64,000 bases of DNA from positions 62,161-126,160 of the forward strand of contig MFRA01000001.1 in assembly GCA_001783215.1 (NCBI GenBank). The letters run 5' to 3'. Numbering within the stretch: the first letter of the stretch is position 1; each line of letters begins with the position of its first letter. The DNA comes from Candidatus Magasanikbacteria bacterium RIFOXYD1_FULL_40_23 (lineage in GTDB: Bacteria > Patescibacteriota > Patescibacteriia > Magasanikbacterales > GWA2-37-8). The notes beneath the pieces were generated by a model. It had not been told where the DNA came from, searched no databases, and saw nothing but the letters and a program-made list of their open reading frames with translations. Position numbers and translations under genes: made by a program. Positions 1 to 64,000 of the stretch are shown piece by piece.

Positions 1-5
1 TTAGT

Positions 6-1199
6 TTGTTGCCGTTTGCTTGGGCAACGGCCGGATCGTTTAGTTTGCCTGTAAATTTTGGATTGCTTATTTGGCTGTTTTTAGTTTTACTGATTTTAAA
101 AAGAATTAATTTACCAACCAAAGAACAGAAATTAGTTCTTATTGTAGGCGGTGTTAGTTTATTTTTTGGCTACTCCCTGTTTTTTATTTTATTCTGGCTA
201 ATGTGGGCTGTAGCAGAATTTTTAATTTGGCAATTTGTAAATCCGGCAAAATTAAAAAAGGCAGCACTAGTGTTAATCTGCTCCCTCGCAATTCCGGCTG
301 TAGAATTAATTGCAGGTTATAGTAAGTTTGACCCAGATATAAATTGGTTAGGTCAAATCAAGCAACTGCTGGGTAACCTCTCTGCGTTTTATTTGGCTAG
401 CGGTCCAAGGCCACACGATATCGCTACTGGCAATATTATTTTTAATCAAACTCCACTATCGGTATTTGTACCAAACCTGATTACCTACTGGAGATGGTGG
501 CTGGTAGTTTTTTCTATTTGTTTTTTTGGTGTAGTTATATATGGTTTTATAAAAATCTGTCGTGATAATAAAATAAATAATCAATGGTTGGGCATAGTTG
601 CGCCTGGAATTATATTTGGTTATATAATTAGTAACTATTTTTTATCAGGTTCACATATCTTGGCCCGAAGATTAGACGGCGTGGTGGTTCTTTTTTTAAT
701 GTTATTATTTTTCTACGGACTTACAAAAATTTATCAGCGTTTTGTTTGGAAAAATAAAACATGGCAAATATTAGCTATGCTTGTTCTATCTTTGGGTATT
801 ACGGCTTCGTATTCTCTGGGTCCGGATACAAATACTGTGAATGTGGGTGAATATGAAGCAGCGAGTTATGTCTGGTTGCAAGAGCAATTATCCGAGAAGC
901 CGTGTGTATTAGCAGATACCTATCCACTTTTGGCGTTAGAAGCAGTTTCTGCTAAGCAAATTATCGGTGGTGGTTTTCCAATAGATGCAGATTTTGGCCA
1001 GCCAGAAAGGGTAAAATCCTTTGAGCAGATGAATATTGCTATAAATGATAATTTATTAAATCAGGTTGGGCAGTTAACAGATGCAGACCACTGTTGGTTT
1101 ATTGGTAAAGCAGAAAACTTTCAAAAACAAGGGATTTTGAAAGCAGAAAATGTTTTTGGAGACTCGGCCATTATACGATATAATATCGTAAATAATTAA
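6..1199 (+). CDS. polytopic membrane protein of unknown function; ORF opens at window edge so true start may lie upstream
   Basis: 397-aa ORF; several long hydrophobic segments (LLIWLFLVLLIL, FFGYSLFFILFWLMWAV, WWLVVFSICFFGVVIYGF) followed by hydrophilic C-terminal half. Confidence 0.5.
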   Translation: MLPFAWATAGSFSLPVNFGLLIWLFLVLLILKRINLPTKEQKLVLIVGGVSLFFGYSLFFILFWLMWAVAEFLIWQFVNPAKLKKAALVLICSLAIPAVELIAGYSKFDPDINWLGQIKQLLGNLSAFYLASGPRPHDIATGNIIFNQTPLSVFVPNLITYWRWWLVVFSICFFGVVIYGFIKICRDNKINNQWLGIVAPGIIFGYIISNYFLSGSHILARRLDGVVVLFLMLLFFYGLTKIYQRFVWKNKTWQILAMLVLSLGITASYSLGPDTNTVNVGEYEAASYVWLQEQLSEKPCVLADTYPLLALEAVSAKQIIGGGFPIDADFGQPERVKSFEQMNIAINDNLLNQVGQLTDADHCWFIGKAENFQKQGILKAENVFGDSAIIRYNIVNN

Positions 1200-1208
1200 A
1201 ATTTTATT

Positions 1209-1613
1209 ATGCTAGACTGTCTTTTTTGTAAAATAGTTGCCGGAGAAATTCCAAATTACACTGTCTATGAAGACGAAAATGTTTTGGCTTTTTTGGATAT
1301 TCATCCTTGCTCCAAAGGCCATACGGTAGTTGTGCCTAAAAAACATTTTGGTAATTTATGGGATATGAGTGTAGAAGAATTTCAAATTTTAACATCTGGT
1401 TTGCGTGTAGCCGCAGAACAAGTACGGGCAAAGATTAGTCCGGATGGTATGAATATTGGAATAAACAACGAAAAAGCTGCAGGTCAGGCTGTAGGGCATG
1501 TGCATTGGCATATTATTCCTAGGTGGAATGATGATGGCGGTACTAGTATGCACGGCATAGTTCGCAATGGTGCAGAAGTAGATGTAAAAGAGACGGCTAA
1601 ATTGTTTATATAG
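1209..1613 (+). CDS. HIT-family (histidine triad) nucleotide hydrolase
   Basis: C-terminal HVHWHIIPR histidine-triad motif, ~134 aa size typical of HINT proteins. Confidence 0.8.
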   Translation: MLDCLFCKIVAGEIPNYTVYEDENVLAFLDIHPCSKGHTVVVPKKHFGNLWDMSVEEFQILTSGLRVAAEQVRAKISPDGMNIGINNEKAAGQAVGHVHWHIIPRWNDDGGTSMHGIVRNGAEVDVKETAKLFI

Positions 1614-1616
1614 CGT

Positions 1617-2171
1617 ATGTCAAAATTTAAAAAAGTATCTTCAGAGGTTAGGCACAAAAATCCTTGGTGGGAATACAAATGCGATAAAATAATTAGAGCC
1701 GATGGAAGTGAAGGAGAGTATTGTTATGTAGAAACGCCTGGCAATGTAATTATTGTCCCTATTTTGGACGATGGGCGCGTGGTTTTGGTAAGACAGTTTA
1801 GATATCTAGACGACAAAAACAGTGTGGAATTTCCTGGTGGAGGAATGGTAAAAGGTGAGACACCGGCCGAAGCAGCCAAAAGAGAGCTGTTAGAAGAATC
1901 TGGCTATGCAACAGACAATTTAATAAGTATCGGTTCGTTTGAGCCTTCTGTGGGTGTGATAAAGGATTTATCGCATGTTTTTATTGCCAACGAACTAGCG
2001 CGAGTACAAGAACCGAAATCAGATGCGTTTGAAAGTACCGAAGTTTTTGTACGACGAATTGATGAATTTGAAGATATGATAAAACGAGGTGAAATTTGGA
2101 ACGGGCAGTTGCTTGCCGCATGGACGCTCGCTCGAAATTTAGTAGTCAAGAATCTTGGTAGTGAAGAGTAG
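1617..2171 (+). CDS. NUDIX hydrolase (ADP-ribose pyrophosphatase-like)
   Basis: Nudix box GGGMVKGETPAEAAKRELLEESG (GX5EX7REUXEEXGU pattern). Confidence 0.8.
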   Translation: MSKFKKVSSEVRHKNPWWEYKCDKIIRADGSEGEYCYVETPGNVIIVPILDDGRVVLVRQFRYLDDKNSVEFPGGGMVKGETPAEAAKRELLEESGYATDNLISIGSFEPSVGVIKDLSHVFIANELARVQEPKSDAFESTEVFVRRIDEFEDMIKRGEIWNGQLLAAWTLARNLVVKNLGSEE

Positions 2172-2229
2172 TTTGTGATATACTTTATCTAGACTTCTGT
2201 TGTAGGTTTAGGTAAGACTAAAAAATACT

Positions 2230-4239
2230 ATGTCAGAACCAAGTGAAAAAGTGTTAAATAGTCTGGGTAATCCCGAGATTAATTTTTTTGCATCTACAAA
2301 TTTTCGCAATAATAACAGAAAGTTTGGTATAAAACTCGACGATCGTCGCCGTCATATGTATGTAGTAGGCAAAACCGGCATGGGTAAAACTACTTTGCTA
2401 GAAAATATGGTGCTAAACGATATCTACGCAGGCCATGGTGTAGGCGTGGTAGATCCGCACGGAGATTTTGCCGAAAAAATCATTGATTATATTCCGCCAA
2501 ATCGTATAAACGATGTGGTGTATTTTAATCCTTCAGACATTGATTTTCCAATTGGCTTCAATATTCTAGAATCAATTGATCCGCGCTACCGTCATTTGGT
2601 AGCATCGGGTCTTATGGGTGTGTTCAAAAAAATCTGGCCAGATGTTTGGAGTGCTCGTATGGAATATATTTTAAACAACACTCTTTTGGCATTGCTAGAA
2701 TTTCCAAACACTACTCTGCTTGGTATAAACAGATTGCTGGCCGACGACGGTTATCGCAAGCGCGTGGTGCGAAACTTAAAAGATCCGGTAATCAAAGCTT
2801 TTTGGGAAACAGAATTTGCGGGTTATAACGATAGGTACAAGCAAGAAGCTGTGGCGCCGGTACAAAACAAAATCGGTCAATTTTTGTCCGCTTCAGTTAT
2901 TCGCAATATCGTGGCGCAAGTTAAATCGCGTATCAACATTCGCGAAATTATGGATAACAAAAAAATATTTATCATGAACTTGTCCAAAGGTAGAATCGGA
3001 GAAGATAATTCCAGATTGTTAGGCGGCATGTTGATTACCAAAATTCAGTTGGCCGCCATGGAAAGAGTAGATACTCCGGAGCGTGATCGTAAAGATTTTT
3101 TCTTATACGTAGACGAATTTCAAAACTTTGCTACCGAAAGTTTTTCTAACATCTTATCTGAAGCTCGTAAGTACCGATTAGATTTAACTATGGCTCACCA
3201 GTACATGGAGCAGTTAGATGAAACAGTTCTGGCTGCCGTTATTGGTAACGTAGGTACTTTGGTTACTTTTAGAGTTGGTTCTACCGATGCCGAAGTTTTA
3301 GCCAAAGAATTTGCTCCTACTTTTATAGAAACTGATTTGGTTAACTTAACCAAATTTCAAATTTATTTAAAACTCATGATAGACGGTGTGGCTTCGCAAC
3401 CTTTTTCTGCCAACACCTTGTCGCCAATTAATATTTCTACTCAAAGCACAGATAAGGTCATTAGAGTTTCTCGTGAACGCTATGCCACCAACCGCGAAAA
3501 CATAGAAGACAAAATCATGCGTTGGACTGGTATGGAAAACGGTGGAACTGGTGACACCGATGAAGACGAAGACGATAAGTTGGACCCAGATGAAAACTAT
3601 ACCCAAGACGAAGAGGGTATGCCGGTGCTTATAGAAAAAAAGATAGTACCATCTCCAGCTCCTAAACCAAAACCAGAACCTCCAAAATTATCAGTTGCCA
3701 AACACGATATTAAATCGAATAAGAATTTAGATATAAAACAAAGTCGTCCAGTATCGTTGGTTGATGCTACTCAAAAGGGGATCAGTCTTTCTCAGGCAAT
3801 GCCAACAAGTAAGTCGGGGCATTCAAGTTTTAGTTCTGGCAAAACAGATCAGAACAGAAAACCAAATGTTTCTAATAGCCATGGCGGCGGAAACAGAAGA
3901 AACGATCAAAGACCGGGAGGAGGAAGCCAAAGACCTTCAGGCCAGTTGCAACCAAGGCAATTTGTAGAAAGTAAACCGAAACCAGTTTCTGCATCGCTAA
4001 GCCAGACACCTTCAGTTATGCCAAACACGGCTCCTTCTGCGCCAGCCACACCCGCAGAAAACAAACCTATGGTAGAGCCTTCGCTATTGTTAGCAAAGCC
4101 ATTGTCTGAGCAGGTAGTTAATGTCTTGCCAGCTGTTAAGGATGAATCAGCGCAAGCCCCGGCGCTTTTGGTTAACCAAGAGCCAAAAACATCTGGTGGC
4201 AAGATGTTTCCAAGCAGAATAATAAAGATAGATGAGTAG
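2230..4239 (+). CDS. P-loop ATPase of TraD/TraG/VirD4 coupling-protein type with long Pro/Ser/Gly-rich low-complexity C-terminal tail
   Basis: Walker A VVGKTGMGKTT, Walker B FLYVDEFQNF, downstream TMAHQ motif typical of coupling-protein/AAA_10 family; last ~250 aa are S/P/G/Q-rich. Confidence 0.5.
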   Translation: MSEPSEKVLNSLGNPEINFFASTNFRNNNRKFGIKLDDRRRHMYVVGKTGMGKTTLLENMVLNDIYAGHGVGVVDPHGDFAEKIIDYIPPNRINDVVYFNPSDIDFPIGFNILESIDPRYRHLVASGLMGVFKKIWPDVWSARMEYILNNTLLALLEFPNTTLLGINRLLADDGYRKRVVRNLKDPVIKAFWETEFAGYNDRYKQEAVAPVQNKIGQFLSASVIRNIVAQVKSRINIREIMDNKKIFIMNLSKGRIGEDNSRLLGGMLITKIQLAAMERVDTPERDRKDFFLYVDEFQNFATESFSNILSEARKYRLDLTMAHQYMEQLDETVLAAVIGNVGTLVTFRVGSTDAEVLAKEFAPTFIETDLVNLTKFQIYLKLMIDGVASQPFSANTLSPINISTQSTDKVIRVSRERYATNRENIEDKIMRWTGMENGGTGDTDEDEDDKLDPDENYTQDEEGMPVLIEKKIVPSPAPKPKPEPPKLSVAKHDIKSNKNLDIKQSRPVSLVDATQKGISLSQAMPTSKSGHSSFSSGKTDQNRKPNVSNSHGGGNRRNDQRPGGGSQRPSGQLQPRQFVESKPKPVSASLSQTPSVMPNTAPSAPATPAENKPMVEPSLLLAKPLSEQVVNVLPAVKDESAQAPALLVNQEPKTSGGKMFPSRIIKIDE

Positions 4240-4296
4240 TAATCTGTGTTATTGACAGCTCCGATAAAACAAAGGTCAGTCTAAACACTTATTTTT

Positions 4297-7200
4297 ATGG
4301 ATGAAAAGCGCAACATTGCTGAATCTCATTATTTTACTGTTGTGTTATTTTTTATACTTACACTTACCGTTACGATAATCGGTATCTTTTTTTCTATTAA
4401 GGTAATTCGTGGAGCGGAAATTATTAACTGGACTCAAACTGATTGGCAAAGTGGAGTAGATAGTGGTGTTATTGCGACCAGCGCTTCAAATCAAACTGGT
4501 TGGACACAGTATTCCAGTGTAACTAATCTTTCTGCTACTTCATCGCCTGGGGATTTAAAACTCGCCACTACAAGTTCTATCGCAACAGACGATGGAACCT
4601 TTAGTGCTACAGGTCTTGCCACAGGAGGTGGGTTAAGCAATGGCACAGTAGTGAGTACGACTGTTTCCGAAAGCGGTGCGGCTGCGAGTGTTCGGCTCGC
4701 AGTAAACGCAACGACATCGGTAAATATTTTTGATTCTACGATGCCACCGGTGCCCGGAACAGTTTCAACGGGTAGCGGCATGATTCGAAATGGTGATGAT
4801 GACGAGATTTATGTGATTCAACCTGGTACGGGCTTTCACAAATATTCTGTTTCCGGTAATTCTTGGACGACACTTGCTGTTGTGCCTGGCACTGTTGGTG
4901 CGGGCAGTGAAATGATTCGCAATGGCTCGGACAATGATATTTATCTTCTTCAAGGTGGTGGTACTGGCATTTATAAGTACTCTATTTCTGACAATTCTTG
5001 GACCACACTTACTGTTGTGCCTGGTACTATTGGTAACGGTGGCACCATGATTCGTAACGGTTCGAGCGATGATATATATGTGCTCCAAGGTGGCAATGCG
5101 ACTGGCTTTTATCGTTATTCCATTGCCAGTGATACTTGGAGTGCGTTAACAGTAGTGCCAGCCACAGTTAACACTGGTGGTACTATGATTCGTAATGGCT
5201 CAGATAACGACATTTACGTTCTAGAAGGTACTGGCAGTAGTGCGTTTTTTAGATATTCCATTTCCGATAACTCTTGGACAACGCTTACAGCTGCGCCAGC
5301 TGTCGCCGGCAATGGAGCTACCATGATTCGTAATGGCTCAGACGATAACTTTTACTTTATTCCCAGCTCTTCTGGGGGCAGTACCGCTTTTTACAGCTAC
5401 TCCATCGCCAGTAATACTTGGAGTACATTAACAGTAGTACCAGCCTTTCTTTCTGGTCCCGCTTCCATGTTTCGGAGTGGGTCGGATGATTATATATATC
5501 TATTTCAAGGTGCCGTCACCAGCGCGTTTTTTAGGTACTCCATTTCTGGCAATTCCTGGACTACACTCACGGCACTGCCTGGCAATACTACAGTCAGTGG
5601 CGTTATGGTTCGAAATGGTTTGGATGACCAAATTTATGTTCTGGCAGCTGCCGCTACCAACGGTTTTTTTAAGTATTCTGTTTCTGGTAATTCTTGGGAA
5701 GGTTCAGGGGTTAGTTCAATACCAGCAGTTCCTGGCGCAGTTGGCACAGGTAGCGCTATGATCCGTAATGGCGCTGATGACGATGTGTATGTGCTCCAAG
5801 GCGGCAGCGCAACTGGCTTCTATCATTTTTCCATTGCCAGTAATACTTGGAATACATTAACCGTCGTGCCAGCTTCGGTTTCTACAGGTGCTTCCATGAT
5901 TCGCAATGGTAGTGATGATAATATTTATGTGCTTACAGGCAATGGCACTGGTTTCTATAGTTATTCTATTTCTGGCAATTCTTGGGCAACGCTTACTGTC
6001 GTGCCAGCTTCGGTTTCTACAGGTGCTTCCATGATTCGCAATGGTAGTGATGATAATATTTATGTGCTTACAGGCAATGGCACTGGTTTCTATAGTTATT
6101 CTATTTCTGGCAATTCTTGGGCAACGCTTACTGTCGTGCCAGCTTCGGTTTCTACAGGTGCTTCCATGATTCGCAATGGTAGTGATAATAACATTTATGT
6201 TTTAAGAGGTGCTAGCACTGGTTTTTATAGTTATTCTATCTCTGACAATTCTTGGACGACACTTACTGTTGTACCTGCTTCAATTGGAAGCGGTTCTTCC
6301 ATGATTCGTAATGGTTCGGACGATAGTATTTATGTCCTTCGAGGGGGGAGTACTGGTTTCTATTCTTATTCCATTTCTGGCAATTCCTGGACAACGCTTA
6401 CTGTTGTACCTTCCACTGTCGGTGCGGGTGGTAGTATGATTCGCAATGGTTCGGATGATGATATTTATATTCTTCGAGGCAATACTAGTAATGCGTTTTA
6501 TCGGTATTCCATATCTGGCAATGCTTGGACTACGCTTGTTACCGTACCAGTAAGTGTTGCTGCGGGCTGCATCATGATGCGTAATGGTGCTGACCATGAG
6601 TTATATATACTTCAAGGAAATAGCACCTCTAGCCTTTGGCGTTATCTCATAAACACCACGACATATTCCACGTCTGGTACTTTTACTTCAGCAGTCATTG
6701 ATACGGCCGGTGCGGCAACTTTTGGAAACATTTCTTGGACATCAGCGCTTCCAGTGAGCACAACATTAACGTTTGCGACGCGCTCAGGTGCTACTGCCAG
6801 TCCTGATGGTACATGGTCGGACTGGAGTACAGAACTTTCCAATTCTGCTGGCAGTGCCATAGTTTCGCCTGTAGCGCGATATATTCAGTATCGCGGTACG
6901 TTCGGCACATCCAATACAGCCAAAACCCCAACTCTCAGTAATTTTTCTTTAGCTTATAGCGCATATCAGCTCACTGGAAATTTAGTGTCATCTGTTTTCA
7001 ATACTGGTGAAGTTGATAATATCATGGGGGGTATTTCATGGACAGAAGATGTTTCACTTCCCACCAGCACAACTGTTACTGTATCCTTACGTACCGCTGC
7101 TTCTGCCGACAGTTTGATTGGTTCTTGGGTAGATTTTACTAACACTATAACGAATTGTACCAAATCATCCAGTACGGTTTCTTGTACGATTGATGCTTTG

Positions 7201-8061
7201 CCAACGGCGTTTAAATCTGGGGATGATGATCAGTATTTTCAATATAAAATTACCCTAACTTCCCCAGATGGCGTTGCTTCTCCGTCTGTTGGTGGTGTTG
7301 TTTTGTCTTATACTCAGCTGGATGCTGCTAGCGCAAGCGCGGGTGTTGCTTTTCCGGTAAATCAACTTGTTATATTAATTCCAACCGCTTCTACTTCTAG
7401 TGGCTCTGCAACTTCAACGCAGGAACAGATCCGTTCAAAAATTATTGAGGATGAAGCTCTAATTTTAAAAATGGAAGAGGCTGGACAAAAAGTGCCGATA
7501 GCGCTAAATCTATCCGCAAGAGATTATAAGGGGTTGTTTACTAAAGTCTTTGCATTCGGCTCTAAGAATATCGAAGTAAAAACCTTGCAACAGTTTTTGA
7601 ATGTCGCTGGGTTTATTGTAGCAAAAATGGGGCCAGGATCTCCCGGGAATGAAACTATTTTCTTTGGTAAATTAACAGAAGCGGCGCTTGCGAAATTTCA
7701 AGTATTCAATGGCATTACTATTGCACAAGGGAAGTTGGATCTTGAGACGCGTATTTTTATTGAAAATCTTAGTGGTACAATGTTGCCACAGTTATCAAAC
7801 GATAGAGTCCTTTCTCCTATTTTTACTCGTGATTTAAAATTAAAAATGACAGGAGAGGATGTCCGTTATCTTCAGATGTTTTTAAACAGTAAAGGCTTTA
7901 TTGTTGCTCCGTATGGCCCAGGATCTCCCGGGAATGAAACTATTTTCTTTGGTAAATTAACAGAAGCGGCGCTTGCAAAATTTAAAGTCAAGAATGATCT
8001 GCAGCCTTCATCTGGCTATCTTGATTCTAATACCAGGTCATTTATCAAATCCTTGCGTTAA
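4297..8061 (+). CDS. giant cell-surface repeat protein: N-terminal membrane anchor, ~17 tandem 45-aa repeats, two C-terminal peptidoglycan-binding (PG_binding_1-like) modules
   Basis: TM segment FTVVLFFILTLTVTIIGIFF; repeats of pattern MIRNGSDDxIYVLxGxxTGFYxYSISxNSWTTLTVVPAxV; two copies of FLNxxGFIVAxxGPGSPGNETIFFGKLTEAALAKF near C-terminus. Confidence 0.7.
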   Translation: MDEKRNIAESHYFTVVLFFILTLTVTIIGIFFSIKVIRGAEIINWTQTDWQSGVDSGVIATSASNQTGWTQYSSVTNLSATSSPGDLKLATTSSIATDDGTFSATGLATGGGLSNGTVVSTTVSESGAAASVRLAVNATTSVNIFDSTMPPVPGTVSTGSGMIRNGDDDEIYVIQPGTGFHKYSVSGNSWTTLAVVPGTVGAGSEMIRNGSDNDIYLLQGGGTGIYKYSISDNSWTTLTVVPGTIGNGGTMIRNGSSDDIYVLQGGNATGFYRYSIASDTWSALTVVPATVNTGGTMIRNGSDNDIYVLEGTGSSAFFRYSISDNSWTTLTAAPAVAGNGATMIRNGSDDNFYFIPSSSGGSTAFYSYSIASNTWSTLTVVPAFLSGPASMFRSGSDDYIYLFQGAVTSAFFRYSISGNSWTTLTALPGNTTVSGVMVRNGLDDQIYVLAAAATNGFFKYSVSGNSWEGSGVSSIPAVPGAVGTGSAMIRNGADDDVYVLQGGSATGFYHFSIASNTWNTLTVVPASVSTGASMIRNGSDDNIYVLTGNGTGFYSYSISGNSWATLTVVPASVSTGASMIRNGSDDNIYVLTGNGTGFYSYSISGNSWATLTVVPASVSTGASMIRNGSDNNIYVLRGASTGFYSYSISDNSWTTLTVVPASIGSGSSMIRNGSDDSIYVLRGGSTGFYSYSISGNSWTTLTVVPSTVGAGGSMIRNGSDDDIYILRGNTSNAFYRYSISGNAWTTLVTVPVSVAAGCIMMRNGADHELYILQGNSTSSLWRYLINTTTYSTSGTFTSAVIDTAGAATFGNISWTSALPVSTTLTFATRSGATASPDGTWSDWSTELSNSAGSAIVSPVARYIQYRGTFGTSNTAKTPTLSNFSLAYSAYQLTGNLVSSVFNTGEVDNIMGGISWTEDVSLPTSTTVTVSLRTAASADSLIGSWVDFTNTITNCTKSSSTVSCTIDALPTAFKSGDDDQYFQYKITLTSPDGVASPSVGGVVLSYTQLDAASASAGVAFPVNQLVILIPTASTSSGSATSTQEQIRSKIIEDEALILKMEEAGQKVPIALNLSARDYKGLFTKVFAFGSKNIEVKTLQQFLNVAGFIVAKMGPGSPGNETIFFGKLTEAALAKFQVFNGITIAQGKLDLETRIFIENLSGTMLPQLSNDRVLSPIFTRDLKLKMTGEDVRYLQMFLNSKGFIVAPYGPGSPGNETIFFGKLTEAALAKFKVKNDLQPSSGYLDSNTRSFIKSLR
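5866..6135 (+). repeat. two perfectly identical tandem 135-bp units (45 codons each) inside the repeat-protein gene; a third unit continues with divergence
   Basis: 5866-6000 and 6001-6135 are identical base for base (gtgccagcttcggtttctacaggtgcttccatgattcgcaatgg...cttactgtc). Confidence 0.85.
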
Positions 8062-8101
8062 AAGTAGATAATGTTGTATGACTAAGAAGTTATGTAGATA
8101 A

Positions 8102-8130
8102 TTGACAAAAGCAGTAATTTGTGCTATTAT
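8102..8130 (+). promoter_or_regulatory. sigma70-like promoter (TTGACA-17-TATTAT) preceding long 5' leader of zinc-ribbon gene
   Basis: ttgaca at 8102-8107, 17-nt spacer, tattat at 8125-8130; ~140 nt of untranslated leader before ATG at 8272. Confidence 0.45.
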
Positions 8131-8271
8131 CGTAAGTAATAATTTGGGGTACAGAAGTACCAACGGAAGTTCCCAAAATTTTATTCAGCCGTAGCCCCTC
8201 AAGGGTGTGGGCGGAAGGTCGAATTTATAAAATCTCAAAAACCATTTTGGGAACAAAAAACACAAAACTAT

Positions 8272-8574
8272 ATGGCATTCGACGGAACAAGACAAATGTA
8301 TAATGTGGATCTAAGTTGCGCTAAATGCGGAACTCACATCTCACAATTGCCTTTTGAGCCAAAGGGTGATCGCCCAGTTTATTGCTTTGAATGCAATAAA
8401 GCCTATCGTCAAGATAGACCAAGTGATCGTGGTCCTCGCGCTCCAAGACAAATGTATAGCGTTAATGTAGCATGTGCTCAATGCGGCACCCAGATTACGG
8501 AATTACCATTCCAACCATCTGGAGATAAGCCAGTTTATTGCAGAGACTGCATGATGGCTCGCAGAAATTCCTAA
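8272..8574 (+). CDS. small protein with two tandem CxxC-x(n)-CxxC zinc-ribbon modules
   Basis: internal duplication: MYNVDLSCAKCGTHISQLPFEPKGDRPVYCFECNKAYRQDR and MYSVNVACAQCGTQITELPFQPSGDKPVYCRDCMMARR. Confidence 0.6.
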   Translation: MAFDGTRQMYNVDLSCAKCGTHISQLPFEPKGDRPVYCFECNKAYRQDRPSDRGPRAPRQMYSVNVACAQCGTQITELPFQPSGDKPVYCRDCMMARRNS

Positions 8575-8590
8575 TTGAATTTTTAAAACA

Positions 8591-8627
8591 AAAACACCTT
8601 CCTTAACCGGAGGGTGTTTTGTTTTTT
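8591..8627 (+). terminator. intrinsic terminator after zinc-ribbon gene
   Basis: aaacaccttccttaaccggagggtgttttgtttttt: ~9-bp stem (one mismatch) followed by T-run. Confidence 0.6.
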
Positions 8628-8869
8628 ATATTATTTTATTTTAAATTACATTTTGTACCTTTTGAAACACTCCTTTCTCCCCACTTCTTTAGTAGAAGTG
8701 GGCAAGAATCGCTCACGGTGGAAAGGATTCAGAAAATTTAGGGCTCGTTTTCGTTAATTTTTAAAACTCGACAATTACTTATAATAATTGTCTCAAACAT
8801 TAAAAATTTACCTCGCCCAAAGGGCGAGGCTAACACTCAAACTCATCTCTAAATTTTAACTTCACCTTT

Positions 8870-9110
8870 CCAAAGTTCGCCTGGACACCGGACAACGTTG
8901 TCCGTCGGCTGTCCTCCGAGCATATGGCGAATGATGCTACTGGCCACGGTGAGGGTGAATGGTGCCTTTTTAGGCACGGATAGTCATAAGGTATATGCTG
9001 ATTGACTGTCCGAGTGAACCTGAATCGATTGGCAGTAGCGGAACGAGACATCCGCGAGGCAGTTTTGGGGTATCACCCCGTTTTGCTGACAAAATGGGGT
9101 GATGAGTTGT
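8870..9110 (+). ncRNA. candidate structured ncRNA; local motifs resemble RNase P RNA conserved regions but the element is short and P4 could not be confirmed
   Basis: G+C-rich non-coding segment between two AT-rich spacers; GAGGGTGAATGGTGCC...GGCAC resembles AGGGUGAAA-GGUGC..GCACC (P10.1-P12) and GATTGACTGTCCGAGTGAACC resembles the AAUGACUGUCC..ACAGAACCC region; ends in hairpin CACCCCG...TGGGGTG + T-rich tail (9060-9110). Confidence 0.3.
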
Positions 9111-9152
9111 TTTATTCTTGAAAAAAATCCTAAAATAAGGTAGTTTATCGCT

Positions 9153-10226
9153 ATGCCAAAAACAAAAATAAAACAAAAAATTCTTATTGCTATGAGTGGC
9201 GGGGTAGATTCTTCTGTAGCCGCAGCTCTTTTGGTTGCCAAAGGATACAATGTCACTGGCGCATTTATGGTTAATTATGACGAAGCCAAAGGCACAGAGC
9301 GTTGTTGGACAGGGGATTATCAAGACGCTTTGCGAGTGGCTGCCAAAGTAGGCATTCCGCTTCTGCGTTGGGATTTTGTAAAAGATTATAAAAAAACAGT
9401 TTTGGATTATATGTATAGCGAATACAAGCTTGGGCGAACTCCAAACCCAGATGTTTTGTGCAATAAATTTATAAAATTTGGCGCTTGGCTCGCAAAAGCC
9501 AAAGAACTTGGTTTTGATAAAATTGCTACTGGTCATTATACTGGTGTGCGACAAGATAAGAAAACAAAAATGTTTGAGTTGGTGCAAGCCAAAGACAAAA
9601 ACAAAGATCAAACATATTTTTTGCATCAATTAAATCAAGAGCAGTTAGCGCACACATTATTTCCAATTGGTAATTACACCAAACCGCAAATTAGAAAATT
9701 GGCCAAAAAATTTGGTTTGCCAAATGCGGAAAAAGAAGAAAGCATGGGTATCTGTTTTGTTGGTGAGGTGCCGATGAAAGATTTTTTGATGAAAGAAATT
9801 AAATCTAAAAAAGGGAAAATAATTTTAAGCACCGGAGAAGTTATAGGCGAACACGACGGTTTGCCGTTTTATACTATTGGCCAAAGAAACTTGGGAGTAA
9901 AAACAGATTCTAACAAGCCGTTGTATGTTGTAGATAAAAGAGGTGAGAGTAATGAGTTGGTGGTTGGATACGAAAATGATAAGTTGTTATATAAAAAAGA
10001 AGCAGAAGTTGTAGATGTGAGCTGGGTTAATGAGAAAAAAATTAAATTACCTTTAAATTGTGAAGTTCGTTTGCGCCATCGTCAGCCGTTACAGAAAGTA
10101 AAAGTAGAAATGAAAGGTGGTAAAGTAATTTTAAAGTTTTTCAAATCTCAACGAGCCGTAACCCCGGGTCAGTTTGCTGTATTTTATAAAAAAGATTTGT
10201 GTTTGGGTGGGGGAGTGATTGTTTAA
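9153..10226 (+). CDS. mnmA: tRNA-specific 2-thiouridylase MnmA
   Basis: PP-loop ILIAMSGGVDSSVAAALL; length and C-terminal domain typical of MnmA/TrmU. Confidence 0.9.
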   Translation: MPKTKIKQKILIAMSGGVDSSVAAALLVAKGYNVTGAFMVNYDEAKGTERCWTGDYQDALRVAAKVGIPLLRWDFVKDYKKTVLDYMYSEYKLGRTPNPDVLCNKFIKFGAWLAKAKELGFDKIATGHYTGVRQDKKTKMFELVQAKDKNKDQTYFLHQLNQEQLAHTLFPIGNYTKPQIRKLAKKFGLPNAEKEESMGICFVGEVPMKDFLMKEIKSKKGKIILSTGEVIGEHDGLPFYTIGQRNLGVKTDSNKPLYVVDKRGESNELVVGYENDKLLYKKEAEVVDVSWVNEKKIKLPLNCEVRLRHRQPLQKVKVEMKGGKVILKFFKSQRAVTPGQFAVFYKKDLCLGGGVIV

Positions 10227-10323
10227 AAAAAAGTGACCTACCAGTCTGCTCTACGCGTCTGCCGCTTCCCCAAAATTAGGTAGGCGGTGACATGCGGGAT
10301 TGCGCAGGACAAACTGATAAGTC
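10225..10323 (-). ncRNA. candidate ~100-nt small transcript antisense-oriented at mnmA 3' end
   Basis: minus-strand TTGACA(10358-10353)-17-TAGTCT(10335-10330) promoter; hairpin CCTACC(10237-42)...GGTAGG(10279-84) followed on minus strand by T-run (A-run 10225-10232 on plus); only a 24-codon SD-less ORF inside. Confidence 0.25.
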
Positions 10324-10931
10324 ATTTTTAGACTATGCTTATTTTTGTGTTTTGTCAATGCTATTAATAGGAGGGGATTTTTTTGAATAAAAAAAGGCCT
10401 CTGTCGACGCACTACTTTACCAGCCCTACGTTCGGCGGAGTGCACAAAGACGTTGTCGTCTGTGCTACCGTCCTGTGGAGATTGTTTCAGCTCCGTGAAC
10501 GTAATCGTTGGGGTGGGGTTGTAGATGCGCCTAAGAGGCCAAAGTCTATGGGTGTGCGTGTAGGATTGCGCTTTGCCTAAGCTAGGCGCTTTGGGATAAC
10601 TATTCCCAGTCCGGTTTGCTTGCTAGCTTTGCAGCTAGGGCGAAAACGGGCCCCGTCTACGCAGTTTTTTCTCCTGTTTGTTGTTTCGAGGTGGTTGATA
10701 GTGGTCGTTTCCTTCTACGTTGCAGGTCTCCTTAGAAGGAGTAGGGAGCCTGCCAACTCCAGTGTGCTGTGCGCGAGATGAGGACGGAGTTGTTGTCCTC
10801 GTTTTGAACCAGTTAACGTTCGTAAGTTTGGGTTACCGTGTTGTCTACCTAAGTGGCATGGCCAAAGGGATCTACCCCAGGTCCCGCTGGGGAACACGGT
10901 TCGCGACAGCAAAAAGAAAATACCACATCCC

Positions 10932-12887
10932 TTGAATTTTGTCAAGGGGGGTGGTATGATTTATTCGAAAACTATTATGCTAACCACAAAACAAATCCGT
11001 CAAAAATATCTAGACTTTTTTCAATCAAAAGGCCATGCAGTTATGGCTTCTGCTTTGCTTATTCCAGACAATGACCCAACTACGCTTTTTACTGGCTCCG
11101 GCATGCAGCCAATGGTGCCGTATTTATTGGGTCAAAAGCATCCGCTTGGAACTCGTATTGCCGATTCTCAAAAATGTTTTCGTAGCCAAGACATAGACGA
11201 AGTAGGTGACAATCGCCATACTGTATTTTTTGAAATGCTTGGCAATTGGTCTTTGGGTGATTATTTCAAAAACGAACAAATCCCGTGGATGTGGGAATTT
11301 ATTACCAAAGAATTAAATTTGGATCCAAAGAAATTATATTTTACTTGTTTTAAAGGTAATGAAAGTTTGGGAATTCCAAAAGACGAAGAATCGGCTGGCC
11401 TTTGGCAAAAACAATTTGCAAGTATTGGTATAGATGCCAAAGTGGGCGAGAATCCAGAAGTAAATGGTATGGGCGAAGGCGAGCGTATTTTTTATTACGA
11501 TGAAAAGAAAAACTGGTGGAGCCGAAGCGGTGTGCCGGGCAATATGCCAGAGGGTGAACCAGGCGGACCAGACACAGAAATGTTTTGGGATTTTGGCGTA
11601 GAGCTTGGCCAACACGCCAAATCCAAATATTCTTCACAGCCTTGCCATGTAAATTGTGACTGCGGTCGGTTTATGGAAATCGGCAACAATGTATTTATGC
11701 AGTATAAAAAAACTGCTGCTGGTTTTGAATTATTATCACAAAAAAATGTAGACTTCGGCGGTGGATTAGAACGTATGGCCGCTGCCGTAAACAACGACAT
11801 GGATATTTTTAAAATAGATCTATTTGATGGCATGCGACAGAAATTAGAAGATTTGTCTGGTAAACAATATGGTGCTTTTGAAAAAGAAACCTACGCATTT
11901 CGTGTGGTCATGGATCATTTACGTGCAGCTACATTTTTGGTAGGCGACGGTGTTTTTCCTTCCAACAAAGATCAGGGTTATTATGTTCGCCGTCTTATCC
12001 GTCGTTCAGTTCGTTTTGCAGAATGGCTTGGTATTACCGAAAATTTTACTACAAAAATTGTTGAATCTGTTATTCTTCAGTATGAAGATGCCTATCCAAA
12101 TTTAGTGGAGAAAAAAGACTCCATTTTAGATGGTGTTAGTAAGGAAGAAGAGAAGTTTCGTCGTACTTTATCGCAGGGCTTAAAAATTTTTAGAGAAAAA
12201 ACCGCAACTTTATCTGAAGGTCAAACAATTTCAACTGAAGATGCTTTTGATTTATATCAATCCTATGGATTTCCTATTGAGCTAACCGAGGATTTAGCAA
12301 GAGAAAATGGTCTTATTTTAGATCGGTTAGCTTTTGATGCTAAACGTAAAGAACACCAAGAATTATCTCGTGCCGGCGGAGAACAAAAGTTCCACGGCGG
12401 TTTGGCAGATCATTCCGAAATTTCTACCAGGTATCATACTGCCACTCACTTGCTTCATGCGGTGTTGCTCAAAATTTTGGGCCCACACGCTCTTCAACGT
12501 GGAAGTAATATTACCCAAGAACGCATGCGTTTTGATTTTCCTCATCCACAAAAAATGACTCCAGAAGAAATTAAACTAGCCGAAGATTTGGTAAACGCTG
12601 CTATTGCCAAAGATTATCCAGTAAGTTGGGCTGAAATGTCTTTTGAAGAAGCTAAGGCCAAAGGTGCCATTGGTTTATTTGAAGATAGATATCAGCCAAT
12701 TGTAAAAGTATATACAATGGGAGATATAAACGAAAAAGCTGTAGCAGACCCAAGCTCACCAACCTTTAGTAGAGAAGTCTGTGGTGGTCCGCATGTAGAA
12801 CACACCGGTTTGGTAGGTAAATTTAAAATTGTAAAAGAAGAGGCGGTTAGCGCGGGGATGAGAAGAATAAAAGCAATTATAGAATAA
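10932..12887 (+). CDS. alaS: alanyl-tRNA synthetase, short form lacking C-terminal C-Ala domain; true start probably internal Met near 10977
   Basis: QIRQKYLDFFQSKGH N-terminal AlaRS signature, editing-domain HTATHLLHAV (HxxxH) and CGGPHVEH zinc motif; ORF ends shortly after editing domain. Confidence 0.9.
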   Translation: MNFVKGGGMIYSKTIMLTTKQIRQKYLDFFQSKGHAVMASALLIPDNDPTTLFTGSGMQPMVPYLLGQKHPLGTRIADSQKCFRSQDIDEVGDNRHTVFFEMLGNWSLGDYFKNEQIPWMWEFITKELNLDPKKLYFTCFKGNESLGIPKDEESAGLWQKQFASIGIDAKVGENPEVNGMGEGERIFYYDEKKNWWSRSGVPGNMPEGEPGGPDTEMFWDFGVELGQHAKSKYSSQPCHVNCDCGRFMEIGNNVFMQYKKTAAGFELLSQKNVDFGGGLERMAAAVNNDMDIFKIDLFDGMRQKLEDLSGKQYGAFEKETYAFRVVMDHLRAATFLVGDGVFPSNKDQGYYVRRLIRRSVRFAEWLGITENFTTKIVESVILQYEDAYPNLVEKKDSILDGVSKEEEKFRRTLSQGLKIFREKTATLSEGQTISTEDAFDLYQSYGFPIELTEDLARENGLILDRLAFDAKRKEHQELSRAGGEQKFHGGLADHSEISTRYHTATHLLHAVLLKILGPHALQRGSNITQERMRFDFPHPQKMTPEEIKLAEDLVNAAIAKDYPVSWAEMSFEEAKAKGAIGLFEDRYQPIVKVYTMGDINEKAVADPSSPTFSREVCGGPHVEHTGLVGKFKIVKEEAVSAGMRRIKAIIE

Positions 12888-12892
12888 GTTTT

Positions 12893-13546
12893 ATGTCAGA
12901 AGTCCCTTTTAAACACGAGCTAGAAGAAAGCGAATATAGACCAAGCACTACAGATGCCCTCAAGTCTTTTAAAGACCGTCCGGACAAGGTGGTCAGAGTA
13001 TATGATGGCGGCAGGACAGATTATAAGGAACATATTGCGGAGCTAAATGAAAGCAAAAAACATTTTAAAGAAATGGAAGAAGAATACGGTATCCGAGTGG
13101 TGAATATGGATTTTGTAATTGGCAAAGACGAAAACGATAGAGTTGTTACATATACAGTCGTAGATAATATAATCGGTAAAAATTTAGATAAAATTTATGA
13201 ATTCCCGACTGCTTTAAAGCAAAAAGTAGAGAACCTTTTTTATTCTTTAGCAAAATATTATAATGACAAGTTTGATGCTAAGACCAAATTTTGGTCAGAT
13301 TTCAGAAACGATCAATTTGTTTATGGTCACAAAATTAATGAAACAGAAGATAGCTTTTATCTGGTAGATGTAGATCCGGCAATTTCTAACGTAAAAGGCA
13401 GTGAATTTTTTTTTGCAGAAATTATCGATTGTTTGTGGCATTATTTGCTAAAGGTTGAAAAAAGATTTAAACCGCCGGTAGAATTTTCTAAAACTAGACA
13501 AATGATTGCTGAAATCAAAGATAAAATTTCTAAGGAATCAAAATAA
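12893..13546 (+). CDS. hypothetical protein
   Basis: 217-aa ORF, hydrophilic, no motif I can assign. Confidence 0.5.
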   Translation: MSEVPFKHELEESEYRPSTTDALKSFKDRPDKVVRVYDGGRTDYKEHIAELNESKKHFKEMEEEYGIRVVNMDFVIGKDENDRVVTYTVVDNIIGKNLDKIYEFPTALKQKVENLFYSLAKYYNDKFDAKTKFWSDFRNDQFVYGHKINETEDSFYLVDVDPAISNVKGSEFFFAEIIDCLWHYLLKVEKRFKPPVEFSKTRQMIAEIKDKISKESK

Positions 13547-13550
13547 ATAT

Positions 13551-13997
13551 ATGGTCAAAAAAATAGCAATGCATCTTTGGTTAGCCCGTCATCAGTTTAT
13601 ACGCTATTTTTTTGTTGGCTTTAGCGGTCTATTTTTGGATATGGGTACGCTGTATGTGCTTACAGACCTTTTGCATATCAGGCCAGTGTTGGCAGTAGGC
13701 ATAAATGGTCTAGTTATGCTTAACTATATATTTTTCTTAAATAAATACTGGACATTTAAATCAAACGGCGTTACTCATAAGCAAATGATTAAATACTTTG
13801 TTTTGTCTGGATTTAATTACGTGGTTGCGATTATTTGGATGTATTTTTTCAATGAAAAACTGGGTATAAATCACTTGTTAGCTAGAGTCTCCAATATCAT
13901 CGTTTCGGTAGCTTGGAACTTCTTATTATACAAGTTTTGGGTCTATAAACACCAAGATTCAGGAGAAGTTTTGGAAATCCCAGTAAAAAACGGCTAA
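13551..13997 (+). CDS. GtrA-like small membrane protein (start taken at MVKKIAM after upstream stop)
   Basis: four hydrophobic segments and RYFFVGFSGLFLDMG N-terminal region typical of GtrA family. Confidence 0.65.
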   Translation: MVKKIAMHLWLARHQFIRYFFVGFSGLFLDMGTLYVLTDLLHIRPVLAVGINGLVMLNYIFFLNKYWTFKSNGVTHKQMIKYFVLSGFNYVVAIIWMYFFNEKLGINHLLARVSNIIVSVAWNFLLYKFWVYKHQDSGEVLEIPVKNG

Positions 13998-14078
13998 AAT
14001 GTGTATAACAGTCGTTTTTTGCTCTTGACTTAGTTTAAATTTTAGGCTAAGATATAACAGTTATTAATTTCAAAAACA

Positions 14079-14294
14079 ATGGCTAAAACAGACCTAATAG
14101 AGTTAAAAGGCAGGATAGAAGAGCTTTTGCCGGCCACAACTTTTAAAGTAAAGTTGGAAAGCGGCCAAATTGTGCTCGGTCATTTGTCAGGTAAATTAAG
14201 AATGAACAAGATCAGATTGAGCCTTGGGGATAGTGTAAGGGTAGAAATGACCCCATACGACTTGACAAAAGGACGAATAACGTATAGATTCTAG
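14079..14294 (+). CDS. infA: translation initiation factor IF-1
   Basis: 71 aa, S1-like IF-1 sequence ...[38 protein letters not shown]. Confidence 0.9.
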
Positions 14295-14335
14295 GCAGGA
14301 TAACAATTAAATTTCATCTAGGCCAGTAAAGCCGA

Positions 14336-14400
14336 AGAGTATAGGGGCTAAAGCCCATATATTCATCTCGGCCTCACAAATAAGAATAAATTCTTATTTG
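14336..14400 (+). repeat. partial/diverged copy of the intergenic hairpin repeat (see 17251, 47476, 56441)
   Basis: tataggggctaaagcccatatat core shared with the three full copies; followed by second hairpin tcggcctcacaaataagaataaattcttatttggttcggcc. Confidence 0.4.
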
Positions 14401-14563
14401 GTTCGGCCTTCAATGAATATCAACCATTGCGGTGTAGCTGGATAGTAGTTATACAACGTCTAAATGTCCGTATAACTTAACCATCTGGTGCTGATATCGC
14501 GGCAGTGGTTGGTATTTTTTGAAACTAAAAATCAGATTAATAAAAATTCATTAGTACAAATCT

Positions 14564-14677
14564 ATGAAAGTTCGAGTATCCGTAAAGAAAATGTGTATCA
14601 AATGTAAGACAGTGCGCCGTAAAGCACGCGTTTGTGTTATCTGCGAAAATCCAAAGCACAAACAAAGACAAGGTTAA
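14564..14677 (+). CDS. rpmJ: ribosomal protein L36 (37 aa; below ORF-track size cut-off)
   Basis: translation [37 protein letters not shown] with C-x2-C-x12-C-x4-H zinc ribbon; position between infA and rpsM. Confidence 0.85.
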
Positions 14678-14715
14678 TTATATTATTTTAAATAACAAAT
14701 CTTAAATTCCAAAGT

Positions 14716-15102
14716 ATGAGAGTAGCCGGCATAAGCATTCCTAAAGAAAAAAGAATCGTAGTCGCCCTAAACTATATTTATGGCGTTGGCCCAACATTAT
14801 CCAAAAAGATTTTGGCCAAAGCAAAAATTGACGAAAATACTCGCACCAAGAATCTTACTCCAGAGCAAGAAGATGCTTTGCGTTTGATAATTGAAAAAGA
14901 ATATAAAACAGAAGGTGACTTACGTCGTGAAGTGCAGGCTAATATCAAACGCTTAAAAGATATCAAAGCTTACAGAGGTATTCGCCACATGAAGCACTTG
15001 CCAGTAAGAGGTCAACGCACCAAAACCAACTCCCGCACTGTTCGCGGCAATGTTCGCAAGACTATGGGAAGTGGTCGTAAGCCAGAAGGTTTGAAGACCT
15101 AA
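14716..15102 (+). CDS. rpsM: ribosomal protein S13
   Basis: MRVAGISIPKEKRIVVALNYIYGVGPTLSKKIL S13 N-terminus; conserved order rpmJ-rpsM-rpsK-rpsD-rpoA-rplQ. Confidence 0.95.
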   Translation: MRVAGISIPKEKRIVVALNYIYGVGPTLSKKILAKAKIDENTRTKNLTPEQEDALRLIIEKEYKTEGDLRREVQANIKRLKDIKAYRGIRHMKHLPVRGQRTKTNSRTVRGNVRKTMGSGRKPEGLKT

Positions 15103-15197
15103 AGCTTGCTAGTTTTTAATTTACAGCGTCGGGTTTCAAAGGACGTTACCCGACATGATTTCGCTAAATCAACAAATCAGATAATAATATTCAAAAT

Positions 15198-15647
15198 ATG
15201 TCAGACGCTCAAACACAAGTAAACCCAACTGCCACCGAAGCTGTTTCAGCCGGTAAAGCTCCAGTTGTTAAAAAAGGCAAGAAAAAGAAGGTTGTAAAAC
15301 AGATTTCCAACGGAAATGCTTTTATTCAAGCTTCATACAACAACACTATTGTTAGTATCACCGATGCAAACGGCGATGTTTTAAGCTGGTCTTCTTCTGG
15401 TAAAGTAGGTTTTAAAGGACCAAAGAAAGCTACTCCTTATGCTGCCGGTATGGTAGTAAAAGATGCGGTAGATAAAATTGCTGCTTACGGACTAAAAGAT
15501 ATCCATGTATTTGTAAAAGGCATTGGTGGTGGCCGAGAAGGCGCTATCCGTGGTTTACACCTAAATGGTCTTAATGTTTTATCCATCAGCGACGTCACCC
15601 CGATTCCACACAATGGTTGCCGCGCTCCGGGAAGACGCAGAGTTTAA
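15198..15647 (+). CDS. rpsK: ribosomal protein S11
   Basis: [29 protein letters not shown]11 core. Confidence 0.95.
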
Positions 15648-15746
15648 TATAAGCAAAGCTTGAAATTTCGTCGGGCTTCGCAAAAATAAAATAAATTTTC
15701 TTTTTAACTCACCCCTAGAAATTATAAATTACTATAAAAACCAAGT

Positions 15747-16355
15747 ATGGCAAGAGATCTAAAACCAAAACACAAATTTTGCAGAAAATACGGACAGAAG
15801 CTTTGTGATTCTCCAAAATGTCCAGTTACCAAGCGCAGTTATGCCGCTGGTGTTCATGGTCCAAGTAAGAAACACACCAAGCAATCTGTTTATGGTAAAC
15901 AATTATTTGAAAAACAAAAAGCCAAACAATTGTATGGTTTGTTAGAAAAACAGTTTTCAAACTACGTAGCTGAAGCTTCAAACAAAACCGGTGACACTTC
16001 CAAATTTTTGGTTAACTATTTAGAATCTAGACTAGACAATGTTATTTACCGTGCCGGACTTGCATCTTCCAGACGTGCCGGCAGACAATTGGTAAGTCAC
16101 GGTCATATTCTTGTAAATGGAAAGAAATTAGATATTCCTTCTTACCGCGTACGTGTAGGAGAAGAGATTTCTTTGTCCGACAAGAGTAAAGCAAGTGCGC
16201 TTTTTGAAAAGATTTCCGAAAAATTAAGTAAGGTAGAAGCGCCAGGTTGGTTAGGTCTTGATCCAAAAAAAGTTTCTGCCAAAGTGCTTAATGCTCCAAC
16301 TGTGGATGATCCAGGTTACGATGCAAAGTCTATCATTGAGTTTTACTCACGCTAA
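15747..16355 (+). CDS. rpsD: ribosomal protein S4
   Basis: MARDLKPKHKFCRKYGQKLCDSPKCP zinc-binding S4 N-terminus, S4 RNA-binding domain. Confidence 0.95.
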   Translation: MARDLKPKHKFCRKYGQKLCDSPKCPVTKRSYAAGVHGPSKKHTKQSVYGKQLFEKQKAKQLYGLLEKQFSNYVAEASNKTGDTSKFLVNYLESRLDNVIYRAGLASSRRAGRQLVSHGHILVNGKKLDIPSYRVRVGEEISLSDKSKASALFEKISEKLSKVEAPGWLGLDPKKVSAKVLNAPTVDDPGYDAKSIIEFYSR

Positions 16356-16435
16356 TAAATAACGGTCGCCTTTGCTACGGCTTCGGCGCACCAAAGGAGG
16401 GGACATTCCCCACATAAACTAAATAAGTTAAAACT

Positions 16436-17233
16436 ATGGAAAATCTATTACTACCATCAAAAGTAGAGTTCGTGCCAGGCGACAGTCCAAACAAAGGGTC
16501 TCTAGTTGTATCTCCTTGTTTTTATGGTTATGGCACCACTTTAGGTAATACACTAAGACGTGTTTTGTTATCTTCTTTGCCAGGAGCTGCTGTAGAGGCG
16601 CTCAAAATCAAAGGCGTTCAACACGAATTTAGTTCTGCCGATGGATTAAAGGAAGATGTTATTGATATTATTTTAAACTTAAAACAATTGGCTGTAAGAG
16701 TATTTACCGAAGAGCCAGTTACTTTGCATATTAGTAAAAAAGGCCCTGGTCTAGTTACTGGTGCCGACATTGAAGCAAATTCCAATGCCGAAGTTATGAA
16801 CCCAGAATTGGTTTTGGCTACACTTACTTCCAGCAAACCTTTTGAAATGGATTTGATTGTTGGTCGTGGTCGTGGTTTCCGCCCTGTAGAAGAAAAAGAC
16901 AAAAAACATTATGATTTGGGAACTATCGTAATTGATTCTATTTATACTCCAATCAAAGATGTTGGCTACAATGTTGAATATACTCGCGTGGGTGATATTA
17001 CTAACTACGAAAAGCTAACTTTGAATATCGAAACCAACGGTACAATTTCTCCTGGTGAAGCCGTAAAGCAAACCGTTCAAATTATTATGGATCACTTCTC
17101 AGTTATTTCTGGCGCTGCCAATGAAATGGTTTTGGATATGCCAATGCCTGTTGTAGCAAAAGCAGAAGAGAGTGAAGAAGAAGACGAAGAAAAGAAAGTT
17201 AAGAAAGCAAAAAAAGTTTCTAAGAAAAAGTAA
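16436..17233 (+). CDS. rpoA: RNA polymerase alpha subunit, N-terminal domain only (no alpha-CTD); ends in short acidic/lysine tail
   Basis: alpha-NTD sequence FVPGDSPNKGSLVVSPCFYGYGTTLGNTLRRVLLSSLPGAAV...; 265 aa ends EESEEEDEEKKVKKAKKVSKKK with no helix-hairpin-helix CTD. Confidence 0.9.
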   Translation: MENLLLPSKVEFVPGDSPNKGSLVVSPCFYGYGTTLGNTLRRVLLSSLPGAAVEALKIKGVQHEFSSADGLKEDVIDIILNLKQLAVRVFTEEPVTLHISKKGPGLVTGADIEANSNAEVMNPELVLATLTSSKPFEMDLIVGRGRGFRPVEEKDKKHYDLGTIVIDSIYTPIKDVGYNVEYTRVGDITNYEKLTLNIETNGTISPGEAVKQTVQIIMDHFSVISGAANEMVLDMPMPVVAKAEESEEEDEEKKVKKAKKVSKKK

Positions 17234-17250
17234 TTTAAATCAGAAAGGGC

Positions 17251-17332
17251 TATTATATGGGCTAAAGCCCATATATACTCATTCACTCGGAAATAAACTA
17301 GCAAGCTATTTATTTCCTCATTCAATTCGTAT
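17251..17332 (+). repeat. ~85-bp intergenic repeat with hairpin ATATGGGC-TAAA-GCCCATAT, abutting rplQ start codon
   Basis: tattatatgggctaaagcccatatatactcattcactcgg...cattcaattcgtat immediately followed by ATG of rplQ; two further full copies in window. Confidence 0.8.
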
Positions 17333-17683
17333 ATGAGACATAAGAGCAAAAAAGTTACCCTAGATAGAAAAACAGCTGCGCGCCGATCTCTAATGGCCAA
17401 TATGGCAGAGAGCTTGGTTTTGTATGAAAAGATAAAAACTACCAAGGCCAAAGCCAAGGCTGTTCGTTCTTATGTAGAACGACTTATAACCAAAGCCAAA
17501 GGCCAAGACCTTACTGCTCGCAGAGAGCTAATGAAAGTTTTGTATACCGAAAATGCTATCAAGAAATTGTTGGAAGTGCTTGCTCCAAAATACAAAGATA
17601 GAAAAGGCGGCTATACCAGAATAGTTCTGTTCAAAAACAGAAAAGGTGACGGAGCCGAAGAGGTAATTCTAGAATTAGTTTAA
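17333..17683 (+). CDS. rplQ: ribosomal protein L17
   Basis: MRHKSKKVTLDRKTAARRSLMANMAESL L17 signature. Confidence 0.95.
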   Translation: MRHKSKKVTLDRKTAARRSLMANMAESLVLYEKIKTTKAKAKAVRSYVERLITKAKGQDLTARRELMKVLYTENAIKKLLEVLAPKYKDRKGGYTRIVLFKNRKGDGAEEVILELV

Positions 17684-17696
17684 TTATCCACATTAT

Positions 17697-18044
17697 ATGA
17701 AAAGAGAAAAGTTTACCATCGACGCTTCTGGCCAAATAGTTGGCCGACTAGCTACCAAAATAGCCATGATTTTGATGGGAAAAAATAAACCAGATTTTCA
17801 ACCACATATTGATTCCGGAGATAAAGTAGAAATTTTAAATGTGGGTGAACTTCGTTTTACCGGCAAAAAAATGGATGCCAAAGGATTTAGACACCACAGT
17901 AACTACCCAGGTGGTTTAAAGACTGTTATGGTGAAAGATTTGATGAGAGATAATCCAAAAGAAGTTATTTTGCACGCTGTTTCTAGAATGTTGCCAAAAA
18001 ACAAAACAAGAACTACCAGATTAAAACGCGTATCTTTCAAATAA
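17697..18044 (+). CDS. rplM: ribosomal protein L13
   Basis: L13-like sequence, position upstream of rpsI. Confidence 0.9.
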   Translation: MKREKFTIDASGQIVGRLATKIAMILMGKNKPDFQPHIDSGDKVEILNVGELRFTGKKMDAKGFRHHSNYPGGLKTVMVKDLMRDNPKEVILHAVSRMLPKNKTRTTRLKRVSFK

Positions 18045-18060
18045 ATAATAGAACTGATGT

Positions 18061-18504
18061 ATGACAAAAATTGTTAAGAAAAAAGTAGAGAAAAAAGAAG
18101 AAAAATCTGCCGATAAAGGTGAGATGATTCGTACCGTAGGCCGCCGCAAAAGAGCTGCTGCTCGCGTGCAAATCAAACCAGGTACCGGAGAAATTACCGT
18201 AAATGGTAAGCCTTTGGCTGAATACTTTCCATATTTTGAATGGCAAAATATCGTAAAGGCTCCCCTTGCTGCTACTGGAAAAGAAAAAACTTTTGATGTT
18301 TCTATAAAAATCAATGGTGGCGGCAAAAAAGGCCAAGCTGTTTCTGTACAGTTGGGAATTGCCCGCGCTTTGGTAAAATGGAACGAAGATTTAAAGAAAG
18401 CTTTAAAGACTCAAGGATACCTAACCAGAGATGCTCGTATCAAGGAAAGAAAGAAGCCAGGTTTGAAGAAAGCTCGCAGAGCTCCACAGTGGTCCAAACG
18501 TTAA
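18061..18504 (+). CDS. rpsI: ribosomal protein S9
   Basis: C-terminal KKPGLKKARRAPQWSKR S9 signature. Confidence 0.95.
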   Translation: MTKIVKKKVEKKEEKSADKGEMIRTVGRRKRAAARVQIKPGTGEITVNGKPLAEYFPYFEWQNIVKAPLAATGKEKTFDVSIKINGGGKKGQAVSVQLGIARALVKWNEDLKKALKTQGYLTRDARIKERKKPGLKKARRAPQWSKR

Positions 18505-18521
18505 TACAAATTTTATTTCAG

Positions 18522-18550
18522 AAAAGCTCCGATTCGGGGCTTTTTTGTTT
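18522..18550 (+). terminator. intrinsic terminator after rpsI
   Basis: aagctccgattcggggctttttt hairpin plus T-run. Confidence 0.55.
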
Positions 18551-18614
18551 AGTTTGCTTTTTATATTTTTTATTGTTATACTCGGGTCAAGTTAATTAAA
18601 AAATTTAGTAATTT

Positions 18615-19556
18615 ATGAGTAAAATAAAGTTGGCGTTTATTATTTTAATCAGCATACTTTTTGGAGCGGGGATTATCTTGGCAGGTTTTTGGTTTTTGTC
18701 CGGTAAGTTGTTTAGTGCTTGGACAGATAAGATTGTAGCTGTTAATCAACAGAGTGTTGTGCAAAGTACTCCCGTACAACCTGGGGATTGTTCTCTTCCT
18801 GTAAGTAAAGATATGGCTTTGTTAGATAAGCATGAAACAGTCAGACAAGCATCGCTCAAATGTACAGCTTTTGAAGAAGAAAAGTTACAATATGATTTTG
18901 ATCCAAAAAACGCTCTTACCTGGGACAATGCTTTTCCATCACGAGAAAACTGGGCAAATAGATTAAAAATTTTTAAAAAAGCTACGAAGGGAATTACGTC
19001 TGCATATTATGTTGAAAAGTACGATTTTACGTTTAGTTTTCCATATGATTGGGATGTTTTGGTGACACCACCTGGATATGATAGAAAGTATAGGATTGTT
19101 TTAAGTAATCCAGGAAATCAGCTGGTTCGTCCTATGGTTATAACAGTTCAAGATTACAACAGTTCATCTGATGTGGCTAGTGAATGGGTCCAGAATGAAT
19201 CTGGTCATACGGTACTGACAAAATTAGGGCTGCTTCAAAAGAAAAAACAGATTGAAAATTCTGTTAAATCTGCTGATGGTTATGGTAAGTTTGTAGTTTT
19301 TGGAAATGATTACAGTACTTCAGAATATCATAATTTTTATCGTCACGCGGAATTCTTTATAGGCAATAATCTAATTACTATTATTCAGCCACTTTCTGTA
19401 ATAGTTCCAGATACTACTGGGTATGGAAAGGAGCAAGAAGAACTGTTATCTAAAATTAATAATGGATCCGTGGATGGTCTGGTTTCTGTCGAAGTTAAAT
19501 TAATTGATTTTATTGCCGCTTTTTTTCGCCAAGATTCTTTGTATCCTGGAGATTAA
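18615..19556 (+). CDS. membrane-anchored hypothetical protein
   Basis: N-terminal TM FIILISILFGAGIILAGFWFL then 280-aa hydrophilic domain. Confidence 0.5.
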   Translation: MSKIKLAFIILISILFGAGIILAGFWFLSGKLFSAWTDKIVAVNQQSVVQSTPVQPGDCSLPVSKDMALLDKHETVRQASLKCTAFEEEKLQYDFDPKNALTWDNAFPSRENWANRLKIFKKATKGITSAYYVEKYDFTFSFPYDWDVLVTPPGYDRKYRIVLSNPGNQLVRPMVITVQDYNSSSDVASEWVQNESGHTVLTKLGLLQKKKQIENSVKSADGYGKFVVFGNDYSTSEYHNFYRHAEFFIGNNLITIIQPLSVIVPDTTGYGKEQEELLSKINNGSVDGLVSVEVKLIDFIAAFFRQDSLYPGD

Positions 19557-19621
19557 GCATTCTTTTGGCACTTTCGTTATATCTTGGTATTCTTGTGGTA
19601 TAAATCACTCAAAAAATCAAT

Positions 19622-20344
19622 ATGCGACAAGCCTCCACTCTAATATTTTTATCAGGCTTGCTATTTACCGTTACCGGCTGTGGCAGTGTTGATAATTCTT
19701 CGCAACCTACAACTTCTTCAACTCCTATAACTGTCAACACAAGTACCGTGGTGACTACACCCTCTCCAATTATTGTGCCTACCACTACTATTGCTGTTAC
19801 GTCTACTACGAACACGACAACAGATTCTATCAATTTTTTAAAAAGAATTGAAAATATTAGTAAAGCGTTGAAAGAAAAAGGTATTGCTAATAAGTATAAA
19901 AATATTTCAGAATCAATGGATGTCGGCGCTCGATATGTTTTTACATTTGAAACTTCTTTGTCAGATTATAAATTATTTGTTATGACGCCTGATTTTGCCT
20001 CGGGTGTTGGTGAGGGTGGCCCAACCTCGTTTACTCCTAAGAATATAGATTTTTCTGCGAGTCAAAATGAAATAGTTGCTCAGTTACAAAAACCAGGAGG
20101 GTATAAAGAAAATAATATACAATATTCAAAAAAAGTGACCACCAATCTTTGGATTTTTGGGGACTTTGGGTATGCCGAGCCAAATTACTTTGTGCAAGCA
20201 TTAGCAAAGGATTCTGCTGGCTTCGGGTATTTGCTCCAGGTAGATGTGCCTGATAGTAAATACATAAATCGTGCGGAGGAAGCGTTCCTTGAAGTAAATG
20301 GTAATGCTATTACTCAAAATATATTTTCAACTGTTGTCCGCTAG
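19622..20344 (+). CDS. lipoprotein of unknown function with Thr/Ser/Pro-rich linker
   Basis: lipobox LLFTVTGCGS; TTSSTPITVNTSTVVTTPSPIIVPTTTIAVTSTTNTTT linker. Confidence 0.5.
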   Translation: MRQASTLIFLSGLLFTVTGCGSVDNSSQPTTSSTPITVNTSTVVTTPSPIIVPTTTIAVTSTTNTTTDSINFLKRIENISKALKEKGIANKYKNISESMDVGARYVFTFETSLSDYKLFVMTPDFASGVGEGGPTSFTPKNIDFSASQNEIVAQLQKPGGYKENNIQYSKKVTTNLWIFGDFGYAEPNYFVQALAKDSAGFGYLLQVDVPDSKYINRAEEAFLEVNGNAITQNIFSTVVR

Positions 20345-20435
20345 GCTTTATTTGCACCCATCCTAGCCTCGGCTTCGGTGGGTCTTTTTGTTTTGTTGTT
20401 TTTCTCGATTTTATAGGGTAAAATAAGGGGGATAT

Positions 20436-21887
20436 ATGTCCTATACCGTAGCCCAAAATACGTCGTTTCTTACCATTGCCTCTGTCTTGCAGAAGGTAAT
20501 TTCTTTTTTTTATTTTATCTTTGTTGCTCGTATTGTAGGGGTAGAGAACACGGGTGTATATTTCTTTGCTATTAGTTTTACCACTATTTTTACAGTCGTA
20601 GCCGATTTTGGTATGGGGCCGGTGCTCACCCGCGAAGCATCTCGATTTCCAGACAGAACCGAAAGTTATTTTAATACTGTATTTTGGAGCAAAATATTGT
20701 TTGGGCTGTGTGCGTATTTATTAGTAGTTTTATTTGCCAATATTCTTAAATATCCGGAAACTACTAAACTGCTTATCTATATCTCCGGTATCACCATGTT
20801 TTTTGATACGCTCGCTACCGCGTTCAATAGTATTTTTCGCGCCAAGAAAAATCTGATCTATGAATCTATTGGCGTTATTATTTCTCAATTTACCACTTTA
20901 GTTATCGGTACGTTTGCTCTGCTAAACCATTGGCCACTCGTTTGGCTTATTTTGGCTTACACCATCCCAAGTTTTTTTAATTTGTTATATATCAGCGGTT
21001 TCCTCAAAAAAGTATACGGCGTCGGTGTGCGTTTTGTTTGGAATTCATCCGTATTTAAAATTTTCTTTATTACGGCTTTACCGTTTGCGCTCGCTGGAAT
21101 TATCGGTCGATTATATTCATATAGCGACTCACTCCTTATGTCCAAAATTCTTACTGCCAAAGAGTTGGGTTGGTGGAGCGTGCCATACAAAATCACCTTT
21201 GCTTTTCAGTTTATACCGGTTGCGCTCTCTGCCAGTGTCTACCCGGTCTTTAGTAGCCTGTTTTTGACCGATAAAATGGCTGTAGGAGCGTTATTCGAGA
21301 AATCATGGCGTTATCTGTTCGCCATCATTTTCCCTGTGTCTTTTGGCCTTATAGCGGTCGCAGAGCCGGTTATCAAACGGGTGTTTGGTGCCGAATATAT
21401 ACCTTCTATTATTCCGTTGCGTATTCTGCTAATCAGTCTTATTTTCGGCTTTTTGTCGTTTATTACTGGTGCGCTCCTTAATGCTATAAACAAACAAAAA
21501 ACTCAAACCAGTCTAATGGCTTTGGCGCTTACAGTTAGTATTGTTTTAAATCTAATCCTGTTGCCTGTACTAAAAATAACCGGAGCAGCCATCTCGGCTC
21601 TAGTAAGTAATTTTATTCTTTGTATGGTTGGTTTTTATCTATCTACCAAACAGGTAAATATAAATTTAAAAAATATTATCAAATATTTAAACCAAACTTT
21701 GTGGCCAGCGCTAATTATGGGTGCAGTGGTATATGGCCTATCTTTCAAAATTCATTATCTAGTTACGATTGTTATCGGTGGTGTTATTTATCTCGGCTTG
21801 CTGTACTATAATAAAGTTATAGATAAAGCAATGGTATTAAGTATAATAGAAAAAGTAAGAATGAAAAAAACTCAACCAACTGTATAA
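20436..21887 (+). CDS. polysaccharide/lipid-linked oligosaccharide flippase (Wzx/MurJ-like MOP superfamily)
   Basis: 483 aa, ~12-14 hydrophobic segments, next to glycosyltransferases. Confidence 0.65.
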   Translation: MSYTVAQNTSFLTIASVLQKVISFFYFIFVARIVGVENTGVYFFAISFTTIFTVVADFGMGPVLTREASRFPDRTESYFNTVFWSKILFGLCAYLLVVLFANILKYPETTKLLIYISGITMFFDTLATAFNSIFRAKKNLIYESIGVIISQFTTLVIGTFALLNHWPLVWLILAYTIPSFFNLLYISGFLKKVYGVGVRFVWNSSVFKIFFITALPFALAGIIGRLYSYSDSLLMSKILTAKELGWWSVPYKITFAFQFIPVALSASVYPVFSSLFLTDKMAVGALFEKSWRYLFAIIFPVSFGLIAVAEPVIKRVFGAEYIPSIIPLRILLISLIFGFLSFITGALLNAINKQKTQTSLMALALTVSIVLNLILLPVLKITGAAISALVSNFILCMVGFYLSTKQVNINLKNIIKYLNQTLWPALIMGAVVYGLSFKIHYLVTIVIGGVIYLGLLYYNKVIDKAMVLSIIEKVRMKKTQPTV

Positions 21888-21898
21888 ACTAATTTTGT

Positions 21899-23011
21899 AT
21901 GAAAACCCTAATCATCACCCTAGAATATCCACCTCAAATCGGAGGTATCGCATCATATACATACAACCTAGCCAAAAACATGTCTCCAGAAGATGTAATT
22001 GTTTATGCTCCCAAAATGTTAGGGGATACCGATATAGACAAGAAAAATCCTTGGAAAGTAATTCGCACCAAGCCGTTTTTTGCATTCTTTTGGCCCCGCT
22101 GGATCAAAATGCTTTGGCAAGTTTGGAACCTGGTAAAACAAGAAAACATTGGTCAAATTTATGTGCATCATACTTTGCCAGCCGGCTACGTGGCATATTT
22201 GATAAAGAAATTTAAACGCGTTCCATATACGGTATTTTTTCATGGCACAGATTTGGCTTTGGGATTAAAAAATAAAAAGAGAAAATTAAAACAAGTTTGC
22301 TCAAGTGCAGAAAAAATTATTGTAAATAGTATTTATCTAAAAAATCAATTCTTAAACCATTTCGAAGATTTGGAAGCCAAGATGGTCGTTATCTATCCTT
22401 GCCCAGATAAAATATTTTTGGATAGAGCTCCAGAAGCGGAGCTCAAAAAAATGAAATCACAATTGGCTCTAGAGGGTAAAAAGGTAATAGTTACGGTGGC
22501 GCGCATGAGTGAAGGCAAAGGTTATCCGCACCTTATTCGCTTACTTCCAAAAATTTTGGAGAAAGTACCAAATTTGGTTTGGCTTATGATAGGGGATGGT
22601 CCAAAAAAAGACGAAATTATAGCAGCTATCCAAAAGAATTATTTACAAAATGTTACTCGTTTTATTGGGTTTGTACCATATACCGAATTGCCAAAGTATT
22701 ATCAAATTTCCGATGCGTTTGTATTGTTAACCCACCCAGACGAAGCGTCTGGCCAAGAAGCCTGGGGCACTTCGTTTATAGAAGCCGCTGCTTCTGGTTT
22801 GCCCGCTGTGGCTGGGCGTTCTGGTGGTGTAGAAGAAGCTGTACAAAATTTGGTTACCGGTTTGATAGTAGATGTATATCAAGACCAAAGTATCGTATCA
22901 GCAGTTTCTGATTTACTGCGAGAAACAGAATATGCCAAAAAGATGGGAGAAGCAGGCAGGCAGAGAGTATTGAGTGAATTTACTTGGGAGAAACAGCTGC
23001 AGAAGCTTTAG
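21899..23011 (+). CDS. glycosyltransferase family 4
   Basis: C-terminal GT4 motif region EGKGYPHLI...FIEAAASGLPAVAGRSGGVEE. Confidence 0.8.
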   Translation: MKTLIITLEYPPQIGGIASYTYNLAKNMSPEDVIVYAPKMLGDTDIDKKNPWKVIRTKPFFAFFWPRWIKMLWQVWNLVKQENIGQIYVHHTLPAGYVAYLIKKFKRVPYTVFFHGTDLALGLKNKKRKLKQVCSSAEKIIVNSIYLKNQFLNHFEDLEAKMVVIYPCPDKIFLDRAPEAELKKMKSQLALEGKKVIVTVARMSEGKGYPHLIRLLPKILEKVPNLVWLMIGDGPKKDEIIAAIQKNYLQNVTRFIGFVPYTELPKYYQISDAFVLLTHPDEASGQEAWGTSFIEAAASGLPAVAGRSGGVEEAVQNLVTGLIVDVYQDQSIVSAVSDLLRETEYAKKMGEAGRQRVLSEFTWEKQLQKL

Positions 23012-23020
23012 TGATTATTG

Positions 23021-23537
23021 TATGGAAAAAGAAATTATCAATGAGAAACTAAAAAAAGAGATTCTTTTAATGGTTGAGGATGATCAAAAAATGAGAAGTG
23101 GTGATCAGTGGAATTCAGAGATTGATAGGTTAAATACTGAAAGAATAAAAATAATTATTTCACAATATGGGTGGCCAGGAAAATCACTTGTAGGTGAGGA
23201 GGGGGCAAATGGGGTGTGGCTTTTGGTGCAGCACGCTGATCATGATGTGGAATTTCAGAAACATGCCTTAAAATTCTTGCAAGAAGCAGTTGCTAATGAA
23301 GAGGCAGAAAAAAGCAATGAAGCCTACCTGGTAGATAGAATAAAAGTCAATACAGGCCAGCCGCAACTTTTTGGAACACAATTTTATGAAGATGAAAAAG
23401 GACAATTTGGTCCGCGACCAATTGAAGATCCAGAAAATGTTGAAGAAAGAAGGCGAATATTCGGTCTAGAACCTTTCTCGGAGTATCAGCAGCTAATGGA
23501 GCGCAAGCATACGGAACTTAAAAATAAAGAAAAATAG
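23021..23537 (+). CDS. hypothetical protein (start taken at MEKEIINEK)
   Basis: hydrophilic 172-aa ORF, no motif assigned. Confidence 0.4.
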
Positions 23538-23561
23538 AATAATAAATTTTAGGAGTTAATT

Positions 23562-24287
23562 ATGCAACCACTCATTAGTGTAATCATTCCAGTCTACAAC
23601 CACGCTCACACCCTAAAAACTTCTATAGAAGGTATTTTTCGTCAAACCTACAGACCGCTAGAAGTGATAGTGGTAGACGACGGCAGTACAGATAATTTTG
23701 AAGAAGCGGTAAAGGAGTGTCTGGCTCTAACAGAAAAAGAATGTATTGGCGAAGGTAGTTTATTATCTGTAATTTCTCAACCAAACGCCGGTGCGCCAGC
23801 TGCGCGTAACCGCGGTTTTGCAGCTTCCAAAGGCGAGTATGTTATATTTTGGGATGCAGATACAATATCCGATCCAAACATGCTGCAAAAAATGTATAAA
23901 GCTTTGCAAAACAACCCACAAGCCGTCTATGCCTATAGTCAATTTAAATTTGGTTGGAAAACATTCAAGAGCCAAGAATTTAATTCAGAAAAATTAAAAC
24001 AAATAAATTATATAGATGTCACTTCGCTTATTCGCCGTAAAGATTTTGTTGGCTTTGATGAAAAAATAAAACGTTTCCAAGATTGGGATTTGTGGCTTAG
24101 TATGTTGGAGCAGGGGAAGATAGGCGTTTTTGTGCCAGAAGTTTTGTATAAAAAAATTGTTGCAGGCAGAGTAGGTATAAGCAATTGGCTGCCAAGTTTT
24201 TTTTATAAGTTACCATGGAAGAGTAAGCAGGTACAAAAGTACGACGATGCCAAAGAAATTATTGTAAAAAAACATAAACTAGTATAA
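23562..24287 (+). CDS. glycosyltransferase family 2
   Basis: ISVIIPVYNHAHTLKTSIEGIFRQTYRPLEVIVVDDGSTDN GT2 N-terminal signature, DAD motif (FWDADT). Confidence 0.8.
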   Translation: MQPLISVIIPVYNHAHTLKTSIEGIFRQTYRPLEVIVVDDGSTDNFEEAVKECLALTEKECIGEGSLLSVISQPNAGAPAARNRGFAASKGEYVIFWDADTISDPNMLQKMYKALQNNPQAVYAYSQFKFGWKTFKSQEFNSEKLKQINYIDVTSLIRRKDFVGFDEKIKRFQDWDLWLSMLEQGKIGVFVPEVLYKKIVAGRVGISNWLPSFFYKLPWKSKQVQKYDDAKEIIVKKHKLV

Positions 24288-24295
24288 AAGTTTTT

Positions 24296-24835
24296 ATGGT
24301 TTCAGAAGAAAAAAATTATGCATACATAGACGGTGCAAATTTGCATAAAGGTGTACAAGACACTGGGTGGATTTTAGATTATAAAAAATTTCGTATTTGG
24401 CTAAAGGAAAAGTACGGAGTAGTACAAGCCTATGTATTTATTGGCTTTATTTCAAAAAATAAAGATCTGTATACGTATCTTCAAGAATGCGGATTTGTTT
24501 TGGTTTATAAAGATATTACTTACGGGAGTAATGGCTCTATAAAAGGAAATTGTGATGCTGATTTAGTATTACGCGTAACACGAGATGCCTATGAAAATAA
24601 TTGTGAAAAAGCTGTATTAGTTTCAAGTGATGGGGATTATGCGGGATTGGTTAAATTTCTTCAAGAAAAAGATAAGTTTAGGGCAATTCTCTCGCCTTCT
24701 TTACCAGAAAAATGCTCTATTTTGTTAAAAAGAACCGACGCTACGATATCCTACTTAATTGATCAAAAAGGCACTTTGGGTATAAAAGAAAAAGCCCCCG
24801 GTAAGGACGAAACCTTACAGGGGTCTTTTTCGTAG
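24296..24835 (+). CDS. NYN/LabA-like domain protein
   Basis: YAYIDGANLHKG...CDADLVL pattern of NYN (DUF88) nucleases. Confidence 0.65.
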   Translation: MVSEEKNYAYIDGANLHKGVQDTGWILDYKKFRIWLKEKYGVVQAYVFIGFISKNKDLYTYLQECGFVLVYKDITYGSNGSIKGNCDADLVLRVTRDAYENNCEKAVLVSSDGDYAGLVKFLQEKDKFRAILSPSLPEKCSILLKRTDATISYLIDQKGTLGIKEKAPGKDETLQGSFS

Positions 24836-24910
24836 TAATTACCTGTAATATACTTGAATTTTTGACAAATGTCAATAGTTATCCCCAAATAAATTAACTT
24901 TATAAAATAT

Positions 24911-25258
24911 ATGCCAAGCCTAGAAGAATTACAGAAAAAAATAATTGCGTTTCGCGACGCACGCGACTGGAAACAGTTCCATACACCAAAAGACTTGGCC
25001 ATCGGGTTATTGCTAGAAGCCGGAGAAGTGGCCGAGCATTTTCATTGGAAAAATGAAGAAGATTTAAAAGAATATATAAAAACCCACAAAGAAGAAATCG
25101 GCGACGAAATGGGCGATGTGTTGAATTACCTACTCATTATGGCCAATGATTTTGGCATAGATTTGGCCGATGCGACAGATAAAAAAATAGATAAAAATGC
25201 GCAGAAGTATCCGGTGGAGAAGTCTAGGGGGAGGAGTGCGAAGTATACGGAGTTGTAA
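24911..25258 (+). CDS. MazG-like nucleotide pyrophosphohydrolase
   Basis: EAGEVAEHFHWKNEE...EEIGDEMGDVLNYLLIMANDFGIDL MazG EEXX(E/D) motifs. Confidence 0.75.
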   Translation: MPSLEELQKKIIAFRDARDWKQFHTPKDLAIGLLLEAGEVAEHFHWKNEEDLKEYIKTHKEEIGDEMGDVLNYLLIMANDFGIDLADATDKKIDKNAQKYPVEKSRGRSAKYTEL

Positions 25259-25273
25259 ATTAATAATTTTAAT

Positions 25274-25999
25274 ATGGATAATCAGTCTTTAAAATCTAAA
25301 GAATCTAACGTGGGTCTAGTCAAAAAAGTGTTTGAGTACACTTCATATTTTTTTGGCGCAGCCTTTCTTTGTGGATTTCTCGTATGGAATGTTTATCTAT
25401 ATGGTTTAGGTTTTAAAGAAGATGATATTCTTCAAATCCGTTTTATTTTTACCGGAATATGTTTTCTTATTATTAGTACACCAGTTATCGTTTTATCGGT
25501 ATATATAAATAAAAAAATAAATCCAAAAAATATTTTTTGGAAATTTTTTCGTGATTATGTTTGCGTTCTGCTCATTGTAATTTATTTAATTTCTTATATT
25601 TCTTTTTTGTTTGCTAGAATCCCCATTGCGTTAGGTGGTGGGAGGCCAAGAGGGTTGGCTATTATAACTGATACGACTAATTTAGATTTTTTATCTAAGT
25701 TTGGTATTCCTAAGGGTGAAAGTAGCGAAACTCAAACTGCAAATATATGTATCGCTTATGAAAATGAAAAAATAATAGTAATTTTGTTAGGCGATAGAGT
25801 TATGCAGATTAAAAAAGAAGGTTTTCTAGGGTTTGTTAGTTTGCCGGGGGATTCTGTAAGTCTTAATAGAGAATGTTCTCAAGTAGCAAACTTTTGGATA
25901 AAAAGATCTTTTATGTTTGAATTTATGACAGACCAAAAAATAAAGGATAAAATTTTATCAGAGGAGTCATTAAATGATAATGATGTATGTTCGGGCTAA
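25274..25999 (+). CDS. membrane protein of unknown function
   Basis: three N-terminal hydrophobic segments, C-terminal soluble part. Confidence 0.5.
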   Translation: MDNQSLKSKESNVGLVKKVFEYTSYFFGAAFLCGFLVWNVYLYGLGFKEDDILQIRFIFTGICFLIISTPVIVLSVYINKKINPKNIFWKFFRDYVCVLLIVIYLISYISFLFARIPIALGGGRPRGLAIITDTTNLDFLSKFGIPKGESSETQTANICIAYENEKIIVILLGDRVMQIKKEGFLGFVSLPGDSVSLNRECSQVANFWIKRSFMFEFMTDQKIKDKILSEESLNDNDVCSG

Positions 26000-26613
26000 C
26001 AAAACAAGAACTAAAAATATTTAAAAAACTTTCTACTCCCATAAAAATCCAAGATTTTTTGGATGCCATGCCGGTGAATTGGGAGAGGAAAGGGGAGACT
26101 TACATGTCTCCGCGCCGGGTGTTAAGGTCGAAAAAAATGCATTGTTTTGAAGGTGCACTTTTTGCAGCCGCAGCTCTTTGGCTAAACGGCGAACAGCCAC
26201 TGCTAATGGATTTTCAGAACAAAGGCGACGAAGACCACGTGGTTGCTTTGTATAAACGCAACGGTTATTGGGGCGCAATAAGTAAAACAAATCATTCTAC
26301 ATTGCGCTATCGCGATCCGGTATACAAAACTATTCGCGAATTGGCAATGTCTTACTTCCACGAATATTGGAATAATAAAAACGGCAAAAAAACTTTATTT
26401 GCCTACTCTACGAAACCGTTTGATCTCCGCAAATATGGAAAAAAATGGATAACATCTGAAGAAGATTTATATGATTTTGTGCAAGATGTAGACGATGCAC
26501 CCCATACACAAGTTATTCCGAAAAAGAATTCCAAGTTTCTTCGTCTAGCAGATTCTATGGAAAGACGAGTGGGTAAAATTATTGAGTGGAAAAAAATAGA
26601 TCCGAGAACTTAA
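25987..26613 (+). CDS. hypothetical protein (possible papain/transglutaminase-like Cys-His fold, weak)
   Basis: MHCFEGALFAAAALW ... EDHVVALYKRNGYWGAIS arrangement of Cys then His; not firm. Confidence 0.4.
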   Translation: MFGLTKQELKIFKKLSTPIKIQDFLDAMPVNWERKGETYMSPRRVLRSKKMHCFEGALFAAAALWLNGEQPLLMDFQNKGDEDHVVALYKRNGYWGAISKTNHSTLRYRDPVYKTIRELAMSYFHEYWNNKNGKKTLFAYSTKPFDLRKYGKKWITSEEDLYDFVQDVDDAPHTQVIPKKNSKFLRLADSMERRVGKIIEWKKIDPRT

Positions 26614-26630
26614 GAATTAATTATTCAGTT

Positions 26631-26700
26631 GTCATTCTGAGCAATGCGAAGAATCCCTCTTTTTCAAACGAAAGGGATCCTTCACCCCGTTCAGGATGAC
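26631..26700. repeat. REP-like imperfect palindromic element GTCATTCTGAGC...GTTCAGGATGAC
   Basis: outer arms gtcattctgagc / gttcaggatgac and inner arms gaagaatccctc / gggatccttcac form a ~30-bp imperfect hairpin right after a stop codon. Confidence 0.7.
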
Positions 26701-26774
26701 AATGAGTCGGTATGACAGTGTGTAGTGTTTGGTTGTATAATTGTAAATAGGTTTAACTCATTTAATCTATTTGT

Positions 26775-27065
26775 ATGCAAGTAAAACAGCTAAAAGCAGA
26801 AGTTGGATCTGGAAAGGACATTATGATTGTGGATGTGCGAGAGCATGACGAGTACGAAAAAGGCGAAAAAATGGACGAGGCTACCAATATACCGATGGGT
26901 CAGATGTTTATTGAAGCTTCGCAAGGAAGATTGCCAAAAGATAAAAAAATTATCACGGTTTGTAAAAGCGGAACCAGATGTCAGATTGTGGCTAAAGAGC
27001 TGAAAGAAAAAGGATACGACATTGAATTTTTAGAAGGTGGAATGGATGCTTGGAAAGGAGAATAA
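26775..27065 (+). CDS. single-domain rhodanese-like sulfurtransferase
   Basis: active-site loop CKSGTRC and terminal GGMDAWK. Confidence 0.8.
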   Translation: MQVKQLKAEVGSGKDIMIVDVREHDEYEKGEKMDEATNIPMGQMFIEASQGRLPKDKKIITVCKSGTRCQIVAKELKEKGYDIEFLEGGMDAWKGE

Positions 27066-27077
27066 TAAATTGTATTA

Positions 27078-27476
27078 GTGTTTGTGCAAATTCCTGAGAA
27101 TGAACTAGTCGTTACCTTTGCCAGATCATCTGGAGCCGGTGGGCAAAATGTAAATAAAACCTCTACCAAAGTTTTTGTACATTGGTCGGTAGGGAAGTCT
27201 TTTGTGTTGTCTGAAGAAGAAAAAAATAGAGTGCGAACCAAATTGGCCAATAGAATAAATAATGAAGATGAGCTTGTAATAGCTTCCGAAGAGGAGCGAT
27301 CGCAATTGCAAAATAGGGAATCGGCTGTAACTAGATTGCAAGAGTTGGTAAACGAGGCGTTGTATGTGCCAAAAGTGCGCAGGGCAACTAGGCCAACCAG
27401 ATCTTCTAAATTAAAACGTCTTGAATCAAAAAAGATACGATCGCAGATAAAAACTGCCAGAAAAAGTTTGGAATAA
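27078..27476 (+). CDS. arfB: ArfB/YaeJ-type peptidyl-tRNA hydrolase (GGQ protein)
   Basis: SSGAGGQNVNKTSTKV GGQ motif plus basic C-terminal tail, ~130 aa. Confidence 0.75.
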   Translation: MFVQIPENELVVTFARSSGAGGQNVNKTSTKVFVHWSVGKSFVLSEEEKNRVRTKLANRINNEDELVIASEEERSQLQNRESAVTRLQELVNEALYVPKVRRATRPTRSSKLKRLESKKIRSQIKTARKSLE

Positions 27477-27477
27477 T

Positions 27478-27726
27478 ATGTATTATTTATACATCCTGGA
27501 ATGTGCGGACAAAAGCCTGTATACTGGTATAACGGTAGATTTGGAGCGTAGGGTAATTGAACATAATACTTCGAAGATAGGGGCTAAATATACCAGAGCC
27601 AGACGGCCGGTAAAATTGGTTTACCAAAAAAGATTTCGGAATCGGTCCAATGCTTCTAAGGCTGAGGCTAAAGTAAAAGGGTTGAGTAGAGAAGAAAAAT
27701 TGGAATTAATTAATCAAGTCGTATAG
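27478..27726 (+). CDS. GIY-YIG nuclease-domain protein
   Basis: MYYLYILECADKSLYTGITVDLERRVIEHN. Confidence 0.8.
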   Translation: MYYLYILECADKSLYTGITVDLERRVIEHNTSKIGAKYTRARRPVKLVYQKRFRNRSNASKAEAKVKGLSREEKLELINQVV

Positions 27727-27729
27727 GCT

Positions 27730-27830
27730 GTCATCCCGACTAAAGTGGAGGGATCCCTTAAACATAGTAAGTTCTAGTAACTAAGTGTAAGGGATTCCTC
27801 GACTTCGCTACAGCTCCGCTCGGAATGACA
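27730..27830. repeat. REP-like palindromic element, variant copy (GTCATCCCGAC...GCTCGGAATGACA)
   Basis: gtcatcccgac..gagggatccctta....taagggattcctcgac..gctcggaatgaca; same family as 26631 and 48521. Confidence 0.6.
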
Positions 27831-27856
27831 ATCGACAGTGTATTTAACTAAATGTT

Positions 27857-29524
27857 ATGACCCAAGAGCAAGCGCTGGAAATACTAAAAACCGGTGCTAA
27901 TGTTTTTTTAACCGGAGAACCCGGAGCAGGTAAGACGCATACTATAAATGAGTACGCGCGGTATTTGCGTGCCCGCAGTATAGAGCCGTCCATTACCGCT
28001 TCTACAGGTATCGCCGCTACGCATTTGGGCGGAATGACTATCTACTCTTGGAGCGGAATCGGTATTCGAAAATATTTGGATAAATACGAATTAGATAAAA
28101 TTTCTACAACCGAATATTTGGCCAAGCGTATTCGTCGTGCCAAAGTATTGATAATAGACGAAGTGTCTATGCTTTCTCCCGAAACTTTGGATATGGTGGA
28201 TGTGGTTTGCAGAAGCATAAGACAAAATAACGAAGCGTTCGGCGCGTTGCAAGTTATTTTTGTGGGTGATTTTTTTCAGTTGCCGCCAATTGTGAGAAAT
28301 GAGTTTGATCAAAATAGTCAGAGTTCAATGTTACAAACTCCCAAAGCACGTTTTGCTTACGACAGTGGTGCGTGGCAAAGAGCAAAGCCAATGATTTGTT
28401 ATCTTACCGAACAGCACCGCCAAGACGATGATGTATTTTTACAAATTTTGTCTGCTATCCGCAATAATAGTTTTGGCGCAGAGCATTTGGCAGAAGTTAA
28501 AAAGAGAAGAGTGGGAGCCGATACCGGACCAGAAAAAGCGGTGAAACTTTATACGCATAATATAAATGTAGATAGAACAAACGATGCCATGCTTGCCACC
28601 TTTGTAAACAGGCCGGTAACTTTTAGTATGTACACCAAAGGTTCTCCATCGCTAGTGGCATCTTTGCAAAAAGGTTGTTTGTCGCCAGCCACCCTTATTT
28701 TAAAAGCTGGAGCCAAAGTAATGTTTACCAAAAATAATCCGAAAGAAGGATTTGTAAATGGAACGCTTGGTACGGTAGAAGGGTTTGATAGTTATGTGGG
28801 GTTACCCATAATTCGTACCAACGATGGTCGTAAAATTACTGTAGAAAAAATGGAATGGAGTGTGGAAGAAAACGGAAAGATAAGAGCCAAGATTGAACAA
28901 GTGCCATTGCGTTTGGCTTGGGCTATAACAGTGCACAAAAGCCAAGGAATGAGTCTAGAAGAAGCGATAATGGATTTAACGGATGTATTTGAGTTTGGGC
29001 AAGGGTATGTGGCCTTGTCGCGTGTACGCAGGCTTTCTGGTTTGTATTTACTTGGTTGGAACGAAAGAGCGTTTCAGGTACATCCGGAAGTGCTGGCCAA
29101 AGATATAGATTTTCGGGCTAGCTCCGATGGTGCGCAAGAAGCATTTGGTAAAATTCCAAAAGAAGAATTGGAAACAATGCATAAAAATTTTATGAAGGTG
29201 TGCGGAGGGGATATAAAAGAAAAACCAGTGGCTGATTTGGAATCTGGTGATGAAATAAAATATGCGCCGGTAAATGGTAATGATTATGTGCCAGGAAAGA
29301 AAAAAAATAAATCTAGTAAAAAAGAAAAAGGCCACGGTTTTGATAAAATAAGAGAAAAACATCCAAACGCATTTCGTCCGTGGAGCAAAGAACAAGACGA
29401 AGAATTAAGAGAATTTTTTTCTAATGGTATACCGATAGAAGAATTGTCTAAAACTTTTGGCCGTAAAACCGGTGCGATTACTATGCGACTAGTGAAGCTT
29501 GGGTTGGTAGAAGAGGGTGAATAA
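27857..29524 (+). CDS. PIF1/RecD-like SF1 helicase with C-terminal HTH-like extension
   Basis: Walker A GEPGAGKTHT, LIIDEVSM Walker B, FVGDFFQLPPI, helicase C-terminal motifs; C-terminus RPWSKEQDEELREFF...GAITMRLVKLGL. Confidence 0.75.
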   Translation: MTQEQALEILKTGANVFLTGEPGAGKTHTINEYARYLRARSIEPSITASTGIAATHLGGMTIYSWSGIGIRKYLDKYELDKISTTEYLAKRIRRAKVLIIDEVSMLSPETLDMVDVVCRSIRQNNEAFGALQVIFVGDFFQLPPIVRNEFDQNSQSSMLQTPKARFAYDSGAWQRAKPMICYLTEQHRQDDDVFLQILSAIRNNSFGAEHLAEVKKRRVGADTGPEKAVKLYTHNINVDRTNDAMLATFVNRPVTFSMYTKGSPSLVASLQKGCLSPATLILKAGAKVMFTKNNPKEGFVNGTLGTVEGFDSYVGLPIIRTNDGRKITVEKMEWSVEENGKIRAKIEQVPLRLAWAITVHKSQGMSLEEAIMDLTDVFEFGQGYVALSRVRRLSGLYLLGWNERAFQVHPEVLAKDIDFRASSDGAQEAFGKIPKEELETMHKNFMKVCGGDIKEKPVADLESGDEIKYAPVNGNDYVPGKKKNKSSKKEKGHGFDKIREKHPNAFRPWSKEQDEELREFFSNGIPIEELSKTFGRKTGAITMRLVKLGLVEEGE

Positions 29525-29549
29525 ATTAAATTTGCTTTAAAAATATTTC

Positions 29550-29578
29550 GAGCCCCGGGATGTGTGTCCTCGGGGCTC
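29550..29578 (-). terminator. intrinsic terminator of island gene 29607-29909
   Basis: gagccccgggatgtgtgtcctcggggctc hairpin; on minus strand followed by T-run (cgaaatattttt). Confidence 0.65.
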
Positions 29579-29606
29579 TTGTGTGTCTTGCGGGCGAGTA
29601 TGTCGT

Positions 29607-29909
29607 CTACTTGATGGCCTCGATCTTCTCGAGGACGTTGCGGCGACTCATCCGACCGACGAAGAAGTCCTGATCGAAATGGTCGGTGAGGGTGATCACC
29701 ATCGTGCGGTTGTGGTCGCGGCCCCAGTCGTTGGTGAACCGGACGATCCCGAGGATCTTCTGGTCATCCGCCGACAGCGATACGTACCCGCCGCCGATCA
29801 TCCCCGACAAGTACTGCAGGTCGGGGATCGCCTCCTTCTTGAAGGTGACCTTGACCTGCTTCTTGCCCTTGAGTGCTTCTTCGAGCGCCTTCACGATCTG
29901 GTCTTGCAT
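29607..29909 (-). CDS. small protein (100 aa) of unknown function, G+C-rich island 1, paralog of 30067-30369
   Basis: start at MQDQIV preceded by GGAGG 8 nt upstream; own promoter and terminator; N- and C-terminal similarity to neighbour (MQxxI..EAL.G..K..V..K..A.P.D ... VT.T...D.D.FV..M......EKIE). Confidence 0.55.
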   Translation of the reverse strand: MQDQIVKALEEALKGKKQVKVTFKKEAIPDLQYLSGMIGGGYVSLSADDQKILGIVRFTNDWGRDHNRTMVITLTDHFDQDFFVGRMSRRNVLEKIEAIK

Positions 29910-29965
29910 CTGAGCCTCCAACATTCATCTTGGGCGTAAGTACCCAAGAAGGTCACTAGGACCGA

Positions 29966-29997
29966 ATAAAATATCATATATTTTGGCTTTTGTCAAT
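29966..29997 (-). promoter_or_regulatory. sigma70-like promoter TTGACA-17-TATTTT for 29607-29909
   Basis: minus-strand reading ccaTTGACAaaagccaaaatatatgaTATTTT; leader ~50 nt with hairpin TCTTGGG..CCCAAGA. Confidence 0.5.
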
Positions 29998-30027
29998 GGT
30001 AGTGTGTTTTTAAAAATAAAAAAAACG

Positions 30028-30053
30028 AGCCCGGGACATGTGTCCTGGGGGCT
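30028..30053 (-). terminator. intrinsic terminator of island gene 30067-30369
   Basis: gagcccgggacatgtgtcctgggggctc hairpin, near-identical to 29550 hairpin; T-run on minus strand. Confidence 0.65.
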
Positions 30054-30066
30054 CTGTTGCAGGGGT

Positions 30067-30369
30067 CTAGGCAATGACTTCGATCTTCTCGACGGCGTTG
30101 CACATCTCCCGAACAAATTGGTCTCTGTCGACTACCTTGGTAAACGTTACCGCAACGGCGCGGTCGTCTTGGCTTTTCCATTGGCGATACCTTTGGAAGT
30201 GCATAAGGCCAGCTCGGCAGCTTGCCGTTAGCCATAGCATGCCACGATTGAACATGGACATTAGGCGTTTGACATCACCCGGTGCTGCATCTTCTTTGAG
30301 AAGGACCTCGATTTTACGGGTGCCCTGTAGGGCTTCGTCTGTGACTCGGGCGATTTTTGCTTGCATCTT
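30067..30369 (-). CDS. small protein (100 aa) of unknown function, G+C-rich island 1, paralog of 29607-29909
   Basis: start at MQAKIARV with AGAGGT SD; ORF-track upstream extension lacks SD; own promoter/terminator. Confidence 0.55.
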   Translation of the reverse strand, partial: KMQAKIARVTDEALQGTRKIEVLLKEDAAPGDVKRLMSMFNRGMLWLTASCRAGLMHFQRYRQWKSQDDRAVAVTFTKVVDRDQFVREMCNAVEKIEVIA

Positions 30370-30424
30370 TACCTCTTGCGTTGGTTTCGCACCCGAAGGC
30401 ACGGGAAAATGGCTAGGGTTGCAT

Positions 30425-30453
30425 AGAATACCATATATTTTTGAATTTGTCAA
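30425..30453 (-). promoter_or_regulatory. sigma70-like promoter TTGACA-17-TATTCT for 30067-30369
   Basis: minus-strand reading aaTTGACAaattcaaaaatatatggTATTCT, similar over its length to the 29966 promoter. Confidence 0.5.
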
Positions 30454-30549
30454 TTATTTAAGCTAAAAGTGTAGATTTGCCAGTGTCTGGCTTGTAGAAT
30501 TTAAAAAAGAGGGGTACAATGCAGCCAAATTAATTTAACTATACAATTT

Positions 30550-33294
30550 ATGCAGAATAGAAATATTTTGGGAGGGATAAGGAAAGTCTTAAAAATCAGC
30601 GCTATCGGTGTCGCTTTTTTTGTTTTTGGAGTGCCGAATTTGGTTAATGCTTTGGTAATCCTGCCAAATAGCGTGCCGATGATAGAGCCTTTAAATAATG
30701 CAGAGTATTCGTATGGGGTAAAACCCAGTGAAAGTTTCTTGCCGGAGCAACCTGTGTTTAAAGTTATTTATACAGATGATGATAACGATGCTCCGTTTTA
30801 TTTGAATGTCGTTGTAAATGGCATACCATATTCTATGGCGCTGGTTCCTGGCCAAGAAGGAGAATATTTTGATGGGTTACAATATGAGTTTGTTACACCT
30901 ACAGGTACTTTCGAGGTTGGTACGTATTCGTATTATTTTGAATCTAGTGATGGGCAATATACATATCCGTGGATGTCCAGTGAATCTGGAGATATTATAA
31001 ACTATGCGCGCATGCCAGAATTAGGTACTAGAACTTTTGAAATAAAAGCAGGGTCGAACGATCCGGTGATTATTATTCCTGGGATTTTGGGAACAGAGTT
31101 AGTGAGAGGTGATGAAACTTTATGGTTGGATTTGGTAAGAACTATGATTACGCCAGGGGACGAATTTTTGGATCCGCTGATGATGAATGTTGATGGGGTT
31201 GGTACTGATCCCCAGGTTATGCCTGGGGATGTAGTTAGGGTCAAAGGAAATATATTAATAAAATTTCACTATCTTGATTTGCTGATTAGTGAGTTTAACA
31301 GTATTGGTTATCAGGAAAATACTGATTTATTTGTTTTTCCTTATGACTGGCGTTTAGATAATGCGTCTACAGCCCAAAAACTAAAAGATAAAATCGAGTC
31401 TGTTTTGAGGCAAACGGGAAGTGCTAAAGTAACTTTGGTTGCGCATAGTATGGGAGGTTTGATTGCAAAACAATATATCGTAAACAATGGTTCGGATAAA
31501 GTAGATAAGTTAATTTTTATTGGCACTCCGCATCTTGGTTCTCCGGATGCTGCTAAAACAATATTGTTTGGCAGTAATTTAGGAATTGAATTTGTATTTT
31601 CTTTTTTAAATGAGCTAGAAATTAAAAAAATTGCTCAAAACATGCCGTCAATTTACCAGCTTTTACCGAGTCCTGCATATTTCGCTAAACTAGGAGGGTA
31701 TTTTTACGACCTAACTATTCATAAAGTTTTCAATTTTGATGAAACATCTGCGTATCTGAGCGGTCAAGGTAGTAATCAGAGTATGCTTGACGGAGTCGCC
31801 AGCTTTCATTCTTCGCTTGATAATTTAGATTTTTCCAACATAAAAACATATAATATTATAGGTTGTAAGACAGAAACAATTACAAAAATAATTCGCCGTA
31901 ACAGTGAAGTTGGTGGTGATGAGTATTATATTGGTATGCAAACTGGTGACGGAACAGTCCCGCTCGGTAGTTCTGATTTGGCAGGTTTTACAGGGGTAGA
32001 AAATTTTTATGTGAAAAATACTGTTCATAGTAAAATGCCCAGTCTTGATAATATAAGAATGTTGGTTACTGAAATTATTGGCAATACCGTAGATAAAGAT
32101 GCTTTACCAATAGATGTCGAAATGAATAAGGAGGGTTGTGAAGTAACAGGTAAATTAGTTTCAGTCCATAGTCCGGTTGATTTGCATGTGTATGACGCTA
32201 GCGGAAATCATGCAGGTCCGATTGAAAACGGTGATCTTGAGCAAAATATACCAGGAGCAACCTACAAAAATATTGCCAATAATAAATTTATTTTTTTACC
32301 GGAAGACAATAATCAAATTTATACTATTAAACTTGACGCAACTGCCACTGGAACTTTTAGTTTCCGGGTTCAAAATATTATAAGTGATCAGCCAGAAAAA
32401 ACTGTGTATTATAATGATATACAGATTGTTCCACAAAGTAGTGCTGAGATTGAAATATCTCCTTACAGTTCTGATACAAATTTACAATTTGATATTAACG
32501 GAACAGGAAATCATGTCGCCATCCCTGCTAACTCAGTTCTTAGTGAGGATGAATTAGAAGATTATACAAAACCAACGACCACTATCTTTATAGTCGGTAC
32601 TGTTGGGGGTAATGGTTGGTATGTTTCCACTACATCTATTTCGCTCTCGGCAACCGATGATAATTCTGGTATACTTAGAATAGAGTATAGTTTAGACAAT
32701 GGCGCTGTATGGCAGCCGTATTCCGCACCGTTTGTTATTTCTGAGCAAGGTATAAGCACTGTATTATATAAATCAATTGACCGAGCTGGTAACAAAGGAG
32801 AGGTGGGGCAAGCCATTATATATATTGATACTGAATCACCTGAAGCAATTATCGTATTTGATCCTGATAAAAAAGATATTGTGATAAGTGGAGAGGATAA
32901 TCTAACACCAGTTGGTATTTACGATTTAGGTAGTAGGGTAACTTTAATTGACGAGGCGGGAAATAGCACTACATTGAATTTTGTTGAAAAAAATCGTAAG
33001 TGGTCTTATACAACTGCGTTGAAGAGTATTTTATATAACGGAGTTGAATTAGAAAAAATAACTAAAAATAGATTTAATTTTAAGTGGAAATATAAACATG
33101 ATAATTTAACAGAGCTAGAACAAAGTATTTTACTGAAAGATGTTTTTAGATTAAGAGCCGAGTATAATTTAAAGAAAAACATTACATATATTCGTGGTAA
33201 AGATGCCGAAACTGGAAAAATCAAGGAAAAAATGGATGGCTTAGTTCTGGTTAAAATTAAAACTAGTAAAGGGAGTTTAAACTACAATTATTAA
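30550..33294 (+). CDS. secreted/anchored giant protein with lipase-like alpha/beta-hydrolase domain and C-terminal beta-rich (Ig-like) region
   Basis: N-terminal signal/TM ISAIGVAFFVFGVPNLVNA; VTLVAHSMGGLIAKQY (AHSMG lipase pentapeptide as in Bacillus LipA); PVIIIPGILGTEL oxyanion-region-like. Confidence 0.65.
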   Translation: MQNRNILGGIRKVLKISAIGVAFFVFGVPNLVNALVILPNSVPMIEPLNNAEYSYGVKPSESFLPEQPVFKVIYTDDDNDAPFYLNVVVNGIPYSMALVPGQEGEYFDGLQYEFVTPTGTFEVGTYSYYFESSDGQYTYPWMSSESGDIINYARMPELGTRTFEIKAGSNDPVIIIPGILGTELVRGDETLWLDLVRTMITPGDEFLDPLMMNVDGVGTDPQVMPGDVVRVKGNILIKFHYLDLLISEFNSIGYQENTDLFVFPYDWRLDNASTAQKLKDKIESVLRQTGSAKVTLVAHSMGGLIAKQYIVNNGSDKVDKLIFIGTPHLGSPDAAKTILFGSNLGIEFVFSFLNELEIKKIAQNMPSIYQLLPSPAYFAKLGGYFYDLTIHKVFNFDETSAYLSGQGSNQSMLDGVASFHSSLDNLDFSNIKTYNIIGCKTETITKIIRRNSEVGGDEYYIGMQTGDGTVPLGSSDLAGFTGVENFYVKNTVHSKMPSLDNIRMLVTEIIGNTVDKDALPIDVEMNKEGCEVTGKLVSVHSPVDLHVYDASGNHAGPIENGDLEQNIPGATYKNIANNKFIFLPEDNNQIYTIKLDATATGTFSFRVQNIISDQPEKTVYYNDIQIVPQSSAEIEISPYSSDTNLQFDINGTGNHVAIPANSVLSEDELEDYTKPTTTIFIVGTVGGNGWYVSTTSISLSATDDNSGILRIEYSLDNGAVWQPYSAPFVISEQGISTVLYKSIDRAGNKGEVGQAIIYIDTESPEAIIVFDPDKKDIVISGEDNLTPVGIYDLGSRVTLIDEAGNSTTLNFVEKNRKWSYTTALKSILYNGVELEKITKNRFNFKWKYKHDNLTELEQSILLKDVFRLRAEYNLKKNITYIRGKDAETGKIKEKMDGLVLVKIKTSKGSLNYNY

Positions 33295-33301
33295 CTTTTT
33301 T

Positions 33302-33601
33302 ATGATTAAAAAATCAGTGTTAATTTTAGCCGTTGTTCTACCGTGGGTTCTGATATTAATTTTTGGTTTATTTGGGCTTGAAACAAGGAGTCATTTTTTT
33401 CAAGAAAATGAAGTGCGGATTAAGATTTCGTTGCTAGTAATTGTTCTGTTAGCGTGTATATTTAGTGGTATTAACTTATTTAAAGAGAAACAAAAAAATT
33501 ATTTAAAAATATTAAAAGCGGCCGTGTTTTTAGGAATATTTATAATTACATTTTTGTCAATGTGGTTTATCCTTGCCCTAAGAAATGGTGTAAGGTTCTA
33601 A
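33302..33601 (+). CDS. small membrane protein
   Basis: three hydrophobic segments in 99 aa. Confidence 0.45.
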   Translation: MIKKSVLILAVVLPWVLILIFGLFGLETRSHFFQENEVRIKISLLVIVLLACIFSGINLFKEKQKNYLKILKAAVFLGIFIITFLSMWFILALRNGVRF

Positions 33602-34089
33602 TATTTATAAAAAATAAAATCGTGTTATCAGATTATAACCCAACAATAAGAAGGTGTAAAAATTATCTAAAAACTTTTTTATATAGTTTGTTTTTGTTTG
33701 CAATTTCTTTAGGTATTACATATTTCCTGTGTCCGTTTACAGCTAAAATATTCTGTTACATTGGCGGGCCTAGAGAATGTTCAGGCGGCTTCTCCAGTAT
33801 TGATTTTTCTCCGGTTATAGGTATTTTACTTAATTATTTATTTTTTATACCATTGTTATTTATAGTTTTTGGTGATAAAAATAAGTATTGGTGGATTGGT
33901 GTTACGCAATTTTTAATGTTTTTATTTTTAATTCGTGTTTTTTACTCCCCAGTGTACTTTTTAGCTGGAATCTTTAATCTTTTGCCATTTATTTTATCAA
34001 TATTTTTAGGCGTAGCTTTAGGGTTGATAATTGTTAAAATTAAAAACATTGTTTTAAAAAATAAAATGAAATCTACTGTTAAAAAGTAA
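33562..34089 (+). CDS. membrane protein with KYWWIG motif (start uncertain; overlaps preceding ORF)
   Basis: four hydrophobic segments; GDKNKYWWIGVTQFLMFLFL paralogous to motif in 34246 ORF. Confidence 0.45.
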   Translation: MVYPCPKKWCKVLIFIKNKIVLSDYNPTIRRCKNYLKTFLYSLFLFAISLGITYFLCPFTAKIFCYIGGPRECSGGFSSIDFSPVIGILLNYLFFIPLLFIVFGDKNKYWWIGVTQFLMFLFLIRVFYSPVYFLAGIFNLLPFILSIFLGVALGLIIVKIKNIVLKNKMKSTVKK

Positions 34090-34245
34090 TCAAACGAATT
34101 GAGCGAGCGGAAAAGGTGGTTGATCGTATTTTGGCTAAGCAATTATTGCGAAATTTATCTCGTTATCAAACACGAGGTTGGCTAAATAACGAAGCGTATA
34201 ATTTATTAATAGAGGATATTAATTGGTTGTTAAATAATTAAAATT

Positions 34246-34605
34246 ATGAAAAAATTCCTACTAGTTTTAGGGTGGCTAGTTAGTTCGATTTTGTTCGCTG
34301 TATTTTTTGGCCGTTTATATTATTATTTAGGATTTTCAAAAGGCGGAGGGTTATTTTTGTCATCTAATTTTTTTGACGATTTTATTAATGGTTTATTTCC
34401 TTCTTATATATTTTTCCTCACCCTCCTCTTCACCGCCTTCGGTGGCACCAAAAAATACTGGTGGATTGGAATTGCTTTAATCCCGGCAGTGTTATTTGAA
34501 GTAGCGTTTGATTTACAGCATATTTATTTTCCTGTCGCTGTTGGTTTGGTAGGTTGGTTGTTAGGGAAGGGAGTAAACATGTTAGTAGAAAAACATAAGT
34601 TATAA
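34246..34605 (+). CDS. small membrane protein with KYWWIG motif (paralog of preceding gene)
   Basis: GGTKKYWWIGIALIPAVLFEV. Confidence 0.5.
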   Translation: MKKFLLVLGWLVSSILFAVFFGRLYYYLGFSKGGGLFLSSNFFDDFINGLFPSYIFFLTLLFTAFGGTKKYWWIGIALIPAVLFEVAFDLQHIYFPVAVGLVGWLLGKGVNMLVEKHKL

Positions 34606-34620
34606 ACCCTACTAAACCAT

Positions 34621-35145
34621 ATGTCAATCTTCGACATAGCACTTCTTATCATCGTTGCTGGTTTCGCTTTGTTTGGTTTGTGGTTTGGTTTGGTGCACAC
34701 TTTGGGTTCTTTAATCGGTACCATTGTAGGTGTTTATTTAGCCAGCCGATTTTATGGAGTGGTAGCCAATTGGATTATAAATTTTACCGGCTGGAATCAA
34801 AATTATATAACTGTTATCGTTTTCATCGTTTCTTTTCTCTTAATTACTAGACTAGTCGGATTTGTTTTTTGGCTTCTGCAAAAATTCTTATCTATTTTTA
34901 CAAGTCTGCCGTTTATCAAGGGGTTAGATAGAATATTAGGAATGGTTTTTGGAGCTATAGAAGGCGCGTTGGTAGTTGGTATTTCTTTGTATTTCATCGC
35001 TCGTTTTCCAATTAGTTTAATGTTTATGGGTGGACTTGCCGAATCTCAAGTTGCTCCGCCTTTGGTACGTTTGGCTTCTATTCTTATTCCACTCTTCCCC
35101 GAAGCTTTGCGAATGTTGCGAAGTACAGTGGAGAGCCTGATTTAA
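34621..35145 (+). CDS. cvpA: CvpA-family membrane protein
   Basis: MSIFDIALLIIVAGFALFGLWFGLVHTLGSLIGTIVGVYLASRFY typical CvpA N-terminus, 4 TM. Confidence 0.7.
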   Translation: MSIFDIALLIIVAGFALFGLWFGLVHTLGSLIGTIVGVYLASRFYGVVANWIINFTGWNQNYITVIVFIVSFLLITRLVGFVFWLLQKFLSIFTSLPFIKGLDRILGMVFGAIEGALVVGISLYFIARFPISLMFMGGLAESQVAPPLVRLASILIPLFPEALRMLRSTVESLI

Positions 35146-35156
35146 TAAATACCCAA

Positions 35157-35192
35157 GAGATCCCTCGTCGCTATGGCTCGCTCGGGATGACA
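35157..35192. repeat. partial REP-like element (GAGATCCCTCGTCGC...GCTCGGGATGACA)
   Basis: shares gctcgggatgaca / gatccctc arms with 27730 copy. Confidence 0.45.
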
Positions 35193-35199
35193 TTAGAAA

Positions 35200-36060
35200 T
35201 TGTTTATGTTTGATACGCACTGCCATGTACAGTTTAATGGTTTTAAAGATGATGCTGAAGAGGTAATAAAAAAATGCGGTGACAAAAAAATGATTTTGAA
35301 TTTGGTTGGTACTCAAAAAGATACTAGTCGTGCCGGGGTAGAGATGGCCAACAAATTTCCGTTTACCTATGCCAGCATCGGGCTTCATCCAGTTCATCTT
35401 TTTTCTACTCATATAGACGAAGAAGAGAGTAAGTTTTTGTCGCGCGAAGAAACTTTTGATTATGAGTATTATAAAAATTTGGGACAGAGTAAAAAAGTAA
35501 TAGCAGTGGGGGAGTGTGGATTGGATTTATATAGATTACCAGAAGGACGAACAGTAGAAGAAGTGCTAGAAAAACAAAAAGAAACTTTTGCGTTGCAATA
35601 TAAATTGGCGCAAGAATTAAATGTGGCATTGGTAATTCATGTGCGAGAGGCGCACGAGCAGATGATAGAACTTTTGAAAAAACTTTCTAACAACGGTTCG
35701 GTGCGCGGAACGGTGCATTGTTATACCAGCAATTGGCATTTTGCCCAGCAGTATCTAGATATAGGTTTAAATATAGGTTTCACCGGTGTGATTACTTTTC
35801 CTCCAAGAAAAGCAGATCCACAAGCGCAAACAGATTTGCTAGAAGTAGTAAAAAATTGTCCGCTAGATAAAATAGTAGTAGAAACAGATGCGCCGTACTT
35901 GGCGCCGTTGCCATATAGAGGCCAAAGATGTGAACCGCAAATGGTGGAGCAAACCATTCGAAAAATTGCTCAATTAAAAAATATTTCCTTTGAAGAAGCG
36001 GAAAAAGCTACGACCGAAAACGCCAAAAAATTATTTAGAATTTCTTCTGAAAAAAATTGA
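35200..36060 (+). CDS. tatD: TatD-family metal-dependent DNase/hydrolase
   Basis: MFDTHCHVQF N-terminal HxH, GLHP, GECGLD, VIHVREA, ETDAPYL motifs. Confidence 0.9.
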   Translation: MFMFDTHCHVQFNGFKDDAEEVIKKCGDKKMILNLVGTQKDTSRAGVEMANKFPFTYASIGLHPVHLFSTHIDEEESKFLSREETFDYEYYKNLGQSKKVIAVGECGLDLYRLPEGRTVEEVLEKQKETFALQYKLAQELNVALVIHVREAHEQMIELLKKLSNNGSVRGTVHCYTSNWHFAQQYLDIGLNIGFTGVITFPPRKADPQAQTDLLEVVKNCPLDKIVVETDAPYLAPLPYRGQRCEPQMVEQTIRKIAQLKNISFEEAEKATTENAKKLFRISSEKN

Positions 36061-36111
36061 ACCCCGCACCGAACATCGGGCGAGGTAAAGCGTGGGTGTT
36101 GACCGCGAGAG

Positions 36112-36369
36112 TTATCGGGGTACACGCACCTTTTGGGGTCCGTACCTTCTACAGGCGATGTCTTCCTCGGTAATATCGTTGAGGTCGAATTCCATGGAAG
36201 GCGTAAAACCGCCGGTCATGCTAGTGAAGAAGTCCTCTAGCCACTGGTTGAATTCCTTGCCCAGGGACTGTAAGAACGCAATCGTCCAGTAGGTCAGCTC
36301 TTCTCCCAAGGAGCTGAGAGAATCTGACAATTCGTCAATCAACTTCTGAAACTCACTTTTCTTCTTCAT
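36112..36369 (-). CDS. small acidic protein (85 aa), G+C-rich island 2
   Basis: AGAGGA SD before ATG; upstream TTGACC promoter-like box (36420-36415); MKKKSEFQKLIDELSDSLSSLGEELTYW... Confidence 0.5.
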   Translation of the reverse strand: MKKKSEFQKLIDELSDSLSSLGEELTYWTIAFLQSLGKEFNQWLEDFFTSMTGGFTPSMEFDLNDITEEDIACRRYGPQKVRVPR

Positions 36370-36432
36370 GGGTTCCTCTTCCCAGTATTTAACCTATCAT
36401 ATTTTAGATTAGACGGTCAATTATATACAGTA

Positions 36433-36467
36433 ACAAAAAACACTCTGTATTATAGAGTGTTTTTTGT
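36433..36467. terminator. bidirectional intrinsic terminator (A-run / palindrome / T-run)
   Basis: aaaaaacactctgtattatagagtgttttttg: stem AACACTCT/AGAGTGTT flanked by A6 and T6. Confidence 0.65.
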
Positions 36468-36603
36468 TATCCGAGTGAGGTTATATGGCTGCAAATTTGT
36501 TCACCACCATCTTTCTAAAAGACAAGTTTTATCTCTAGAAAGATAGTGAGGTGGCGAACGAATGTTGCCAGGCTCACTGTTAAACGACGTTATAGTCGGA
36601 GGG

Positions 36604-36984
36604 CTAGAAGCCCAGTGTTGCGAGAGCCTGATCGGCTTCGTCGGGAGAGCAAGTGCCCATCCGTTGAGCGATCATGATCTGGCTCGCAACAGGTGTTGCT
36701 TGCGGCAACAATTCCTCGAGCACAGACCGGCGCAAAACCATGAGCGCTTGCAGAATCGAGAGTCGATCCAACAAGGGCAGGTTCTTCTGCTGGATGCGCA
36801 ACGCAAGGACCCGAAGGTCCATTGTGCCGAACAGTACCATGCAGGCTTCGTTGTGTGAGCGAAAGCTCGGGGACTGGAAACCCCCGGGCAGTTCGCGTAA
36901 ACTGCCATCCTGGCAGAGCTCCCCAGTAGCGAGGATGAACTGACCAGTGTGGCCGATGGGCTTGACGAAAACTCGCTCGTTCAT
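36604..36984 (-). CDS. small protein (126 aa), island 2 (start at MNERVFV)
   Basis: GGAGG 10 nt upstream of ATG; balanced composition unlike overlapping Arg/Ser-rich alternative frames; own promoter. Confidence 0.55.
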   Translation of the reverse strand: MNERVFVKPIGHTGQFILATGELCQDGSLRELPGGFQSPSFRSHNEACMVLFGTMDLRVLALRIQQKNLPLLDRLSILQALMVLRRSVLEELLPQATPVASQIMIAQRMGTCSPDEADQALATLGF

Positions 36985-37049
36985 AATGATGGCCTCCAAG
37001 CCTGGTTGAGAGAACGGTTTGTTCCCTCAGCGGGCAGAAAGAACGCGTT

Positions 37050-37109
37050 ATTTTGCCGAGGGAAAGGAAAAGACGATCTTTTCGTATGTTCTTTTCCCTG
37101 GCAAAAGGC
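37050..37109 (-). promoter_or_regulatory. conserved structured 5' UTR hairpin (UUUUGCCAGGG...CCCUCGGCAAAA), copy 1 of 3
   Basis: transcript reads ccttttgccagggaaaagaacatacgaaaagatcgtcttttcctttccctcggcaaaat; outer and inner inverted repeats; ~90 nt upstream of start codon. Confidence 0.55.
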
Positions 37110-37138
37110 GTTACTGCGTGGATTGTAAAGAGCTCTGT

Positions 37139-37167
37139 AATATAGGTTAAAATCTTGCCTTTGTCAA
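37139..37167 (-). promoter_or_regulatory. sigma70-like promoter TTGACA-17-TATATT for 36604-36984
   Basis: minus strand taTTGACAaaggcaagattttaaccTATATT. Confidence 0.55.
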
Positions 37168-37367
37168 TAGGCAAACCCACCACTCTATTTGGAAATATAC
37201 CACTGGGGATATATAATCAATATACACCTAAGATGTGCCTAAAGTTACAATCTATACAAAAAATCAAAAACAGCCTTATCTAAAGCTGTTTTTTAATGGC
37301 GACGTCGTGGTATGCACGACGTCGGCGAGTCGTAATTCTTCTAAACCCGTATCATCAGTCCTGTGGA

Positions 37368-37634
37368 CTAGATGATCTCGAGTTCGACCCTCTCGTACTT
37401 GATTCCCGGATGGGTGGGCTCGTCCCAGTCGAAGTATAGCTCATACACCGCTTCGTCAACGGCAGCAGCGATCTCTTCTGGTGTTCCCAACAACATCGGC
37501 ATGGAGTCGTTGTCGTTTGCAGTCTCCTCGGTTTGAGGAGTGCTTCCGTTGTCTTCTAGAGACTGACCACGTTGATGGGTCATCAGCACGGATTCTGCAA
37601 GTGCGAGGAACTGCGGATCTTCAGGACGAATCAT
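37368..37634 (-). CDS. small acidic protein (88 aa), island 2
   Basis: AGGAG SD; MIRPEDPQFLALAESVLMTHQRGQSLEDNG...; own promoter. Confidence 0.5.
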   Translation of the reverse strand: MIRPEDPQFLALAESVLMTHQRGQSLEDNGSTPQTEETANDNDSMPMLLGTPEEIAAAVDEAVYELYFDWDEPTHPGIKYERVELEII

Positions 37635-37714
37635 TCAGTAGCTCCTAGGAGAGTGGGGTTTATCAATACGAGACGACGCGCAAGTTTGGTTGCGGTGTCT
37701 CATTATGACCAAAA

Positions 37715-37743
37715 ACCATACCATAAAATGTTGTTAAAGTCAA
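37715..37743 (-). promoter_or_regulatory. sigma70-like promoter TTGACT-17-TATGGT for 37368-37634
   Basis: minus strand cTTGACTttaacaacattttatggTATGGT. Confidence 0.5.
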
Positions 37744-37770
37744 GAGCGTAGGGTAGAAAATGATTAAAAT

Positions 37771-37817
37771 AAAAAAAGCCTCGCTTTCGCAAGGCGTCGC
37801 CGTGTATTTTGTTTTTT
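37771..37817. terminator. bidirectional intrinsic terminator
   Basis: aaaaaaagcctcgctttcgcaaggcg...tattttgttttttgg: hairpin GCCTCGC/GCAAGGC with A-run and T-run flanks. Confidence 0.55.
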
Positions 37818-37824
37818 GGCTGTT

Positions 37825-38184
37825 TTAGCCAACAATTATGGATCGCTTGACCCGATTTTCCGTAAGGTAATCAATCACTTCGGAAAGGTCTGGGTTGCTG
37901 TTTCGGATATCTCTGAAACGTGTGTTGAGCAGAGACTTTTTTCCAAAGATAGATCTTGCATACGGCAATCCATTTTGGACTATTCTCTTGACGTCGAAAC
38001 GTCTATCTTTGTTCGGCCCTTCGAAGATAACGACAGTTTCGTCATCTTCGACGATTACAGAGCAGCTCCAATCTTCTTCGCCCACCAACAGATGTGGTGG
38101 ACCAGAATCATCTTTGGGCGGTTCAAGTTTTAGCACGAGCAGGTTGATGCTGCGGAGCAAACCCATGATATGTTGTACCGTCAT
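37825..38184 (-). CDS. small protein (119 aa), island 2
   Basis: GGTGAGG SD; promoter TTGAAA-17-TATATT upstream; plus-strand overlapping ORF lacks signals. Confidence 0.5.
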   Translation of the reverse strand: MTVQHIMGLLRSINLLVLKLEPPKDDSGPPHLLVGEEDWSCSVIVEDDETVVIFEGPNKDRRFDVKRIVQNGLPYARSIFGKKSLLNTRFRDIRNSNPDLSEVIDYLTENRVKRSIIVG

Positions 38185-38217
38185 GGTGCCTCACCCTTTG
38201 GTTGTTTAGTATAGACG

Positions 38218-38246
38218 AATATACCACCAAACCTTTATTTTTTCAA
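38218..38246 (-). promoter_or_regulatory. sigma70-like promoter TTGAAA-17-TATATT for 37825-38184
   Basis: minus strand gcTTGAAAaaataaaggtttggtggTATATT. Confidence 0.5.
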
Positions 38247-38312
38247 GCTAAATTTACAACGTCACTCTTTAGCGGATGTTGCGTGGTATAACTTAATTAA
38301 GTCAAAAAAAAG

Positions 38313-38362
38313 ACCTCGTATTGAAGTTGCCTTGGGGGCTATTCAATACGAGGCTGAACGTC
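38313..38362 (-). terminator. intrinsic terminator of 38403-38798
   Basis: 12-bp stem CCTCGTATTGAA/TTCAATACGAGG with 16-nt loop, T8 on minus strand. Confidence 0.65.
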
Positions 38363-38402
38363 TTGGTCTGCTTTGCGACTGATGTCGCTGGTAGAACCTA
38401 GT

Positions 38403-38798
38403 CTACTGCTGAGCGGTGTTGCGGGGGTACAAGTAGATGTAGCACCCCGTGTCGTGCGAGTCGACCGCGTAGCCGGTCTGGTCCTTCTCGGCCTCGAGGC
38501 GGAGCTCGACGTTGGTCGGCAGGCTGCGGACGATCGCGTTGATCTCCTTGTTGGCCTTGGCGCAGGGGATGCGGCCGAGGCGAGCGCGGAGCTCGAGGTC
38601 CTGGATCTCCTTGATCGCGGCCTTGAGCTGCTTCTTGCTGATGCTCTTGGCAGCCGCGGCGCGCACGGGCTTCTTCTCGTTGGTGTCGTTCGCCTTCGAG
38701 ACGAAGCCGGCGTCGGCGTGGGCCGTGCTGATGCCGAGGTCGAACAGGGCGATGAAGCCGACGGTCAGGGCGATGGCGATGATGGCGATGCGGGTCAT
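38403..38798 (-). CDS. small secreted protein (131 aa, signal peptide), island 2
   Basis: MTRIAIIAIALTVGFIALFDLGISTAHA signal-peptide-like N-terminus; GAGGAG SD; lysine/alanine-rich mature part. Confidence 0.55.
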   Translation of the reverse strand: MTRIAIIAIALTVGFIALFDLGISTAHADAGFVSKANDTNEKKPVRAAAAKSISKKQLKAAIKEIQDLELRARLGRIPCAKANKEINAIVRSLPTNVELRLEAEKDQTGYAVDSHDTGCYIYLYPRNTAQQ

Positions 38799-38857
38799 GG
38801 GACTCTCCTCGGTAACGGGTTCGTAACGTTAACTGCTTGCCGGCGCACAAAGGTGTG

Positions 38858-38914
38858 CTTTTGTGCCGGGGAAGTGAAAGTGTAGCCTCTACACTCCCTT
38901 TTCCCTGGCAAAAC
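38858..38914 (-). promoter_or_regulatory. conserved structured 5' UTR hairpin, copy 2 of 3
   Basis: transcript reads cgttttgccagggaaaagggagtgtagaggctacactttcacttccccggcacaaaag; same outer arms UUUUGCCAGGG/CCCCGGCA.AAAA. Confidence 0.55.
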
Positions 38915-38945
38915 GCAAACAGTTATTATTAAAGATCAACAGACA

Positions 38946-38974
38946 ACTATACCATAAAACTAGGACTTTGTCAA
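38946..38974 (-). promoter_or_regulatory. sigma70-like promoter TTGACA-17-TATAGT for 38403-38798
   Basis: minus strand ccTTGACAaagtcctagttttatggTATAGT. Confidence 0.55.
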
Positions 38975-39040
38975 GGGGTTGATTTGGCGAAATCACGTCG
39001 CGTAGCGTCCATTGAACGCGACGTTTGGCTAATTTTAGGC

Positions 39041-39084
39041 AAAAAAACAGCGCTACCTACACCTAGTTGGTGAGTGGTAGCGCC
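39041..39084 (-). terminator. intrinsic terminator of 39116-39529
   Basis: minus strand gcgctaccactcaccaactaggtgtaggtagcgc then tgttttttt. Confidence 0.55.
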
Positions 39085-39115
39085 TGCGTTGGTACGGCTC
39101 TAGTCGCAGTTGCGA

Positions 39116-39529
39116 CTATGGCCAGATAAGTGGAATGTCCATGCTGGGGTAGATGGCCTCCAGGGTGTAGAGGTCCATGTCCATCACGGACAGGTACCAC
39201 TCGAAGTCGAAGAGTTCGACGGAAGTCGTGGGAGGGTTAGCATCCCACCAAGCACAGTTGCCAAACCGCCACCTTCGCAGAGCTTCGTAGTACTCCGCTT
39301 CCAGCTCGACAAGCTTGTCTCGACAAGCTTGGCTAGTCGTGCCGCCGATATAGCGACAGGTAAGCTTTGGGTATTGGAGCTGGCTCTCGGCGAGGGTGTA
39401 TCGCTGCTTCAGCTTCTTGCACGTATCGTAGTCGTACGTGCCCGAGGGTGGCGTATCGGCATAGGCCGTGCCGACGTTCGGCAGCAGCATGCCCAGAGCA
39501 ATACACATCGCGATCAGGATCTTCACCAT
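39116..39529 (-). CDS. small secreted Cys-containing protein (137 aa), island 2 (start at MVKILIAM)
   Basis: GGAGAG SD before internal Met; MVKILIAMCIALGMLLPNVGTAYA signal peptide; four Cys in mature part. Confidence 0.55.
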   Translation of the reverse strand: MVKILIAMCIALGMLLPNVGTAYADTPPSGTYDYDTCKKLKQRYTLAESQLQYPKLTCRYIGGTTSQACRDKLVELEAEYYEALRRWRFGNCAWWDANPPTTSVELFDFEWYLSVMDMDLYTLEAIYPSMDIPLIWP

Positions 39530-39564
39530 TTCTCTGTCTCTCCAATTTCTTCTGTGACGGTTGA

Positions 39565-39619
39565 TTTTTACCAAGACGAAAGAAGCTACGAATTTCGCAT
39601 ATTCTTTTATCTCGGTAAA
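39565..39619 (-). promoter_or_regulatory. conserved structured 5' UTR hairpin, copy 3 of 3 (with compensatory ACC:GGU for GCC:GGC)
   Basis: transcript reads ctttaccgagataaaagaatatgcgaaattcgtagcttctttcgtcttggtaaaaat. Confidence 0.55.
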
Positions 39620-39652
39620 GAGCAGACCGCTTGGTTAAATGAGCGATTCGCC

Positions 39653-39682
39653 ATCTTATATTAAAAAATGCCTTTTGTCAAT
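39653..39682 (-). promoter_or_regulatory. sigma70-like promoter TTGACA-17-TAAGAT for 39116-39529
   Basis: minus strand taTTGACAaaaggcattttttaataTAAGAT. Confidence 0.45.
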
Positions 39683-39699
39683 AGTCGGACTAGTAGATC

Positions 39700-40010
39700 A
39701 TTTTCAAAAATCCTTGATTTTACTTTGATTTACATGTAAAATAATCGCGTTCTTACCATTTTGTATAGCTTAACCACTTCGCGTATGGAACAGGAATAAT
39801 TACAAAATCTTCCAGTCGTGATTACCAGATTTTGTCCTTTAAAATCATCGAAAGTTTTGGTGCTTCTATTGCAGTACCAGTGGTAAGATTTGTTCTAATC
39901 GGTCAATACTTTGATAAAAAATATAACTTATAACCGTTGTTTACTGTTATAGCCTTTGTGCTGGCCGCTGCCACCACTCAAAACGCAAAAAAACTATTTA
40001 GTAAAATGAT
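39700..40010 (+). pseudogene. decayed duplicate of atp-operon promoter plus atpZ/atpI-like gene (direct repeat of 43355-43660)
   Basis: ~85% identical by eye to 43355-43660 including TTGA(t/c)T promoter; reading frame broken: atggaacaggaaTAA after 4 codons and second in-frame TAA where intact copy has LSP. Confidence 0.7.
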
Positions 40011-40023
40011 GTTATAATTAAGT

Positions 40024-40854
40024 ATGAATGAAATAAAACACGGAATGGATCCGGAGACTGCTCGAGAAGAGGGAAGAAAATCTGTTCGTGAAACGCTAGC
40101 GCATACGTTAGGGTTTATTGCTCAGCGCATAGATGCGGAAGGGTTAGATTCGCTAGAGGACGATGCGGTTAAAGCTTTGTGTAGTTATAGAATGGGAGAT
40201 GCGCTTAGGGTGGAAGTTGAGATTCCAAAATCAATAAGGAAGTTTTTTGCAGAACGAAAAGATTTTTCCGTTTTAAAAAAAGTTTTAGAAGACACAACCG
40301 AAACGATGAATAAAATTATCTCCAATCCCGATATCTTTGTTACTGGTACTTCTGATTCAGAAGAACAGAAAATAATTAATAAACAACTTGTTACAGAACG
40401 CGACCAGGCTGAAAGTTTGTATAGAGTATTGGTTTGGAAAGCTGTGCTGCACCATCTTGCTCCTACAGATATTGCTGGTTTTACAGAATTTTGTGAATGT
40501 ATAGAGCGTTATGATGCAATGCTTGTGTCGCGAGGTATAACACGTAAGGCAGCCTCTAGCTTGCTTGGAAACCGCTTTTTCTTATTGGAAAAATCGCAAA
40601 GTTGGGTAGAAAAATTGTCGCACCCGGAAGGTGCGAAAAATCGGCCATTTTCTGAAGCTGAACCGAACTTAGAGAGTGTGAGCAACTATATTGTTGATGG
40701 TAATTCCGCTGAATGGGTCGAGGGCTATGCCGCTCAGAATGTTCAATTTAAAACAGATTTAATAGAAAAGATCCATTCTTTTATAGATATTAATGAAGAG
40801 GTAAGTGTACGGGCTAGTGAATGGTTAAAAAATCAGCAGTCGCTAGAAAATTAA
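40024..40854 (+). CDS. hypothetical protein (276 aa), cassette gene 1
   Basis: hydrophilic ORF, no motif assigned. Confidence 0.5.
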   Translation: MNEIKHGMDPETAREEGRKSVRETLAHTLGFIAQRIDAEGLDSLEDDAVKALCSYRMGDALRVEVEIPKSIRKFFAERKDFSVLKKVLEDTTETMNKIISNPDIFVTGTSDSEEQKIINKQLVTERDQAESLYRVLVWKAVLHHLAPTDIAGFTEFCECIERYDAMLVSRGITRKAASSLLGNRFFLLEKSQSWVEKLSHPEGAKNRPFSEAEPNLESVSNYIVDGNSAEWVEGYAAQNVQFKTDLIEKIHSFIDINEEVSVRASEWLKNQQSLEN

Positions 40855-40858
40855 ATAA

Positions 40859-41806
40859 TTAGTTTGTTATATCATCTTCTTTATCAAAAGAAAATTGACC
40901 ATCAGGACAGTTGAAAAGTTTATCAAATAGTAGGCGGGGATCAGGGTATTTTGTTATTACACTATGGAAGGCTTGTGCAATCTCATTCCCTCCATCATTT
41001 TCTGCACTTTGCTCTCCAGCAGTATGGTTTGAAGGAAGCAGGTCTTCAAATTCCTCTAACTGACGTAGCGTTTCGGTAGACAACTCCGGCGGGTAATGTA
41101 TGTTATAATCATATAGTCTCTGGCTAGCGGCAAAGCTTTCCATTGCGTCTTCGGGAGATTCGCCCGGTTCAAGGTTTATTGTAGCGGTTATATTTCCGTT
41201 TTTTACCGCTTGGGTTGATTTATTATCTGCAATTATTTCCAATTCTTTACGGCGTGCTTCTGGAACAAGTTTCATGTAGTGTGCGGGAATCTCAACGCTA
41301 GAAGCGTACTGCACTATTTGATTTTCTAAAAAAATAACAAATGTATCGCGAGCTACAGTCAAAATATCTTTATTATTACTACGGTATTCTAGGAGTAAAT
41401 ATGCCCTTTGAGGCAGTAGCTGTTCTACTATTACCGATAAGGCAGTACGCTGAAATCCGGGAAGTTTTTCCCATATTCCTTTTAGTGCAGCTTCATTTAT
41501 TTTAATTTTTTCGATCGGGGTCCAGTCTGGATTAAAGTTGTTTCGTACACCCTCGAGACTATATAATAGTAACATAGCTACAAAAGCCGGTAAATCTCTT
41601 GCGGTGGCCATTAAATTTTTATCCTCTAGTACTCGTAAGTATTGTGCTTCGGCAGGGGTTAGTGGTTTTTGGTTTTCTACAGCAAGCATCTTTTCGTATT
41701 CATCAACTAAACTGTTGTAAGCTTTTTTTGACTCTGGAGATAGGATAAGTTCTAAGGATGGTTCATCGGCCGTCAGTGCGTCAAAATGGTGTCTTTGATT
41801 ATCCAT
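40859..41806 (-). CDS. hypothetical protein (315 aa), cassette gene 2, convergent with gene 1
   Basis: hydrophilic acidic ORF on minus strand, stops 5 nt from gene-1 stop. Confidence 0.5.
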   Translation of the reverse strand: MDNQRHHFDALTADEPSLELILSPESKKAYNSLVDEYEKMLAVENQKPLTPAEAQYLRVLEDKNLMATARDLPAFVAMLLLYSLEGVRNNFNPDWTPIEKIKINEAALKGIWEKLPGFQRTALSVIVEQLLPQRAYLLLEYRSNNKDILTVARDTFVIFLENQIVQYASSVEIPAHYMKLVPEARRKELEIIADNKSTQAVKNGNITATINLEPGESPEDAMESFAASQRLYDYNIHYPPELSTETLRQLEEFEDLLPSNHTAGEQSAENDGGNEIAQAFHSVITKYPDPRLLFDKLFNCPDGQFSFDKEDDITN

Positions 41807-41960
41807 AAATCAAATTTAATTTAAAAACTTATTAATATACTAACATCTTAATTCTAAGACAGTCAATTCAAGCTTTTATTTAGTTGATTTTTCTATTAAA
41901 AAGGGCTAAACTTTCCATGTCCCCACCTTTAATTTATAAGATTTTATTTAATATAATAGT

Positions 41961-42440
41961 ATGGCCGAGCATTTTGAAGGCGGTTATCATTCAAAAGAAG
42001 AACCGACAACAGTCGAAGTAGATCAAGACGAAGAATGGAAGTTTGCTTCGGCCCCAGCCGTTATTGAAACAACAGGGCTTGGTCCTTGCTTTGGTATAAT
42101 TATTTATGATCCCGAAAGCAAGTCTGCCTTTCTCGGGCATTTTGTTGACCCCCGTACAAATGGTTTTGATGGCATGCTAGCAGAAGCTAAAAAACATTTC
42201 AAAGATTTTACCAATTTGCAGGCATATGTTGGTGGAGGTGAACCAAATCCCGACGATGCTCCCTATTTTAAAGAAGACAAAGCCAAAAGAACCTTTGTAA
42301 AAAACAAGTTACTTCAAAGCGGGTTTAACAAGGAGAAGCTCAAAATTAAATATCAGGACTCAAACCAAAGTACGATTTTAAGAATTGATACGGTTACTGG
42401 AAACGTAGATTGGGACACCGAAGACGAGGATAACTATTGA
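41961..42440 (+). CDS. CheD-like (glutamine deamidase fold) protein, cassette gene 3
   Basis: TTGLGPCFGIIIYDPESKSAFLGHFVDP matches CheD catalytic-Cys block (T.LGSCV.V.LYDP....GG..H.MLP); 159 aa = CheD size; TATAAT ends 3 nt before ATG (possibly leaderless). Confidence 0.45.
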   Translation: MAEHFEGGYHSKEEPTTVEVDQDEEWKFASAPAVIETTGLGPCFGIIIYDPESKSAFLGHFVDPRTNGFDGMLAEAKKHFKDFTNLQAYVGGGEPNPDDAPYFKEDKAKRTFVKNKLLQSGFNKEKLKIKYQDSNQSTILRIDTVTGNVDWDTEDEDNY

Positions 42441-42501
42441 CACCTCTTAAATGTTCCACTACCCAGAATAAACGATTTTTTATTATTTAAATTTTATTTA
42501 T

Positions 42502-43341
42502 ATGGGAGAACGAAGGAAAAACCCCTCAGAAGCAGTGGGTGCTGGTAAAAAAGAAAAACATGAATTTAAGTTTAAGGAATTAAGCGAGGAAGAAAGATAT
42601 GATGAAGCGAAAAAAAACGCTCGTATGGTTCTCAAAGAACTTGCTCCGGCAGGTTCTACCGATGATACTCAGGTGGCATATCACTGGAACGAACACGACT
42701 TTGATTCCAATCCGAAAATAGCAACTATTGGAGAATTGCGTATAATGATAGAGCACATGGAAGATTGTAATGCGGGAGGGCCAGGGTATCCTGGTATGCG
42801 TTTTACTATTTCTCATTTAAGTGTGGGGGATGAATTTGTAAGGCGTGAACGCGTGGTATCTTTTTGTCGTGAGGCTAGGTTAAAAAATTTATCCAAATGG
42901 GGTCCGTTAGAAGACGACGCTGTTATTTGGGTAACCACCACGAAACGCCCGCAACCAAGGAAAACAATAGTGAGAGAGTGGTTGGGAATGTTGGGAAAAT
43001 TAGATTACGCTGCTGCAGAAGCAGATAACGAAATGGGAGGGGAACACATTGTTTCTATTGATCCAAATTTTGATCCAAAAAAATGGGACGAGGAAAACCG
43101 TAGAGAACAGGTTGGAATGATACAAAAGGTAATTGATGCTGTAGAAAACCGGGGCCGATTGTTAGAAGGGTTAGAAGCAAGAAAAGACAAGTCTCTAGTA
43201 CGCCTTTTTTTTCCTAAGACTGGCGAGAGTATCACTCTAACGCCTAAAAAAATGCGTTTACATATTCAGTCATTATCACGTGGTGTTCTTGAAGACCAGG
43301 AGCCAATTTTTACCGACGTCTATGCATCTGAGGATAATTAA
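42502..43341 (+). CDS. hypothetical protein (279 aa), cassette gene 4
   Basis: hydrophilic ORF, no motif assigned. Confidence 0.5.
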   Translation: MGERRKNPSEAVGAGKKEKHEFKFKELSEEERYDEAKKNARMVLKELAPAGSTDDTQVAYHWNEHDFDSNPKIATIGELRIMIEHMEDCNAGGPGYPGMRFTISHLSVGDEFVRRERVVSFCREARLKNLSKWGPLEDDAVIWVTTTKRPQPRKTIVREWLGMLGKLDYAAAEADNEMGGEHIVSIDPNFDPKKWDEENRREQVGMIQKVIDAVENRGRLLEGLEARKDKSLVRLFFPKTGESITLTPKKMRLHIQSLSRGVLEDQEPIFTDVYASEDN

Positions 43342-43372
43342 TTTTTACCAAAGGCATTATTTTTCAAAAACC

Positions 43373-43401
43373 TTGACTTTTCTAGGATTTATATGTAAAA
43401 T
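43373..43401 (+). promoter_or_regulatory. sigma70-like promoter TTGACT-17-TAAAAT of atp operon
   Basis: ccTTGACTtttctaggatttatatgTAAAAT; duplicated (degenerate) at 39712-39740. Confidence 0.55.
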
Positions 43402-43443
43402 AGTCGCGTTCTTACCGTTTTATATAGATTCGTTACTTAACGT

Positions 43444-43719
43444 ATGGAACCGCAAAACCCACAAAAATCTTCCGGCCGTGATTACCAGATATTGGCCTTC
43501 AAAATCATCGGAAGTTTTGGTGCTTCTATCGCAGTGCCGGTAGTAGGATTTGTTCTAATCGGTCAATACTTTGATAAAAAATATAGCTTGTCACCGCTGT
43601 TTACTATATTAGCCTTTGTGCTGGCCGCTGCAATTTCTGCAAAGATAATCCACAAACAAGCAAAAAGTTTTGGCGCAGAATACAAAAGGTTAAATGATGC
43701 TGGAAAGATAATCAAGTAA
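43444..43719 (+). CDS. AtpZ/AtpI-like small membrane protein preceding atpB
   Basis: 91 aa, two hydrophobic segments, position immediately upstream of F0 a-subunit. Confidence 0.5.
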   Translation: MEPQNPQKSSGRDYQILAFKIIGSFGASIAVPVVGFVLIGQYFDKKYSLSPLFTILAFVLAAAISAKIIHKQAKSFGAEYKRLNDAGKIIK

Positions 43720-43723
43720 ATTT

Positions 43724-44518
43724 ATGTCAGAAATACACATTCCAACTCTGGCTCCGGAAACAATATTTCATATTGGCAAGTTTCCGATTACCAACACTAT
43801 GGTAAATGTCTGGTTGGCTATTGCGTTATTTTTAATCCTAGGACTATTTTTACGAAAACAAATAAAACTCAAACCAGGAAAAACTCAAAACTTTATAGAA
43901 TATTTCTTAGAAAAACTTTTTGTATATTTTGACCAGGTAACCGGAAGCCGCAAAAAAACAATGCAGTTTCTGCCAATTACCGGGTCAATTTTTTTCTTTA
44001 TATTATTATCTAACTGGTTAGGCTTACTCCCTGGTACCGGTAGTATTTTTGTTGGAGAAGCGCCACTACTTCGTCCAGCAAATACAGATTTAAATCTTAC
44101 CGTGGCTATGGCACTTGTCTCTGTTATTTCCTCACACCTGTTTGGATTATTTAGCGTAGGTGTATTTACACACTTAAATAAATTTATTCAGATTGGTACA
44201 TTTTTCAAGAGTCTTACCAAAGGTCCGATTGCAATTTTTACAGCTATTATAGAATTAGTGGTAGGTCTTATCGAAATTATTAGTGAAATGGCCAAAGTGT
44301 TGTCTTTATCTCTCAGATTATTTGGAAATATTTTTGCCGGAGAAGTTCTTATTACTGTAATCAGTAGTATTGCGGTGGCAATTGTGCCGGCTCCATTTAT
44401 GATGCTAGAGCTTTTGGTAGGTTTAATTCAGGCCAGCGTATTTACAATGCTTACACTTGTATACCTAACTGTTTTAACTACCAAACCACATGGAAGTCAT
44501 GACGAAGAAAAACATTAA
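43724..44518 (+). CDS. atpB: F0F1 ATP synthase subunit a
   Basis: LSLSLRLFGNIFAGEVL conserved Arg region of subunit a. Confidence 0.9.
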   Translation: MSEIHIPTLAPETIFHIGKFPITNTMVNVWLAIALFLILGLFLRKQIKLKPGKTQNFIEYFLEKLFVYFDQVTGSRKKTMQFLPITGSIFFFILLSNWLGLLPGTGSIFVGEAPLLRPANTDLNLTVAMALVSVISSHLFGLFSVGVFTHLNKFIQIGTFFKSLTKGPIAIFTAIIELVVGLIEIISEMAKVLSLSLRLFGNIFAGEVLITVISSIAVAIVPAPFMMLELLVGLIQASVFTMLTLVYLTVLTTKPHGSHDEEKH

Positions 44519-44640
44519 GTAGTTTGTTTAGTTAGTTAGCCCCCGGGTTAGTTAACTAATAGTCTAATTAATTAAGATGTCGCTCCGCGAGGTAAAACCC
44601 AAACCCCCTCGACCGGATTTGATATCAGAAAGGTAAAAAT

Positions 44641-44862
44641 ATGGAACATGAGTCCATCGTAGTTTTGGCCAAGGGTCTTACCATGGCTATCGGCGGTTTT
44701 GCTCCAGCTCTTGCTATCGGCAGTTTGGTAGCCAAGGCCATGGAAGCTATCGGTCGCAACCCAGAAGCATCCGACAAATTGTTTGTACCGATGTTGCTTG
44801 GTGCAGCTTTTGCTGAAGCTATTGCTATTTACGCATTGGTTGTAGTATTTACTTTGAAATAA
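44641..44862 (+). CDS. atpE: F0F1 ATP synthase subunit c
   Basis: 73-aa hairpin proteolipid, GLTMAIGGFAPALAIG ... AIGRNPEA. Confidence 0.9.
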   Translation: MEHESIVVLAKGLTMAIGGFAPALAIGSLVAKAMEAIGRNPEASDKLFVPMLLGAAFAEAIAIYALVVVFTLK

Positions 44863-45005
44863 AAAGTTATTTTATATTGGATGGGTCTTTCGTTTTTTTA
44901 AGGCCCAACCCAACGAAATAATTTTTTGAATCAAGAAGCGCGAATTATGGAGTATGGGAATAAAACAACCATGATTCATAATTCTTAATTCATAATTCTA
45001 GTTAT

Positions 45006-45563
45006 ATGTTTACTAATATTGCACACGCCTCCGAAGTAGCCAAAGAAACTGCCGAAGCCACCGCCGAAAGTGGAGTTTTGGCATCTCTTGGAATTAACGG
45101 TACATTGTTTATATTCCAGCTTGTAAACTTTGCTTTGGTAGCGCTTATACTTTGGTTTTTAATTTTAAAACCACTTACCAAAAAGATGGCCGAGAGACAA
45201 AAAATGATTGATGACAGTATAGATAATGCAAAAAAGATAGAAACTAATTTGGGAGCAAGTGAAAAGAAGTATCAAGAAAAAATAGATCAAGCCAAAGTTG
45301 ATGCCAATAAAATAATTGAAAAGGCTAGTTTGGAATCATTGGCAGTTGCTGAAGTGGCGAAAGAAAAAACCAGAAAAGAAATAGAGCAATTGGTAGAAAC
45401 TGCTAGAAAAAATATTAAAACCGAAAGAGAAGAATCTATAAACGAAATAAAAGAACAAACTGCCAGTTTGGTAGTGGCTGCGGCCGAAAAGATTTTGGGT
45501 ACTAAAGTAGATGCGTCCAAAGATGAAAAAATAATTGATGAAGCTGTAAAAAGCATGAAATAA
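45006..45563 (+). CDS. atpF: F0F1 ATP synthase subunit b
   Basis: N-terminal TM then long charged coiled-coil; operon position. Confidence 0.8.
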   Translation: MFTNIAHASEVAKETAEATAESGVLASLGINGTLFIFQLVNFALVALILWFLILKPLTKKMAERQKMIDDSIDNAKKIETNLGASEKKYQEKIDQAKVDANKIIEKASLESLAVAEVAKEKTRKEIEQLVETARKNIKTEREESINEIKEQTASLVVAAAEKILGTKVDASKDEKIIDEAVKSMK

Positions 45564-45573
45564 ATTTATAAAT

Positions 45574-45963
45574 GTGAAAAAGCAAAGTAATTTACAATTT
45601 GCCAAAGCGCTTTATCAGGTCACCAAAGACTTGCCAAAGGATAAGCTCCCAGAAGTAATAAGGCAATTTTTTGTTATTTTGCAAAAATATAATAAGCTTA
45701 AAAAAATAGATTATATAGTAGAAGAGTTTGAAAGGTATTCCAAAAAACAATCAGGCATAAAAACAATAGAGATAGAAACGGTAGTCAAGCTAGATGGTAA
45801 GATAAAAAATAAAATAGAAAAAGTATTCGGAGAAGATTCGGAAATAACAGAAAAGATAAACAAAGAAATGCTCGGTGGAATAAAAATAAAAGTGGATGAC
45901 ACGGTCTACGACGCAAGCCTAAAGACGCAGTTAAATAAATTAAAACAATTTTTACAAGCTTAA
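45574..45963 (+). CDS. atpH: F0F1 ATP synthase subunit delta (short, 129 aa)
   Basis: C-terminal OSCP-like [27 protein letters not shown]; operon position. Confidence 0.7.
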
Positions 45964-45974
45964 TTAAAACCTTT

Positions 45975-47471
45975 ATGTCCACAAATAACATTGTTGAAGA
46001 AATCCGAAAAAACATCTCTCTGTTCCAAAAAGAAACCGAAAAAGAAGAGACAGGTAAAGTTATCGAAGTAGGTGATGGTATCGCTCGTCTTTCTGGGCTT
46101 TCCAAATGCCAAGCTAGTGAAATGCTTGAGTTCGGATCTGGCGAAGAAACCACCTATGGTTTGGCTTTAAACTTGGAAGAAGAAACTGTTGGTTGTGTGC
46201 TTCTCGGAGAATACCGACATATTAAAGAAGGGGATACTGTAAAGCGAACAAACAGAATTTTGTCTGTACCGGTTGGAGACGAATTGGTGGGTAGAGTGGT
46301 AAACCCCCTTGGTCAAGCTATAGACGGAGGCAAAGAAATTAAAACTGGTAAATTTGCTCCAATTGAAAAAATCGCTCCTGGTGTAATGACTCGTGAGCCA
46401 GTAAGTCAACCATTACAAACTGGTATCAAAGCTATCGATGCTCTTATTCCAGTTGGCCGTGGTCAGCGCGAACTTATTATCGGTGATCGTCAGACTGGTA
46501 AAACTGCTGTAGCAATCGATGCAATTATCAACCAAAAAGGCAAAGATATTATCTGTGTTTACGTTGCCGTTGGTCAGAAAGAATCCAAAGTTGCCCGTAT
46601 CGTGGCCAAACTAAAAGAAGCTGGAGCAATGGAATATACAATCGTAGTTGTAGCCGGCGCATCTCAGCCTGCAGCGATGTCTTATATCGCTCCATACTCT
46701 GGTGTAGCAATGGCCGAGTATTTTATGGACAAAGGTAAAGATGTTTTGTGTGTTTATGACGATTTAACCAAACAAGCTTGGGCATACAGAGAAATTTCTT
46801 TGTTGTTACGAAGACCTCCAGGTCGTGAAGCTTACCCTGGTGATGTGTTTTATTTACACTCCCGCTTGCTAGAACGATCTTGCCGTCGCAACAAAGAATC
46901 TGGCGGTGGTTCTATTACCGCTCTTCCTATTATCGAAACTCAAGCCGGAGATATTTCTGCCTATATTCCTACCAACGTAATTTCTATTACCGACGGTCAG
47001 ATTTTCTTGGAAACAGATTTGTTCTATAAAGGTATTCGCCCAGCTTTAAACGTTGGTGTATCTGTGTCTCGTGTAGGTGGCGCCGCTCAAATTAAACCAA
47101 TGAAAAAAGTTGCTGGTAAATTAAAATTGGCCATGGCCCAGTTCCGTGAAATGGAAGCCTTTGCCCAATTTTCTTCTGATTTGGATGCCGAAACAAAAAA
47201 CCAGATTGATCTTGGTCAAAGATTGGCTGAAGTTTTGAAACAACCTCAGTATGAACCAGTATCTGTTTCCCAGCAAGTTGCAGTAATTTATGCAGTAAGT
47301 AATGGTTTTGCAAGTTCTGTGGCTGTAAAAGATATGAAAGAATGGGAAGTTGGATTGCATGCATTCTTGGAAAAATCTAAAGGATCATTGCTAGAAAAAA
47401 TTGAAGCAGGGGAATGGGATGAAAAGATCGAAAAAGAATTGAAAGAAGCTTGCGGACAATATAAAAAATAA
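45975..47471 (+). CDS. atpA: F0F1 ATP synthase subunit alpha
   Basis: Walker [11 protein letters not shown], alpha-specific motifs. Confidence 0.95.
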
Positions 47472-47475
47472 ATTT

Positions 47476-47560
47476 CGATTATATGGGCTAAAGCCCCATA
47501 TATACTCATTCGTTCGAAAATATTTTAGCAAGCTAAATATTTTACTCACTCACTTCGTAT
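47476..47560 (+). repeat. ~85-bp intergenic hairpin repeat abutting atpG start codon
   Basis: cgattatatgggctaaagccccatatatactcattcgttcgaaaatattttagcaagctaaatattttactcactcacttcgtat then ATG. Confidence 0.8.
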
Positions 47561-48505
47561 ATGGCAATTAATACAAAAGTAATCAAACGCCGCCTTAAAT
47601 CTATTGGTAGTACCAAAAAAATTACCAAAGCTATGGAGATGATTGCGGCTGCCAAAATGCGCAAAGCGGTAAGCGCTGCTATAGATACGCGCGCTTATTC
47701 CAGCTTGGCTTGGGAACTTTTGGTTAACTTGTCCAAAACTCAAAAAGTACAAATTCCATTGTTGGAAGCAAGGCAAGTAAAAAAGATTTTGGTTATCATG
47801 ATTACTTCTAATCGTGGTTTGTGTGGTAGTTTTAATGCCAATATTATAAAAAAGACCGCTCTGCAAATGAAGGATCCAAAAAATATTGCTAAACAGGTAA
47901 TTGATGGAAAAGAAATATTGCCAAGCGACAGAGTAGAGGTAGATGTAATTGGTATTGGTAAAAAAGGCGCAGACTTTGCCAAAAAGATGGGCTACAACCT
48001 TACCGCCGCTTTTTCTAACATGACAGATACTCCAAATTTTGATGATGCGTTACCGATTGCCAAAATGGTAATAGATGCATATGAGAAAAAAACTTACGAC
48101 AAAGTAATTGTTGCTTATACCGATTTTAAATCGGCTTTAGTGCAAACTGCCAGACTACGACAAGTGTTGCCAATATCCGAATCTGATTTAGAAAAAACTT
48201 TATTTGATACAGAAGAAAAAAACTCTGTAAAAGAAAAAACAAATTTAAATGATTATTTATTTGAACCAAACAGAACTGATGTTTTACAAATAATTTTACC
48301 AAGGCTGGTTGAAACACAAATTTATCAAACGATGCTAGAATCTTCGGCCAGTGAACATAGTAGTCGTATGGTGGCTATGAAAGCTGCTAGTGAAGCAGCC
48401 AAAGATATGATAAGTGAATTAAATTTAACATTTAATAAAGCTAGACAAGCGGGCATCACCCAAGAGATCGCAGAGATCGCAGGTGGGGCAGCAGCGCTAG
48501 AATAA
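47561..48505 (+). CDS. atpG: F0F1 ATP synthase subunit gamma
   Basis: MAINTKVIKRRLKSIGSTKKITKAMEMIAAAK N-terminus; C-terminal helix. Confidence 0.9.
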   Translation: MAINTKVIKRRLKSIGSTKKITKAMEMIAAAKMRKAVSAAIDTRAYSSLAWELLVNLSKTQKVQIPLLEARQVKKILVIMITSNRGLCGSFNANIIKKTALQMKDPKNIAKQVIDGKEILPSDRVEVDVIGIGKKGADFAKKMGYNLTAAFSNMTDTPNFDDALPIAKMVIDAYEKKTYDKVIVAYTDFKSALVQTARLRQVLPISESDLEKTLFDTEEKNSVKEKTNLNDYLFEPNRTDVLQIILPRLVETQIYQTMLESSASEHSSRMVAMKAASEAAKDMISELNLTFNKARQAGITQEIAEIAGGAAALE

Positions 48506-48520
48506 AATTTCTTTTCACTT

Positions 48521-48592
48521 GTCATTCTGAGCAAAGCTGAAGAATCCCTCTTGTCCCAATGAAAGGGATCCTTCACTCCGTTCAGGATGACA
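48521..48592. repeat. REP-like palindromic element (full copy, same family as 26631)
   Basis: gtcattctgagcaaagctgaagaatccctc...gggatccttcactccgttcaggatgaca. Confidence 0.7.
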
Positions 48593-48629
48593 GCCTAAAA
48601 AAATAACTAATAAATAAAATTAAATATCA

Positions 48630-48655
48630 GATCCTGAAACCAGTTCAGGATGACA
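48630..48655. repeat. short hairpin sharing the GTTCAGGATGACA arm
   Basis: gatcctgaaaccagttcaggatgaca. Confidence 0.5.
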
Positions 48656-48660
48656 AATAA

Positions 48661-50034
<1,374 letters not shown>

Positions 50035-50078
50035 TTAAGCCTGCCGGATTAAGGGCAGGCGTAAAGATCGGTAAGGCA

Positions 50079-50363
50079 CTATTCTGGAAATGGAAGGAAC
50101 GACATAACACGGAGAGTTTCATATGGAGGAGAGTGGTGAAAGCGGGGGCAAATGTCACCAAGATAATCCCACAACTCTTTTTCTCCAAGATCCTCACGCA
50201 AATTCTCCCAGTTATACCTCTGAACTGGTTTAGACAGTAAATTAGTTAAACGGTCAAGGATCTCAATCGTAGCAGAAACTTTAAGCACCCTTGCCTCCAT
50301 AAAATTACCAATCTTATCAAAAGCATGGATAAGGAGCAACCATTCTCTAGATTTCTGTGACAT
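50079..50363 (-). CDS. small protein (94 aa) encoded antisense between atpD and atpC
   Basis: AGGAGG 8 nt before ATG; minus-strand promoter TTGACA-17-TATACT; shares hairpin terminator GCCTGCC..GGCAGGC (50039-50061) with atpD. Confidence 0.45.
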   Translation of the reverse strand: MSQKSREWLLLIHAFDKIGNFMEARVLKVSATIEILDRLTNLLSKPVQRYNWENLREDLGEKELWDYLGDICPRFHHSPPYETLRVMSFLPFPE

Positions 50364-50384
50364 GGTAAGATCCTCCTAGAAAGG

Positions 50385-50413
50385 AGTATAGAAAAATAAA
50401 AATTTTATGTCAA
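50385..50413 (-). promoter_or_regulatory. sigma70-like promoter TTGACA-17-TATACT for the antisense small gene; -35 overlaps atpC start codon
   Basis: minus strand gtgTTGACAtaaaatttttatttttcTATACT. Confidence 0.45.
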
Positions 50414-50838
50414 CACTAAAATTCAAAATCGTAACACCGGAAAAAACAATTTACGAAAATGAAATTTTCCAAGCCACTATTCCTACTATGGAAGGTGAGA
50501 TTACGGTTCTTCCAAATCATATTCCACTTATTTCTGTTCTCAAAGCCGGTGAATTAAAATTCAAAGATAAAGAAGGTGAACAGCAAATGGCAGTCTCTGG
50601 TGGATTTTTGGAAGTAAGAGGAAAAAATGAAATTGTAATTTTAGCAGATCATGCGCAGAGAGTAGCCGAGATAGATGTGGATAAAGCCGAAGAAGCTCGC
50701 GCACGTGCTGAAGAACAAATGGCAAATCTAAAGAATGCTCAAGATGTAGATTATGCAAAACTTCAAGCTATAATGGATAGAGAATTAAACAAATTGCGAG
50801 TCGCAAAAAAGTATAAAAATCTTCCAATTAGTAAATAA
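50407..50838 (+). CDS. atpC: F0F1 ATP synthase subunit epsilon
   Basis: 143 aa, beta-sandwich plus C-terminal helical hairpin, operon position. Confidence 0.85.
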   Translation: MSTLKFKIVTPEKTIYENEIFQATIPTMEGEITVLPNHIPLISVLKAGELKFKDKEGEQQMAVSGGFLEVRGKNEIVILADHAQRVAEIDVDKAEEARARAEEQMANLKNAQDVDYAKLQAIMDRELNKLRVAKKYKNLPISK

Positions 50839-50847
50839 TAAATCTGA

Positions 50848-50876
50848 TTGACAAGCCGTTGTAAATAAGGTATATA
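50848..50876 (+). promoter_or_regulatory. sigma70 consensus promoter TTGACA-17-TATATA for Cys-rich peptide gene
   Basis: ttgacaagccgttgtaaataaggtatata. Confidence 0.55.
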
Positions 50877-50932
50877 TATTGGATATAATTTAGTCGTTCC
50901 TAAACGACCTCTAAATCATAATCTTATATCCT

Positions 50933-51067
50933 ATGGAAAAGTGTCAAAAATGTAGAACTGTACTTGAAGAGATGAATGATTCTTGTTTATGTAATGAAAG
51001 CGTTTGTGTGCGTTGTTGCGGATGTGATGAAAGCTGTGGTTGCGAATGTATTGATAAACAAAGTTAA
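50933..51067 (+). CDS. 44-aa cysteine-rich peptide (11 Cys); below ORF-track size cut-off
   Basis: translation MEKCQKCRTVLEEMNDSCLCNESVCVRCCGCDESCGCECIDKQS; dedicated promoter and downstream terminator; no SD. Confidence 0.5.
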   Translation: MEKCQKCRTVLEEMNDSCLCNESVCVRCCGCDESCGCECIDKQS

Positions 51068-51146
51068 CTATTACTTCTTTAAATTTTCAACTTCCTAGCC
51101 AATATTAGTAACATTTTGGCTTTTCTTACGTCTTCTATTGTATAAT

Positions 51147-51168
51147 AACCTTTGTAAAAAGGGTTTTT
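51147..51168 (+). terminator. intrinsic terminator after Cys-rich peptide gene
   Basis: aacctttgtaaaaagggttttt. Confidence 0.45.
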
Positions 51169-51200
51169 GACTGTTTTTGCAATAAAACAGCGTTTATTTT

Positions 51201-52964
51201 ATGCAAGAAAATACCAAAAAAACACTTGGAATATTCTGGAAGTATACAATGAAATACTGGCCAGCTTTTTTTATTACCGTATTTTTTTTGGTCGTAGGTG
51301 CGATTATTACTGTTATTACTCCAATTTATCTCAAAAAGATAGTTGATTTAATGTCTGCCGGCTCTTTGGCTAGAAATGAAACATACAAAAACTTAATGAG
51401 TATTTTGTCTGTTATAGTTATATTATATATTGTGGAATGGGCAGCTTGGCGCATATCCACCTATTTTGCGGGTAGGGTAGAGTTGCGAGTGATGGCAGAT
51501 TTAAGCAATGCCTGTTTTAAATATTTACATAAACTATCTTTTAACTTTTTTAATAATAATTTTGTCGGTTCTTTGGTAAAACGGGTTAATTGGTTTACCC
51601 GCGCTTACGAAGGCATTATAGAAGTATTTTTCTGGGATCTTTTCTTGGTCGTTGTTAGAATCGGCCTAATGCTGGTAGTTATTTTCCAACGTAATACGAT
51701 TTTAGGATGGAGTTTAGTTGGTTGGATTGTCTGTTTTTTGGTTTTCAATCAAATGTTTGTAAAGTTTAAATTAAAATATAATCTAAAAAGAAACGACGCC
51801 GAAACTAAAGCCACTGGAATTTTGGCAGATACTATTACCAACCATTTGAACGTGAAGTTGTTTACTGGTTATAAACATGAAGAAAAGAGATATGGCGATA
51901 TTACAAACGAAGTAAAAAAATGGCGCACAATTACTTGGAATTTAGATACACTGTTCGAAGCGGTGCAGAGCTTTTTTATGTTTGCGCTAGACGTTGGTAT
52001 TTTGTATTTGGCCATCACATTTTGGAAAAAAGGTACGCTTACGGTAGGTGATCTGGTTCTACTTCAAACCTATTTGTTCGGCATGATTTCTATGTTGTGG
52101 AGTTTTGGTAGAAATATACGTAGAATTTATAATCATTTGGCCGATGCAGAAGAGATGACGGTGATGTTTAATACGCCACCAGAGATTGTAGATCTGTCTA
52201 AAGCCGTAGCTTTGAAACCGGGAGCCGGAAAAATAGAATTCAAAAATGTTTCTTTTAACTATAATCAAACCAAAGAAATTTTAAAGAAACTAAACTTGGT
52301 TATTTCTCCGCAAGAAAAGATAGCTTTGGTTGGTCCGTCCGGAGCCGGCAAAAGTACGATTACAAAATTATTACTACGCCTTTATGAATTGTCTGCTGGT
52401 AAAATTTTGGTGGATAACCAAGATATCTCTAAAGTAAAAATGGAAAGTCTTTGGCAGAATGTTAGCTTGGTGCCACAAGATCCGATACTATTTCACCGCA
52501 CACTGCTCGAAAATATTCGTTATGGTAAGCCAGACGCTACCGAAGCCGAGGTTTTTGAAGCTGCCAAATTGGCGCACTGCGATGAATTTATAAAAGACTT
52601 CCCAGAAGGTTATGCCACTTTTGTGGGTGAAAGAGGTGTTAAATTGTCTGGCGGAGAACGCCAGCGTGTGGCTATTGCTAGAGCTATACTGCACAACGCC
52701 CCGATTCTAATTTTAGACGAAGCTACTTCTAGTCTTGATTCTGAATCAGAACAACTAATCCAAAAAGCGCTAGATGTTTTGATAAAAGGTAAAACAGTGA
52801 TTGTGATTGCGCACAGACTTTCTACTATTATGAAAATGGATAGGATTTTGGTAGTAAAAGATGGAAAAATTACTGAAACTGGCTCCCATAAAGAACTATT
52901 GCAAAAAGAAGATGGTATATACAAAAAGCTTTGGGAAGTGCAAGCGGGTGGATTTATTGCTTAA
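51201..52964 (+). CDS. ABC exporter, fused permease + ATPase (MsbA/MdlB-like)
   Basis: six N-terminal TM segments; Walker A GPSGAGKST, signature LSGGERQRVAIARAIL, Walker B ILILDEAT. Confidence 0.85.
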   Translation: MQENTKKTLGIFWKYTMKYWPAFFITVFFLVVGAIITVITPIYLKKIVDLMSAGSLARNETYKNLMSILSVIVILYIVEWAAWRISTYFAGRVELRVMADLSNACFKYLHKLSFNFFNNNFVGSLVKRVNWFTRAYEGIIEVFFWDLFLVVVRIGLMLVVIFQRNTILGWSLVGWIVCFLVFNQMFVKFKLKYNLKRNDAETKATGILADTITNHLNVKLFTGYKHEEKRYGDITNEVKKWRTITWNLDTLFEAVQSFFMFALDVGILYLAITFWKKGTLTVGDLVLLQTYLFGMISMLWSFGRNIRRIYNHLADAEEMTVMFNTPPEIVDLSKAVALKPGAGKIEFKNVSFNYNQTKEILKKLNLVISPQEKIALVGPSGAGKSTITKLLLRLYELSAGKILVDNQDISKVKMESLWQNVSLVPQDPILFHRTLLENIRYGKPDATEAEVFEAAKLAHCDEFIKDFPEGYATFVGERGVKLSGGERQRVAIARAILHNAPILILDEATSSLDSESEQLIQKALDVLIKGKTVIVIAHRLSTIMKMDRILVVKDGKITETGSHKELLQKEDGIYKKLWEVQAGGFIA

Positions 52965-53063
52965 ATTGGCGCATTGCCAAACAGGCAAATTTTGGTATAC
53001 TAAGGACAGCTAAGCAGGCTGTTTTTATGTAGTTTTAGGCACTAAAGATAGAAATTTAAGTAT

Positions 53064-56000
53064 ATGACCACAGGTTCTGCAAAATCCGTAAACGATGCTG
53101 TTTTCTTGCAAAAATACAAAAAATTAAACGAGCAGCAAAAATTAGCCGTAGATACAATTGAAGGTGCGGTACTAGTGATTGCTGGCCCAGGTTCTGGTAA
53201 AACAGAGCTTTTAAGTTTGCGCGTAGCTAATATTTTACAAAAAGGCGATGTTTATCCGTCCAATATTTTGTGTTTAACCTTTACTGACTTTGCCGCCAAA
53301 AACATGAGTGATAGGTTGTCTGCCCTAATAGGAGTAGATGCACACAGAGTAGCGATACATACATTTCATAGCTTTGCTCTAAATATCAAAAATCGTTTTC
53401 AAGAAAATTTTTACGAAGCCCAAAAAATGAATGCTTCCGACGAGTTAATTCAGATAGAAACACTTTCCGAAATACTTGCCACCTTGCCATTGTCGGACGC
53501 CTTAAGTAAAAAAGATGCAACTGGTGCTTATTTTTATTTAAATAGTATAAAAGACAGAATTGGTAAATTAAAAAAGGCTGGCATAACGCCGCTAGAATAT
53601 CAAAAGATACTTAATACAAACTCTGTTTGTTATAAAGAAATTGAAAAAATACTCATCCCAGCTTTTCAAGACAGAATATCAAAAAGTCTTCGTGATGAGC
53701 TGCCAAAGATAATTGCGCAGATAGATGCGATTAAAACGCCAAGTGTGCCGGTAGATCATAGTAGTCTTTTTGATTACAAAGAATTATTAATGCAATCTCT
53801 TTCTTTTGCTTACGAAAAATCAGTAGAAGAAAACGGCACAAAATCACTAACCGTTTGGAAAGATGAATGGTTGAAAAAAGATTCAGATACCAAAGAATTA
53901 CATCTGAAAGATGCGCACCAGTTAGAGAGGAACATATCTCTTGCGCAAGTTTATAAAATTTATCAAGAAAAAATGCTTTTGGCCGGGTATGTAGACTTTG
54001 ACGATATGATTATGGATCTTCTTCGTGTGTTGCATAGTAAAAAGGGGATACTTAGTCAACTCCAGGAGCAGTACCAATATATTTTGGTAGATGAGTTTCA
54101 AGATACAAATGATGCTCAGATGCGAATTATAAATTTGCTTGCAGATAATTCGGTGAACGAAAACAATCCTAATATAATGGTGGTGGGGGACGATGATCAA
54201 GCTGTTTATAAATTTCAAGGTGCCGAAATAAATAATATTTTACAATTTAAAAAACAGTATCCAAAAGCCAAAATAATAACCCTCTCCAAGAATTATCGCT
54301 CTACCAAAGAGATTGTTGATTTTTCGCAAATTATTATTTCTCAAGGCGATGTTCGTCTAACAAATCAAGTTAAAGAAATAGAAAAAAAGCTAGAAGCAGC
54401 CAATCCAAATATTGCTGAAGGCGCTATCGTGGCGCACACTTTTGATACCGCTCTTCACGAATATGCATATGTGGCCACCGAAATAAAAAATAAAATTGAT
54501 AGTGGTGTAAATCCAGATGATATTGCTGTTATAGCCAGAAATCACTATCAGTTGGAGATGGTGTCCACTTATTTGGAAACAGAAAATATTCCCATTAAAT
54601 ACGAAAAGCAGAGAAATATATTAAACGAACCACAAATACAGCAACTTATATCGCTAGCTCGTTTAGTAGAATCAATTTCAAGTAGTAGTACAAATTACCA
54701 AAATGACTTATTACCAATCGTGTTATCATTTCCGTTTTGGGAAATTGAACGCCAAACAATTTGGCAGTTGTCTATTGATGCCAGTAAGACTATAAAAAGT
54801 GATAAAAATGGTCGTTGGATAGATGTTATGCTTGCTGGTGAAAATGCTCATCTAAAAAATATAGCTAATTGGCTACTAACTCTGGCAGGTGAGGCTCAGA
54901 CAGATCCGCTAGATTCAATGTTTGATAAGTTAATTGGACCAGAAGAAGAAATGGATTCTTTCTCCTCTCCGTTTCGCCGTTTTTATTTTAGCAAAGAAAA
55001 ATACGAGCAAAACCCTAGAGCCTATTTGCAGTTTTTATCAAGTTTAAATACCTTTAAAAATACAATTTCTCTGTACGGTACCAGAACAAATTCTCCTCGC
55101 TTAGCAAGCTTGGTGGCCTGTGTGGATGTTTACCAGAAAAATAATTTAGCGATTACTGATACAAGTCCATATTTAAGTGGTACAAATGCGGTTTCTCTAC
55201 TTACTGCGCACAAAGCAAAAGGGTCGGAGTTTGATACCGTGTTTGTGGTAAATTGCCAAAATGATGTTTGGGCAAAATCACAAGGTAGAGATATGATTGC
55301 GTTTCCAAAGAATCTACCAATTGATCCATCTGGCGATACGCTAGATGATTTCTTGCGTATCTTTTTTGTGGCTTTAACTAGAGCAAAAAGACATTTATAT
55401 GTTACTAGTTATATAAAAGAAGAAAATGGCAAAGACTCTTTGCAGATTCCTTTCTTGGAGCCGTCTATCTTTGCTGATTTTGATCATAAGATAGATGCTG
55501 CTCACCAAAAAATGGAACTACTACATACAATAAAAACTTTAGAGAAAAACATTCTTCCAAAAGTTGGGCCGATTGCTACAGACGAACGCCCGATCCTTCA
55601 ACCATTATTGGATAATTATATAATGAGCGTAACTCACCTAAACAATTTTCTTGATGTTGAAAAAGGCGGACCGCACCATTTCTTTGAACAGAATTTTTTG
55701 CGATTCCCTCAGGCAAAATCAGCGCACACATCTTATGGTACAGCTATGCACGAAACAATGCAGGGTATTTATAATTATATAAAAAGTACGGGCAAAAAAC
55801 CTTCGCTATCAAAAGCGCAAGAAATTTTTAAAGAGAAATTAGTGCAGCAAGCAATGAGCGAACAGGATTTTAAAAACTATCTTGAAGAGGGTAATAGTGC
55901 CTGGAAAGTCTATATAGAAAAAGTAAGCGATCGTTTTGATCCGTCCCATTGGATAGAAACTGATTTTAGAACGCAAAGTGTAATGATTGAGAATGTCCAA

Positions 56001-56420
56001 ATTACAGGTAAAATAGATAAGATTGTTCCCAATGAGCAGGACAAGGTGTTGGAAGTTTATGATTTTAAAACAGGAAAACCCCAAAAAGATTGGAATGGAA
56101 AAAATGAAATTAAAAAAATCCAACTTCATAATTATAAAAGACAGCTTGTCTTCTATAAACTTTTGGTAGAAGGTTCACGTGATTTTCATAAATACAGAGT
56201 AAACAATGGATACTTGGAGTTCTTGAATCCTGCTAGCGACGAAGAAATGGTCGTGTTGCCATATGTGATTACTTCCGAAGATGTGGAGAGGCTAAAGAAA
56301 TTAATACAGGCTGTTTATAACAAGATACAAGCGTTAGACTTTTTGGATGTTAATAAGTATGAGCCAACTTTGGAGGGTATGCTTCAATTTGAAGATGATT
56401 TAATAAATGGTGTGGTTTAA
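53064..56420 (+). CDS. UvrD-family helicase fused to C-terminal PD-(D/E)xK nuclease domain (AddA/RecB-like)
   Basis: N-terminal IAGPGSGKTELL, YILVDEFQDTN, C-terminal GKIDKIV...EVYDFKTGK nuclease-like block. Confidence 0.7.
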   Translation: MTTGSAKSVNDAVFLQKYKKLNEQQKLAVDTIEGAVLVIAGPGSGKTELLSLRVANILQKGDVYPSNILCLTFTDFAAKNMSDRLSALIGVDAHRVAIHTFHSFALNIKNRFQENFYEAQKMNASDELIQIETLSEILATLPLSDALSKKDATGAYFYLNSIKDRIGKLKKAGITPLEYQKILNTNSVCYKEIEKILIPAFQDRISKSLRDELPKIIAQIDAIKTPSVPVDHSSLFDYKELLMQSLSFAYEKSVEENGTKSLTVWKDEWLKKDSDTKELHLKDAHQLERNISLAQVYKIYQEKMLLAGYVDFDDMIMDLLRVLHSKKGILSQLQEQYQYILVDEFQDTNDAQMRIINLLADNSVNENNPNIMVVGDDDQAVYKFQGAEINNILQFKKQYPKAKIITLSKNYRSTKEIVDFSQIIISQGDVRLTNQVKEIEKKLEAANPNIAEGAIVAHTFDTALHEYAYVATEIKNKIDSGVNPDDIAVIARNHYQLEMVSTYLETENIPIKYEKQRNILNEPQIQQLISLARLVESISSSSTNYQNDLLPIVLSFPFWEIERQTIWQLSIDASKTIKSDKNGRWIDVMLAGENAHLKNIANWLLTLAGEAQTDPLDSMFDKLIGPEEEMDSFSSPFRRFYFSKEKYEQNPRAYLQFLSSLNTFKNTISLYGTRTNSPRLASLVACVDVYQKNNLAITDTSPYLSGTNAVSLLTAHKAKGSEFDTVFVVNCQNDVWAKSQGRDMIAFPKNLPIDPSGDTLDDFLRIFFVALTRAKRHLYVTSYIKEENGKDSLQIPFLEPSIFADFDHKIDAAHQKMELLHTIKTLEKNILPKVGPIATDERPILQPLLDNYIMSVTHLNNFLDVEKGGPHHFFEQNFLRFPQAKSAHTSYGTAMHETMQGIYNYIKSTGKKPSLSKAQEIFKEKLVQQAMSEQDFKNYLEEGNSAWKVYIEKVSDRFDPSHWIETDFRTQSVMIENVQITGKIDKIVPNEQDKVLEVYDFKTGKPQKDWNGKNEIKKIQLHNYKRQLVFYKLLVEGSRDFHKYRVNNGYLEFLNPASDEEMVVLPYVITSEDVERLKKLIQAVYNKIQALDFLDVNKYEPTLEGMLQFEDDLINGVV

Positions 56421-56440
56421 TTTAGATAAGTATTCTTGAT

Positions 56441-56524
56441 TTATATAGGGGCTAAAGCCACATATATACTCGTTCGCTCAAAAATATATTAGCAAGCTAA
56501 ATATTTTATTTACTCACTTCGTAT
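56441..56524 (+). repeat. ~85-bp intergenic hairpin repeat abutting start codon of DUF721-like gene
   Basis: tttatataggggctaaagccacatatatactcgttcgctcaaaaatatattagcaagctaaatattttatttactcacttcgtat then ATG; ~90% identical to 47476 copy. Confidence 0.8.
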
Positions 56525-56821
56525 ATGGCAATGCAATCACTAGGACAAATTCTAAAAAAACAAATGCCGCAAAGCTCCGCTGGCAAACAAGTGACAGCCA
56601 GCTTTATCGTAGAAAAAGCAAACCAAACTATAAAAGAACTATTTGGTGCTGGTTCATCTAAATTTTGTCAGGCTGTATATTTCAAAGATAAAACTATCGC
56701 CATTACTTGTCTTAGCTCCGTAATGGCTCAAGAAATTAAGCTAAACGAGAAAAAAATAATATCTGCAACTAACGATAAATTGGGTGTGCAAGCTATAGAA
56801 AAAGTGCGATATTTGTTCTAA
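56525..56821 (+). CDS. DUF721/DciA-like small protein
   Basis: 98 aa; pattern ...ASFIVEKANQTIKELFGAGSSKFCQAVYFKDKTIAITCLSSVMAQEIKLNEKKII... resembles DUF721 (V..F..G.L.I.V.S..WAQEL). Confidence 0.45.
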   Translation: MAMQSLGQILKKQMPQSSAGKQVTASFIVEKANQTIKELFGAGSSKFCQAVYFKDKTIAITCLSSVMAQEIKLNEKKIISATNDKLGVQAIEKVRYLF

Positions 56822-56858
56822 AATAGATACTTGCCAAACCGCCAAAACAAGGCTAAAC

Positions 56859-57278
56859 TTGACTCAGCGGAGCTTAAATTATATGTCCTTACGTCAATAC
56901 CTTATCCTAATGTCTATCGGGGCTTTAATCTGCTGGTTAGCCTGGTTTTTTGTGCTAGGTAGCACAGACCCGGCCGAGGCTGGATTTTTTGGATTTTTAT
57001 TCTTCTATACCAGTTTATTCCTAGCTCTGGCAGGTACCTTTTCAGTTATTGGTTTCCTTATCAAGAAAATAATTTTAAAAGATGACCAAGTTGTTTTTCA
57101 TCACGTGAAGTCTACTTTTAGACAGGGGATGCTACTAGCCGGAATTTTAATCGCAGGGTTAATTTTATTGCAAACAGATTTGCTTGCTTGGTGGAGCGCC
57201 ACGTTACTCGTTTTATTATTTATAGCCATAGAAGGCATTATTTTTACAAGTAGAAAATATAACAACCGAGGATTTTAA
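56859..57278 (+). CDS. membrane protein of unknown function
   Basis: four hydrophobic segments in 139 aa. Confidence 0.5.
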   Translation: MTQRSLNYMSLRQYLILMSIGALICWLAWFFVLGSTDPAEAGFFGFLFFYTSLFLALAGTFSVIGFLIKKIILKDDQVVFHHVKSTFRQGMLLAGILIAGLILLQTDLLAWWSATLLVLLFIAIEGIIFTSRKYNNRGF

Positions 57279-57286
57279 TTTAAACC

Positions 57287-58345
57287 GTGTTTTGTAAGGT
57301 TATGTTTGAAGGATTGCTAGAAAAATTTAGAAAAGATATCGGAATTGATTTGGGTACTGCCAATACTCTTGTGTATGTAAAAGGTAGAGGAATTGTGATT
57401 AATGAACCAAGTGTAGTTGCTGTAAATACTAAAACCGAACAAATCTTGGCAGTTGGCAACGAAGCCAAAGAAATGTTGGGTAAAACTCCTCCGCATATTC
57501 TTACCACTCGTCCACTTATCAGCGGTATTATTTCCGACTTTGAAGTTACCGAAAAAATGCTTAAATACTTTATTGATAAAGTTTATGAAAATAACATGAA
57601 CTTCATGACTCGCCCTAGAGTAGTGGTGGGCGCTCCGATGGAAATTACCGAAGTAGAGTTAAAAGCTATTAATGATGCGGCTACCAATGCCGGCGCGCGC
57701 GAAGTAATAGTTGTGCAAGAGCCTATGGCCGCTGCAATTGGCGCCCGTATGCCTATTCGTGAACCGATAGGCAATTTTATTGTAGAAATTGGCGGAGGTA
57801 CGGCCGAAATTGCAGTTATATCGCTTAGTGGTATCGTTACTTGGCGCTCTATTCCGGTAGCCGGAGACGAGTTAAATCGAAATATTATTCAGTATGCCCG
57901 AGATAATTTTAATTTGTTATTAGGTGAAAAACAGGCCGAAGAAATAAAAATTAAAATTGGATCTGCGATAGAGTTAAACGAACCCATGCAATTTCCAATG
58001 CGTGGCCGAGATTTGGTCTCTGGTTTGCCAAAAGAAGTTATGATTGTAGATCAACAGGTAAGAGAGGCGATTAGCAAATCACTACGAGCAATTATAGAAA
58101 ATATAAAAGGAGTGCTCGAAATTACACCGCCGGAATTGGTGGCCGATATTCATGAACGAGGCATCGTGCTTTCTGGTGGCGGAGCGCTGTTGCGTGGTTT
58201 TGATCAACTTATTACTAGAGCGGTAGAGATTCCGGTGCGTATTGCCGACGATCCGCTTACTTCGGTTGTGCGTGGTACGGGTATACTCCTAGACGAGGCA
58301 GAACTTTTAAACGAAATATCCGTTAAGAATCCAAATAGACAGTAA
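57287..58345 (+). CDS. mreB: rod shape-determining actin homologue MreB (start probably at MFEGLLEKF, 57302)
   Basis: IGIDLGTANTLVYV phosphate-1 motif, GGGTAEIAV, VLSGGGALL. Confidence 0.9.
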   Translation: MFCKVMFEGLLEKFRKDIGIDLGTANTLVYVKGRGIVINEPSVVAVNTKTEQILAVGNEAKEMLGKTPPHILTTRPLISGIISDFEVTEKMLKYFIDKVYENNMNFMTRPRVVVGAPMEITEVELKAINDAATNAGAREVIVVQEPMAAAIGARMPIREPIGNFIVEIGGGTAEIAVISLSGIVTWRSIPVAGDELNRNIIQYARDNFNLLLGEKQAEEIKIKIGSAIELNEPMQFPMRGRDLVSGLPKEVMIVDQQVREAISKSLRAIIENIKGVLEITPPELVADIHERGIVLSGGGALLRGFDQLITRAVEIPVRIADDPLTSVVRGTGILLDEAELLNEISVKNPNRQ

Positions 58346-58357
58346 TTTTTCCGGCCT

Positions 58358-59158
58358 ATGCTTCGTTTTAAAGCAAAAAACTATTTCTTCTTGGGTTTTG
58401 TTTTGGCTTTGATTATTATTTTTCATTATTTAGGTTGGTTAAACTTCTTGGAAAGGGGAGCGCGATCAATAATTGTTCCCATCTCTTCCAAAATTACTCA
58501 TTGGCGATTATCTTCGCAAGATTCTTATGATTATTTTTCTAACAAAGAAGAAGTGGTAAGTAATTACACCAAGTGTCTTGAAAAAAATCAAAACTTTGAA
58601 GTGGCTGACGCTAAACTAAAAAATTTGGAACAAGAAAATATTGAATTAAAAAAACAATTAAATTTTCTTCGCAGTCATAATTTTAAGAATGTTACGGCCG
58701 AAGTGGTGGGAAGAAATACAGATAGCGTAGAAAAAATGATTATCATAAGCGCGGGCGAAACTTCTGGAATAAAATTGAATCAGCCTGTTGTGGTAGGTGA
58801 TGGAATATTGGTTGGCACTATTGCCAAGGTAGAGAAAAATATTTCTATGGTTCGGCTTATAAACGATAACCAAAGTAAAATTGCAGCTACACTGCTAAAC
58901 AAAGATGGAAGTTTGGGTGTGGTAGAAGGCGGTTACGGACTTAGTATAAAGATGAATTTTATCCCTAGAAATGAAACTGTGCTTATCGGTGATCAGATAA
59001 TTACGTCTGGAATGGAACAAACCATACCGCGCGGATTGCTCATTGGAGAAGTGGCTATTGCCGAAAACGAAGCCTATCAGCCGTTTCAGCAAGCGGTTCT
59101 GACTGCCAGCACAGATCTTTCCAAACTATTTATTGTGAGTGTTTTAGTTTCTAACTAG
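58358..59158 (+). CDS. mreC: rod shape-determining protein MreC
   Basis: N-terminal TM, coiled-coil (LKNLEQENIELKKQLNFL), beta-rich C-terminal domain; follows mreB. Confidence 0.8.
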   Translation: MLRFKAKNYFFLGFVLALIIIFHYLGWLNFLERGARSIIVPISSKITHWRLSSQDSYDYFSNKEEVVSNYTKCLEKNQNFEVADAKLKNLEQENIELKKQLNFLRSHNFKNVTAEVVGRNTDSVEKMIIISAGETSGIKLNQPVVVGDGILVGTIAKVEKNISMVRLINDNQSKIAATLLNKDGSLGVVEGGYGLSIKMNFIPRNETVLIGDQIITSGMEQTIPRGLLIGEVAIAENEAYQPFQQAVLTASTDLSKLFIVSVLVSN

Positions 59159-59165
59159 CGATTGT

Positions 59166-59708
59166 ATGCAAACACTTTGGAAAATAATAATGTTTTTTTT
59201 GTCTATTTTCCTTATATTAGCCGCTCATATTTTTGTTGTTAATTTTTTGCCATTTCCTTTTAGCCATATAAACATCATCTTTTCTCTCTCTTTACTTATT
59301 TTAACTATATCTCCAAGTAGTAGGGTGCTGTGGCTGGCTCTTATTACCTCTTATGTTTCCGAGTTGTTTAGCAGCATACCTTTTGGTATTGGTACGGCAG
59401 CTCTTTTTATTAGCCTGCTTATTATAAATTGGTTTCAGTTAAATATCCTCACTAACCGTTCGGTTTATATGATATTTCTTTCTGCTATTTTGGGCATATC
59501 TTTATATCGGGCTTTGTTTGTATTGCTGCTTACTGTAAATAATTATTTTTATAGTTTAGCCCCGCTTCCTTACAGAGAGATTTTGGCGGACGCAGGTTGG
59601 GAAGTGCTACTATCTTCTTTACTGTTGTTTTTCTTGTATCTGTTAGATGTTAAATTCTTAAGACATTTTCGTTCGTCTTCTTCAAAAAGTATACGCATGT
59701 ATGGTTAA
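59166..59708 (+). CDS. mreD: MreD-like membrane protein
   Basis: 180 aa, five hydrophobic segments, position between mreC and PBP2. Confidence 0.6.
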   Translation: MQTLWKIIMFFLSIFLILAAHIFVVNFLPFPFSHINIIFSLSLLILTISPSSRVLWLALITSYVSELFSSIPFGIGTAALFISLLIINWFQLNILTNRSVYMIFLSAILGISLYRALFVLLLTVNNYFYSLAPLPYREILADAGWEVLLSSLLLFFLYLLDVKFLRHFRSSSSKSIRMYG

Positions 59709-61671
59709 ACTATTTGATATTTCCGAAGATAAAATTCAGCGAGGGGATTTGGAAGGCAAATATAGCCACGAATGGGTGGAGGAGTCTTTTAATTTTGAAA
59801 GCCATACTGGCAAACAAATACCATTATCACATACTAGAACATATTTAGGTACCAGTATTTCCAAGAAAAATATCTTGATTATGACGCTCGTTGTAATGAC
59901 TGGATTAGCTGTGTTGTTTGGTAAAACTTTTTATTTACAGATAATAAAAGGCGGATATTACCGTGATTTGGCAGAAGGAAATAGAATTCGTTTGCGACCC
60001 ATACTTTCGGAACGGGGGATTATCTACGACAGATTTCATACAGAATTGGTAGAAAACGTGCCAAATTTTTCTCTTGCGCTTATTCCGCAAGATTTGCCGC
60101 GCAATGCCGGAAAAAGAGATGCGGTTTTAGAAAAGGTGGTCGCGCTGAGCGGGGTAAATAAGAGTCAGATAGTAGATTTATTAAAAAAATATAGCTCATA
60201 TAGCTACGCCTCTTTGGTTATAAAAGAAAATTTAGATTACGATTCGGCTTTGAAATTATATATCCAAAGTTCTTTTTTACCGGGTATTTCTATTGAAAAA
60301 GGAAGTAAAAGAAAATATATAGCTAGCGCAAATGCTTCAAGCAGTAGCTTAAGTGTTTCTCATCTGTTGGGTTATTTGGGCAAATTAAACGATCAAGAAA
60401 TAGCTCAGTTAAAAGACAAGGAAGAATATTTACCGTTTGATAATATCGGAAAAACAGGTTTAGAAAAAATCTATGAAGCTTCATTGCGCGGAGAATACGG
60501 CTTGAAAAAAGTAGAAGTAAATGCGATTGGTCAGGAGCAGAGTATTTTGGCAGAAGATCCGCCGCGTCCTGGCAGTAATTTAATTTTAACGTTAGATTTG
60601 GAAGCTCAAAAAAAATTAGAGGAGCTGACAAAAAACATGTTAGTGAAACTTGGTAAAAAACGGGCGGCGGCAATTGCTATGGATCCGCGAGATGGTTCTA
60701 TTTTGGCAATGGTAAGTTTGCCAGCGTTTAATAATAATGAATTTTCCGGAGGCATCTCTCAACAAGCATATAGTGAATATACAAACAATCCGGACCACCC
60801 GTTATTTAACAGGTCTATTGGCGGAACATATCCATCCGGATCGGTCGTAAAGCTGGTTGTAGCAGCAGCCGCTTTGGAAGAAAAAATAATTACTCCCGTT
60901 ACTGCTTTTTTGAGTACAGGTGGGTTGCAGATAGGCGATAGAATGTTTAGAGATTGGAAGTTGGGTGGTCACGGTAGTACTAATGTAACCAGAGGCATAG
61001 CCTGGTCGGTAAATACTTTTTTTTATTATGTTGGTGGTGGTTATAAAAATTTTGTCGGCTTGGGGGTAGACAGAATAATTAAGTATATGGCTTTCTTTAA
61101 TATTGGTAAAAAAACCGATATAGATTTAACCGGAGAAGCCTCGGGGTTTTTGCCAAGCAAAGACTGGAAATTCAAAACAAAGGGGGAGCAGTGGTATGTT
61201 GGTGATACGTATAACCTTTCTATTGGTCAGGGGGATTTGTTAGTTACGCCTTTGCAGGTAGCAGTTTGGACAGCGGCCGTAGCCAATGGTGGTAGTGTAG
61301 TACAGCCGCATTTGGGCATGCATTTAGAAGAACCGGTAACTCATAACAAACTACCTCTAAATTTTAAAAAAACTAGCGTGCCAGTGTCTGCAGTAAATCT
61401 GGCCACGGTACGCCTAGGGATGAAAGAATGCGTGGTTTATGGAAGTTGCCAAATTATGAAAGGCTTGCCTTTTTCTAGTGGTGGCAAGACAGGGACAGCC
61501 CAGTGGAATGCCAACAAAGATAACCACGCCTGGTTTACCTCCTTTGCTCCATATGACAACCCTCAAATAGTGGTGGCCATTCTGGTAGAAGAAGGGGAAG
61601 AGGGTAGTACAGCCGCCCAGCCAATTGCTAGGGATTTTCTGCTTTGGTGGGGCAAAAAGTACCTAGATTAG
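59701..61671 (+). CDS. mrdA: penicillin-binding protein 2 (class B transpeptidase)
   Basis: N-terminal anchor, dimerisation domain, SGSVVK (SxxK), SVN (SxN), KTGTAQ (KTG) motifs. Confidence 0.85.
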   Translation: MVKLFDISEDKIQRGDLEGKYSHEWVEESFNFESHTGKQIPLSHTRTYLGTSISKKNILIMTLVVMTGLAVLFGKTFYLQIIKGGYYRDLAEGNRIRLRPILSERGIIYDRFHTELVENVPNFSLALIPQDLPRNAGKRDAVLEKVVALSGVNKSQIVDLLKKYSSYSYASLVIKENLDYDSALKLYIQSSFLPGISIEKGSKRKYIASANASSSSLSVSHLLGYLGKLNDQEIAQLKDKEEYLPFDNIGKTGLEKIYEASLRGEYGLKKVEVNAIGQEQSILAEDPPRPGSNLILTLDLEAQKKLEELTKNMLVKLGKKRAAAIAMDPRDGSILAMVSLPAFNNNEFSGGISQQAYSEYTNNPDHPLFNRSIGGTYPSGSVVKLVVAAAALEEKIITPVTAFLSTGGLQIGDRMFRDWKLGGHGSTNVTRGIAWSVNTFFYYVGGGYKNFVGLGVDRIIKYMAFFNIGKKTDIDLTGEASGFLPSKDWKFKTKGEQWYVGDTYNLSIGQGDLLVTPLQVAVWTAAVANGGSVVQPHLGMHLEEPVTHNKLPLNFKKTSVPVSAVNLATVRLGMKECVVYGSCQIMKGLPFSSGGKTGTAQWNANKDNHAWFTSFAPYDNPQIVVAILVEEGEEGSTAAQPIARDFLLWWGKKYLD

Positions 61672-61769
61672 TATTTTGATTTTTTTTGCTGTTATGATAT
61701 ACTTTTTCTATGCCTTTATGGCTATTTTTTACCAGTTTACTCATTAATTAAACTTACAAAAGTTATTGT

Positions 61770-62240
61770 ATGTCCGATGAAAATACTCAGTATCTTACAG
61801 CTCAAGGATTAGCAGATTTACAAAAAGAATTTAATTTTTTAAAAGACACCAAAATACCGGATATTGCCAATCGTATAGATGAAGCCAAGCAGCACGGTGA
61901 TTTATCCGAAAATGCTGAGTATCATCAAGCCAAAGAAGAGATGGCTTGGGCGCAGGGAAGAAAGCAAGAAGTGCAATATATTTTGGATAATGCCGAAATA
62001 ATGAATGTTGGCAGCCAAGTTGCAGGTTCTATTTCTGTTGGCAGTACTATTACTGTAAAAACAAACGACAAAACAAAATCTTATACAATTGTAGGTCCTC
62101 AGGAAGCAGATCCAATGGAAGGCAAAATTTCCAATGAATCTCCGATGGGCGGAGCGTTTATTGGTCATAAAGTCGGTGATAAAGTAACGGTACGAACTCC
62201 GGCAGGGCAGCAAACCTATGAAATTTTAGAAGTGAAGTAA
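61770..62240 (+). CDS. greA: transcription elongation factor GreA
   Basis: N-terminal coiled-coil with DLSENAEYHQAKEE acidic tip, C-terminal FKBP-like domain. Confidence 0.9.
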   Translation: MSDENTQYLTAQGLADLQKEFNFLKDTKIPDIANRIDEAKQHGDLSENAEYHQAKEEMAWAQGRKQEVQYILDNAEIMNVGSQVAGSISVGSTITVKTNDKTKSYTIVGPQEADPMEGKISNESPMGGAFIGHKVGDKVTVRTPAGQQTYEILEVK

Positions 62241-62256
62241 CTAAATACCACATAAT

Positions 62257-63720
62257 ATGTCAGACGAAATTCGGGAGGATAAAGTTAGATTAGAAAGATT
62301 GGAATTTTTGCGTTCAAATGGTGTTAATCCGTATCCAAGCCATACCGAAGAGAGAATTTCTGTCGCTGAAGCTTTGTCTAAACCAGAAACAACTAGTGTA
62401 AAAATTGCCGGTCGTCTTGTGGCCAAAAGAGAAATGGGCAAGATCAGTTTTTCGCATATAAAAGACGCCAGTGGCAAAATGCAGATTGCTTTTTCCGAAA
62501 AAGAATTGGGCAAAGATAGTTATAAATTATTTATAAAATATTTTGATTTAGGAGATTTTTTGCATGTAGAAGGCGAACTTTTTATTACCCACAAAGGTGA
62601 GCTCACTGTTTTGGTAAAAAAATACGACTTATTAAGCAAAGCCTTGCTTCCGCTTCCAGAGAAGTTCCACGGTTTAAATGATATAGAAACCAGATATCGC
62701 CAAAGATATTTGGATCTGATTGCCAATGATGAATCTATGCGAATTGCCAAAATTCGCAGTTTGATTGTGCGAGAAATTCGAAACTATTTTGATAGTAAAG
62801 GCTTCTTTGAAGTAGAAACACCGGTATTGCAAACTTTGTATGGTGGGGCACTAGCTAAACCATTTACCACCCATCACAATGCTTTGGATATTCCTTTGTA
62901 TTTACGCGTAGCCCCCGAACTATATCTAAAACGGCTTATTGTCGGTGGGTTTGAAAAAGTATACGAAATAGCTAAATGCTTCCGAAACGAAGGTATAGAC
63001 AACAACCACAATCCAGAATTTACCCAGGTGGAATTTTATTGGGCATATGCCAACTACCAAGACCTTATGGATTTGGTAGAAGATTTATTGCCAAAAATAA
63101 TTACTACCGCTGGTTTGCCACTCAAATTTAAAGTAGGCGAAGACGAAGTAGACTTTACACCACCTTATCCCCGCAAAACTATGCGAGCGTTGATTAAAGA
63201 ATATGCCAAAATAGATATAGAGGAATTTCCAGACCAAAAATCTCTGTATGCAAAAATTAAAGATTTACATATTGATGGCGTAGATGCTAGTACCGGTTAT
63301 GGCAAAATGGTAGACGAAATATACAAAACATATGCCAGACCAAAAATTATCAATCCTGTTTTCATGACAGATCATCCGGTAGAGCTTTCTCCGTTAGCCA
63401 AAAGAAAAACCGACGATCCAAGATATGTAGAACGTCTACAGTTGGTTTGCGTTGGCGGAAACGAGCTTTGCAACGGCTTCTCCGAACTTAACGACCCGAT
63501 AGATCAAGAATCAAGATTTAAAGAACAAGAAAGATTGTCTGAAGCAGGGGATGAAGAGAGCATGCCATATGATGAAGATTTTGTAACTGCTCTCAAACAT
63601 GGTATGCCGCCAACAGCTGGTCTTGGTATGGGCATAGATAGACTAATTAAGCTTCTGCTTGATACTCAAAATTTAAAAGAAGTAATACTATTTCCAACGC
63701 TAAAACCGGAGAATAATTAG
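62257..63720 (+). CDS. lysS: lysyl-tRNA synthetase, class II
   Basis: OB-fold anticodon-binding N-terminus, class II motifs (FRNEGID, GGNELCNGFSELNDP, GLGMGIDRL). Confidence 0.95.
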   Translation: MSDEIREDKVRLERLEFLRSNGVNPYPSHTEERISVAEALSKPETTSVKIAGRLVAKREMGKISFSHIKDASGKMQIAFSEKELGKDSYKLFIKYFDLGDFLHVEGELFITHKGELTVLVKKYDLLSKALLPLPEKFHGLNDIETRYRQRYLDLIANDESMRIAKIRSLIVREIRNYFDSKGFFEVETPVLQTLYGGALAKPFTTHHNALDIPLYLRVAPELYLKRLIVGGFEKVYEIAKCFRNEGIDNNHNPEFTQVEFYWAYANYQDLMDLVEDLLPKIITTAGLPLKFKVGEDEVDFTPPYPRKTMRALIKEYAKIDIEEFPDQKSLYAKIKDLHIDGVDASTGYGKMVDEIYKTYARPKIINPVFMTDHPVELSPLAKRKTDDPRYVERLQLVCVGGNELCNGFSELNDPIDQESRFKEQERLSEAGDEESMPYDEDFVTALKHGMPPTAGLGMGIDRLIKLLLDTQNLKEVILFPTLKPENN

Positions 63721-63721
63721 T

Positions 63722-64000
63722 ATGTCAAAAAAAGTTTTAGTTTTTGGCACTTTTGATATAGTTCATGCCGGGCATATTCATATGCTAAACGAAGCCAAAG
63801 ATTATGGCGATTATCTTACGGTAATAGTTTCTAGGGATGACACAGCTGCTCAAGTAAAAGGGAATGCACCTATATATGGTGAAAACGATCGTGTAGAGGC
63901 TGTTAAAGCTTTAAGTATCGCCGATAAAGTAAGGTTGGGCAATTTGGGAGAAGATAAGTATCAGGTAATAAGGGAAGAAGATCCGGATATTATCGGTTTG
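63722..64000 (+). CDS. cytidylyltransferase-like nucleotidyltransferase (3' end beyond window)
   Basis: FGTFDIVHAGHIHML (HxGH) nucleotidyltransferase motif. Confidence 0.6.
   Translation, partial: MSKKVLVFGTFDIVHAGHIHMLNEAKDYGDYLTVIVSRDDTAAQVKGNAPIYGENDRVEAVKALSIADKVRLGNLGEDKYQVIREEDPDIIGL

What the first reader, a model, noticed from the sequence alone, without database searches (positions are those of the whole stretch)
29537..30470. Second G+C-rich islet: tandem pair of diverged paralogous 100-aa genes whose promoters and terminators are more conserved than the coding sequence
Organisation:
- Two minus-strand genes, 29607-29909 and 30067-30369, sit in tandem.
- Each has a TTGACA-17-TAT(T/C)xT promoter, an SD and a GAGCCC(C)GGGA...TCC(T)(C)GGGGCTC hairpin terminator.

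Conservation pattern:
- The two terminators are nearly identical, and the promoters are clearly alignable.
- The proteins share only their N-terminal part (MQxxI...EAL.G) and C-terminal part (VT.T...D.D.FV..M.....EKIE) and differ in the middle.
- This pattern fits duplication of a whole expression cassette, with gene conversion or selection acting on the regulatory parts.

Context:
- The islet has the same high-GC, opposite-strand, SD-rich style as the 36-39.7 kb island.
- It lies between a PIF1-like helicase and the secreted lipase-like protein.
- The function is unknown.
Basis: seen in the sequence. Interest (0 to 1): 0.65.

Follow-up and report, generated by a model that had tools for sequence, protein, structure and literature searches.

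The report
Self-contained small-gene cassettes, oddly GC-rich
Two neighbouring 100-residue genes in an uncultured groundwater bacterium are real, related protein genes, each with its own promoter and terminator; they belong to an undescribed protein family found so far only in this bacterial group, and their silent codon positions are kept unusually GC-rich for unknown reasons.

Summary
On the minus strand, gene B (29607..29909) and gene A (30067..30366, not 30369) are paralogs (33% identity, E 1e-15). Each has an exact TTGACA-17-TGnTAT promoter, a 52-nt leader with a hairpin, an SD and a two-tier GC hairpin terminator. A-versus-B identity is 74% (promoter), 84% (terminator) and about 52% (coding sequence).

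Both are true protein genes. A orthologs give dN/dS 0.16-0.26. A profile search finds 195 clusters of about 100-aa proteins. AlphaFold gives pLDDT 97, a ferredoxin-like alpha/beta domain. No Pfam, PHROG, PADLOC, NCBIfam or PDB match exists.

Every family member whose DNA I could inspect sits in a Candidate Phyla Radiation (CPR) genome. Ten of the eleven with a readable upstream and 3' flank repeat the whole cassette design. Copy number at this locus is 1, 2 or 3 among close relatives, and one relative carries a copy at another site.

GC3 is 0.90 (B) and 0.58 (A) against a host value of 0.316±0.044, while GC2 is host-like and GC3 is not decaying. The best reading is moron-like autonomous expression cassettes in a bacterial chromosome. 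Protein function and the cause of the GC3 excess remain open.

The parts
30425..30453 (-). Promoter of cassette A: -35 TTGACA (30453..30448), 17-nt spacer, TGG extended -10, -10 TATTCT (30430..30425)
   Evidence: Sequence; regex scan of the window; the same design in all 11 family cassettes with a readable upstream region. Function as a promoter is inferred, not measured.
30367..30418 (-). Leader of A (about 52 nt from the predicted start). The 5' CCCUAG box is predicted to pair with the SD AAGAGG around a central GUGCC-UUCG-GGUGC hairpin.
   Evidence: RNAfold. Orthologs have GUACC/GGUAC, so the window's two changes give G-U pairs, which only work in RNA of this strand. The transcription start is inferred.
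30067..30366 (-). Gene A, 99 aa + stop; family member; GC3 0.58
   Evidence: dN/dS 0.16-0.26 among three orthologs with no indels; family HMM E 1.9e-29; GC by codon position.
30018..30058 (-). Terminator of A: two-tier hairpin GAGCCC..GGAC-ACAU-GUCC.GGGCUC followed by U8
   Evidence: RNAfold -17.8 kcal/mol, z -4.0; conserved shape in 15 cassettes with compensatory changes.
29968..29996 (-). Promoter of cassette B: -35 TTGACA (29996..29991), 17-nt spacer, TGA extended -10, -10 TATTTT (29973..29968)
   Evidence: 79% identical to the promoter of A over 42 nt (repeat D1).
29910..29961 (-). Leader of B (about 52 nt): 5' UCCUAG box, central CUUGGG-loop-CCCAAG hairpin, SD GGAGG
   Evidence: RNAfold. 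The ortholog in L003 has a different stem sequence (CCUGGAC/GUCCAGG) at the same place.
29607..29909 (-). Gene B, 100 aa + stop; family member; GC3 0.90, GC2 0.30
   Evidence: Identical protein on two other metagenome contigs; family HMM E 4.7e-34; AlphaFold2 pLDDT 97.1; composition.
29539..29578 (-). Terminator of B: GAGCCCCG.GGA-CACACA-UCC.CGGGGCUC, then GAAAUAUUUUU (interrupted U tract). It lies about 25 nt from the stop of the convergent helicase gene, so it may also terminate that gene.
   Evidence: RNAfold -21.9 kcal/mol, z -4.9. Bidirectional use is inference from position.
27857..29524 (+). Flank: PIF1-like helicase, convergent with the cassettes; its 3' end is the conserved anchor of the array in relatives
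   Evidence: Pfam; L004 has A directly next to it; synteny arfB/GIY-YIG/helicase is conserved in L005-L012; L013 keeps arfB and the helicase without a GIY-YIG match.
36112..39681 (-). Related context, not part of the finding: six further minus-strand monocistronic cassettes with TTGACA promoters, long leaders, GC3 0.48-0.98 and unrelated orphan proteins
   Evidence: orthologous island in the same order in L143.

Best explanation
The islet is a short tandem array of autonomous, moron-like expression cassettes in the chromosome of a CPR bacterium. The source name of P0002, which is gene A called from an upstream start (111 aa), points to Candidatus Magasanikbacteria.

Expression (inferred from sequence). 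Each cassette is predicted to be transcribed on its own from a near-consensus sigma-70-type promoter into an mRNA of about 0.43 kb. The 5' end is base-paired: a leader hairpin, and in the A/B/C clade a YCCUAG box that pairs with the SD. The 3' end is a conserved two-tier GC hairpin that would act as intrinsic terminator and 3' protector. The cassettes lie opposite to the surrounding genes and are closed by their own terminators, so they should be insulated from them.

Product (fold predicted with high confidence; roles inferred). The product is a cytoplasmic protein of about 100 aa, a ferredoxin-like alpha/beta domain from an undescribed family seen only in CPR contexts. It has no catalytic Cys/His motif. 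It occurs as single-chain tandem duplicates, and fused or adjacent to small Cys4 modules. It therefore most likely acts as a dimer (homo, or A/B hetero) that binds a partner, either a protein or RNA, rather than as an enzyme.

Array dynamics (inferred). The array probably gains and loses units by unequal recombination between the conserved promoter and terminator modules; 1, 2 and 3 copies are observed.

Composition (excess shown; cause inferred). The GC excess is confined to synonymous sites and is held at equilibrium. This points to selection on the mRNA (stability, resistance to AU-directed RNases) or to GC-biased gene conversion at a recombination-prone locus, not to recent import from a GC-rich donor.
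For: Coding status and family:
- dN/dS is 0.16-0.26 among A orthologs.
- A profile search finds 195 clusters at E<=1e-3, almost all 97-105 aa.
- The AlphaFold2 model has pLDDT 97.1.

Architecture:
- All 11 cassettes with a readable upstream region have exact TTGACA and a 16-17-nt spacer (17 nt in 10); 8 of 11 have TGn; 10 of the 11 leaders (38-53 nt) fold into a clear hairpin (L005 D only weakly).
- 15 terminators fold to the same two-tier hairpin, -15 to -24 kcal/mol, with compensatory changes.
- The hairpin motif occurs in 1.42 Mb of CPR loci only at these cassettes and their array neighbours.

Dynamics:
- L004 has 1 cassette, the window has 2, L003 has 3.
- Member D of L005 is inserted between arfB and GIY-YIG, which are 1-5 bp apart in the window and in L006-L008.

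Composition:
- Searches give the GC3 and GC2 values.
- Third-position changes are S>W 9 against W>S 10, where 3.2:1 is expected under decay (p 0.0066).

Dimer and partner hints:
- P0083 and P0097 hold two family domains in one chain.
- Cys4 fusions and neighbours occur repeatedly.

Context: housekeeping CPR genes flank the family members.
Against: - No transcript data exist, so promoter, start site and termination are all sequence inferences.
- The U tract of B is interrupted.
- Leader folds are not significant against shuffles (z -0.7 and -1.8).
- The dimer and partner-binding ideas rest only on domain fusions.
- The GC3 equilibrium test uses 19 substitutions.
- One family member (L005 D) has host-like GC3 of 0.38.
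- One member (L138) has no clear -35 or GC hairpin, and one (P0008 in L141) sits second in a two-gene operon without its own promoter.
- Unequal recombination is inferred from copy-number differences, not seen as junctions.
Confidence: 0.55

Rival explanations
1. Recent horizontal import from a GC-rich donor. On this view the cassettes are foreign genes still ameliorating towards the host's 38% GC, and B arrived later than A.
For: GC3 runs from host-like (L005 D, 0.38) through 0.58 (A) to 0.90 (B), which looks like a series of ages. One cassette is an insertion between otherwise adjacent genes. Patescibacteria genomes are reported to hold many transferred regions (PMC12455944).
Against: - GC2 of B is 0.30, typical of an AT-rich proteome and not of a genome with GC3 0.9.
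- All family members with known context are in CPR-like genomes, and none is in a GC-rich one.
- GC3 of A is 0.58-0.59 in three orthologs separated by dS 0.6-0.9, with balanced S>W and W>S changes.
- 12 of 13 family genes in 9 genomes are GC3-enriched.
- Island gene 38403..38798 keeps GC3 0.98 in two genomes.
- The promoters and spacers are AT-rich and host-like.
Confidence: 0.12
2. A conflict module: toxin/antitoxin-like, immunity or anti-phage genes, or phage-derived morons left in the chromosome. A and B would be functionally opposed or rapidly diversifying partners.
For: The cassettes have moron-like anatomy: own promoter and terminator, and deviant composition (PMC3594210). The family has a patchy distribution, variable copy number and location, and a star-like tree. 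Many family members are singletons in metagenomes.
Against: - A and B are homologs with separate promoters and terminators, not an operon.
- Single copies exist (L004, L136, L139).
- Purifying selection acts on A.
- There are no hits in PADLOC, PHROGs, BFVD, IMG/VR, INPHARED or PLSDB.
- Neighbours are housekeeping genes with no phage genes.
Confidence: 0.15
3. Independent accretion rather than duplication. A and B would have arrived separately at a hot spot. Their similar ends would exist because incoming cassettes integrate by recombination through shared promoter or terminator modules, or because a local promoter and terminator were re-used.
For: - B is nearer to P0007 of another genome (50%) than to A (34%), and A is equidistant (about 0.71) from everything.
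- A, B and C nevertheless share clade-specific promoter spacer, YCCTAG box and terminator features that are absent from P0007's cassette.
- A non-homologous cassette in L005 carries the same terminator at the same locus.
Against: The tree is star-like and unresolved, so A/B/C monophyly with fast divergence of A is not excluded. No recombinase, repeats or target duplications were found; only AT-rich 15-nt imperfect inverted repeats lie at the borders, and these are likely chance.
Confidence: 0.15
4. The GC-rich stretches are structured non-coding RNA genes and the ORFs are by-products of GC richness.
For: GC-rich islands in AT-rich genomes are often RNA genes. Long ORFs also occur on the opposite strand. 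A similar GC-rich unit at 10385-10945 has no ORF.
Against: - Substitutions concentrate at third positions, with dN/dS 0.16-0.26 and no indels.
- GC is 0.56/0.30/0.90 by codon position.
- There are 195 protein clusters.
- The AlphaFold2 model has pLDDT 97.
- There is no Rfam match even at E<=1.
Confidence: 0.02

Closest known systems
Phage morons (HK97/HK022-type 'more DNA' elements)
   Same: Single small ORF with its own promoter and stem-loop terminator, and base composition unlike the neighbours. One cassette is inserted between genes that are adjacent in related genomes (L005 D between arfB and GIY-YIG). Definition as in PMC3594210.
   Different: Here the cassettes lie in a bacterial chromosome among housekeeping genes, not in a phage or prophage. 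No family member was found in viral or plasmid collections. The same protein family keeps the same cassette design across the genomes sampled. The compositional shift is confined to synonymous sites.
Integron gene cassettes / attC arrays
   Same: Arrays of small, mostly orphan ORFs, each ending in an imperfect palindrome, with variable cassette number at one locus.
   Different: Integron cassettes are promoterless and end in attC sites with RYYYAAC/GTTRRRY cores recognised by an integrase. Here every cassette has its own promoter, and the palindrome is a GC hairpin plus U tract without those cores. No integrase gene was noticed next to the arrays; this was not searched systematically.
Ferredoxin-like alpha+beta domains (ABM/LsrG-type dimeric barrels, ACT, HMA, NusG-NTD, RRM-like)
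5'-terminal stem-loop mRNA stabilisers combined with intrinsic terminators (established bacterial mRNA-decay knowledge, from my own knowledge)
   Same: A hairpin at or within 0-2 nt of the predicted 5' end in five cassettes, a base-paired 5' end in the A/B/C clade, and a strong 3' hairpin.
   Different: No half-life or 5'-end data exist for these organisms. The pairing of the 5' box with the SD would also lower translation initiation, which simple stabilisers do not do.

Membership tests
Phage moron | Own promoter upstream of a single ORF | tested here: met
   Exact TTGACA, 17-nt spacer, TGn + TAT(T/C)xT in both cassettes. Sequence level only.
Phage moron | Own factor-independent terminator | tested here: met
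   GC hairpins of -17.8 and -21.9 kcal/mol, z -4.0 and -4.9. The U tract is perfect for A and interrupted for B.
Phage moron | Composition differs from surrounding genes | tested here: met
   GC3 is 0.90 and 0.58 against 0.316±0.044.
Phage moron | Insertion between genes that are adjacent in related genomes | tested here: met
   L005 member D lies between arfB and GIY-YIG, which are 1-5 bp apart in the window and in L006-L008. For the islet itself the downstream flank differs among relatives, so only the helicase side can be compared.
Phage moron | Resides in a phage or prophage genome | tested here: not met
   Flanks are PIF1 helicase, RF-1-domain protein, GIY-YIG and a lipase-like protein here, and tRNA synthetase, IF2, RNR and YidC elsewhere. 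There are no hits in IMG/VR, INPHARED or BFVD.
Integron gene cassette | Promoterless ORF followed by an attC site with conserved R''/R' cores | tested here: not met
   Each ORF has its own promoter. The 3' palindrome is GAGCCCC..GGAC..GTCC.GGGGCTC + T-run, without GTTRRRY.
Integron gene cassette | Integron integrase and attI next to the array | not tested
   Not searched systematically. The ORFs next to the array are a helicase and a lipase-like protein.
Type II toxin-antitoxin pair | Two unrelated small genes in one operon under one promoter | tested here: not met
   A and B are homologs, each with its own promoter and terminator. Single-copy loci exist.
Any curated protein family (Pfam, NCBIfam, PHROGs, PADLOC) or solved structure | Significant profile or sequence match | tested here: not met
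   No match above any cut-off.
Known RNA family (Rfam 15) | Covariance-model match | tested here: not met
   No match at gathering threshold in the window, nor at E<=1 in 29400-30600.
Intrinsic (Rho-independent) terminator | GC-rich hairpin immediately followed by a U tract, with structure kept by compensatory change | tested here: met
   15 instances fold alike. Compensatory changes include GG/CC to AG/CU and CCCC/GGGG to UUCC/GGAA. Termination itself is not testable with these tools.

The most novel reading that the evidence does not exclude
CPR bacteria may carry a class of portable promoter-leader-ORF-terminator modules ('chromosomal morons') with two unusual properties. First, synonymous sites would be actively held GC-rich (GC3 up to 0.9-0.98 in a genome with GC3 0.32). 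This would be either a dedicated way to harden selected mRNAs against AU-directed decay or the footprint of a local GC-biased recombination hot spot. Second, the family-wide conserved 3' hairpin would be more than a terminator: a recognition element for the encoded RRM-like ferredoxin-fold protein (autoregulation or mRNA protection) or for the machinery that moves and amplifies the cassettes.
Probability: 0.15. Interest if true: 0.8.

Novelty: new variant of a known kind. Interest (0 to 1): 0.5.

Why it matters
CPR/Patescibacteria genomes are small, and a large share of their genes have no known function. This finding has four consequences.

1. It defines one such family: at least 195 sequence clusters, a confident fold and no annotation.
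2. It shows that the family travels as a complete expression unit. This gives direct sequence models for promoters, leaders and terminators in organisms that cannot yet be grown.
3. It exposes a sharp compositional rule. The GC excess is at silent sites only. It is stable across orthologs and shared by unrelated neighbouring cassettes. Simple horizontal transfer does not explain it, and existing metatranscriptome and population data could test it.
4. If the silent-site bias reflects selection on mRNA stability or a recombination bias, that would inform how reduced genomes regulate and diversify accessory genes.

Tried and rejected
- **Rfam and tRNA scans** of the window and of the islet at a permissive threshold found nothing.
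- **Word-indexed protein search** found only 4 clusters at first and 7 with a 50-sequence profile. The exhaustive HMM search was needed to see the family.
- **Back-translated pattern scans** of genome contigs and metagenome contigs for the family found no confirmed relative.
- **Terminator pattern scans** of metagenome contigs and viral contigs gave 43 + 2 hits. All were generic palindromic terminators in unrelated genomes, with no family gene nearby. The hairpin shape by itself is therefore not diagnostic.
- **Mobile-element collections**: viral-contig scan with the GSRKVxITFK motif, INPHARED and PLSDB tblastn all gave no hit.
- **First AlphaFold run** with 4 sequences was poor (pLDDT 67); the 50-sequence run superseded it.
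- **Fuzzy-regex search** timed out.
- **Fusion partners against the window island**: I looked for homology between fusion-partner domains and the window's island proteins and found none.
- **Flanking repeats as signs of transposition**: only short AT-rich matches of doubtful meaning turned up.
- **Adenine-directed (DGR-type) mutagenesis** as the cause of the composition was considered and rejected. By my reading of the sequence, A and T are equally depleted at third positions of gene B.
- **The + strand ORF 29562..29939** was considered and rejected as the real gene. The minus-frame protein is conserved and under purifying selection.
Full report
**1. What is there**

The window is about 38.7% GC, and nearly all long ORFs are on the + strand. 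Between a PIF1-like helicase (27857..29524) and an LCAT/alpha-beta-hydrolase protein (30550..33294) lie two minus-strand units.

Cassette A consists of:
- a promoter, TTGACA (30453..30448), a 17-nt spacer, TGG, and TATTCT (30430..30425)
- a leader of about 52 nt
- the SD AAGAGG
- the ORF 30366..30067 (99 aa)
- a hairpin GAGCCC..GGACACAUGUCC.GGGCUC followed by U8

Cassette B consists of:
- a promoter, TTGACA (29996..29991), a 17-nt spacer, TGA, and TATTTT (29973..29968)
- a leader of about 52 nt
- the SD GGAGG
- the ORF 29909..29607 (100 aa)
- a hairpin GAGCCCCG.GGACACACAUCC.CGGGGCUC with an interrupted U tract

The proteins are homologous: 33% identity, E 1e-15. Identity by segment is 74% for the promoter, 51% for the leader, 47/68/40% at codon positions 1/2/3, and 84% for the terminator. 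About a third of the promoter identity is the consensus elements themselves.

**2. They are protein genes**

Orthologs of A on two other metagenome contigs (L003, L004) differ mainly at third positions, without indels. dN/dS is 0.16-0.26 at dS 0.63-0.93. GC by codon position in B is 0.56/0.30/0.90.

An exhaustive profile search of 1.84 billion cluster representatives gave 195 proteins at E<=1e-3 and 62 at E<=1e-10. Nearly all are 97-105 aa. The shared motif is ALxGSRKVxITFK...LLxM...W..D.NRT..VTLT..FD..WF..RM..ALEKIEVV.

With a 50-sequence alignment, AlphaFold2 gives pLDDT 97.1 and pTM 0.87. The RNA-gene alternative is excluded, since Rfam finds nothing even at E<=1.

**3. The family is undescribed**

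There is no match in Pfam, PHROGs, PADLOC, NCBIfam or PDB sequences.

Source names, where present, are 'hypothetical protein' from Candidatus Magasanikbacteria, from Parcubacteria group bacterium, or from a MAG named only 'bacterium'. Every contig I could read has CPR-type housekeeping neighbours, such as CysRS, IF2, RNR, YidC/RNase P protein and DXP synthase.

No member was found in IMG/VR, INPHARED or PLSDB.

Some members are single-chain tandem duplicates (P0083, P0097). Others are fused to, or adjacent to, a small Cys4 module (CxDCGKRxDQW..DEEC) or a C-terminal Cys-rich domain. One neighbour has a ClpX-type zinc finger at 31.7 bits.

**4. The cassette design is a family trait**

All 11 cassettes with a readable upstream region, from seven genomes, share the following:
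- an exact TTGACA
- a 16-17-nt spacer (17 nt in 10)
- TGn in 8 of 11
- a TAnnnT -10 in 10 of 11
- a 38-53-nt leader, with a clear hairpin in 10 of 11 (weak in L005 D)
- an SD

In five cassettes the hairpin starts within 0-2 nt of the predicted 5' end. In the A/B/C clade the 5' YCCUAG box is predicted to pair with the SD around a central hairpin whose sequence differs between paralogs.

In A, the window's stem differs from its orthologs by two changes that create G-U pairs. This fits an RNA-level constraint on this strand. The leader folds are not significant against shuffles, so this part is inference.

Fifteen 3' hairpins fold into the same two-tier structure: a 6-8-bp GC outer stem, a 5'-side bulge, and an inner GGAC/GUCC stem. 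Energies are -15 to -24 kcal/mol. Compensatory changes include AGAC/GUCU and GAGUUCCG/CGGAACUC.

A loose motif for this hairpin occurs in 1.42 Mb of CPR loci only at these cassettes and at cassettes sharing their arrays.

A pattern scan of public metagenomes returned only unrelated generic terminators. The shape alone is therefore not special.

There are two exceptions among the members inspected. L138 lacks a clear -35 and GC hairpin. P0008 in L141 sits second in a two-gene operon.

**5. Dynamics**

At the helicase 3' end, L004 has one cassette (A), the window has two (A, B) and L003 has three (A, C, B).

The nearest species representative (L005, helicase 80% identical) carries a member D at another site. 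D lies between the RF-1-domain gene and GIY-YIG, which are 1-5 bp apart in the window and in L006-L008. L005 also has a non-homologous cassette with the same terminator downstream of its helicase.

Other relatives have no family member within 10 kb.

In a neighbour-joining tree, B and C pair. A sits on a long branch, as far from B (0.71) as from members of other genomes, and B's nearest protein relative is P0007 (50%). Yet A, B and C share clade-specific promoter-spacer, 5'-box and terminator features that P0007's cassette lacks.

Orthologous promoters are more alike than paralogous ones, so ongoing gene conversion is not indicated.

Two readings remain open:
- duplication of whole cassettes with fast divergence of A
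- accretion through the shared ends

No repeats or enzymes of a mobility system were seen.

**6. Composition**

Sixty other ORFs in the window, my own selection of likely genes, have GC3 of 0.316±0.044 (maximum 0.47). B has 0.90 and A has 0.58. The six island cassettes have 0.48-0.98. GC2 stays in the host range.

Twelve of 13 family genes in nine genomes exceed their neighbours by 0.1-0.6. The exception is L005 D.

A keeps GC3 of 0.58-0.59 in three orthologs. Polarised third-position changes are 9 S>W against 10 W>S, where about 3.2:1 is expected if GC3 were decaying to 0.30. The binomial p is 0.0066 on small numbers.

In the island, gene 38403..38798 has GC3 0.98 in both the window and L143. 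Its dS is 0.205, against 0.64-1.6 for the adjacent cassettes.

The excess is therefore synonymous-site specific and maintained. Recent import from a GC-rich donor explains this poorly. Selection on the mRNA or GC-biased gene conversion fit better, and neither is shown.

**7. Most likely mechanism**

The most likely mechanism is autonomous monocistronic units of the phage-moron type (definition in PMC3594210), but resident in a CPR chromosome. They would be insulated by opposite orientation and by their own terminators. They would produce structured-end mRNAs for a small ferredoxin-like protein that probably works as a dimer with a protein or RNA partner. The array would change size by recombination between its conserved ends.

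Shown:
- coding status
- the family
- a high-confidence predicted fold
- the architecture at sequence level
- copy-number and site variation
- the compositional pattern

Inferred:
- transcription limits
- leader function
- dimerisation
- the recombination route
- the cause of the GC3 excess

Protein function is unknown.

**8. Verdict**

The finding is real and richer than described. It is a new variant of a known kind: moron-like cassettes carrying an undescribed protein family seen only in CPR contexts. The genuinely puzzling feature is the silent-site composition. Interest is moderate, at 0.5.

Noticed in passing
window 10385-10945, minus strand: A promoter of the same style (TTGACAAAATTCAAGGGATGTGGTATTTT) is followed by about 528 nt of 53% GC sequence. 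It has no credible ORF and ends in GGCCUUUUUUU. RNAfold z is -4.2 and there is no Rfam match. This is a candidate large structured RNA, divergent from the alanyl-tRNA synthetase gene.
   Followed up: partly
window 38403-38798 (minus) and L143 956-1339: This orphan secreted-type protein gene has GC3 0.98 in both genomes. dS is 0.205 against 0.64-1.6 for neighbouring cassettes, and omega is 0.76. Synonymous sites look constrained. Only four homologous clusters exist, all unnamed.
   Followed up: partly
window 36112-39681 (minus) and L143: Six monocistronic GC3-rich cassettes encode unrelated orphan proteins, two of them with signal peptides. At least five recur in the same order in a related metagenome contig; the third is matched only at DNA level. 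The island is therefore a stable block rather than a random accumulation.
   Followed up: partly
window about 38860-38925 and about 37045-37115 (minus): The long leaders of two island cassettes share TTTTGCCAGGGAAAAG - hairpin - CCCYGGCAAAA. This may be a common cis-regulatory RNA element.
   Followed up: no
L005 6955-7132 (minus): Downstream of the helicase in the closest species representative lies a cassette that encodes a protein with a very acidic C-terminus. The readable C-terminus does not resemble the family. It ends in the same GGACACACGTCCCGGGGC terminator. The contig ends inside it.
   Followed up: no
L131 4297-4572; L141 1606-2160; P0038, P0063, P0009, P0036: The family domain is repeatedly fused to, or next to, a small Cys4 module (CxDCGKRxDQW..DEEC) or a C-terminal Cys-rich domain. 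In L132 the neighbour has a ClpX-type zinc finger.
   Followed up: partly
L005 4392-4947; L009 9198-9763; L010 9233-9620; L012 9209-9751: The junction between the RF-1-domain gene and GIY-YIG is tight (1-5 bp) in four genomes. Elsewhere it holds different inserts: a family cassette in L005, what looks by eye like a second GIY-YIG-type gene in L009 and L010, and another ORF in L012. It appears to be an insertion hot spot.
   Followed up: partly
whole window: All eight cassettes and the RNA candidate are on the minus strand. By my ORF selection, 58 of 60 other genes are on the + strand, and the cumulative GC skew rises almost monotonically across the window. The cassettes are probably head-on to replication.
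   Followed up: no
L001 1-118 and 1562-2505: This metagenome contig matches the window at 100% only over 119-1561, the two cassettes and part of the helicase. It shows no similarity outside that stretch, so it may reflect strain rearrangement or a chimeric assembly.
   Followed up: no

Follow-up and report, generated by a model that had tools for sequence, protein, structure and literature searches.

The segment at 36061-39690 of the 64,000-nucleotide stretch of DNA analysed here (the window), from a Candidatus Magasanikbacteria MAG of Rifle groundwater, is filled by six minus-strand single-gene units encoding proteins of 85-137 aa. This island is probably an array of six autonomous cassettes for small proteins that is resident in the genome, has been inherited vertically and is diversifying rapidly; it occupies the gap between tatD and atpI in one sub-clade of Magasanikbacteria. 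The cassettes are best read as moron-like, resident and rapidly evolving, with Shine-Dalgarno (SD) site, structured leader and GC-rich codons forming a maintained format. A reading of the sequence alone had proposed that the DNA was acquired horizontally, for example from a high-GC host or partner organism; that proposal is not borne out, as the synonymous divergence (dS) of the units matches that of core genes, relatives carry arrays at the same site and no donor was found.

The G+C excess described by the sequence-only reading is real (0.499 in the island versus 0.381 in the remaining window), but 'well above 50%' was an overstatement, as local 400-nt values range from 0.42 to 0.655 and 1-kb bins give 0.49, 0.45, 0.53 and 0.46. 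The excess is patchy; only coding sequence carries it (CDS 0.45-0.66, spacers 0.38-0.49), and it lies at third codon positions. Codon usage deviates accordingly, with AAG, CTG, CGC and ATC preferred in the units and a GC3 of 0.65 (g1), 0.69 (g2), 0.61 (g3), 0.48 (g4, the island minimum), 0.98 (g5) and 0.75 (g6) compared to 0.308 ± 0.034 for the host (n = 30 genes). The island lies wholly on the strand opposite to its surroundings, as had been noted; outside it, ORFs of at least 120 aa are nearly all plus-strand. The locus is at least 99.97% identical across independent assemblies (ENA, NCBI, JGI and Logan) and, thus, is not an assembly chimera.

Each cassette appears to form its own transcription unit, head-on to the co-oriented surrounding operons. 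The promoters, SD sites and terminators are predicted, all being consensus matches. Promoter-like sites number 14 in 35500-40500 against 5.2 ± 2.3 in shuffles, and include the promoters of five of the six units; the g1 promoter was found by regular expression and is conserved in three relatives. The unit promoters are of the sigma-70 type seen at host operons such as atp, and many have an extended -10. A predicted hairpin and T-run terminates every unit; the separate promoters and terminators attributed to the six genes are, thus, recovered throughout. The strong SD sites also claimed for them can be quantified, with predicted anti-SD duplex energies of -6.0 to -9.3 kcal/mol in eight of eight units, the 16S rRNA 3' terminus of the organism lying outside the window. 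By contrast, 41 host genes, with longest-ORF starts taken as start codons, average -0.64 kcal/mol, and 5% of them reach -6 or lower, random 20-mers giving -2.3; this agrees with the description of the core genes as essentially SD-free. The island thus differs from the core genes in both its SD sites and its codon spelling. A published survey recovered the anti-SD motif from just 48% of the 16S genes of Parcubacteria (PMC9297842), so the SD sites of the units are putative. Long, significantly structured 5' leaders are predicted in four cassettes (folding z -3.4 to -5.2), and the g2 and g5 units have a promoter and leader-hairpin base in common.

Table 1. Predicted features of the island, its right edge and similar units (window coordinates).
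Feature	Position	Strand	Details
Unit 1 (g1)	36050-36420	-	Promoter 36391-36420, TTGACC-18-TAGGTT; CDS 36112-36369, 85 aa
g1 SD		-	gggaagagga; duplex energy -6.0 kcal/mol
g1 terminator hairpin	36050-36085	-	Overlaps 3' end of convergent tatD
Unit 2 (g2)	36432-37167	-	Promoter 37139-37167, TTGACA-17-TATATT; CDS 36604-36984, 126 aa
g2 leader	hairpin 37045-37109	-	149 nt, structured; folding z = -5.2
g2 hairpins	36502-36554, 36432-36468	-	36432-36468 is a perfect bidirectional terminator
Unit 3 (g3)	37258-37743	-	Promoter 37715-37743, TTGACT-17-TATGGT with TG; CDS 37368-37634, 88 aa
g3 hairpins	37298-37327, 37258-37293	-	
Unit 4 (g4)	37771-38246	-	Promoter 38218-38246, TTGAAA-17-TATATT with TG; CDS 37825-38184, 119 aa
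g4 terminator	37771-37795	-	
Unit 5 (g5)	38304-38974	-	Promoter 38946-38974, TTGACA-17-TATAGT with TG; CDS 38403-38798, 131 aa
g5 leader	hairpin 38857-38916	-	142 nt; folding z = -3.4; SD gaggag
g5 terminator	38304-38353	-	
Unit 6 (g6)	39041-39681	-	Promoter 39653-39681, TTGACA-17-TAAGAT; CDS 39116-39529, 137 aa
g6 terminator	39041-39084	-	
Island right edge	39701-39971	+	Degenerate atp promoter and 5' atpI copy; 85% identical to 43361-43631
Second cluster (g7 + g8)	29539-30453	-	Same kind of unit as island
g8		-	CDS 30067-30366, 99 aa; promoter 30425-30453; terminator 30012-30054
g7		-	CDS 29607-29909, 100 aa; promoter 29968-29996; terminator 29539-29578
Ninth unit (g9)	50079-50413	-	Promoter TTGACA-17-TATACT from 50413; CDS 50079-50363, 94 aa
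g9 signals		-	SD aggagg, hairpin terminator; head-on between atpD and atpC

The individual units vary on this plan. The SD of g2 (ggagg) has a predicted duplex energy of -9.3 kcal/mol, and those of g3, g4 and g6 of -6.5, -7.4 and -6.4 kcal/mol. The leader is 75 nt in g3 (folding z = -4.2), 118 nt in g6 (z = -3.6) and short, at 28 nt, in g4. The g5 leader and its L036 copy have diverged by about 4%, and the leader is more conserved than the CDS behind it (dN 0.135, dS 0.186, dN/dS 0.73). In L037, a hairpin matching the g3 terminator sits upstream of the g2 orthologue.

Three further units (g7, g8 and g9) occur in the window outside the flagged range. The paralogues g7 and g8 (33% identity, E = 4e-14) have GC3 values of 0.90 and 0.58, and three tandem units of their family are found in L013. 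New cassettes may, thus, arise by duplication of whole units, as in g7/g8 and the three L013 copies, and by reuse of a promoter-leader module before unrelated ORFs, as in g2 and g5. The GC3 of g9 is 0.38, near the host value, which shows that the format of SD and head-on orientation can occur without high GC3.

The surroundings of the island were also described correctly, with a duplicated atp promoter at its right edge, where the pseudo-atpI carries an internal stop, and beyond it a 3.4-kb segment (40024-43341) of four ORFan genes between 272-bp direct repeats. The promoter of the last unit likewise abuts atpI in L015, where the gene is intact.

Comparison with relatives identifies the block as an addition to the ancestral tatD-atp arrangement. 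Eleven Magasanikbacteria-type loci that are more distantly related have atpI and atpB within about 400-500 bp after tatD, so the adjacency asked about earlier is found elsewhere; L018-L024 and L040-L044 have nothing in the gap. In L015, L016 and L037, whose TatD is 81-92% identical, it is filled by arrays of such units. Homologues of g1 occur at this site with 47-55% identity in L037 and 26-34% in L015 and L016; the g2 orthologue of L037 is 60% identical, and g1 and g2 follow the same order there as in the window. The dS of units and core genes agree in three species pairs, namely, window versus L037 (units 0.99-1.12, core genes 0.80-1.14), L015 versus L016 (0.10-0.17 and 0.13-0.28) and window versus L014 (g8 0.63, flanking Pif1 0.74); thus, the units were inherited vertically since these splits. 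Protein evolution is fast, with a dN/dS of about 0.18-0.78 in the units versus 0.01-0.12 in core genes, such that where TatD is 92% identical, g1 is only about 50% and g2 60% identical. The window-L037 pair gives a dN/dS of 0.31 for g1 (dS 1.12, equal to core genes) and 0.29 for g2 (dS 0.99), and unit content is hypervariable among close relatives.

The synonymous sites of the units remain G+C-rich over a divergence that saturates such sites. GC3 is undecayed at a dS of about 1 in g1 and g2, and is 0.69/0.79 for g2 and 0.98/0.94 for g5 across species pairs, 0.99/0.96 in a g5-like unit of L015/L016 and 0.58-0.59 for g8 in three lineages. Neutral decay towards 0.31 would give third-position changes of about 3:1, while the 32 changes polarised in one family outside the flagged range, the g8 trio, are 16 GC>AT and 16 AT>GC (binomial P = 0.0016). 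Ribosomal-protein genes have a GC3 of 0.28-0.38; thus, the unit values do not reflect ordinary high-expression codon bias. The G+C-rich spelling looks foreign, yet is inferred not to be the leftover of a donor genome.

These data bear directly on recent import, whereby the six genes would have come, together with their signals, from a single high-GC donor or several (e.g., the host bacterium of this epibiont) and would differ in GC3 by arrival time as it decays towards the composition of the recipient. Import would explain a GC3 of up to 0.98 in a host at 0.31, codon usage far from that of the host, the alien use of SD sites, the lack of the block in more distant relatives and, by staggered amelioration, the graded GC3 of 0.38 to 0.98. 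It is nonetheless unlikely, given the orthologous units that three relatives carry at this site, with the dS of flanking core genes, a GC3 that is unchanged or higher after a dS of about 1, the balanced g8 changes, the native-looking promoters and AT-rich spacers, and the lack of an integrase, tRNA or terminal repeats bounding the six-unit block. Nor did searches reveal a donor: when g5 was searched exhaustively with HMMER against 1.84 billion representative proteins, the only real relative was a 79% identical copy from a sister population, profile searches with g1 and g7/g8 matched only Magasanikbacteria, and plasmid, phage and IMG/VR scans gave no source. The homology check suggested earlier, thus, finds nothing outside the lineage. 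For single cassettes such as g5 (dS only 0.19), repeated import into this hotspot is conceivable, with a GC-rich element that has not been sampled as the source.

For the resident array, the SD, structured leader and GC-rich codons could be kept as an expression format through selection on the mRNA, acting on its stability or structure or by way of an SD-dependent translation channel. GC-biased gene conversion (gBGC) is the alternative keeper of the format, by which high GC3 would be a by-product of recombination hotspots at the tatD-atp gap and the other unit sites, where related strains would exchange cassettes and recurrent conversion would push synonymous positions to G/C, with no mRNA selection. 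The hypervariable content of the unit sites fits this idea, as do the diverged 272-bp duplication at the island edge, consistent with past recombination, the equilibrium of GC3 while proteins change freely, and the over-representation of C<->G among the synonymous third-position differences of g5 (5/9, core genes 3/123). Against it, the spacers, promoters and terminators within the same tracts are AT-rich (0.38-0.42) and show no GC enrichment; paralogues 160 bp apart (g7 and g8) differ strongly in GC3, each level being kept in orthologues, and g9 has the same format at host-like GC3. To our knowledge, a GC3 of 0.98 in a genome of 38% G+C far exceeds the effects reported for bacterial gBGC, and this explanation is improbable.

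A prophage or mobile-element remnant, with the units as classical morons or cargo genes that survived a decayed element, is more doubtful still. With promoters and terminators of their own and a GC content unlike the neighbours, the units fit how morons are defined (PMC3594210), and the adjoining repeat-flanked ORFan segment is in keeping with such an origin. By contrast, PHROGs gave nothing below E = 0.03, phage and plasmid tblastn gave no match at E <= 1, and five IMG/VR scans gave a single 20-residue match judged spurious. In and beside the block, genes for an integrase, a capsid, a terminase or replication are absent, the units co-diverged with core genes, and three more chromosomal locations between core genes hold units of this format.

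The unit ORFs are genuine protein genes. GC-rich islands of AT-rich genomes frequently turn out to be structured RNAs, 10395-10915 holds an ORF-less unit that outwardly has this format, and plus-strand ORFs over g5 and g6 are picked in some public gene calls; yet it is very improbable that the stretches are non-coding RNAs or that the plus-strand ORFs are real, as three-base periodicity is strong with a position-3 excess in the minus-strand frames only (GC1/GC2/GC3 of 0.58/0.42/0.98 in g5), the frames are conserved in relatives with dN/dS below 1 (0.16-0.26 for the g8 orthologues of L013 and L014), all units have a correctly spaced SD and ATG, the g8 AF2 model is confident (pLDDT 93.4, pTM 0.82) and Rfam gave no matches. 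The plus-strand ORFs, already suspected to be spurious, have a GC1 of 0.66-0.88, the mirror artefact of a GC3-rich minus-strand gene. Since gene callers chose other frames, the public protein collection lacks the exact g5 protein. No protein homologue of g3 and no orthologue of g4 was recovered (the sole cluster mate of g4 is a 78-aa fragment), so only periodicity and signals bear on the coding status of these two.

None of the products belongs to a recognised family, as stated before, and the units have no match in Pfam, PHROG or PADLOC. The g1 product is acidic (pI 4.6) and helical, with a low-confidence AF2 model (pLDDT 53), and that of g3 is very acidic (pI 4.1, 20 D+E). The signal-peptide-like N-termini seen on two products are those of g5 (putative ...STAHA/DAG, with 2 Cys) and g6 (putative ...GTAYA/DTP, with 4 Cys in the mature part), where a hydrophobic segment (Kyte-Doolittle 2.9 and 2.6) precedes AHA/D and AYA/D. 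Sec might carry these two products to the cell surface or into the medium; the remaining products, including the acidic g1 and g3, might be cytoplasmic. The products could be accessory, fast-evolving proteins, and their turnover and high dN/dS hint that they serve interactions with phages or partner cells and not housekeeping. The effector-like character proposed earlier is speculative. The C-terminal 88 aa of g6 are 89% identical in L036 (dN/dS 0.20). In assembly L005/L008, a 118-bp deletion (39390-39507) lies within g6.

On the best-supported reading, the island is an array of resident cassettes, each autonomous, insulated and oriented head-on, and their products are small, fast-evolving proteins specific to the lineage. 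The island has a G+C content of 49.9%, compared to 38.1% in the remaining window, and ranges from 0.42 to 0.655 over stretches of 400 nt; the contrast seen by the sequence-only reading is real, while its wording of "well above 50%" is too strong. The six minus-strand coding sequences (g1-g6) have a G+C content of 0.45-0.66 and the intervening spacers 0.38-0.49, with the excess inside the coding regions residing at the third codon position (GC3). Thirty large plus-strand host genes of the window have a GC3 of 0.308 ± 0.034. Codon choice is reversed in the units (AAG 80%, ATC 79%, TTC 79% and AAC 90%, compared to 17%, 16%, 16% and 32% in the host). Ordinary translational codon bias is ruled out as the source of this spelling, as the ribosomal-protein genes have a GC3 of only 0.28-0.38.

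Positions of the features discussed (in the window unless a relative's contig is named)
Feature	Position	Strand	GC3	Description
Second element	~10232-10335			~104 nt
ORF-less unit	10395-10915	minus		~520 nt, 53% G+C; promoter at 10945
Polysaccharide flippase gene	20436-21887			Polysacc_synt/MurJ-like
Family-2 glycosyltransferase gene	23562-24287
g7/g8 cluster	29539-30453
g7	29607-29909	minus	0.90
g8	30067-30366	minus	0.58
Island	36061-39690	minus		g1-g6
g1	36112-36369	minus	0.65
g2	36604-36984	minus	0.69
g3	37368-37634	minus	0.61
g4	37825-38184	minus	0.48
g5	38403-38798	minus	0.98
g6	39116-39529	minus	0.75
Variable segment of g6	39390-39507			118 bp
Degenerate atp copy	39701-39971			island right edge
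Four ORFans	40024-43341			276, 315, 159 and 279 aa
Functional atp copy	43361-43631			atp promoter at 43373
g9	50079-50363	minus	0.38	94 aa, GC3 near host; unit to 50413
Further cassette, L015	2838-3173	minus	0.60	111 aa
csrA, L025	7776-8015
csrA, L028	7674-7964
csrA, L029	4833-5027
csrA, L032	4589-4777

At the sequence level, all six units are independent transcription units, each with its own promoter and terminator around a single ORF. A promoter scan of 35500-40500 finds 14 sigma-70-like sites, compared to 5.2 ± 2.3 in shuffled sequences, and five of these stand where expected 5' of g2-g6. The g2-g6 promoters combine TTGACA/T or TTGAAA, a 17-nt spacer and TAnnnT, with an extended TG in three; that of g1 (TTGACC-18-TAGGTT) is a weaker match, yet is kept in three relatives. 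Every unit is closed by a hairpin followed by a T-run, and in g1 this terminator extends over the 3' end of tatD, a convergent gene. Host operons, such as atp, share the promoter type; thus, the transcription signals of the units are native. By contrast, the predicted translation signals are not. The predicted duplex with the anti-Shine-Dalgarno (anti-SD) sequence is -6.0 to -9.3 kcal/mol for all units, compared to a mean of -0.64 kcal/mol for 41 host genes with start codons set at the starts of the longest ORFs; only 5% of these host genes reach -6 kcal/mol or below, and their mean is weaker than that of random 20-mers of the window (-2.3 kcal/mol). The difference in SD use between island and core genes that had been noted by eye is, thus, upheld with host starts so defined. 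The only clear SD-led genes among the 41 encode a polysaccharide flippase and a family-2 glycosyltransferase of a glycan-synthesis cluster.

The leaders of g2, g3, g5 and g6 (75-149 nt) fold more stably than shuffled sequences (z of -3.4 to -5.2). The g2 and g5 ORFs are unrelated but stand behind homologous promoters and leader-hairpin bases, with 19 nt (GCSTTTTGCCAGGGAAAAG) identical between the two. The base of the leader stem is common to four sequences, with a compensatory change in only one pair; the leader structure is thus argued from folding z-scores and conservation, not from covariation.

On the plus strand, the long ORFs that overlap g5 and g6 show a GC1 of 0.66-0.88, which is the mirror of a GC3-rich gene on the opposite strand; these ORFs are therefore artefacts, as suspected at first sight. 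Public gene calls (L001-L009) conflict on the GC-rich units: some have a wrong-frame product of 150 aa, others 167- and 184-aa ORFs on the plus strand. Through such miscalled frames, a 15-billion-protein collection lacks the true g5 protein, and GC3-rich genes of A+T-rich CPR genomes may be mis-annotated systematically.

The locus is matched by exact proteins in Magasanikbacteria MAGs of the Rifle aquifer (OGH91989-92, OGH93275-80, GCA_001783315.1 and an ENA contig of 393 kb, ERZ4902915 NODE_5). Positions 34000-42000 are at least 99.97% identical among independent ENA, NCBI, JGI and Logan assemblies; thus, the island is not an assembly artefact. A stretch of 118 bp inside g6 is absent from one Rifle assembly (L005/L008, ERZ4902888 NODE_436), a deletion that shifts the frame and represents either a g6-losing population variant or an assembly error.

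TatD-anchored loci, recovered in 21 species-representative genomes and on 34 contigs of metagenomes, place the array in its lineage. In eleven distant loci (TatD 54-67% identical), tatD is followed directly by atpI and atpB within ~0.4-0.5 kb, and this adjacency, which the sequence-only reading had proposed to check, marks the block as an addition. At a TatD identity of 73-74% the gap has other content, including a 346-aa plus-strand gene (L038) and a lipase-like gene (L017). L015 and L016 (TatD 83% and 81%) each carry ~2.4 kb with four minus-strand units of the same build, which encode a g1 homologue, an acidic protein of 116-118 aa, a 38-aa ORF and a signal-peptide protein with a GC3 of 0.96-0.99. 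In L037 (TatD 92%), tatD is followed by g1 and g2 orthologues and a g3-like terminator in the order of the window, while L036 has g6 and g5 in tandem. Unit arrays are missing only at a TatD identity of 74% or below. With arrays in the tatD gap of L015, L016 and L037, the array marks one sub-clade, and its site there is fixed. A further cassette of this format, at another place in the L015 genome, encodes a protein with many CxxC motifs (zinc-ribbon-like).

At the right edge of the island lie a degenerate atp promoter and the 5' end of atpI, a pseudo-atpI with an internal stop. This stretch forms a 272-bp direct repeat with the functional copy (85% identity), which confirms the duplicated atp promoter reported beside the island. 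Between the repeats are four ORFans of normal G+C content and with no Pfam match; this segment looks like a separate insertion, possibly by recombination with the atpI region of a relative.

The units and their neighbours have diverged together. The synonymous divergence (dS) of the units matches that of neighbouring genes, which argues for co-divergence and vertical inheritance. Judged from dN/dS, the unit proteins are under constraint, though it is several-fold weaker than that on core proteins; between the window and L037, where TatD is 92% identical, g1 and g2 are only ~50% and 60% identical. No orthologues of g3 and g4 were recovered.

Divergence of units and neighbouring genes (Nei-Gojobori estimates)
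Gene	Comparison	dN/dS	dS
TatD	window vs L037	0.06	0.80
CvpA	window vs L037	0.07	1.14
g1	window vs L037	0.31	1.12
g2	window vs L037	0.29	0.99
g6	window vs L036	0.20
g5	window vs L036	0.73
Core genes	L015 vs L016	0.01-0.12	0.13-0.28
Units	L015 vs L016	0.48-0.78	0.10-0.17
Pif1	window vs L014		0.74
g8	window vs L014	0.18	0.63

The GC-rich spelling has been kept throughout this divergence, with GC3 stable across a dS of ~0.6-1.1. GC3 is 0.69 compared to 0.79 for g2 after near-saturated synonymous divergence, 0.98 compared to 0.94 for g5, 0.99 compared to 0.96 for the g5-like units of L015 and L016, and 0.58-0.59 for g8 in three lineages. The lineage-specific third-position changes of the g8 trio are balanced (16 GC>AT and 16 AT>GC), whereas neutral decay from 0.58 to the host value of 0.31 predicts a ratio of ~3:1 (binomial P for <= 16/32 of 0.0016). 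Synonymous third-position differences in g5 are C<->G in 5 of 9 cases, compared to 3 of 123 in TatD and CvpA, and the spacers stay A+T-rich beside the GC3-rich ORFs. This pattern is the opposite of amelioration and reflects either selection at the level of the RNA or of its translation, or a process that is GC-biased and confined to the ORFs.

The sequence-only reading had suggested horizontally acquired DNA, for example from a high-GC host or partner; a recent import from a high-GC organism is contradicted by the co-divergence with neighbours, the stable GC3 and the lack of a donor homologue in the searches described below. Atypical composition is the one mark of a recent genomic island that the block carries, and in most respects it does not qualify as one: arrays occupy the same site in close relatives (L037, L015 and L016); no integrase or transposase domain occurs in or beside the block, nor a tRNA in the window; the only long repeat flanks the four-gene segment and not the six units; and amelioration is not seen, with third-position changes at 16:16. 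What stands of that interpretation is an added, differently formatted gene set with probable secretion of some products. Atypical composition combined with "foreign" signals is the standard argument for recent transfer, and it fails here: genes with a GC3 of up to 0.98 in a genome of 38% G+C have diverged in step with those around them, and their spelling has persisted.

Searches beyond the lineage agree in finding no source. The unit proteins have no significant match in Pfam, PHROGs (only E >= 0.03) or PADLOC, none among PDB sequences, and none at E <= 1 by tblastn against 72,556 plasmids and 50,697 phages. Five scans of IMG/VR gave no genuine match; the sole match of g6, to a giant-virus MAG, spans 20 residues and was judged spurious. 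For g5, an exhaustive phmmer search over 1.84 billion representatives yields one true relative, the L036 copy; the second match (P0012), a repeat protein of 851 aa with 16 matches to a stretch of 18 residues, was judged spurious. The g1 and g7/g8 family profiles retrieve only Magasanikbacteria copies, and a metagenome scan with the g5-family alignment gave no confirmed locus. A possible homologue of g5 is the signal-peptide unit by tatD in L015 and L016, to which a MAFFT alignment (18-24% identity) relates it through two conserved Cys and short motifs, with no support from BLASTP (E = 28). Rfam 15 has no match at gathering thresholds in the whole window, and only chance-level matches (E >= 0.13) in 35800-40100.

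The g5 and g6 products are probably exported, as predicted from their N-termini: MTR followed by IAIIAIALTVGFIALF and ...AHA|D in g5, and MVK followed by ILIAMCIALGMLL and ...AYA|D in g6. By a heuristic for Sec (SPase I) signal peptides, both fit the pattern of a basic n-region, a hydrophobic h-region (~10-15 residues) and AxA before the cleavage site (small residues at -3/-1), in agreement with the two signal-peptide-like N-termini initially spotted. The 15-residue hydropathy maxima are 2.9 (g5) and 2.6 (g6), at residues 2-4, and the ...AYA|D pattern recurs in relatives. The g1 and g3 proteins are acidic. AlphaFold gives the g8 family a model of alternating helices and strands (pLDDT 93.4, pTM 0.82) with generic ferredoxin-like folds as its only neighbours, and the g1 family a poor model (pLDDT 53). 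The probable export of two members, acidic cytoplasmic members, high turnover and elevated dN/dS lead to a guess at interaction or accessory roles.

Units of similar build occur elsewhere in the window. The g7/g8 cluster lies head-on, flanked by pif1 (Pif1-type helicase) and by a lipase-like gene of 914 aa. As paralogues, g7 and g8 share 33% identity, and their terminators resemble each other; in L013, a related Logan contig, the family is present as three copies in tandem, which indicates that whole units duplicate. The g9 unit stands between atpD and atpC of the atp operon, in head-on orientation, with a TTGACA-17-TATACT promoter, an AGGAGG SD and a terminator; it has no homologue in the fetched loci. 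Between mnmA and alaS, the ORF-less unit is enclosed by a promoter (TTGACA-17-TATTTT with TG) and a hairpin and T-run terminator of the cassette build, has no ORF of more than 76 aa and no Rfam match, and is followed by a second promoter- and terminator-bounded element; both are candidate non-coding RNAs.

Of the systems compared, the units are closest in form to phage morons, but fail the defining phage context. Morons, such as HK97 gene 15 (Juhala/Hendrix), are single small ORFs that have been inserted between unrelated genes and carry a promoter and an intrinsic terminator of their own; they have a composition unlike that of their neighbours and are often ORFans for accessory, surface or exclusion functions (PMC3594210). 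The units share the single small ORF, the promoter and terminator, and the deviant composition (CDS G+C of 0.45-0.66 compared to 0.38; GC3 of 0.48-0.98 compared to 0.31). Unlike morons, they are chromosomal and lie between core genes (tatD/atp, pif1/lipase and atpD/atpC) rather than in a prophage, have no phage relatives and are inherited with their flanks, their composition being maintained and not a scar of transfer; no phage genes flank the block, and dS equals that of core genes.

Similarly to plasticity zones, the array has a fixed site between conserved genes and contents that vary among close relatives, and its proteins, like plasticity-zone ORFans, have no homologues outside the lineage and elevated dN/dS. 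Bacterial ORFan and hotspot cargo is typically A+T-richer than the host; by contrast, the units are strongly G+C-richer at synonymous sites, and every gene is monocistronic, SD-led and head-on. Phytoplasma SAP/TENGU effectors offer a parallel in small, lineage-specific, fast-evolving proteins of a host-dependent, small genome with predicted Sec signals (g5 and g6), but signal peptides are predicted in only 2 of 6 units and there is no mobile-unit (PMU-like) context.

As in SD-poor systems (Bacteroidota, and some Parcubacteria in which the anti-SD motif is reported to be missing), bulk genes have A/U-rich leaders with no SD, and a small minority has a strong SD. In Flavobacteria, the known SD-led case is regulatory (rpsU/bS21), whereas the SD-led set here consists of fast-evolving ORFan cassettes with recoded ORFs. 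An anti-SD motif is present in only 48% of the 16S genes of Parcubacteria surveyed (PMC9297842), and beyond this survey the literature search found nothing relevant. Long-term retention of GC-rich synonymous sites together with predicted SD dependence, in an A+T-rich and largely SD-less genome, is an unusual property that is apparently undescribed.

Head-on (lagging-strand) genes are proposed to evolve faster through replication-transcription conflicts (PMC5585990), a proposal that is disputed (PMC3879979). The units resemble such genes: they are short, seem to have strong promoters and run against the dominant orientation and GC skew, and their proteins evolve several-fold faster than the neighbours. 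Their synonymous rate, however, is not raised above that of co-directional neighbours; the acceleration is thus in dN/dS and reflects selection or constraint, not mutation rate, and head-on mutagenesis is rejected as its driver. An integron array, in which promoterless cassettes follow Pc in one orientation with attC sites between them and an intI integrase beside them, is dismissed, as each unit has its own promoter and terminator, the inverted repeats between units are hairpin and T-run terminators, and the flanking genes have no tyrosine-recombinase domain; so are type II toxin-antitoxin or immunity pairs, in which two neighbouring small genes of known families are transcribed together, as the units are monocistronic, separated by terminators and lack Pfam or PADLOC matches.

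For the resident array, cassettes would arise by duplication of units and reuse of promoter-leader modules, with the SD, structured leader and GC-rich codons forming a maintained package. If so, strong directional pressure, through mRNA selection or biased conversion, acts on the synonymous sites of one CPR gene class, a pressure rarely visible so cleanly. A small SD-dependent set in a nearly SD-less organism would make anti-SD use in Parcubacteria directly testable, and, as standard gene callers mis-frame these genes, protein databases may systematically lack a whole class of small proteins from CPR bacteria. The unit proteins, two of them probably exported, are candidates for the surface and interaction biology of Magasanikbacteria.

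A bolder extension, which is improbable, holds that the cassettes are a separate gene-expression channel, at the extreme formatted for a high-GC partner cell, as well as a small-protein cradle. The ordinary mRNAs of this CPR bacterium would be A/U-rich and without SD, while selection on the SD-led mRNAs of the cassettes, which are head-on, GC-recoded and fitted with stabilising leaders, would act more strongly at the nucleotide than at the protein level. Such mRNAs might be translated or stable when bulk mRNAs fail, as in ribosome remodelling, under RNase or toxin activity, or on partner attachment; at the extreme, they could be formatted for expression inside a high-GC, SD-using partner cell. 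The same format would be a cradle for the birth and testing of new small proteins. The ORF-less unit and the promoter-leader module shared by g2 and g5 fit this extension.

A format of small, SD-led, GC3-rich genes may be widespread among these bacteria. In other Parcubacteria (L025, L028, L029 and L032), tatD is preceded directly by csrA, whose promoter fits the sigma-70 consensus and whose SD is strong (-8.8 to -11.7 kcal/mol); csrA has a GC3 of 0.53-0.72 against a genome G+C of 33-38%. Downstream of tatD, three loci (L028, L029 and L035) have a small SD-led, membrane-anchored minus-strand gene.

Follow-up and report, generated by a model that had tools for sequence, protein, structure and literature searches.

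A conserved hairpin with compensatory base-pair changes in the predicted 5' leaders of three orphan genes from a Candidatus Magasanikbacteria island

Background

Imperfect helices of about two turns or more, with variable loops and tolerated mismatches and bulges, are found at RNase III sites in untranslated leaders and between genes, of which the T7 R1.1-type sites and the leaders of E. coli pnp and rnc are examples; the T7 sites lie between the genes of one long transcript. The 5' stabilizers of E. coli ompA and of B. subtilis aprE and ermC are stable hairpins in monocistronic mRNAs; they begin within a few nucleotides of the 5' end and are positioned by the transcription start rather than by the ribosome-binding site. 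Conserved, covarying structure in the 5' leader also marks the leader families and riboswitches of Rfam, which have a multi-helix aptamer and an expression platform. The CPR/Patescibacteria are mostly uncultivated, and to our knowledge the post-transcriptional control of their gene expression is almost unknown.

Homologous promoter regions located before non-homologous genes have been described as putative mobile promoters, for which a threshold of at least 80% identity over 50-100 nt was used (Matus-Garcia et al. 2012, PMC3488235).

The GC-rich island

The window, i.e., the whole 64,000-nt stretch of DNA analysed here, belongs to a groundwater Candidatus Magasanikbacteria (CPR/Patescibacteria) chromosome that carries a GC-rich island. 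The coordinates that a preliminary description of this DNA had given for three island genes, here called A, B and C, were confirmed as open reading frames by the ORF list:

36112..39700, minus strand: GC-rich orphan-gene island of six monocistronic genes
36604..36984, minus strand: gene A, an orphan of 126 aa without a signal peptide, GC3 0.69
36993-36997, minus strand: Shine-Dalgarno (SD) sequence of gene A, GGAGG
38403..38798, minus strand: gene B, 131 aa, with a signal-peptide-like N-terminal segment ending in AHA-D, GC3 0.98
38805-38810, minus strand: SD of gene B, GAGGAG
39116..39529, minus strand: gene C, 137 aa, Cys-rich, with a signal-peptide-like N-terminus ending in AYA-D, GC3 0.75
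39537-39543, minus strand: SD of gene C, GGAGAGA

Gene C is 100% identical to A2563_01595 (NCBI) of Candidatus Magasanikbacteria bacterium RIFOXYD1_FULL_40. Each of the six genes has its own promoter and its own terminator, the intergenic DNA is AT-rich, and the GC3 of the genes reaches 0.98, compared with about 0.30 in the genome. The products of genes B and C are predicted to be secreted. No family match was obtained for any of the six island proteins; for the gene A protein, Pfam, PHROG, PADLOC, NCBIfam and PDB gave no match.

Diverged copies of the island were present in five other metagenomes, and the gene order C-B-g119-g88-A-g85 recurs in L001 and partly in L002. Comparison of gene A with its L001 ortholog gave a dN/dS of 0.31. 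The synonymous divergence of gene B was 5-20 times below that of the neighbouring island genes, whose dS values of 1.0-4.8 indicate saturated neutral sites. Because the noncoding DNA of the island nevertheless remained 66-80% identical between the window and L001, the island leaders are constrained.

Three hairpins in predicted leaders

The preliminary description reported three similar elements upstream of genes A, B and C. All three were found at the expected sites on the minus strand, each downstream of a near-consensus sigma-70 promoter:

37051..37106, minus strand: hairpin A, in the predicted leader of the 126-aa gene, UUUUGCCAGGGAAAAGAA...UUCCUUUCCCUCGGCAAAA
37139..37167, minus strand: promoter A, TTGACA-17-TATATT, 11/12 consensus matches, 32 nt from the -10 to the hairpin
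38860..38913, minus strand: hairpin B, in the predicted leader of the gene for the 131-aa secreted protein, UUUUGCCAGGGAAAAGGG...UUCACUUCCCCGGCACAAA
38946..38974, minus strand: promoter B, TTGACA-17-TATAGT with TG before the -10, 11/12 matches, 32 nt to the hairpin
39565..39620, minus strand: hairpin C, in the predicted leader of the gene for the 137-aa secreted protein, CUUUACCGAGAUAAAAGAA...UUCUUUCGUCUUGGUAAAA
39653..39681, minus strand: promoter C, TTGACA-17-TAAGAT (or TATAAG shifted by 2), 10/12 matches, 32 nt to the hairpin

Each hairpin is about 55 nt long and consists of a single long imperfect helix of 24-26 base pairs with 1-4 mismatches or bulges. The minimum free energies (MFEs) of hairpins A, B and C, calculated from 81-nt segments, were -27.9, -30.6 and -30.1 kcal/mol, with z-scores of -5.4, -4.9 and -6.5, respectively, and none of the 200 shuffles folded as stably. 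Across the leader set, folding energies ranged from -20 to -34 kcal/mol, and every complete leader still contained the hairpin in its MFE fold.

Two exact occurrences of the 16-mer TTTTGCCAGGGAAAAG exist in the window, one each in hairpins A and B, the identical core of which is limited to 16-19 nt at this site. The covariance-model search proposed in the preliminary description recovered hairpins A (37045-37111), B and C at 61.4, 57.3 and 56.7 bits, respectively, as the only copies in the 64-kb window; the next best match within the window, at 16 bits, was a terminator. When genome, metagenome and viral collections were scanned, one further true copy was detected, in L017. A dispersed repeat of the REP or MITE type was rejected, since only three copies occur in 64 kb and all occupy the same leader position.

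Covariation and the selected strand

Our alignment contained 13 sequences of four leader types (A to D), including sequences from six contigs beyond the window. In this alignment, 87.8% of the cells were paired, compared with 42-55% when the partners were slid. Of the 26 pairs, 10 showed double substitutions, some within a leader type and others between types, although these events are few and phylogenetically linked because the family is tiny. The observed covariation score was reached by none of 500 shuffles, and an RNAalifold check on an unguided MAFFT alignment, as had been proposed, revealed double changes in 9 of 14 pairs. The exchange of GCC:GGC for ACC:GGU at the stem base, to which the preliminary description had drawn attention, proved to be real, with G-C at that pair in 8 and A-U in 5 of the 13 sequences.

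Compensatory changes were also found among orthologs. In hairpin A, ACGA/UCGU is replaced by GCGA/UCGC in the L001 ortholog, an A-U to G-C change; the apical stem of hairpin B changes from GUGUAG/CUACAC to GUUUAA/UUAAAC in L002 and L004, which involves two double changes; and in hairpin C, U-A to C-G and G-C to A-U exchanges occur across five orthologs, with G·U and A·C intermediates present. These events are independent within the orthologous groups A, B and C. Given the 88% pairing and the double substitutions in 10 of 26 pairs, the hairpin is a structure conserved by selection, rather than a decaying duplicate, and the regions that hold it are almost certainly 5' leaders.

Selection on the sense-strand RNA would be expected to favour G·U. 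In the alignment, the wobble cells G·U (20) and A·C (19) were equally frequent, and the antisense strand folds as well as the sense strand, so that sequence alone does not prove the sense RNA to be the selected molecule. Consistent with this lack of strand asymmetry, the covariance model still gave 25-41 bits on the plus strand, and the island genes run head-on to the strong plus-strand bias of the genes in the window. It is therefore conceivable, if improbable, that the selected structure is DNA, or acts on both strands, as a cruciform, a single-stranded DNA hairpin or an operator with distant inverted half-sites, and serves as a protein-binding, recombination or replication-related site adjoining the promoter. 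However, covariation over 26 pairs with a variable upper stem is unlike the evolution of a duplex-DNA operator, the three copies keep a constant leader position, and the diverged relatives L001 and L002 preserve the island's order and content. No recombinase, integrase or transposase adjoins the island, and no integrase was found among the scanned ORFs. An integron attC site was also rejected: the helix base reads TTTTRCC/GGYAAAA without the R''/R' core sites (RYYYAAC ... GTTRRRY), and the element is located 5' of genes with promoters of their own, not 3' of promoterless cassettes.

The promoter-leader module

The hairpin is flanked by the promoter on one side and by the SD and ATG on the other. 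The likeness among A, B and C extends beyond the hairpin to an entire promoter-leader module of about 125 nt, which comprises TTGACAAA, a 17-nt spacer with TTTTA, a -10 hexamer of the form TATAxT, an AU-rich leader stretch of about 32 nt and the hairpin. All four leader types can be aligned over this module, from the -35 to the hairpin, with a mean column identity of 67%, the paralogous leaders being about 60-70% identical. Type D is located on the CPR-like contig L017, upstream of an unrelated gene. In all, the module precedes at least four genes without detectable mutual homology, apart from one marginal 23-residue stretch shared by C and D.

In 12 of the 13 leaders, the base of the hairpin lay 31-33 nt after the -10 hexamer, whereas the interval between the 3' base and the ATG varied from 34 to 66 nt. 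The element had been placed about 90-110 nt upstream of the start codon; this holds approximately for its 5' base, which lies 91-122 nt from the ATG, but not for the 3' base, at 37-66 nt. The near-fixed promoter spacing and the variable ATG spacing link the hairpin to the transcript 5' end instead of the ribosome-binding site. If transcription starts where the promoter consensus predicts, about 25 nt of the mRNA would precede the helix.

The occurrence of a shared promoter region before non-homologous genes, within one genome (A, B and C) and on another contig (D), fits the pattern of putative mobile promoters (PMC3488235). It might thus be argued that the hairpin is a functionless palindrome, passively inherited with a duplicated or recruited promoter, since the likeness covers the whole module including the -35, spacer and -10. 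A remnant of this kind, free of structural constraint, had been named in the preliminary description as a possible refutation, and the covariation argues against it: compensatory double substitutions maintain the pairing even though the leaders are only about 60-70% identical and the neutral sites of neighbouring genes are saturated. We regard this explanation as extremely improbable. The mean identity of 67% is below the 80% threshold for mobile promoters, and this degree of divergence, combined with a structure kept by compensatory changes, marks the modules as old and constrained rather than as recent copies.

Comparison with known RNA classes

A search of the whole window with Rfam 15 (4227 models) gave no matches at the gathering threshold, in agreement with the earlier impression that the element belongs to no known riboswitch class. 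At E<=5, the sole match overlapping a hairpin in the region 35900-39800 was to MIR408, on the opposite strand, at 16 bits against a gathering threshold of 64; it is a chance-level match to a microRNA precursor.

The element shares conserved, covarying leader structure with the Rfam leader families but lacks both a multi-helix aptamer and an expression platform. A riboswitch and an RNA thermometer, both listed as candidates in the preliminary description, fared poorly. The apical loops vary widely (AAAGA, AAAUA, AGG, AAG, AAA, ACC, ACCU, AAU, AAC and AAGUA), as do the mismatch positions, which indicates that no ligand pocket is conserved; the near-continuous helix is followed by neither a terminator nor an SD-sequestering helix. 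For a ROSE or fourU thermometer, the SD and AUG lie outside the hairpin, and its stability of -20 to -34 kcal/mol is not marginal. The hairpin is followed by an A-tract instead of a U-tract (the UUUU on its 5' side and the AAAA on its 3' side pair together, on either strand), and the terminator scan did not call hairpins A, B or C; an intrinsic terminator was thus rejected. Elsewhere, the island relies on canonical terminators with a U-tail.

A conformational switch of the riboswitch, thermometer or attenuator type could still operate if the 3' arm paired alternatively with a downstream mimic of the 5' arm. Such segments, UGCCcgcuGAGGGAA and UGCUGAGG, pair with the 3' arm beyond shuffles in types A and D (z of -3.5, -2.3 and -2.0), and the B leaders have long invariant flanks with a possible three-way junction. 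This pairing was insignificant in all five B and all five C leaders, however, and the 5' segment does not pair with the SD. Moreover, a hairpin as stable as this one would outcompete the alternatives, and conserved unpaired nucleotides are absent. Together with the missing U-tract and the lack of an Rfam match, these features make a switch very improbable and led us to reject an attenuator or riboswitch platform.

A possible signal for transcript fate

In the most likely interpretation, the hairpin is not a riboswitch but a signal for the stability or processing of the mRNA. Specifically, we tentatively propose, with a probability of roughly 45%, that this stem-loop acts in cis to set transcript fate, as either a target of a double-strand-specific RNase or a block to a 5' exonuclease. 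The hairpin would be transcribed within the 5' leaders of three of the six single-gene units; both the activity of the sense RNA and the identity of the enzyme acting on it are inferred. The helix would fix transcript fate without sensing a signal. In one route, an RNase III-type endonuclease would cleave the two-turn helix; in the other, 5'-to-3' decay or trimming of the single-stranded end of about 25 nt would halt at the helix base and leave a protected mRNA. Either way, the genes carrying the hairpin would be expressed at a common level.

With 24-26 pairs, the helix exceeds the approximately 20 bp of double-stranded RNA expected of an RNase III substrate and is in the size range of the T7 R1.1 site and the pnp and rnc leaders, although it shares no sequence similarity with these sites and, unlike the T7 sites, accompanies genes that each have their own promoter. 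It resembles the ompA, aprE and ermC stabilizers in its predicted position but is much longer, and because about 25 nt are predicted to precede it, the leader would have to be trimmed before the helix could act as a classical 5'-terminal protective stem-loop. Pfam scans of 40 window ORFs, which included all six island genes and all large ORFs, detected no genes for RNase III, RNase J or RNase Y.

A further gene of the island has a leader hairpin of its own:

37655..37705, minus strand: leader hairpin of a second, unrelated type, preceding the 88-aa gene, MFE -22 kcal/mol, z -3.1

The 88-aa gene of L001 has a hairpin with a different sequence at the equivalent place. The presence of an unrelated hairpin at a similar position is consistent with a generic structural role.

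Across the four leader types, the lower stem UUUURCC...GGYAAAA and the segments AG, AAAG and UUC are invariant or nearly so, while the apical stem and loop drift freely. The conserved lower stem could equally mean sequence-specific recognition by a protein. Under this alternative, which we consider unlikely, the hairpin would be an operator bound by a dedicated RNA-binding protein. Such a protein could regulate translation or stability, might be one of the cytoplasmic island proteins, and would recognize the lower stem and co-regulate the hairpin-bearing genes as a small regulon. The conservation of primary sequence and not only of pairing, the placement of the module before non-homologous genes, and a bulge or mismatch that recurs 7-8 bp up from the base (as a bulged C in types A and D, as A·C in B and as G·U in C) are in line with an operator. 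On the other hand, the imperfections are not strictly conserved in position, type D and three C orthologs being almost perfect helices; the sequence conservation may reflect the common descent of the module; and no candidate RNA-binding protein was identified, the island proteins matching no family.

Conclusions

The stem-loop proposed here to set transcript fate is a covariation-supported leader structure absent from Rfam, carried on a reusable promoter module in an island of orphan genes whose codon bias is extreme and maintained. It offers a handle for metatranscriptomics and for reporter and RNase assays of RNA processing in the CPR. If it acts in mRNA stabilization only, the element is of an ordinary kind, albeit in an unusual organism; the island is odder than the hairpin, and the GC3 anomaly of the cargo genes is the part that could lead to something new.

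A broader interpretation, which we consider quite unlikely, is that the module is a portable CPR expression cassette placed before rapidly evolving orphan genes that are GC-rich and encode small secreted proteins. If so, the mRNAs themselves would be under selection, as the GC3 of 0.98, the low synonymous divergence of gene B and the conserved noncoding DNA might indicate. The hairpin would then be the handle for a dedicated factor that stabilizes, localizes or processes an unusual class of very stable and highly structured transcripts, and such transcripts might be linked to the episymbiotic lifestyle of the CPR.

The gene island and its leader module

The bacterial chromosome segment that makes up the window is AT-rich (~38% GC), and nearly all of its genes lie on the plus strand. 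It contains the core genes for AlaRS, ribosomal protein S4, RpoA, the ATP synthase operon, MreB/C, PBP2, GreA and LysRS. The gene island, composed of six small minus-strand genes, is bordered on one side by TatD (35200-36060) and on the other by a group of four orphan genes ahead of the atp operon. The preliminary description reported a conserved 5' UTR hairpin in three island genes (A, B and C), and we located all three hairpins on the minus strand.

36112-36369, minus strand, g85, 85 aa
36604-36984, minus strand, gene A, 126 aa
37051-37106, minus strand, hairpin A
37368-37634, minus strand, g88, 88 aa
37825-38184, minus strand, g119, 119 aa
38403-38798, minus strand, gene B, 131 aa
38860-38913, minus strand, hairpin B
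39116-39529, minus strand, gene C, 137 aa
39565-39620, minus strand, hairpin C

Folded in windows of 81 nt, hairpins A, B and C had predicted energies between -28 and -31 kcal/mol (z -4.9 to -6.5), and none of 200 shuffles was as stable. An exact 16-mer, UUUUGCCAGGGAAAAG, is common to A and B. The base-pair exchange that had been claimed at the base of the stem was also recovered, as the structural alignment shows A-U in C in place of G-C.

A promoter scan detected promoter-like sites for five of the six island genes, and four of these sites scored 10-11 of 12 consensus matches; the site of g85 (TTGACC-18-TAGGTT) was weaker. Alignment of the upstream regions of A, B, C and D, the last being a fourth leader type on contig L017, revealed a common unit of ~125 nt that consists of TTGACAAA, a TTTTA-containing spacer, TATAxT, ~32 nt and then the hairpin. 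The base of the helix lies 31-33 nt downstream of the -10 hexamer in 12 of the 13 leaders, the exception being C of L001 (24 nt), a metagenome contig that carries a diverged island; the hairpin is 34-66 nt away from the start codon, depending on the leader. On either side of the helix, a 5' UUUU pairs with a 3' AAAA.

The leader of B contains long stretches outside the hairpin (38915-38945 and 38800-38860, minus strand) whose sequence does not vary across five diverged genomes, namely UGUYUGUUGAUCUUUAAUAAUAAC on the 5' side and GUGCGCCGGCAAGCAG(U)UUAACGYUACGAACC 3' of the hairpin. These stretches may form an outer helix and thus a three-way junction, for which covariation support was absent. 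The leader of g88 carries a different, sequence-unrelated hairpin at a comparable position (37655-37705, minus strand); its place is kept in L001 (1966-2010), and its sequence is not.

Three U-tailed terminators in the island were called by a scan, and the remainder were read from the sequence. A near-perfect 19-nt palindrome with A-tract and T-tract flanks, TAACAAAAAACACTCTGTA / TATAGAGTGTTTTTTGTTA, lies between A and g85 (36431-36469), is kept in L001 at 3135-3175 and looks like a bidirectional terminator. The four orphan genes (40024-43341; 276, 315, 159 and 279 aa) have normal GC3 and separate the island of the window from atpI and the atp operon. On three of the metagenome contigs (L002, L046 and L047), the island adjoins atpI directly, and the boundary sequence AAGAACGCGAYTATTTTACAT is common to these contigs and the window.

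Distribution of the island and the hairpin

A search of 5.8 billion proteins returned only four homologs of protein B and five of protein C, one of the latter being the window's own protein. The product of gene C is 100% identical to A2563_01595 of Candidatus Magasanikbacteria bacterium RIFOXYD1_FULL_40 at NCBI, and island copies in Rifle-type groundwater assemblies are near-identical to that of the window (0-2 differences), which places the host among the CPR/Patescibacteria. The contigs encoding the B and C homologs carry a diverged island with unchanged gene order and 65-82% amino-acid identity; L001 contains the whole island, and L002, L003, L004, L046 and L047 contain parts of it. The g119 ortholog of L001 (1488-1625) is cut short at 45 codons by a stop codon and is either a pseudogene or the product of an assembly error. 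A blastn search gave no match that would trace the island to a phage or plasmid.

We scanned one genome per species, the JGI metagenomes and viral contigs with the pattern TTTTGCCAGGGNAAAG..CCC..GGCA, with both arms required. The scan returned 18 stretches from genomes and 19 from metagenomes; neither the A/B-type nor the C-type pattern matched any viral contig. Inspection and a covariance model identified a single genuine copy among these stretches, at 2407-2457 of L017, and the others were chance matches within coding DNA of unrelated taxa; four of them (L025, L032, L035 and L037) had a promising GC content, yet scored only ~10 bits.

L017 (CAZLNR010000004.1; ~40% GC) is labelled 'uncultured Gammaproteobacteria', and despite this label we infer from a reading of its sequence that it is CPR-like. 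Here the type D promoter and hairpin precede an unrelated gene (2503-2883), which encodes a protein of 126 aa whose N-terminus is signal-peptide-like. The same contig carries a second GC-rich small gene (~1690-1945, minus strand) that has a consensus promoter and, directly adjoining the ATG, a short hairpin. A tRNA-like stretch and a long minus-strand ORF are present at ~5965-7530.

Selection on the structure

The preliminary description had proposed RNAalifold as a check on the structure. When applied to an unguided MAFFT alignment of 11 copies, it predicted 14 pairs, 9 of which showed double changes. We also aligned 13 copies manually according to their structure, entering gaps as N, and counted a 26-pair helix. 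In this alignment 87.8% of the cells were paired, compared with 41.6-54.8% when the 3' partners were slid by 1-3 columns; both sides had changed in 10 of the 26 pairs (41 cells), and the covariation score was 0.368 against 0.194 ± 0.017 in shuffles, with 0 of 500 shuffles as high, although all of these figures are biased in favour of the structure to which the alignment was fitted. Both the slid controls and the unguided run speak for a real effect.

The best evidence for a selected structure comes from changes inside orthologous groups. Among the A orthologs, ACGA/UCGU is replaced by GCGA/UCGC, and among the B orthologs, GUGUAG/CUACAC is replaced by GUUUAA/UUAAAC. The C orthologs show U-A to C-G and G-C to A-U exchanges, and single genomes still have the intermediates C·A, G·U or A·C; an A·C mismatch of the window is repaired to G-C in L001 and to A-U in three others. 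Taken together, the pairing relative to the slid controls and the double changes support the conclusion that the structure is under selection. Between the window and L001, neighbouring island genes have a dS of 1.0-4.8, whereas the intergenic DNA is 66-80% identical, so constraint extends to the leaders as a whole.

Reuse of a promoter-leader module in front of non-homologous genes resembles the behaviour of putative mobile promoters (PMC3488235). That study, however, set a threshold of at least 80% identity, whereas the module copies found here are ~67% identical and are kept by compensatory change. These copies are old and constrained rather than recent.

Possible functions of the hairpin

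By kind the element is a 5'-leader stem-loop, and by family it matches nothing described; a search of Rfam with the hairpins gave no match at gathering or at E<=5. Four candidates had been put forward initially: a riboswitch, an RNA thermometer, a protein-binding operator and an RNase processing site. The riboswitch was rejected on the grounds of a single helix with variable loops, variable mismatch positions and no expression platform, and the thermometer on the grounds of the element's large distance from the SD and its excessive stability. The other two are retained, the processing or stability site as the preferred reading and the operator as its rival.

Several further identities were rejected. 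The flanking UUUU and AAAA pair mutually and the real terminators of the island have U-tails, which speaks against a terminator or attenuator. An alternative-pairing switch, in which the 3' arm would instead pair with a downstream segment resembling the 5' arm, reached significance in types A and D alone and was therefore rejected as a general feature. Pairing of the conserved, anti-SD-like 5' motif (gCUCUUUaa) with the translation initiation region was no better than in shuffles. A dispersed repeat or MITE is not indicated by three copies in 64 kb, each at the same leader position, and for an attC site the core sites are absent and no integrase was found among the scanned ORFs.

Our tentative reading, to which we assign a probability of roughly 0.45, is that the hairpin functions in mRNA processing or stability. 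A long double-stranded helix in several unrelated monocistronic mRNAs would be a determinant of transcript fate, serving as an RNase III-type target or as a barrier that halts 5'-to-3' trimming. This reading is drawn from the anatomy of the leaders, in which the distance of the hairpin from the inferred transcription start is fixed, its distance to the ribosome-binding site is variable and its apical part drifts, and from a fourth island leader, in which an unrelated hairpin occupies a similar place. The known systems on which it is modelled are T7 R1.1 and the leaders of pnp and rnc, together with the stabilisers of ompA and aprE. The main rival is that a sequence-specific RNA-binding protein recognises the conserved lower stem, which we consider unlikely. 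The wobble cells are almost evenly divided between G·U (20) and A·C (19), and the two strands fold with equal energy. This balance is a weakness of any sense-RNA model, and we therefore retain a second rival, improbable as it seems to us, in which the structure acts at the DNA level or on two strands.

Proteins and synonymous sites of the hairpin-bearing genes

None of the six island proteins matched Pfam, PHROG, PADLOC or NCBIfam, and a PDB sequence search with four of them gave no match. AlphaFold models of C and B were helical (pLDDT 65 and 59, respectively), and comparison of the C model with PDB folds gave no significant match. In an exhaustive HMMER search the sole relative of protein A was a weakly matching 947-aa leucine-rich-repeat protein, in which each repeat of ~58 residues is similar to residues 27-86 of A (30-33% identity; library-wide E 2.5e-4); on this weak sequence likeness, A might represent one LRR unit of the ribonuclease-inhibitor type. 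The A, B, C and D proteins showed no mutual homology apart from a marginal match of 23 residues between C and D. Although the secreted-looking B, C and D have unrelated sequences, their signal-peptide-like N-termini have similar ends (STAHA-D, GTAYA-D and QSAYA-D, respectively).

Public gene calls choose wrong ORFs in the GC-rich island genes (38398-38850 and 36590-37183, and in the compared contigs L042, L043 and L045). B is replaced either by an ORF of 150 aa from another frame or by an opposite-strand ORF of 167 aa, and the real B protein is thus absent from the record for this genome. A is called as a 197-aa ORF in another frame in L042 and as the 126-aa ORF in L043 and L045.

The GC3 values of the hairpin-bearing genes are 0.98 for B, 0.75 for C, 0.69 for A and 0.88 for the type D gene (L017 2503-2883), compared with 0.27-0.34 for the host genes scanned in and around the flanks of the island; the intergenic DNA remains AT-rich despite the GC-rich genes. 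The bias is kept in all orthologs, with GC3 values of 0.92-0.98 for B in five other metagenomes. No GC-rich donor lineage was visible, and the B and C homologs on the examined contigs are all in island context.

Between the window and L001, dS was 0.2 for B, 0.63 for C, 1.0 for A, 1.6 for g88, 1.66 for g85 and at least 2 for g119, a spread of more than tenfold among adjacent genes of the same two genomes; dN/dS for B was 0.4-0.9. The low dS of B may reflect either constraint on its synonymous sites or a recent exchange of the gene. The GC3 and dS pattern points to selection, or to some biased process, at synonymous positions in the hairpin-bearing genes, and it is the basis of a speculative reading in which the mRNAs of these genes are themselves selected. 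The surroundings of the hairpin, with their GC3 anomaly, are stranger than the hairpin itself.
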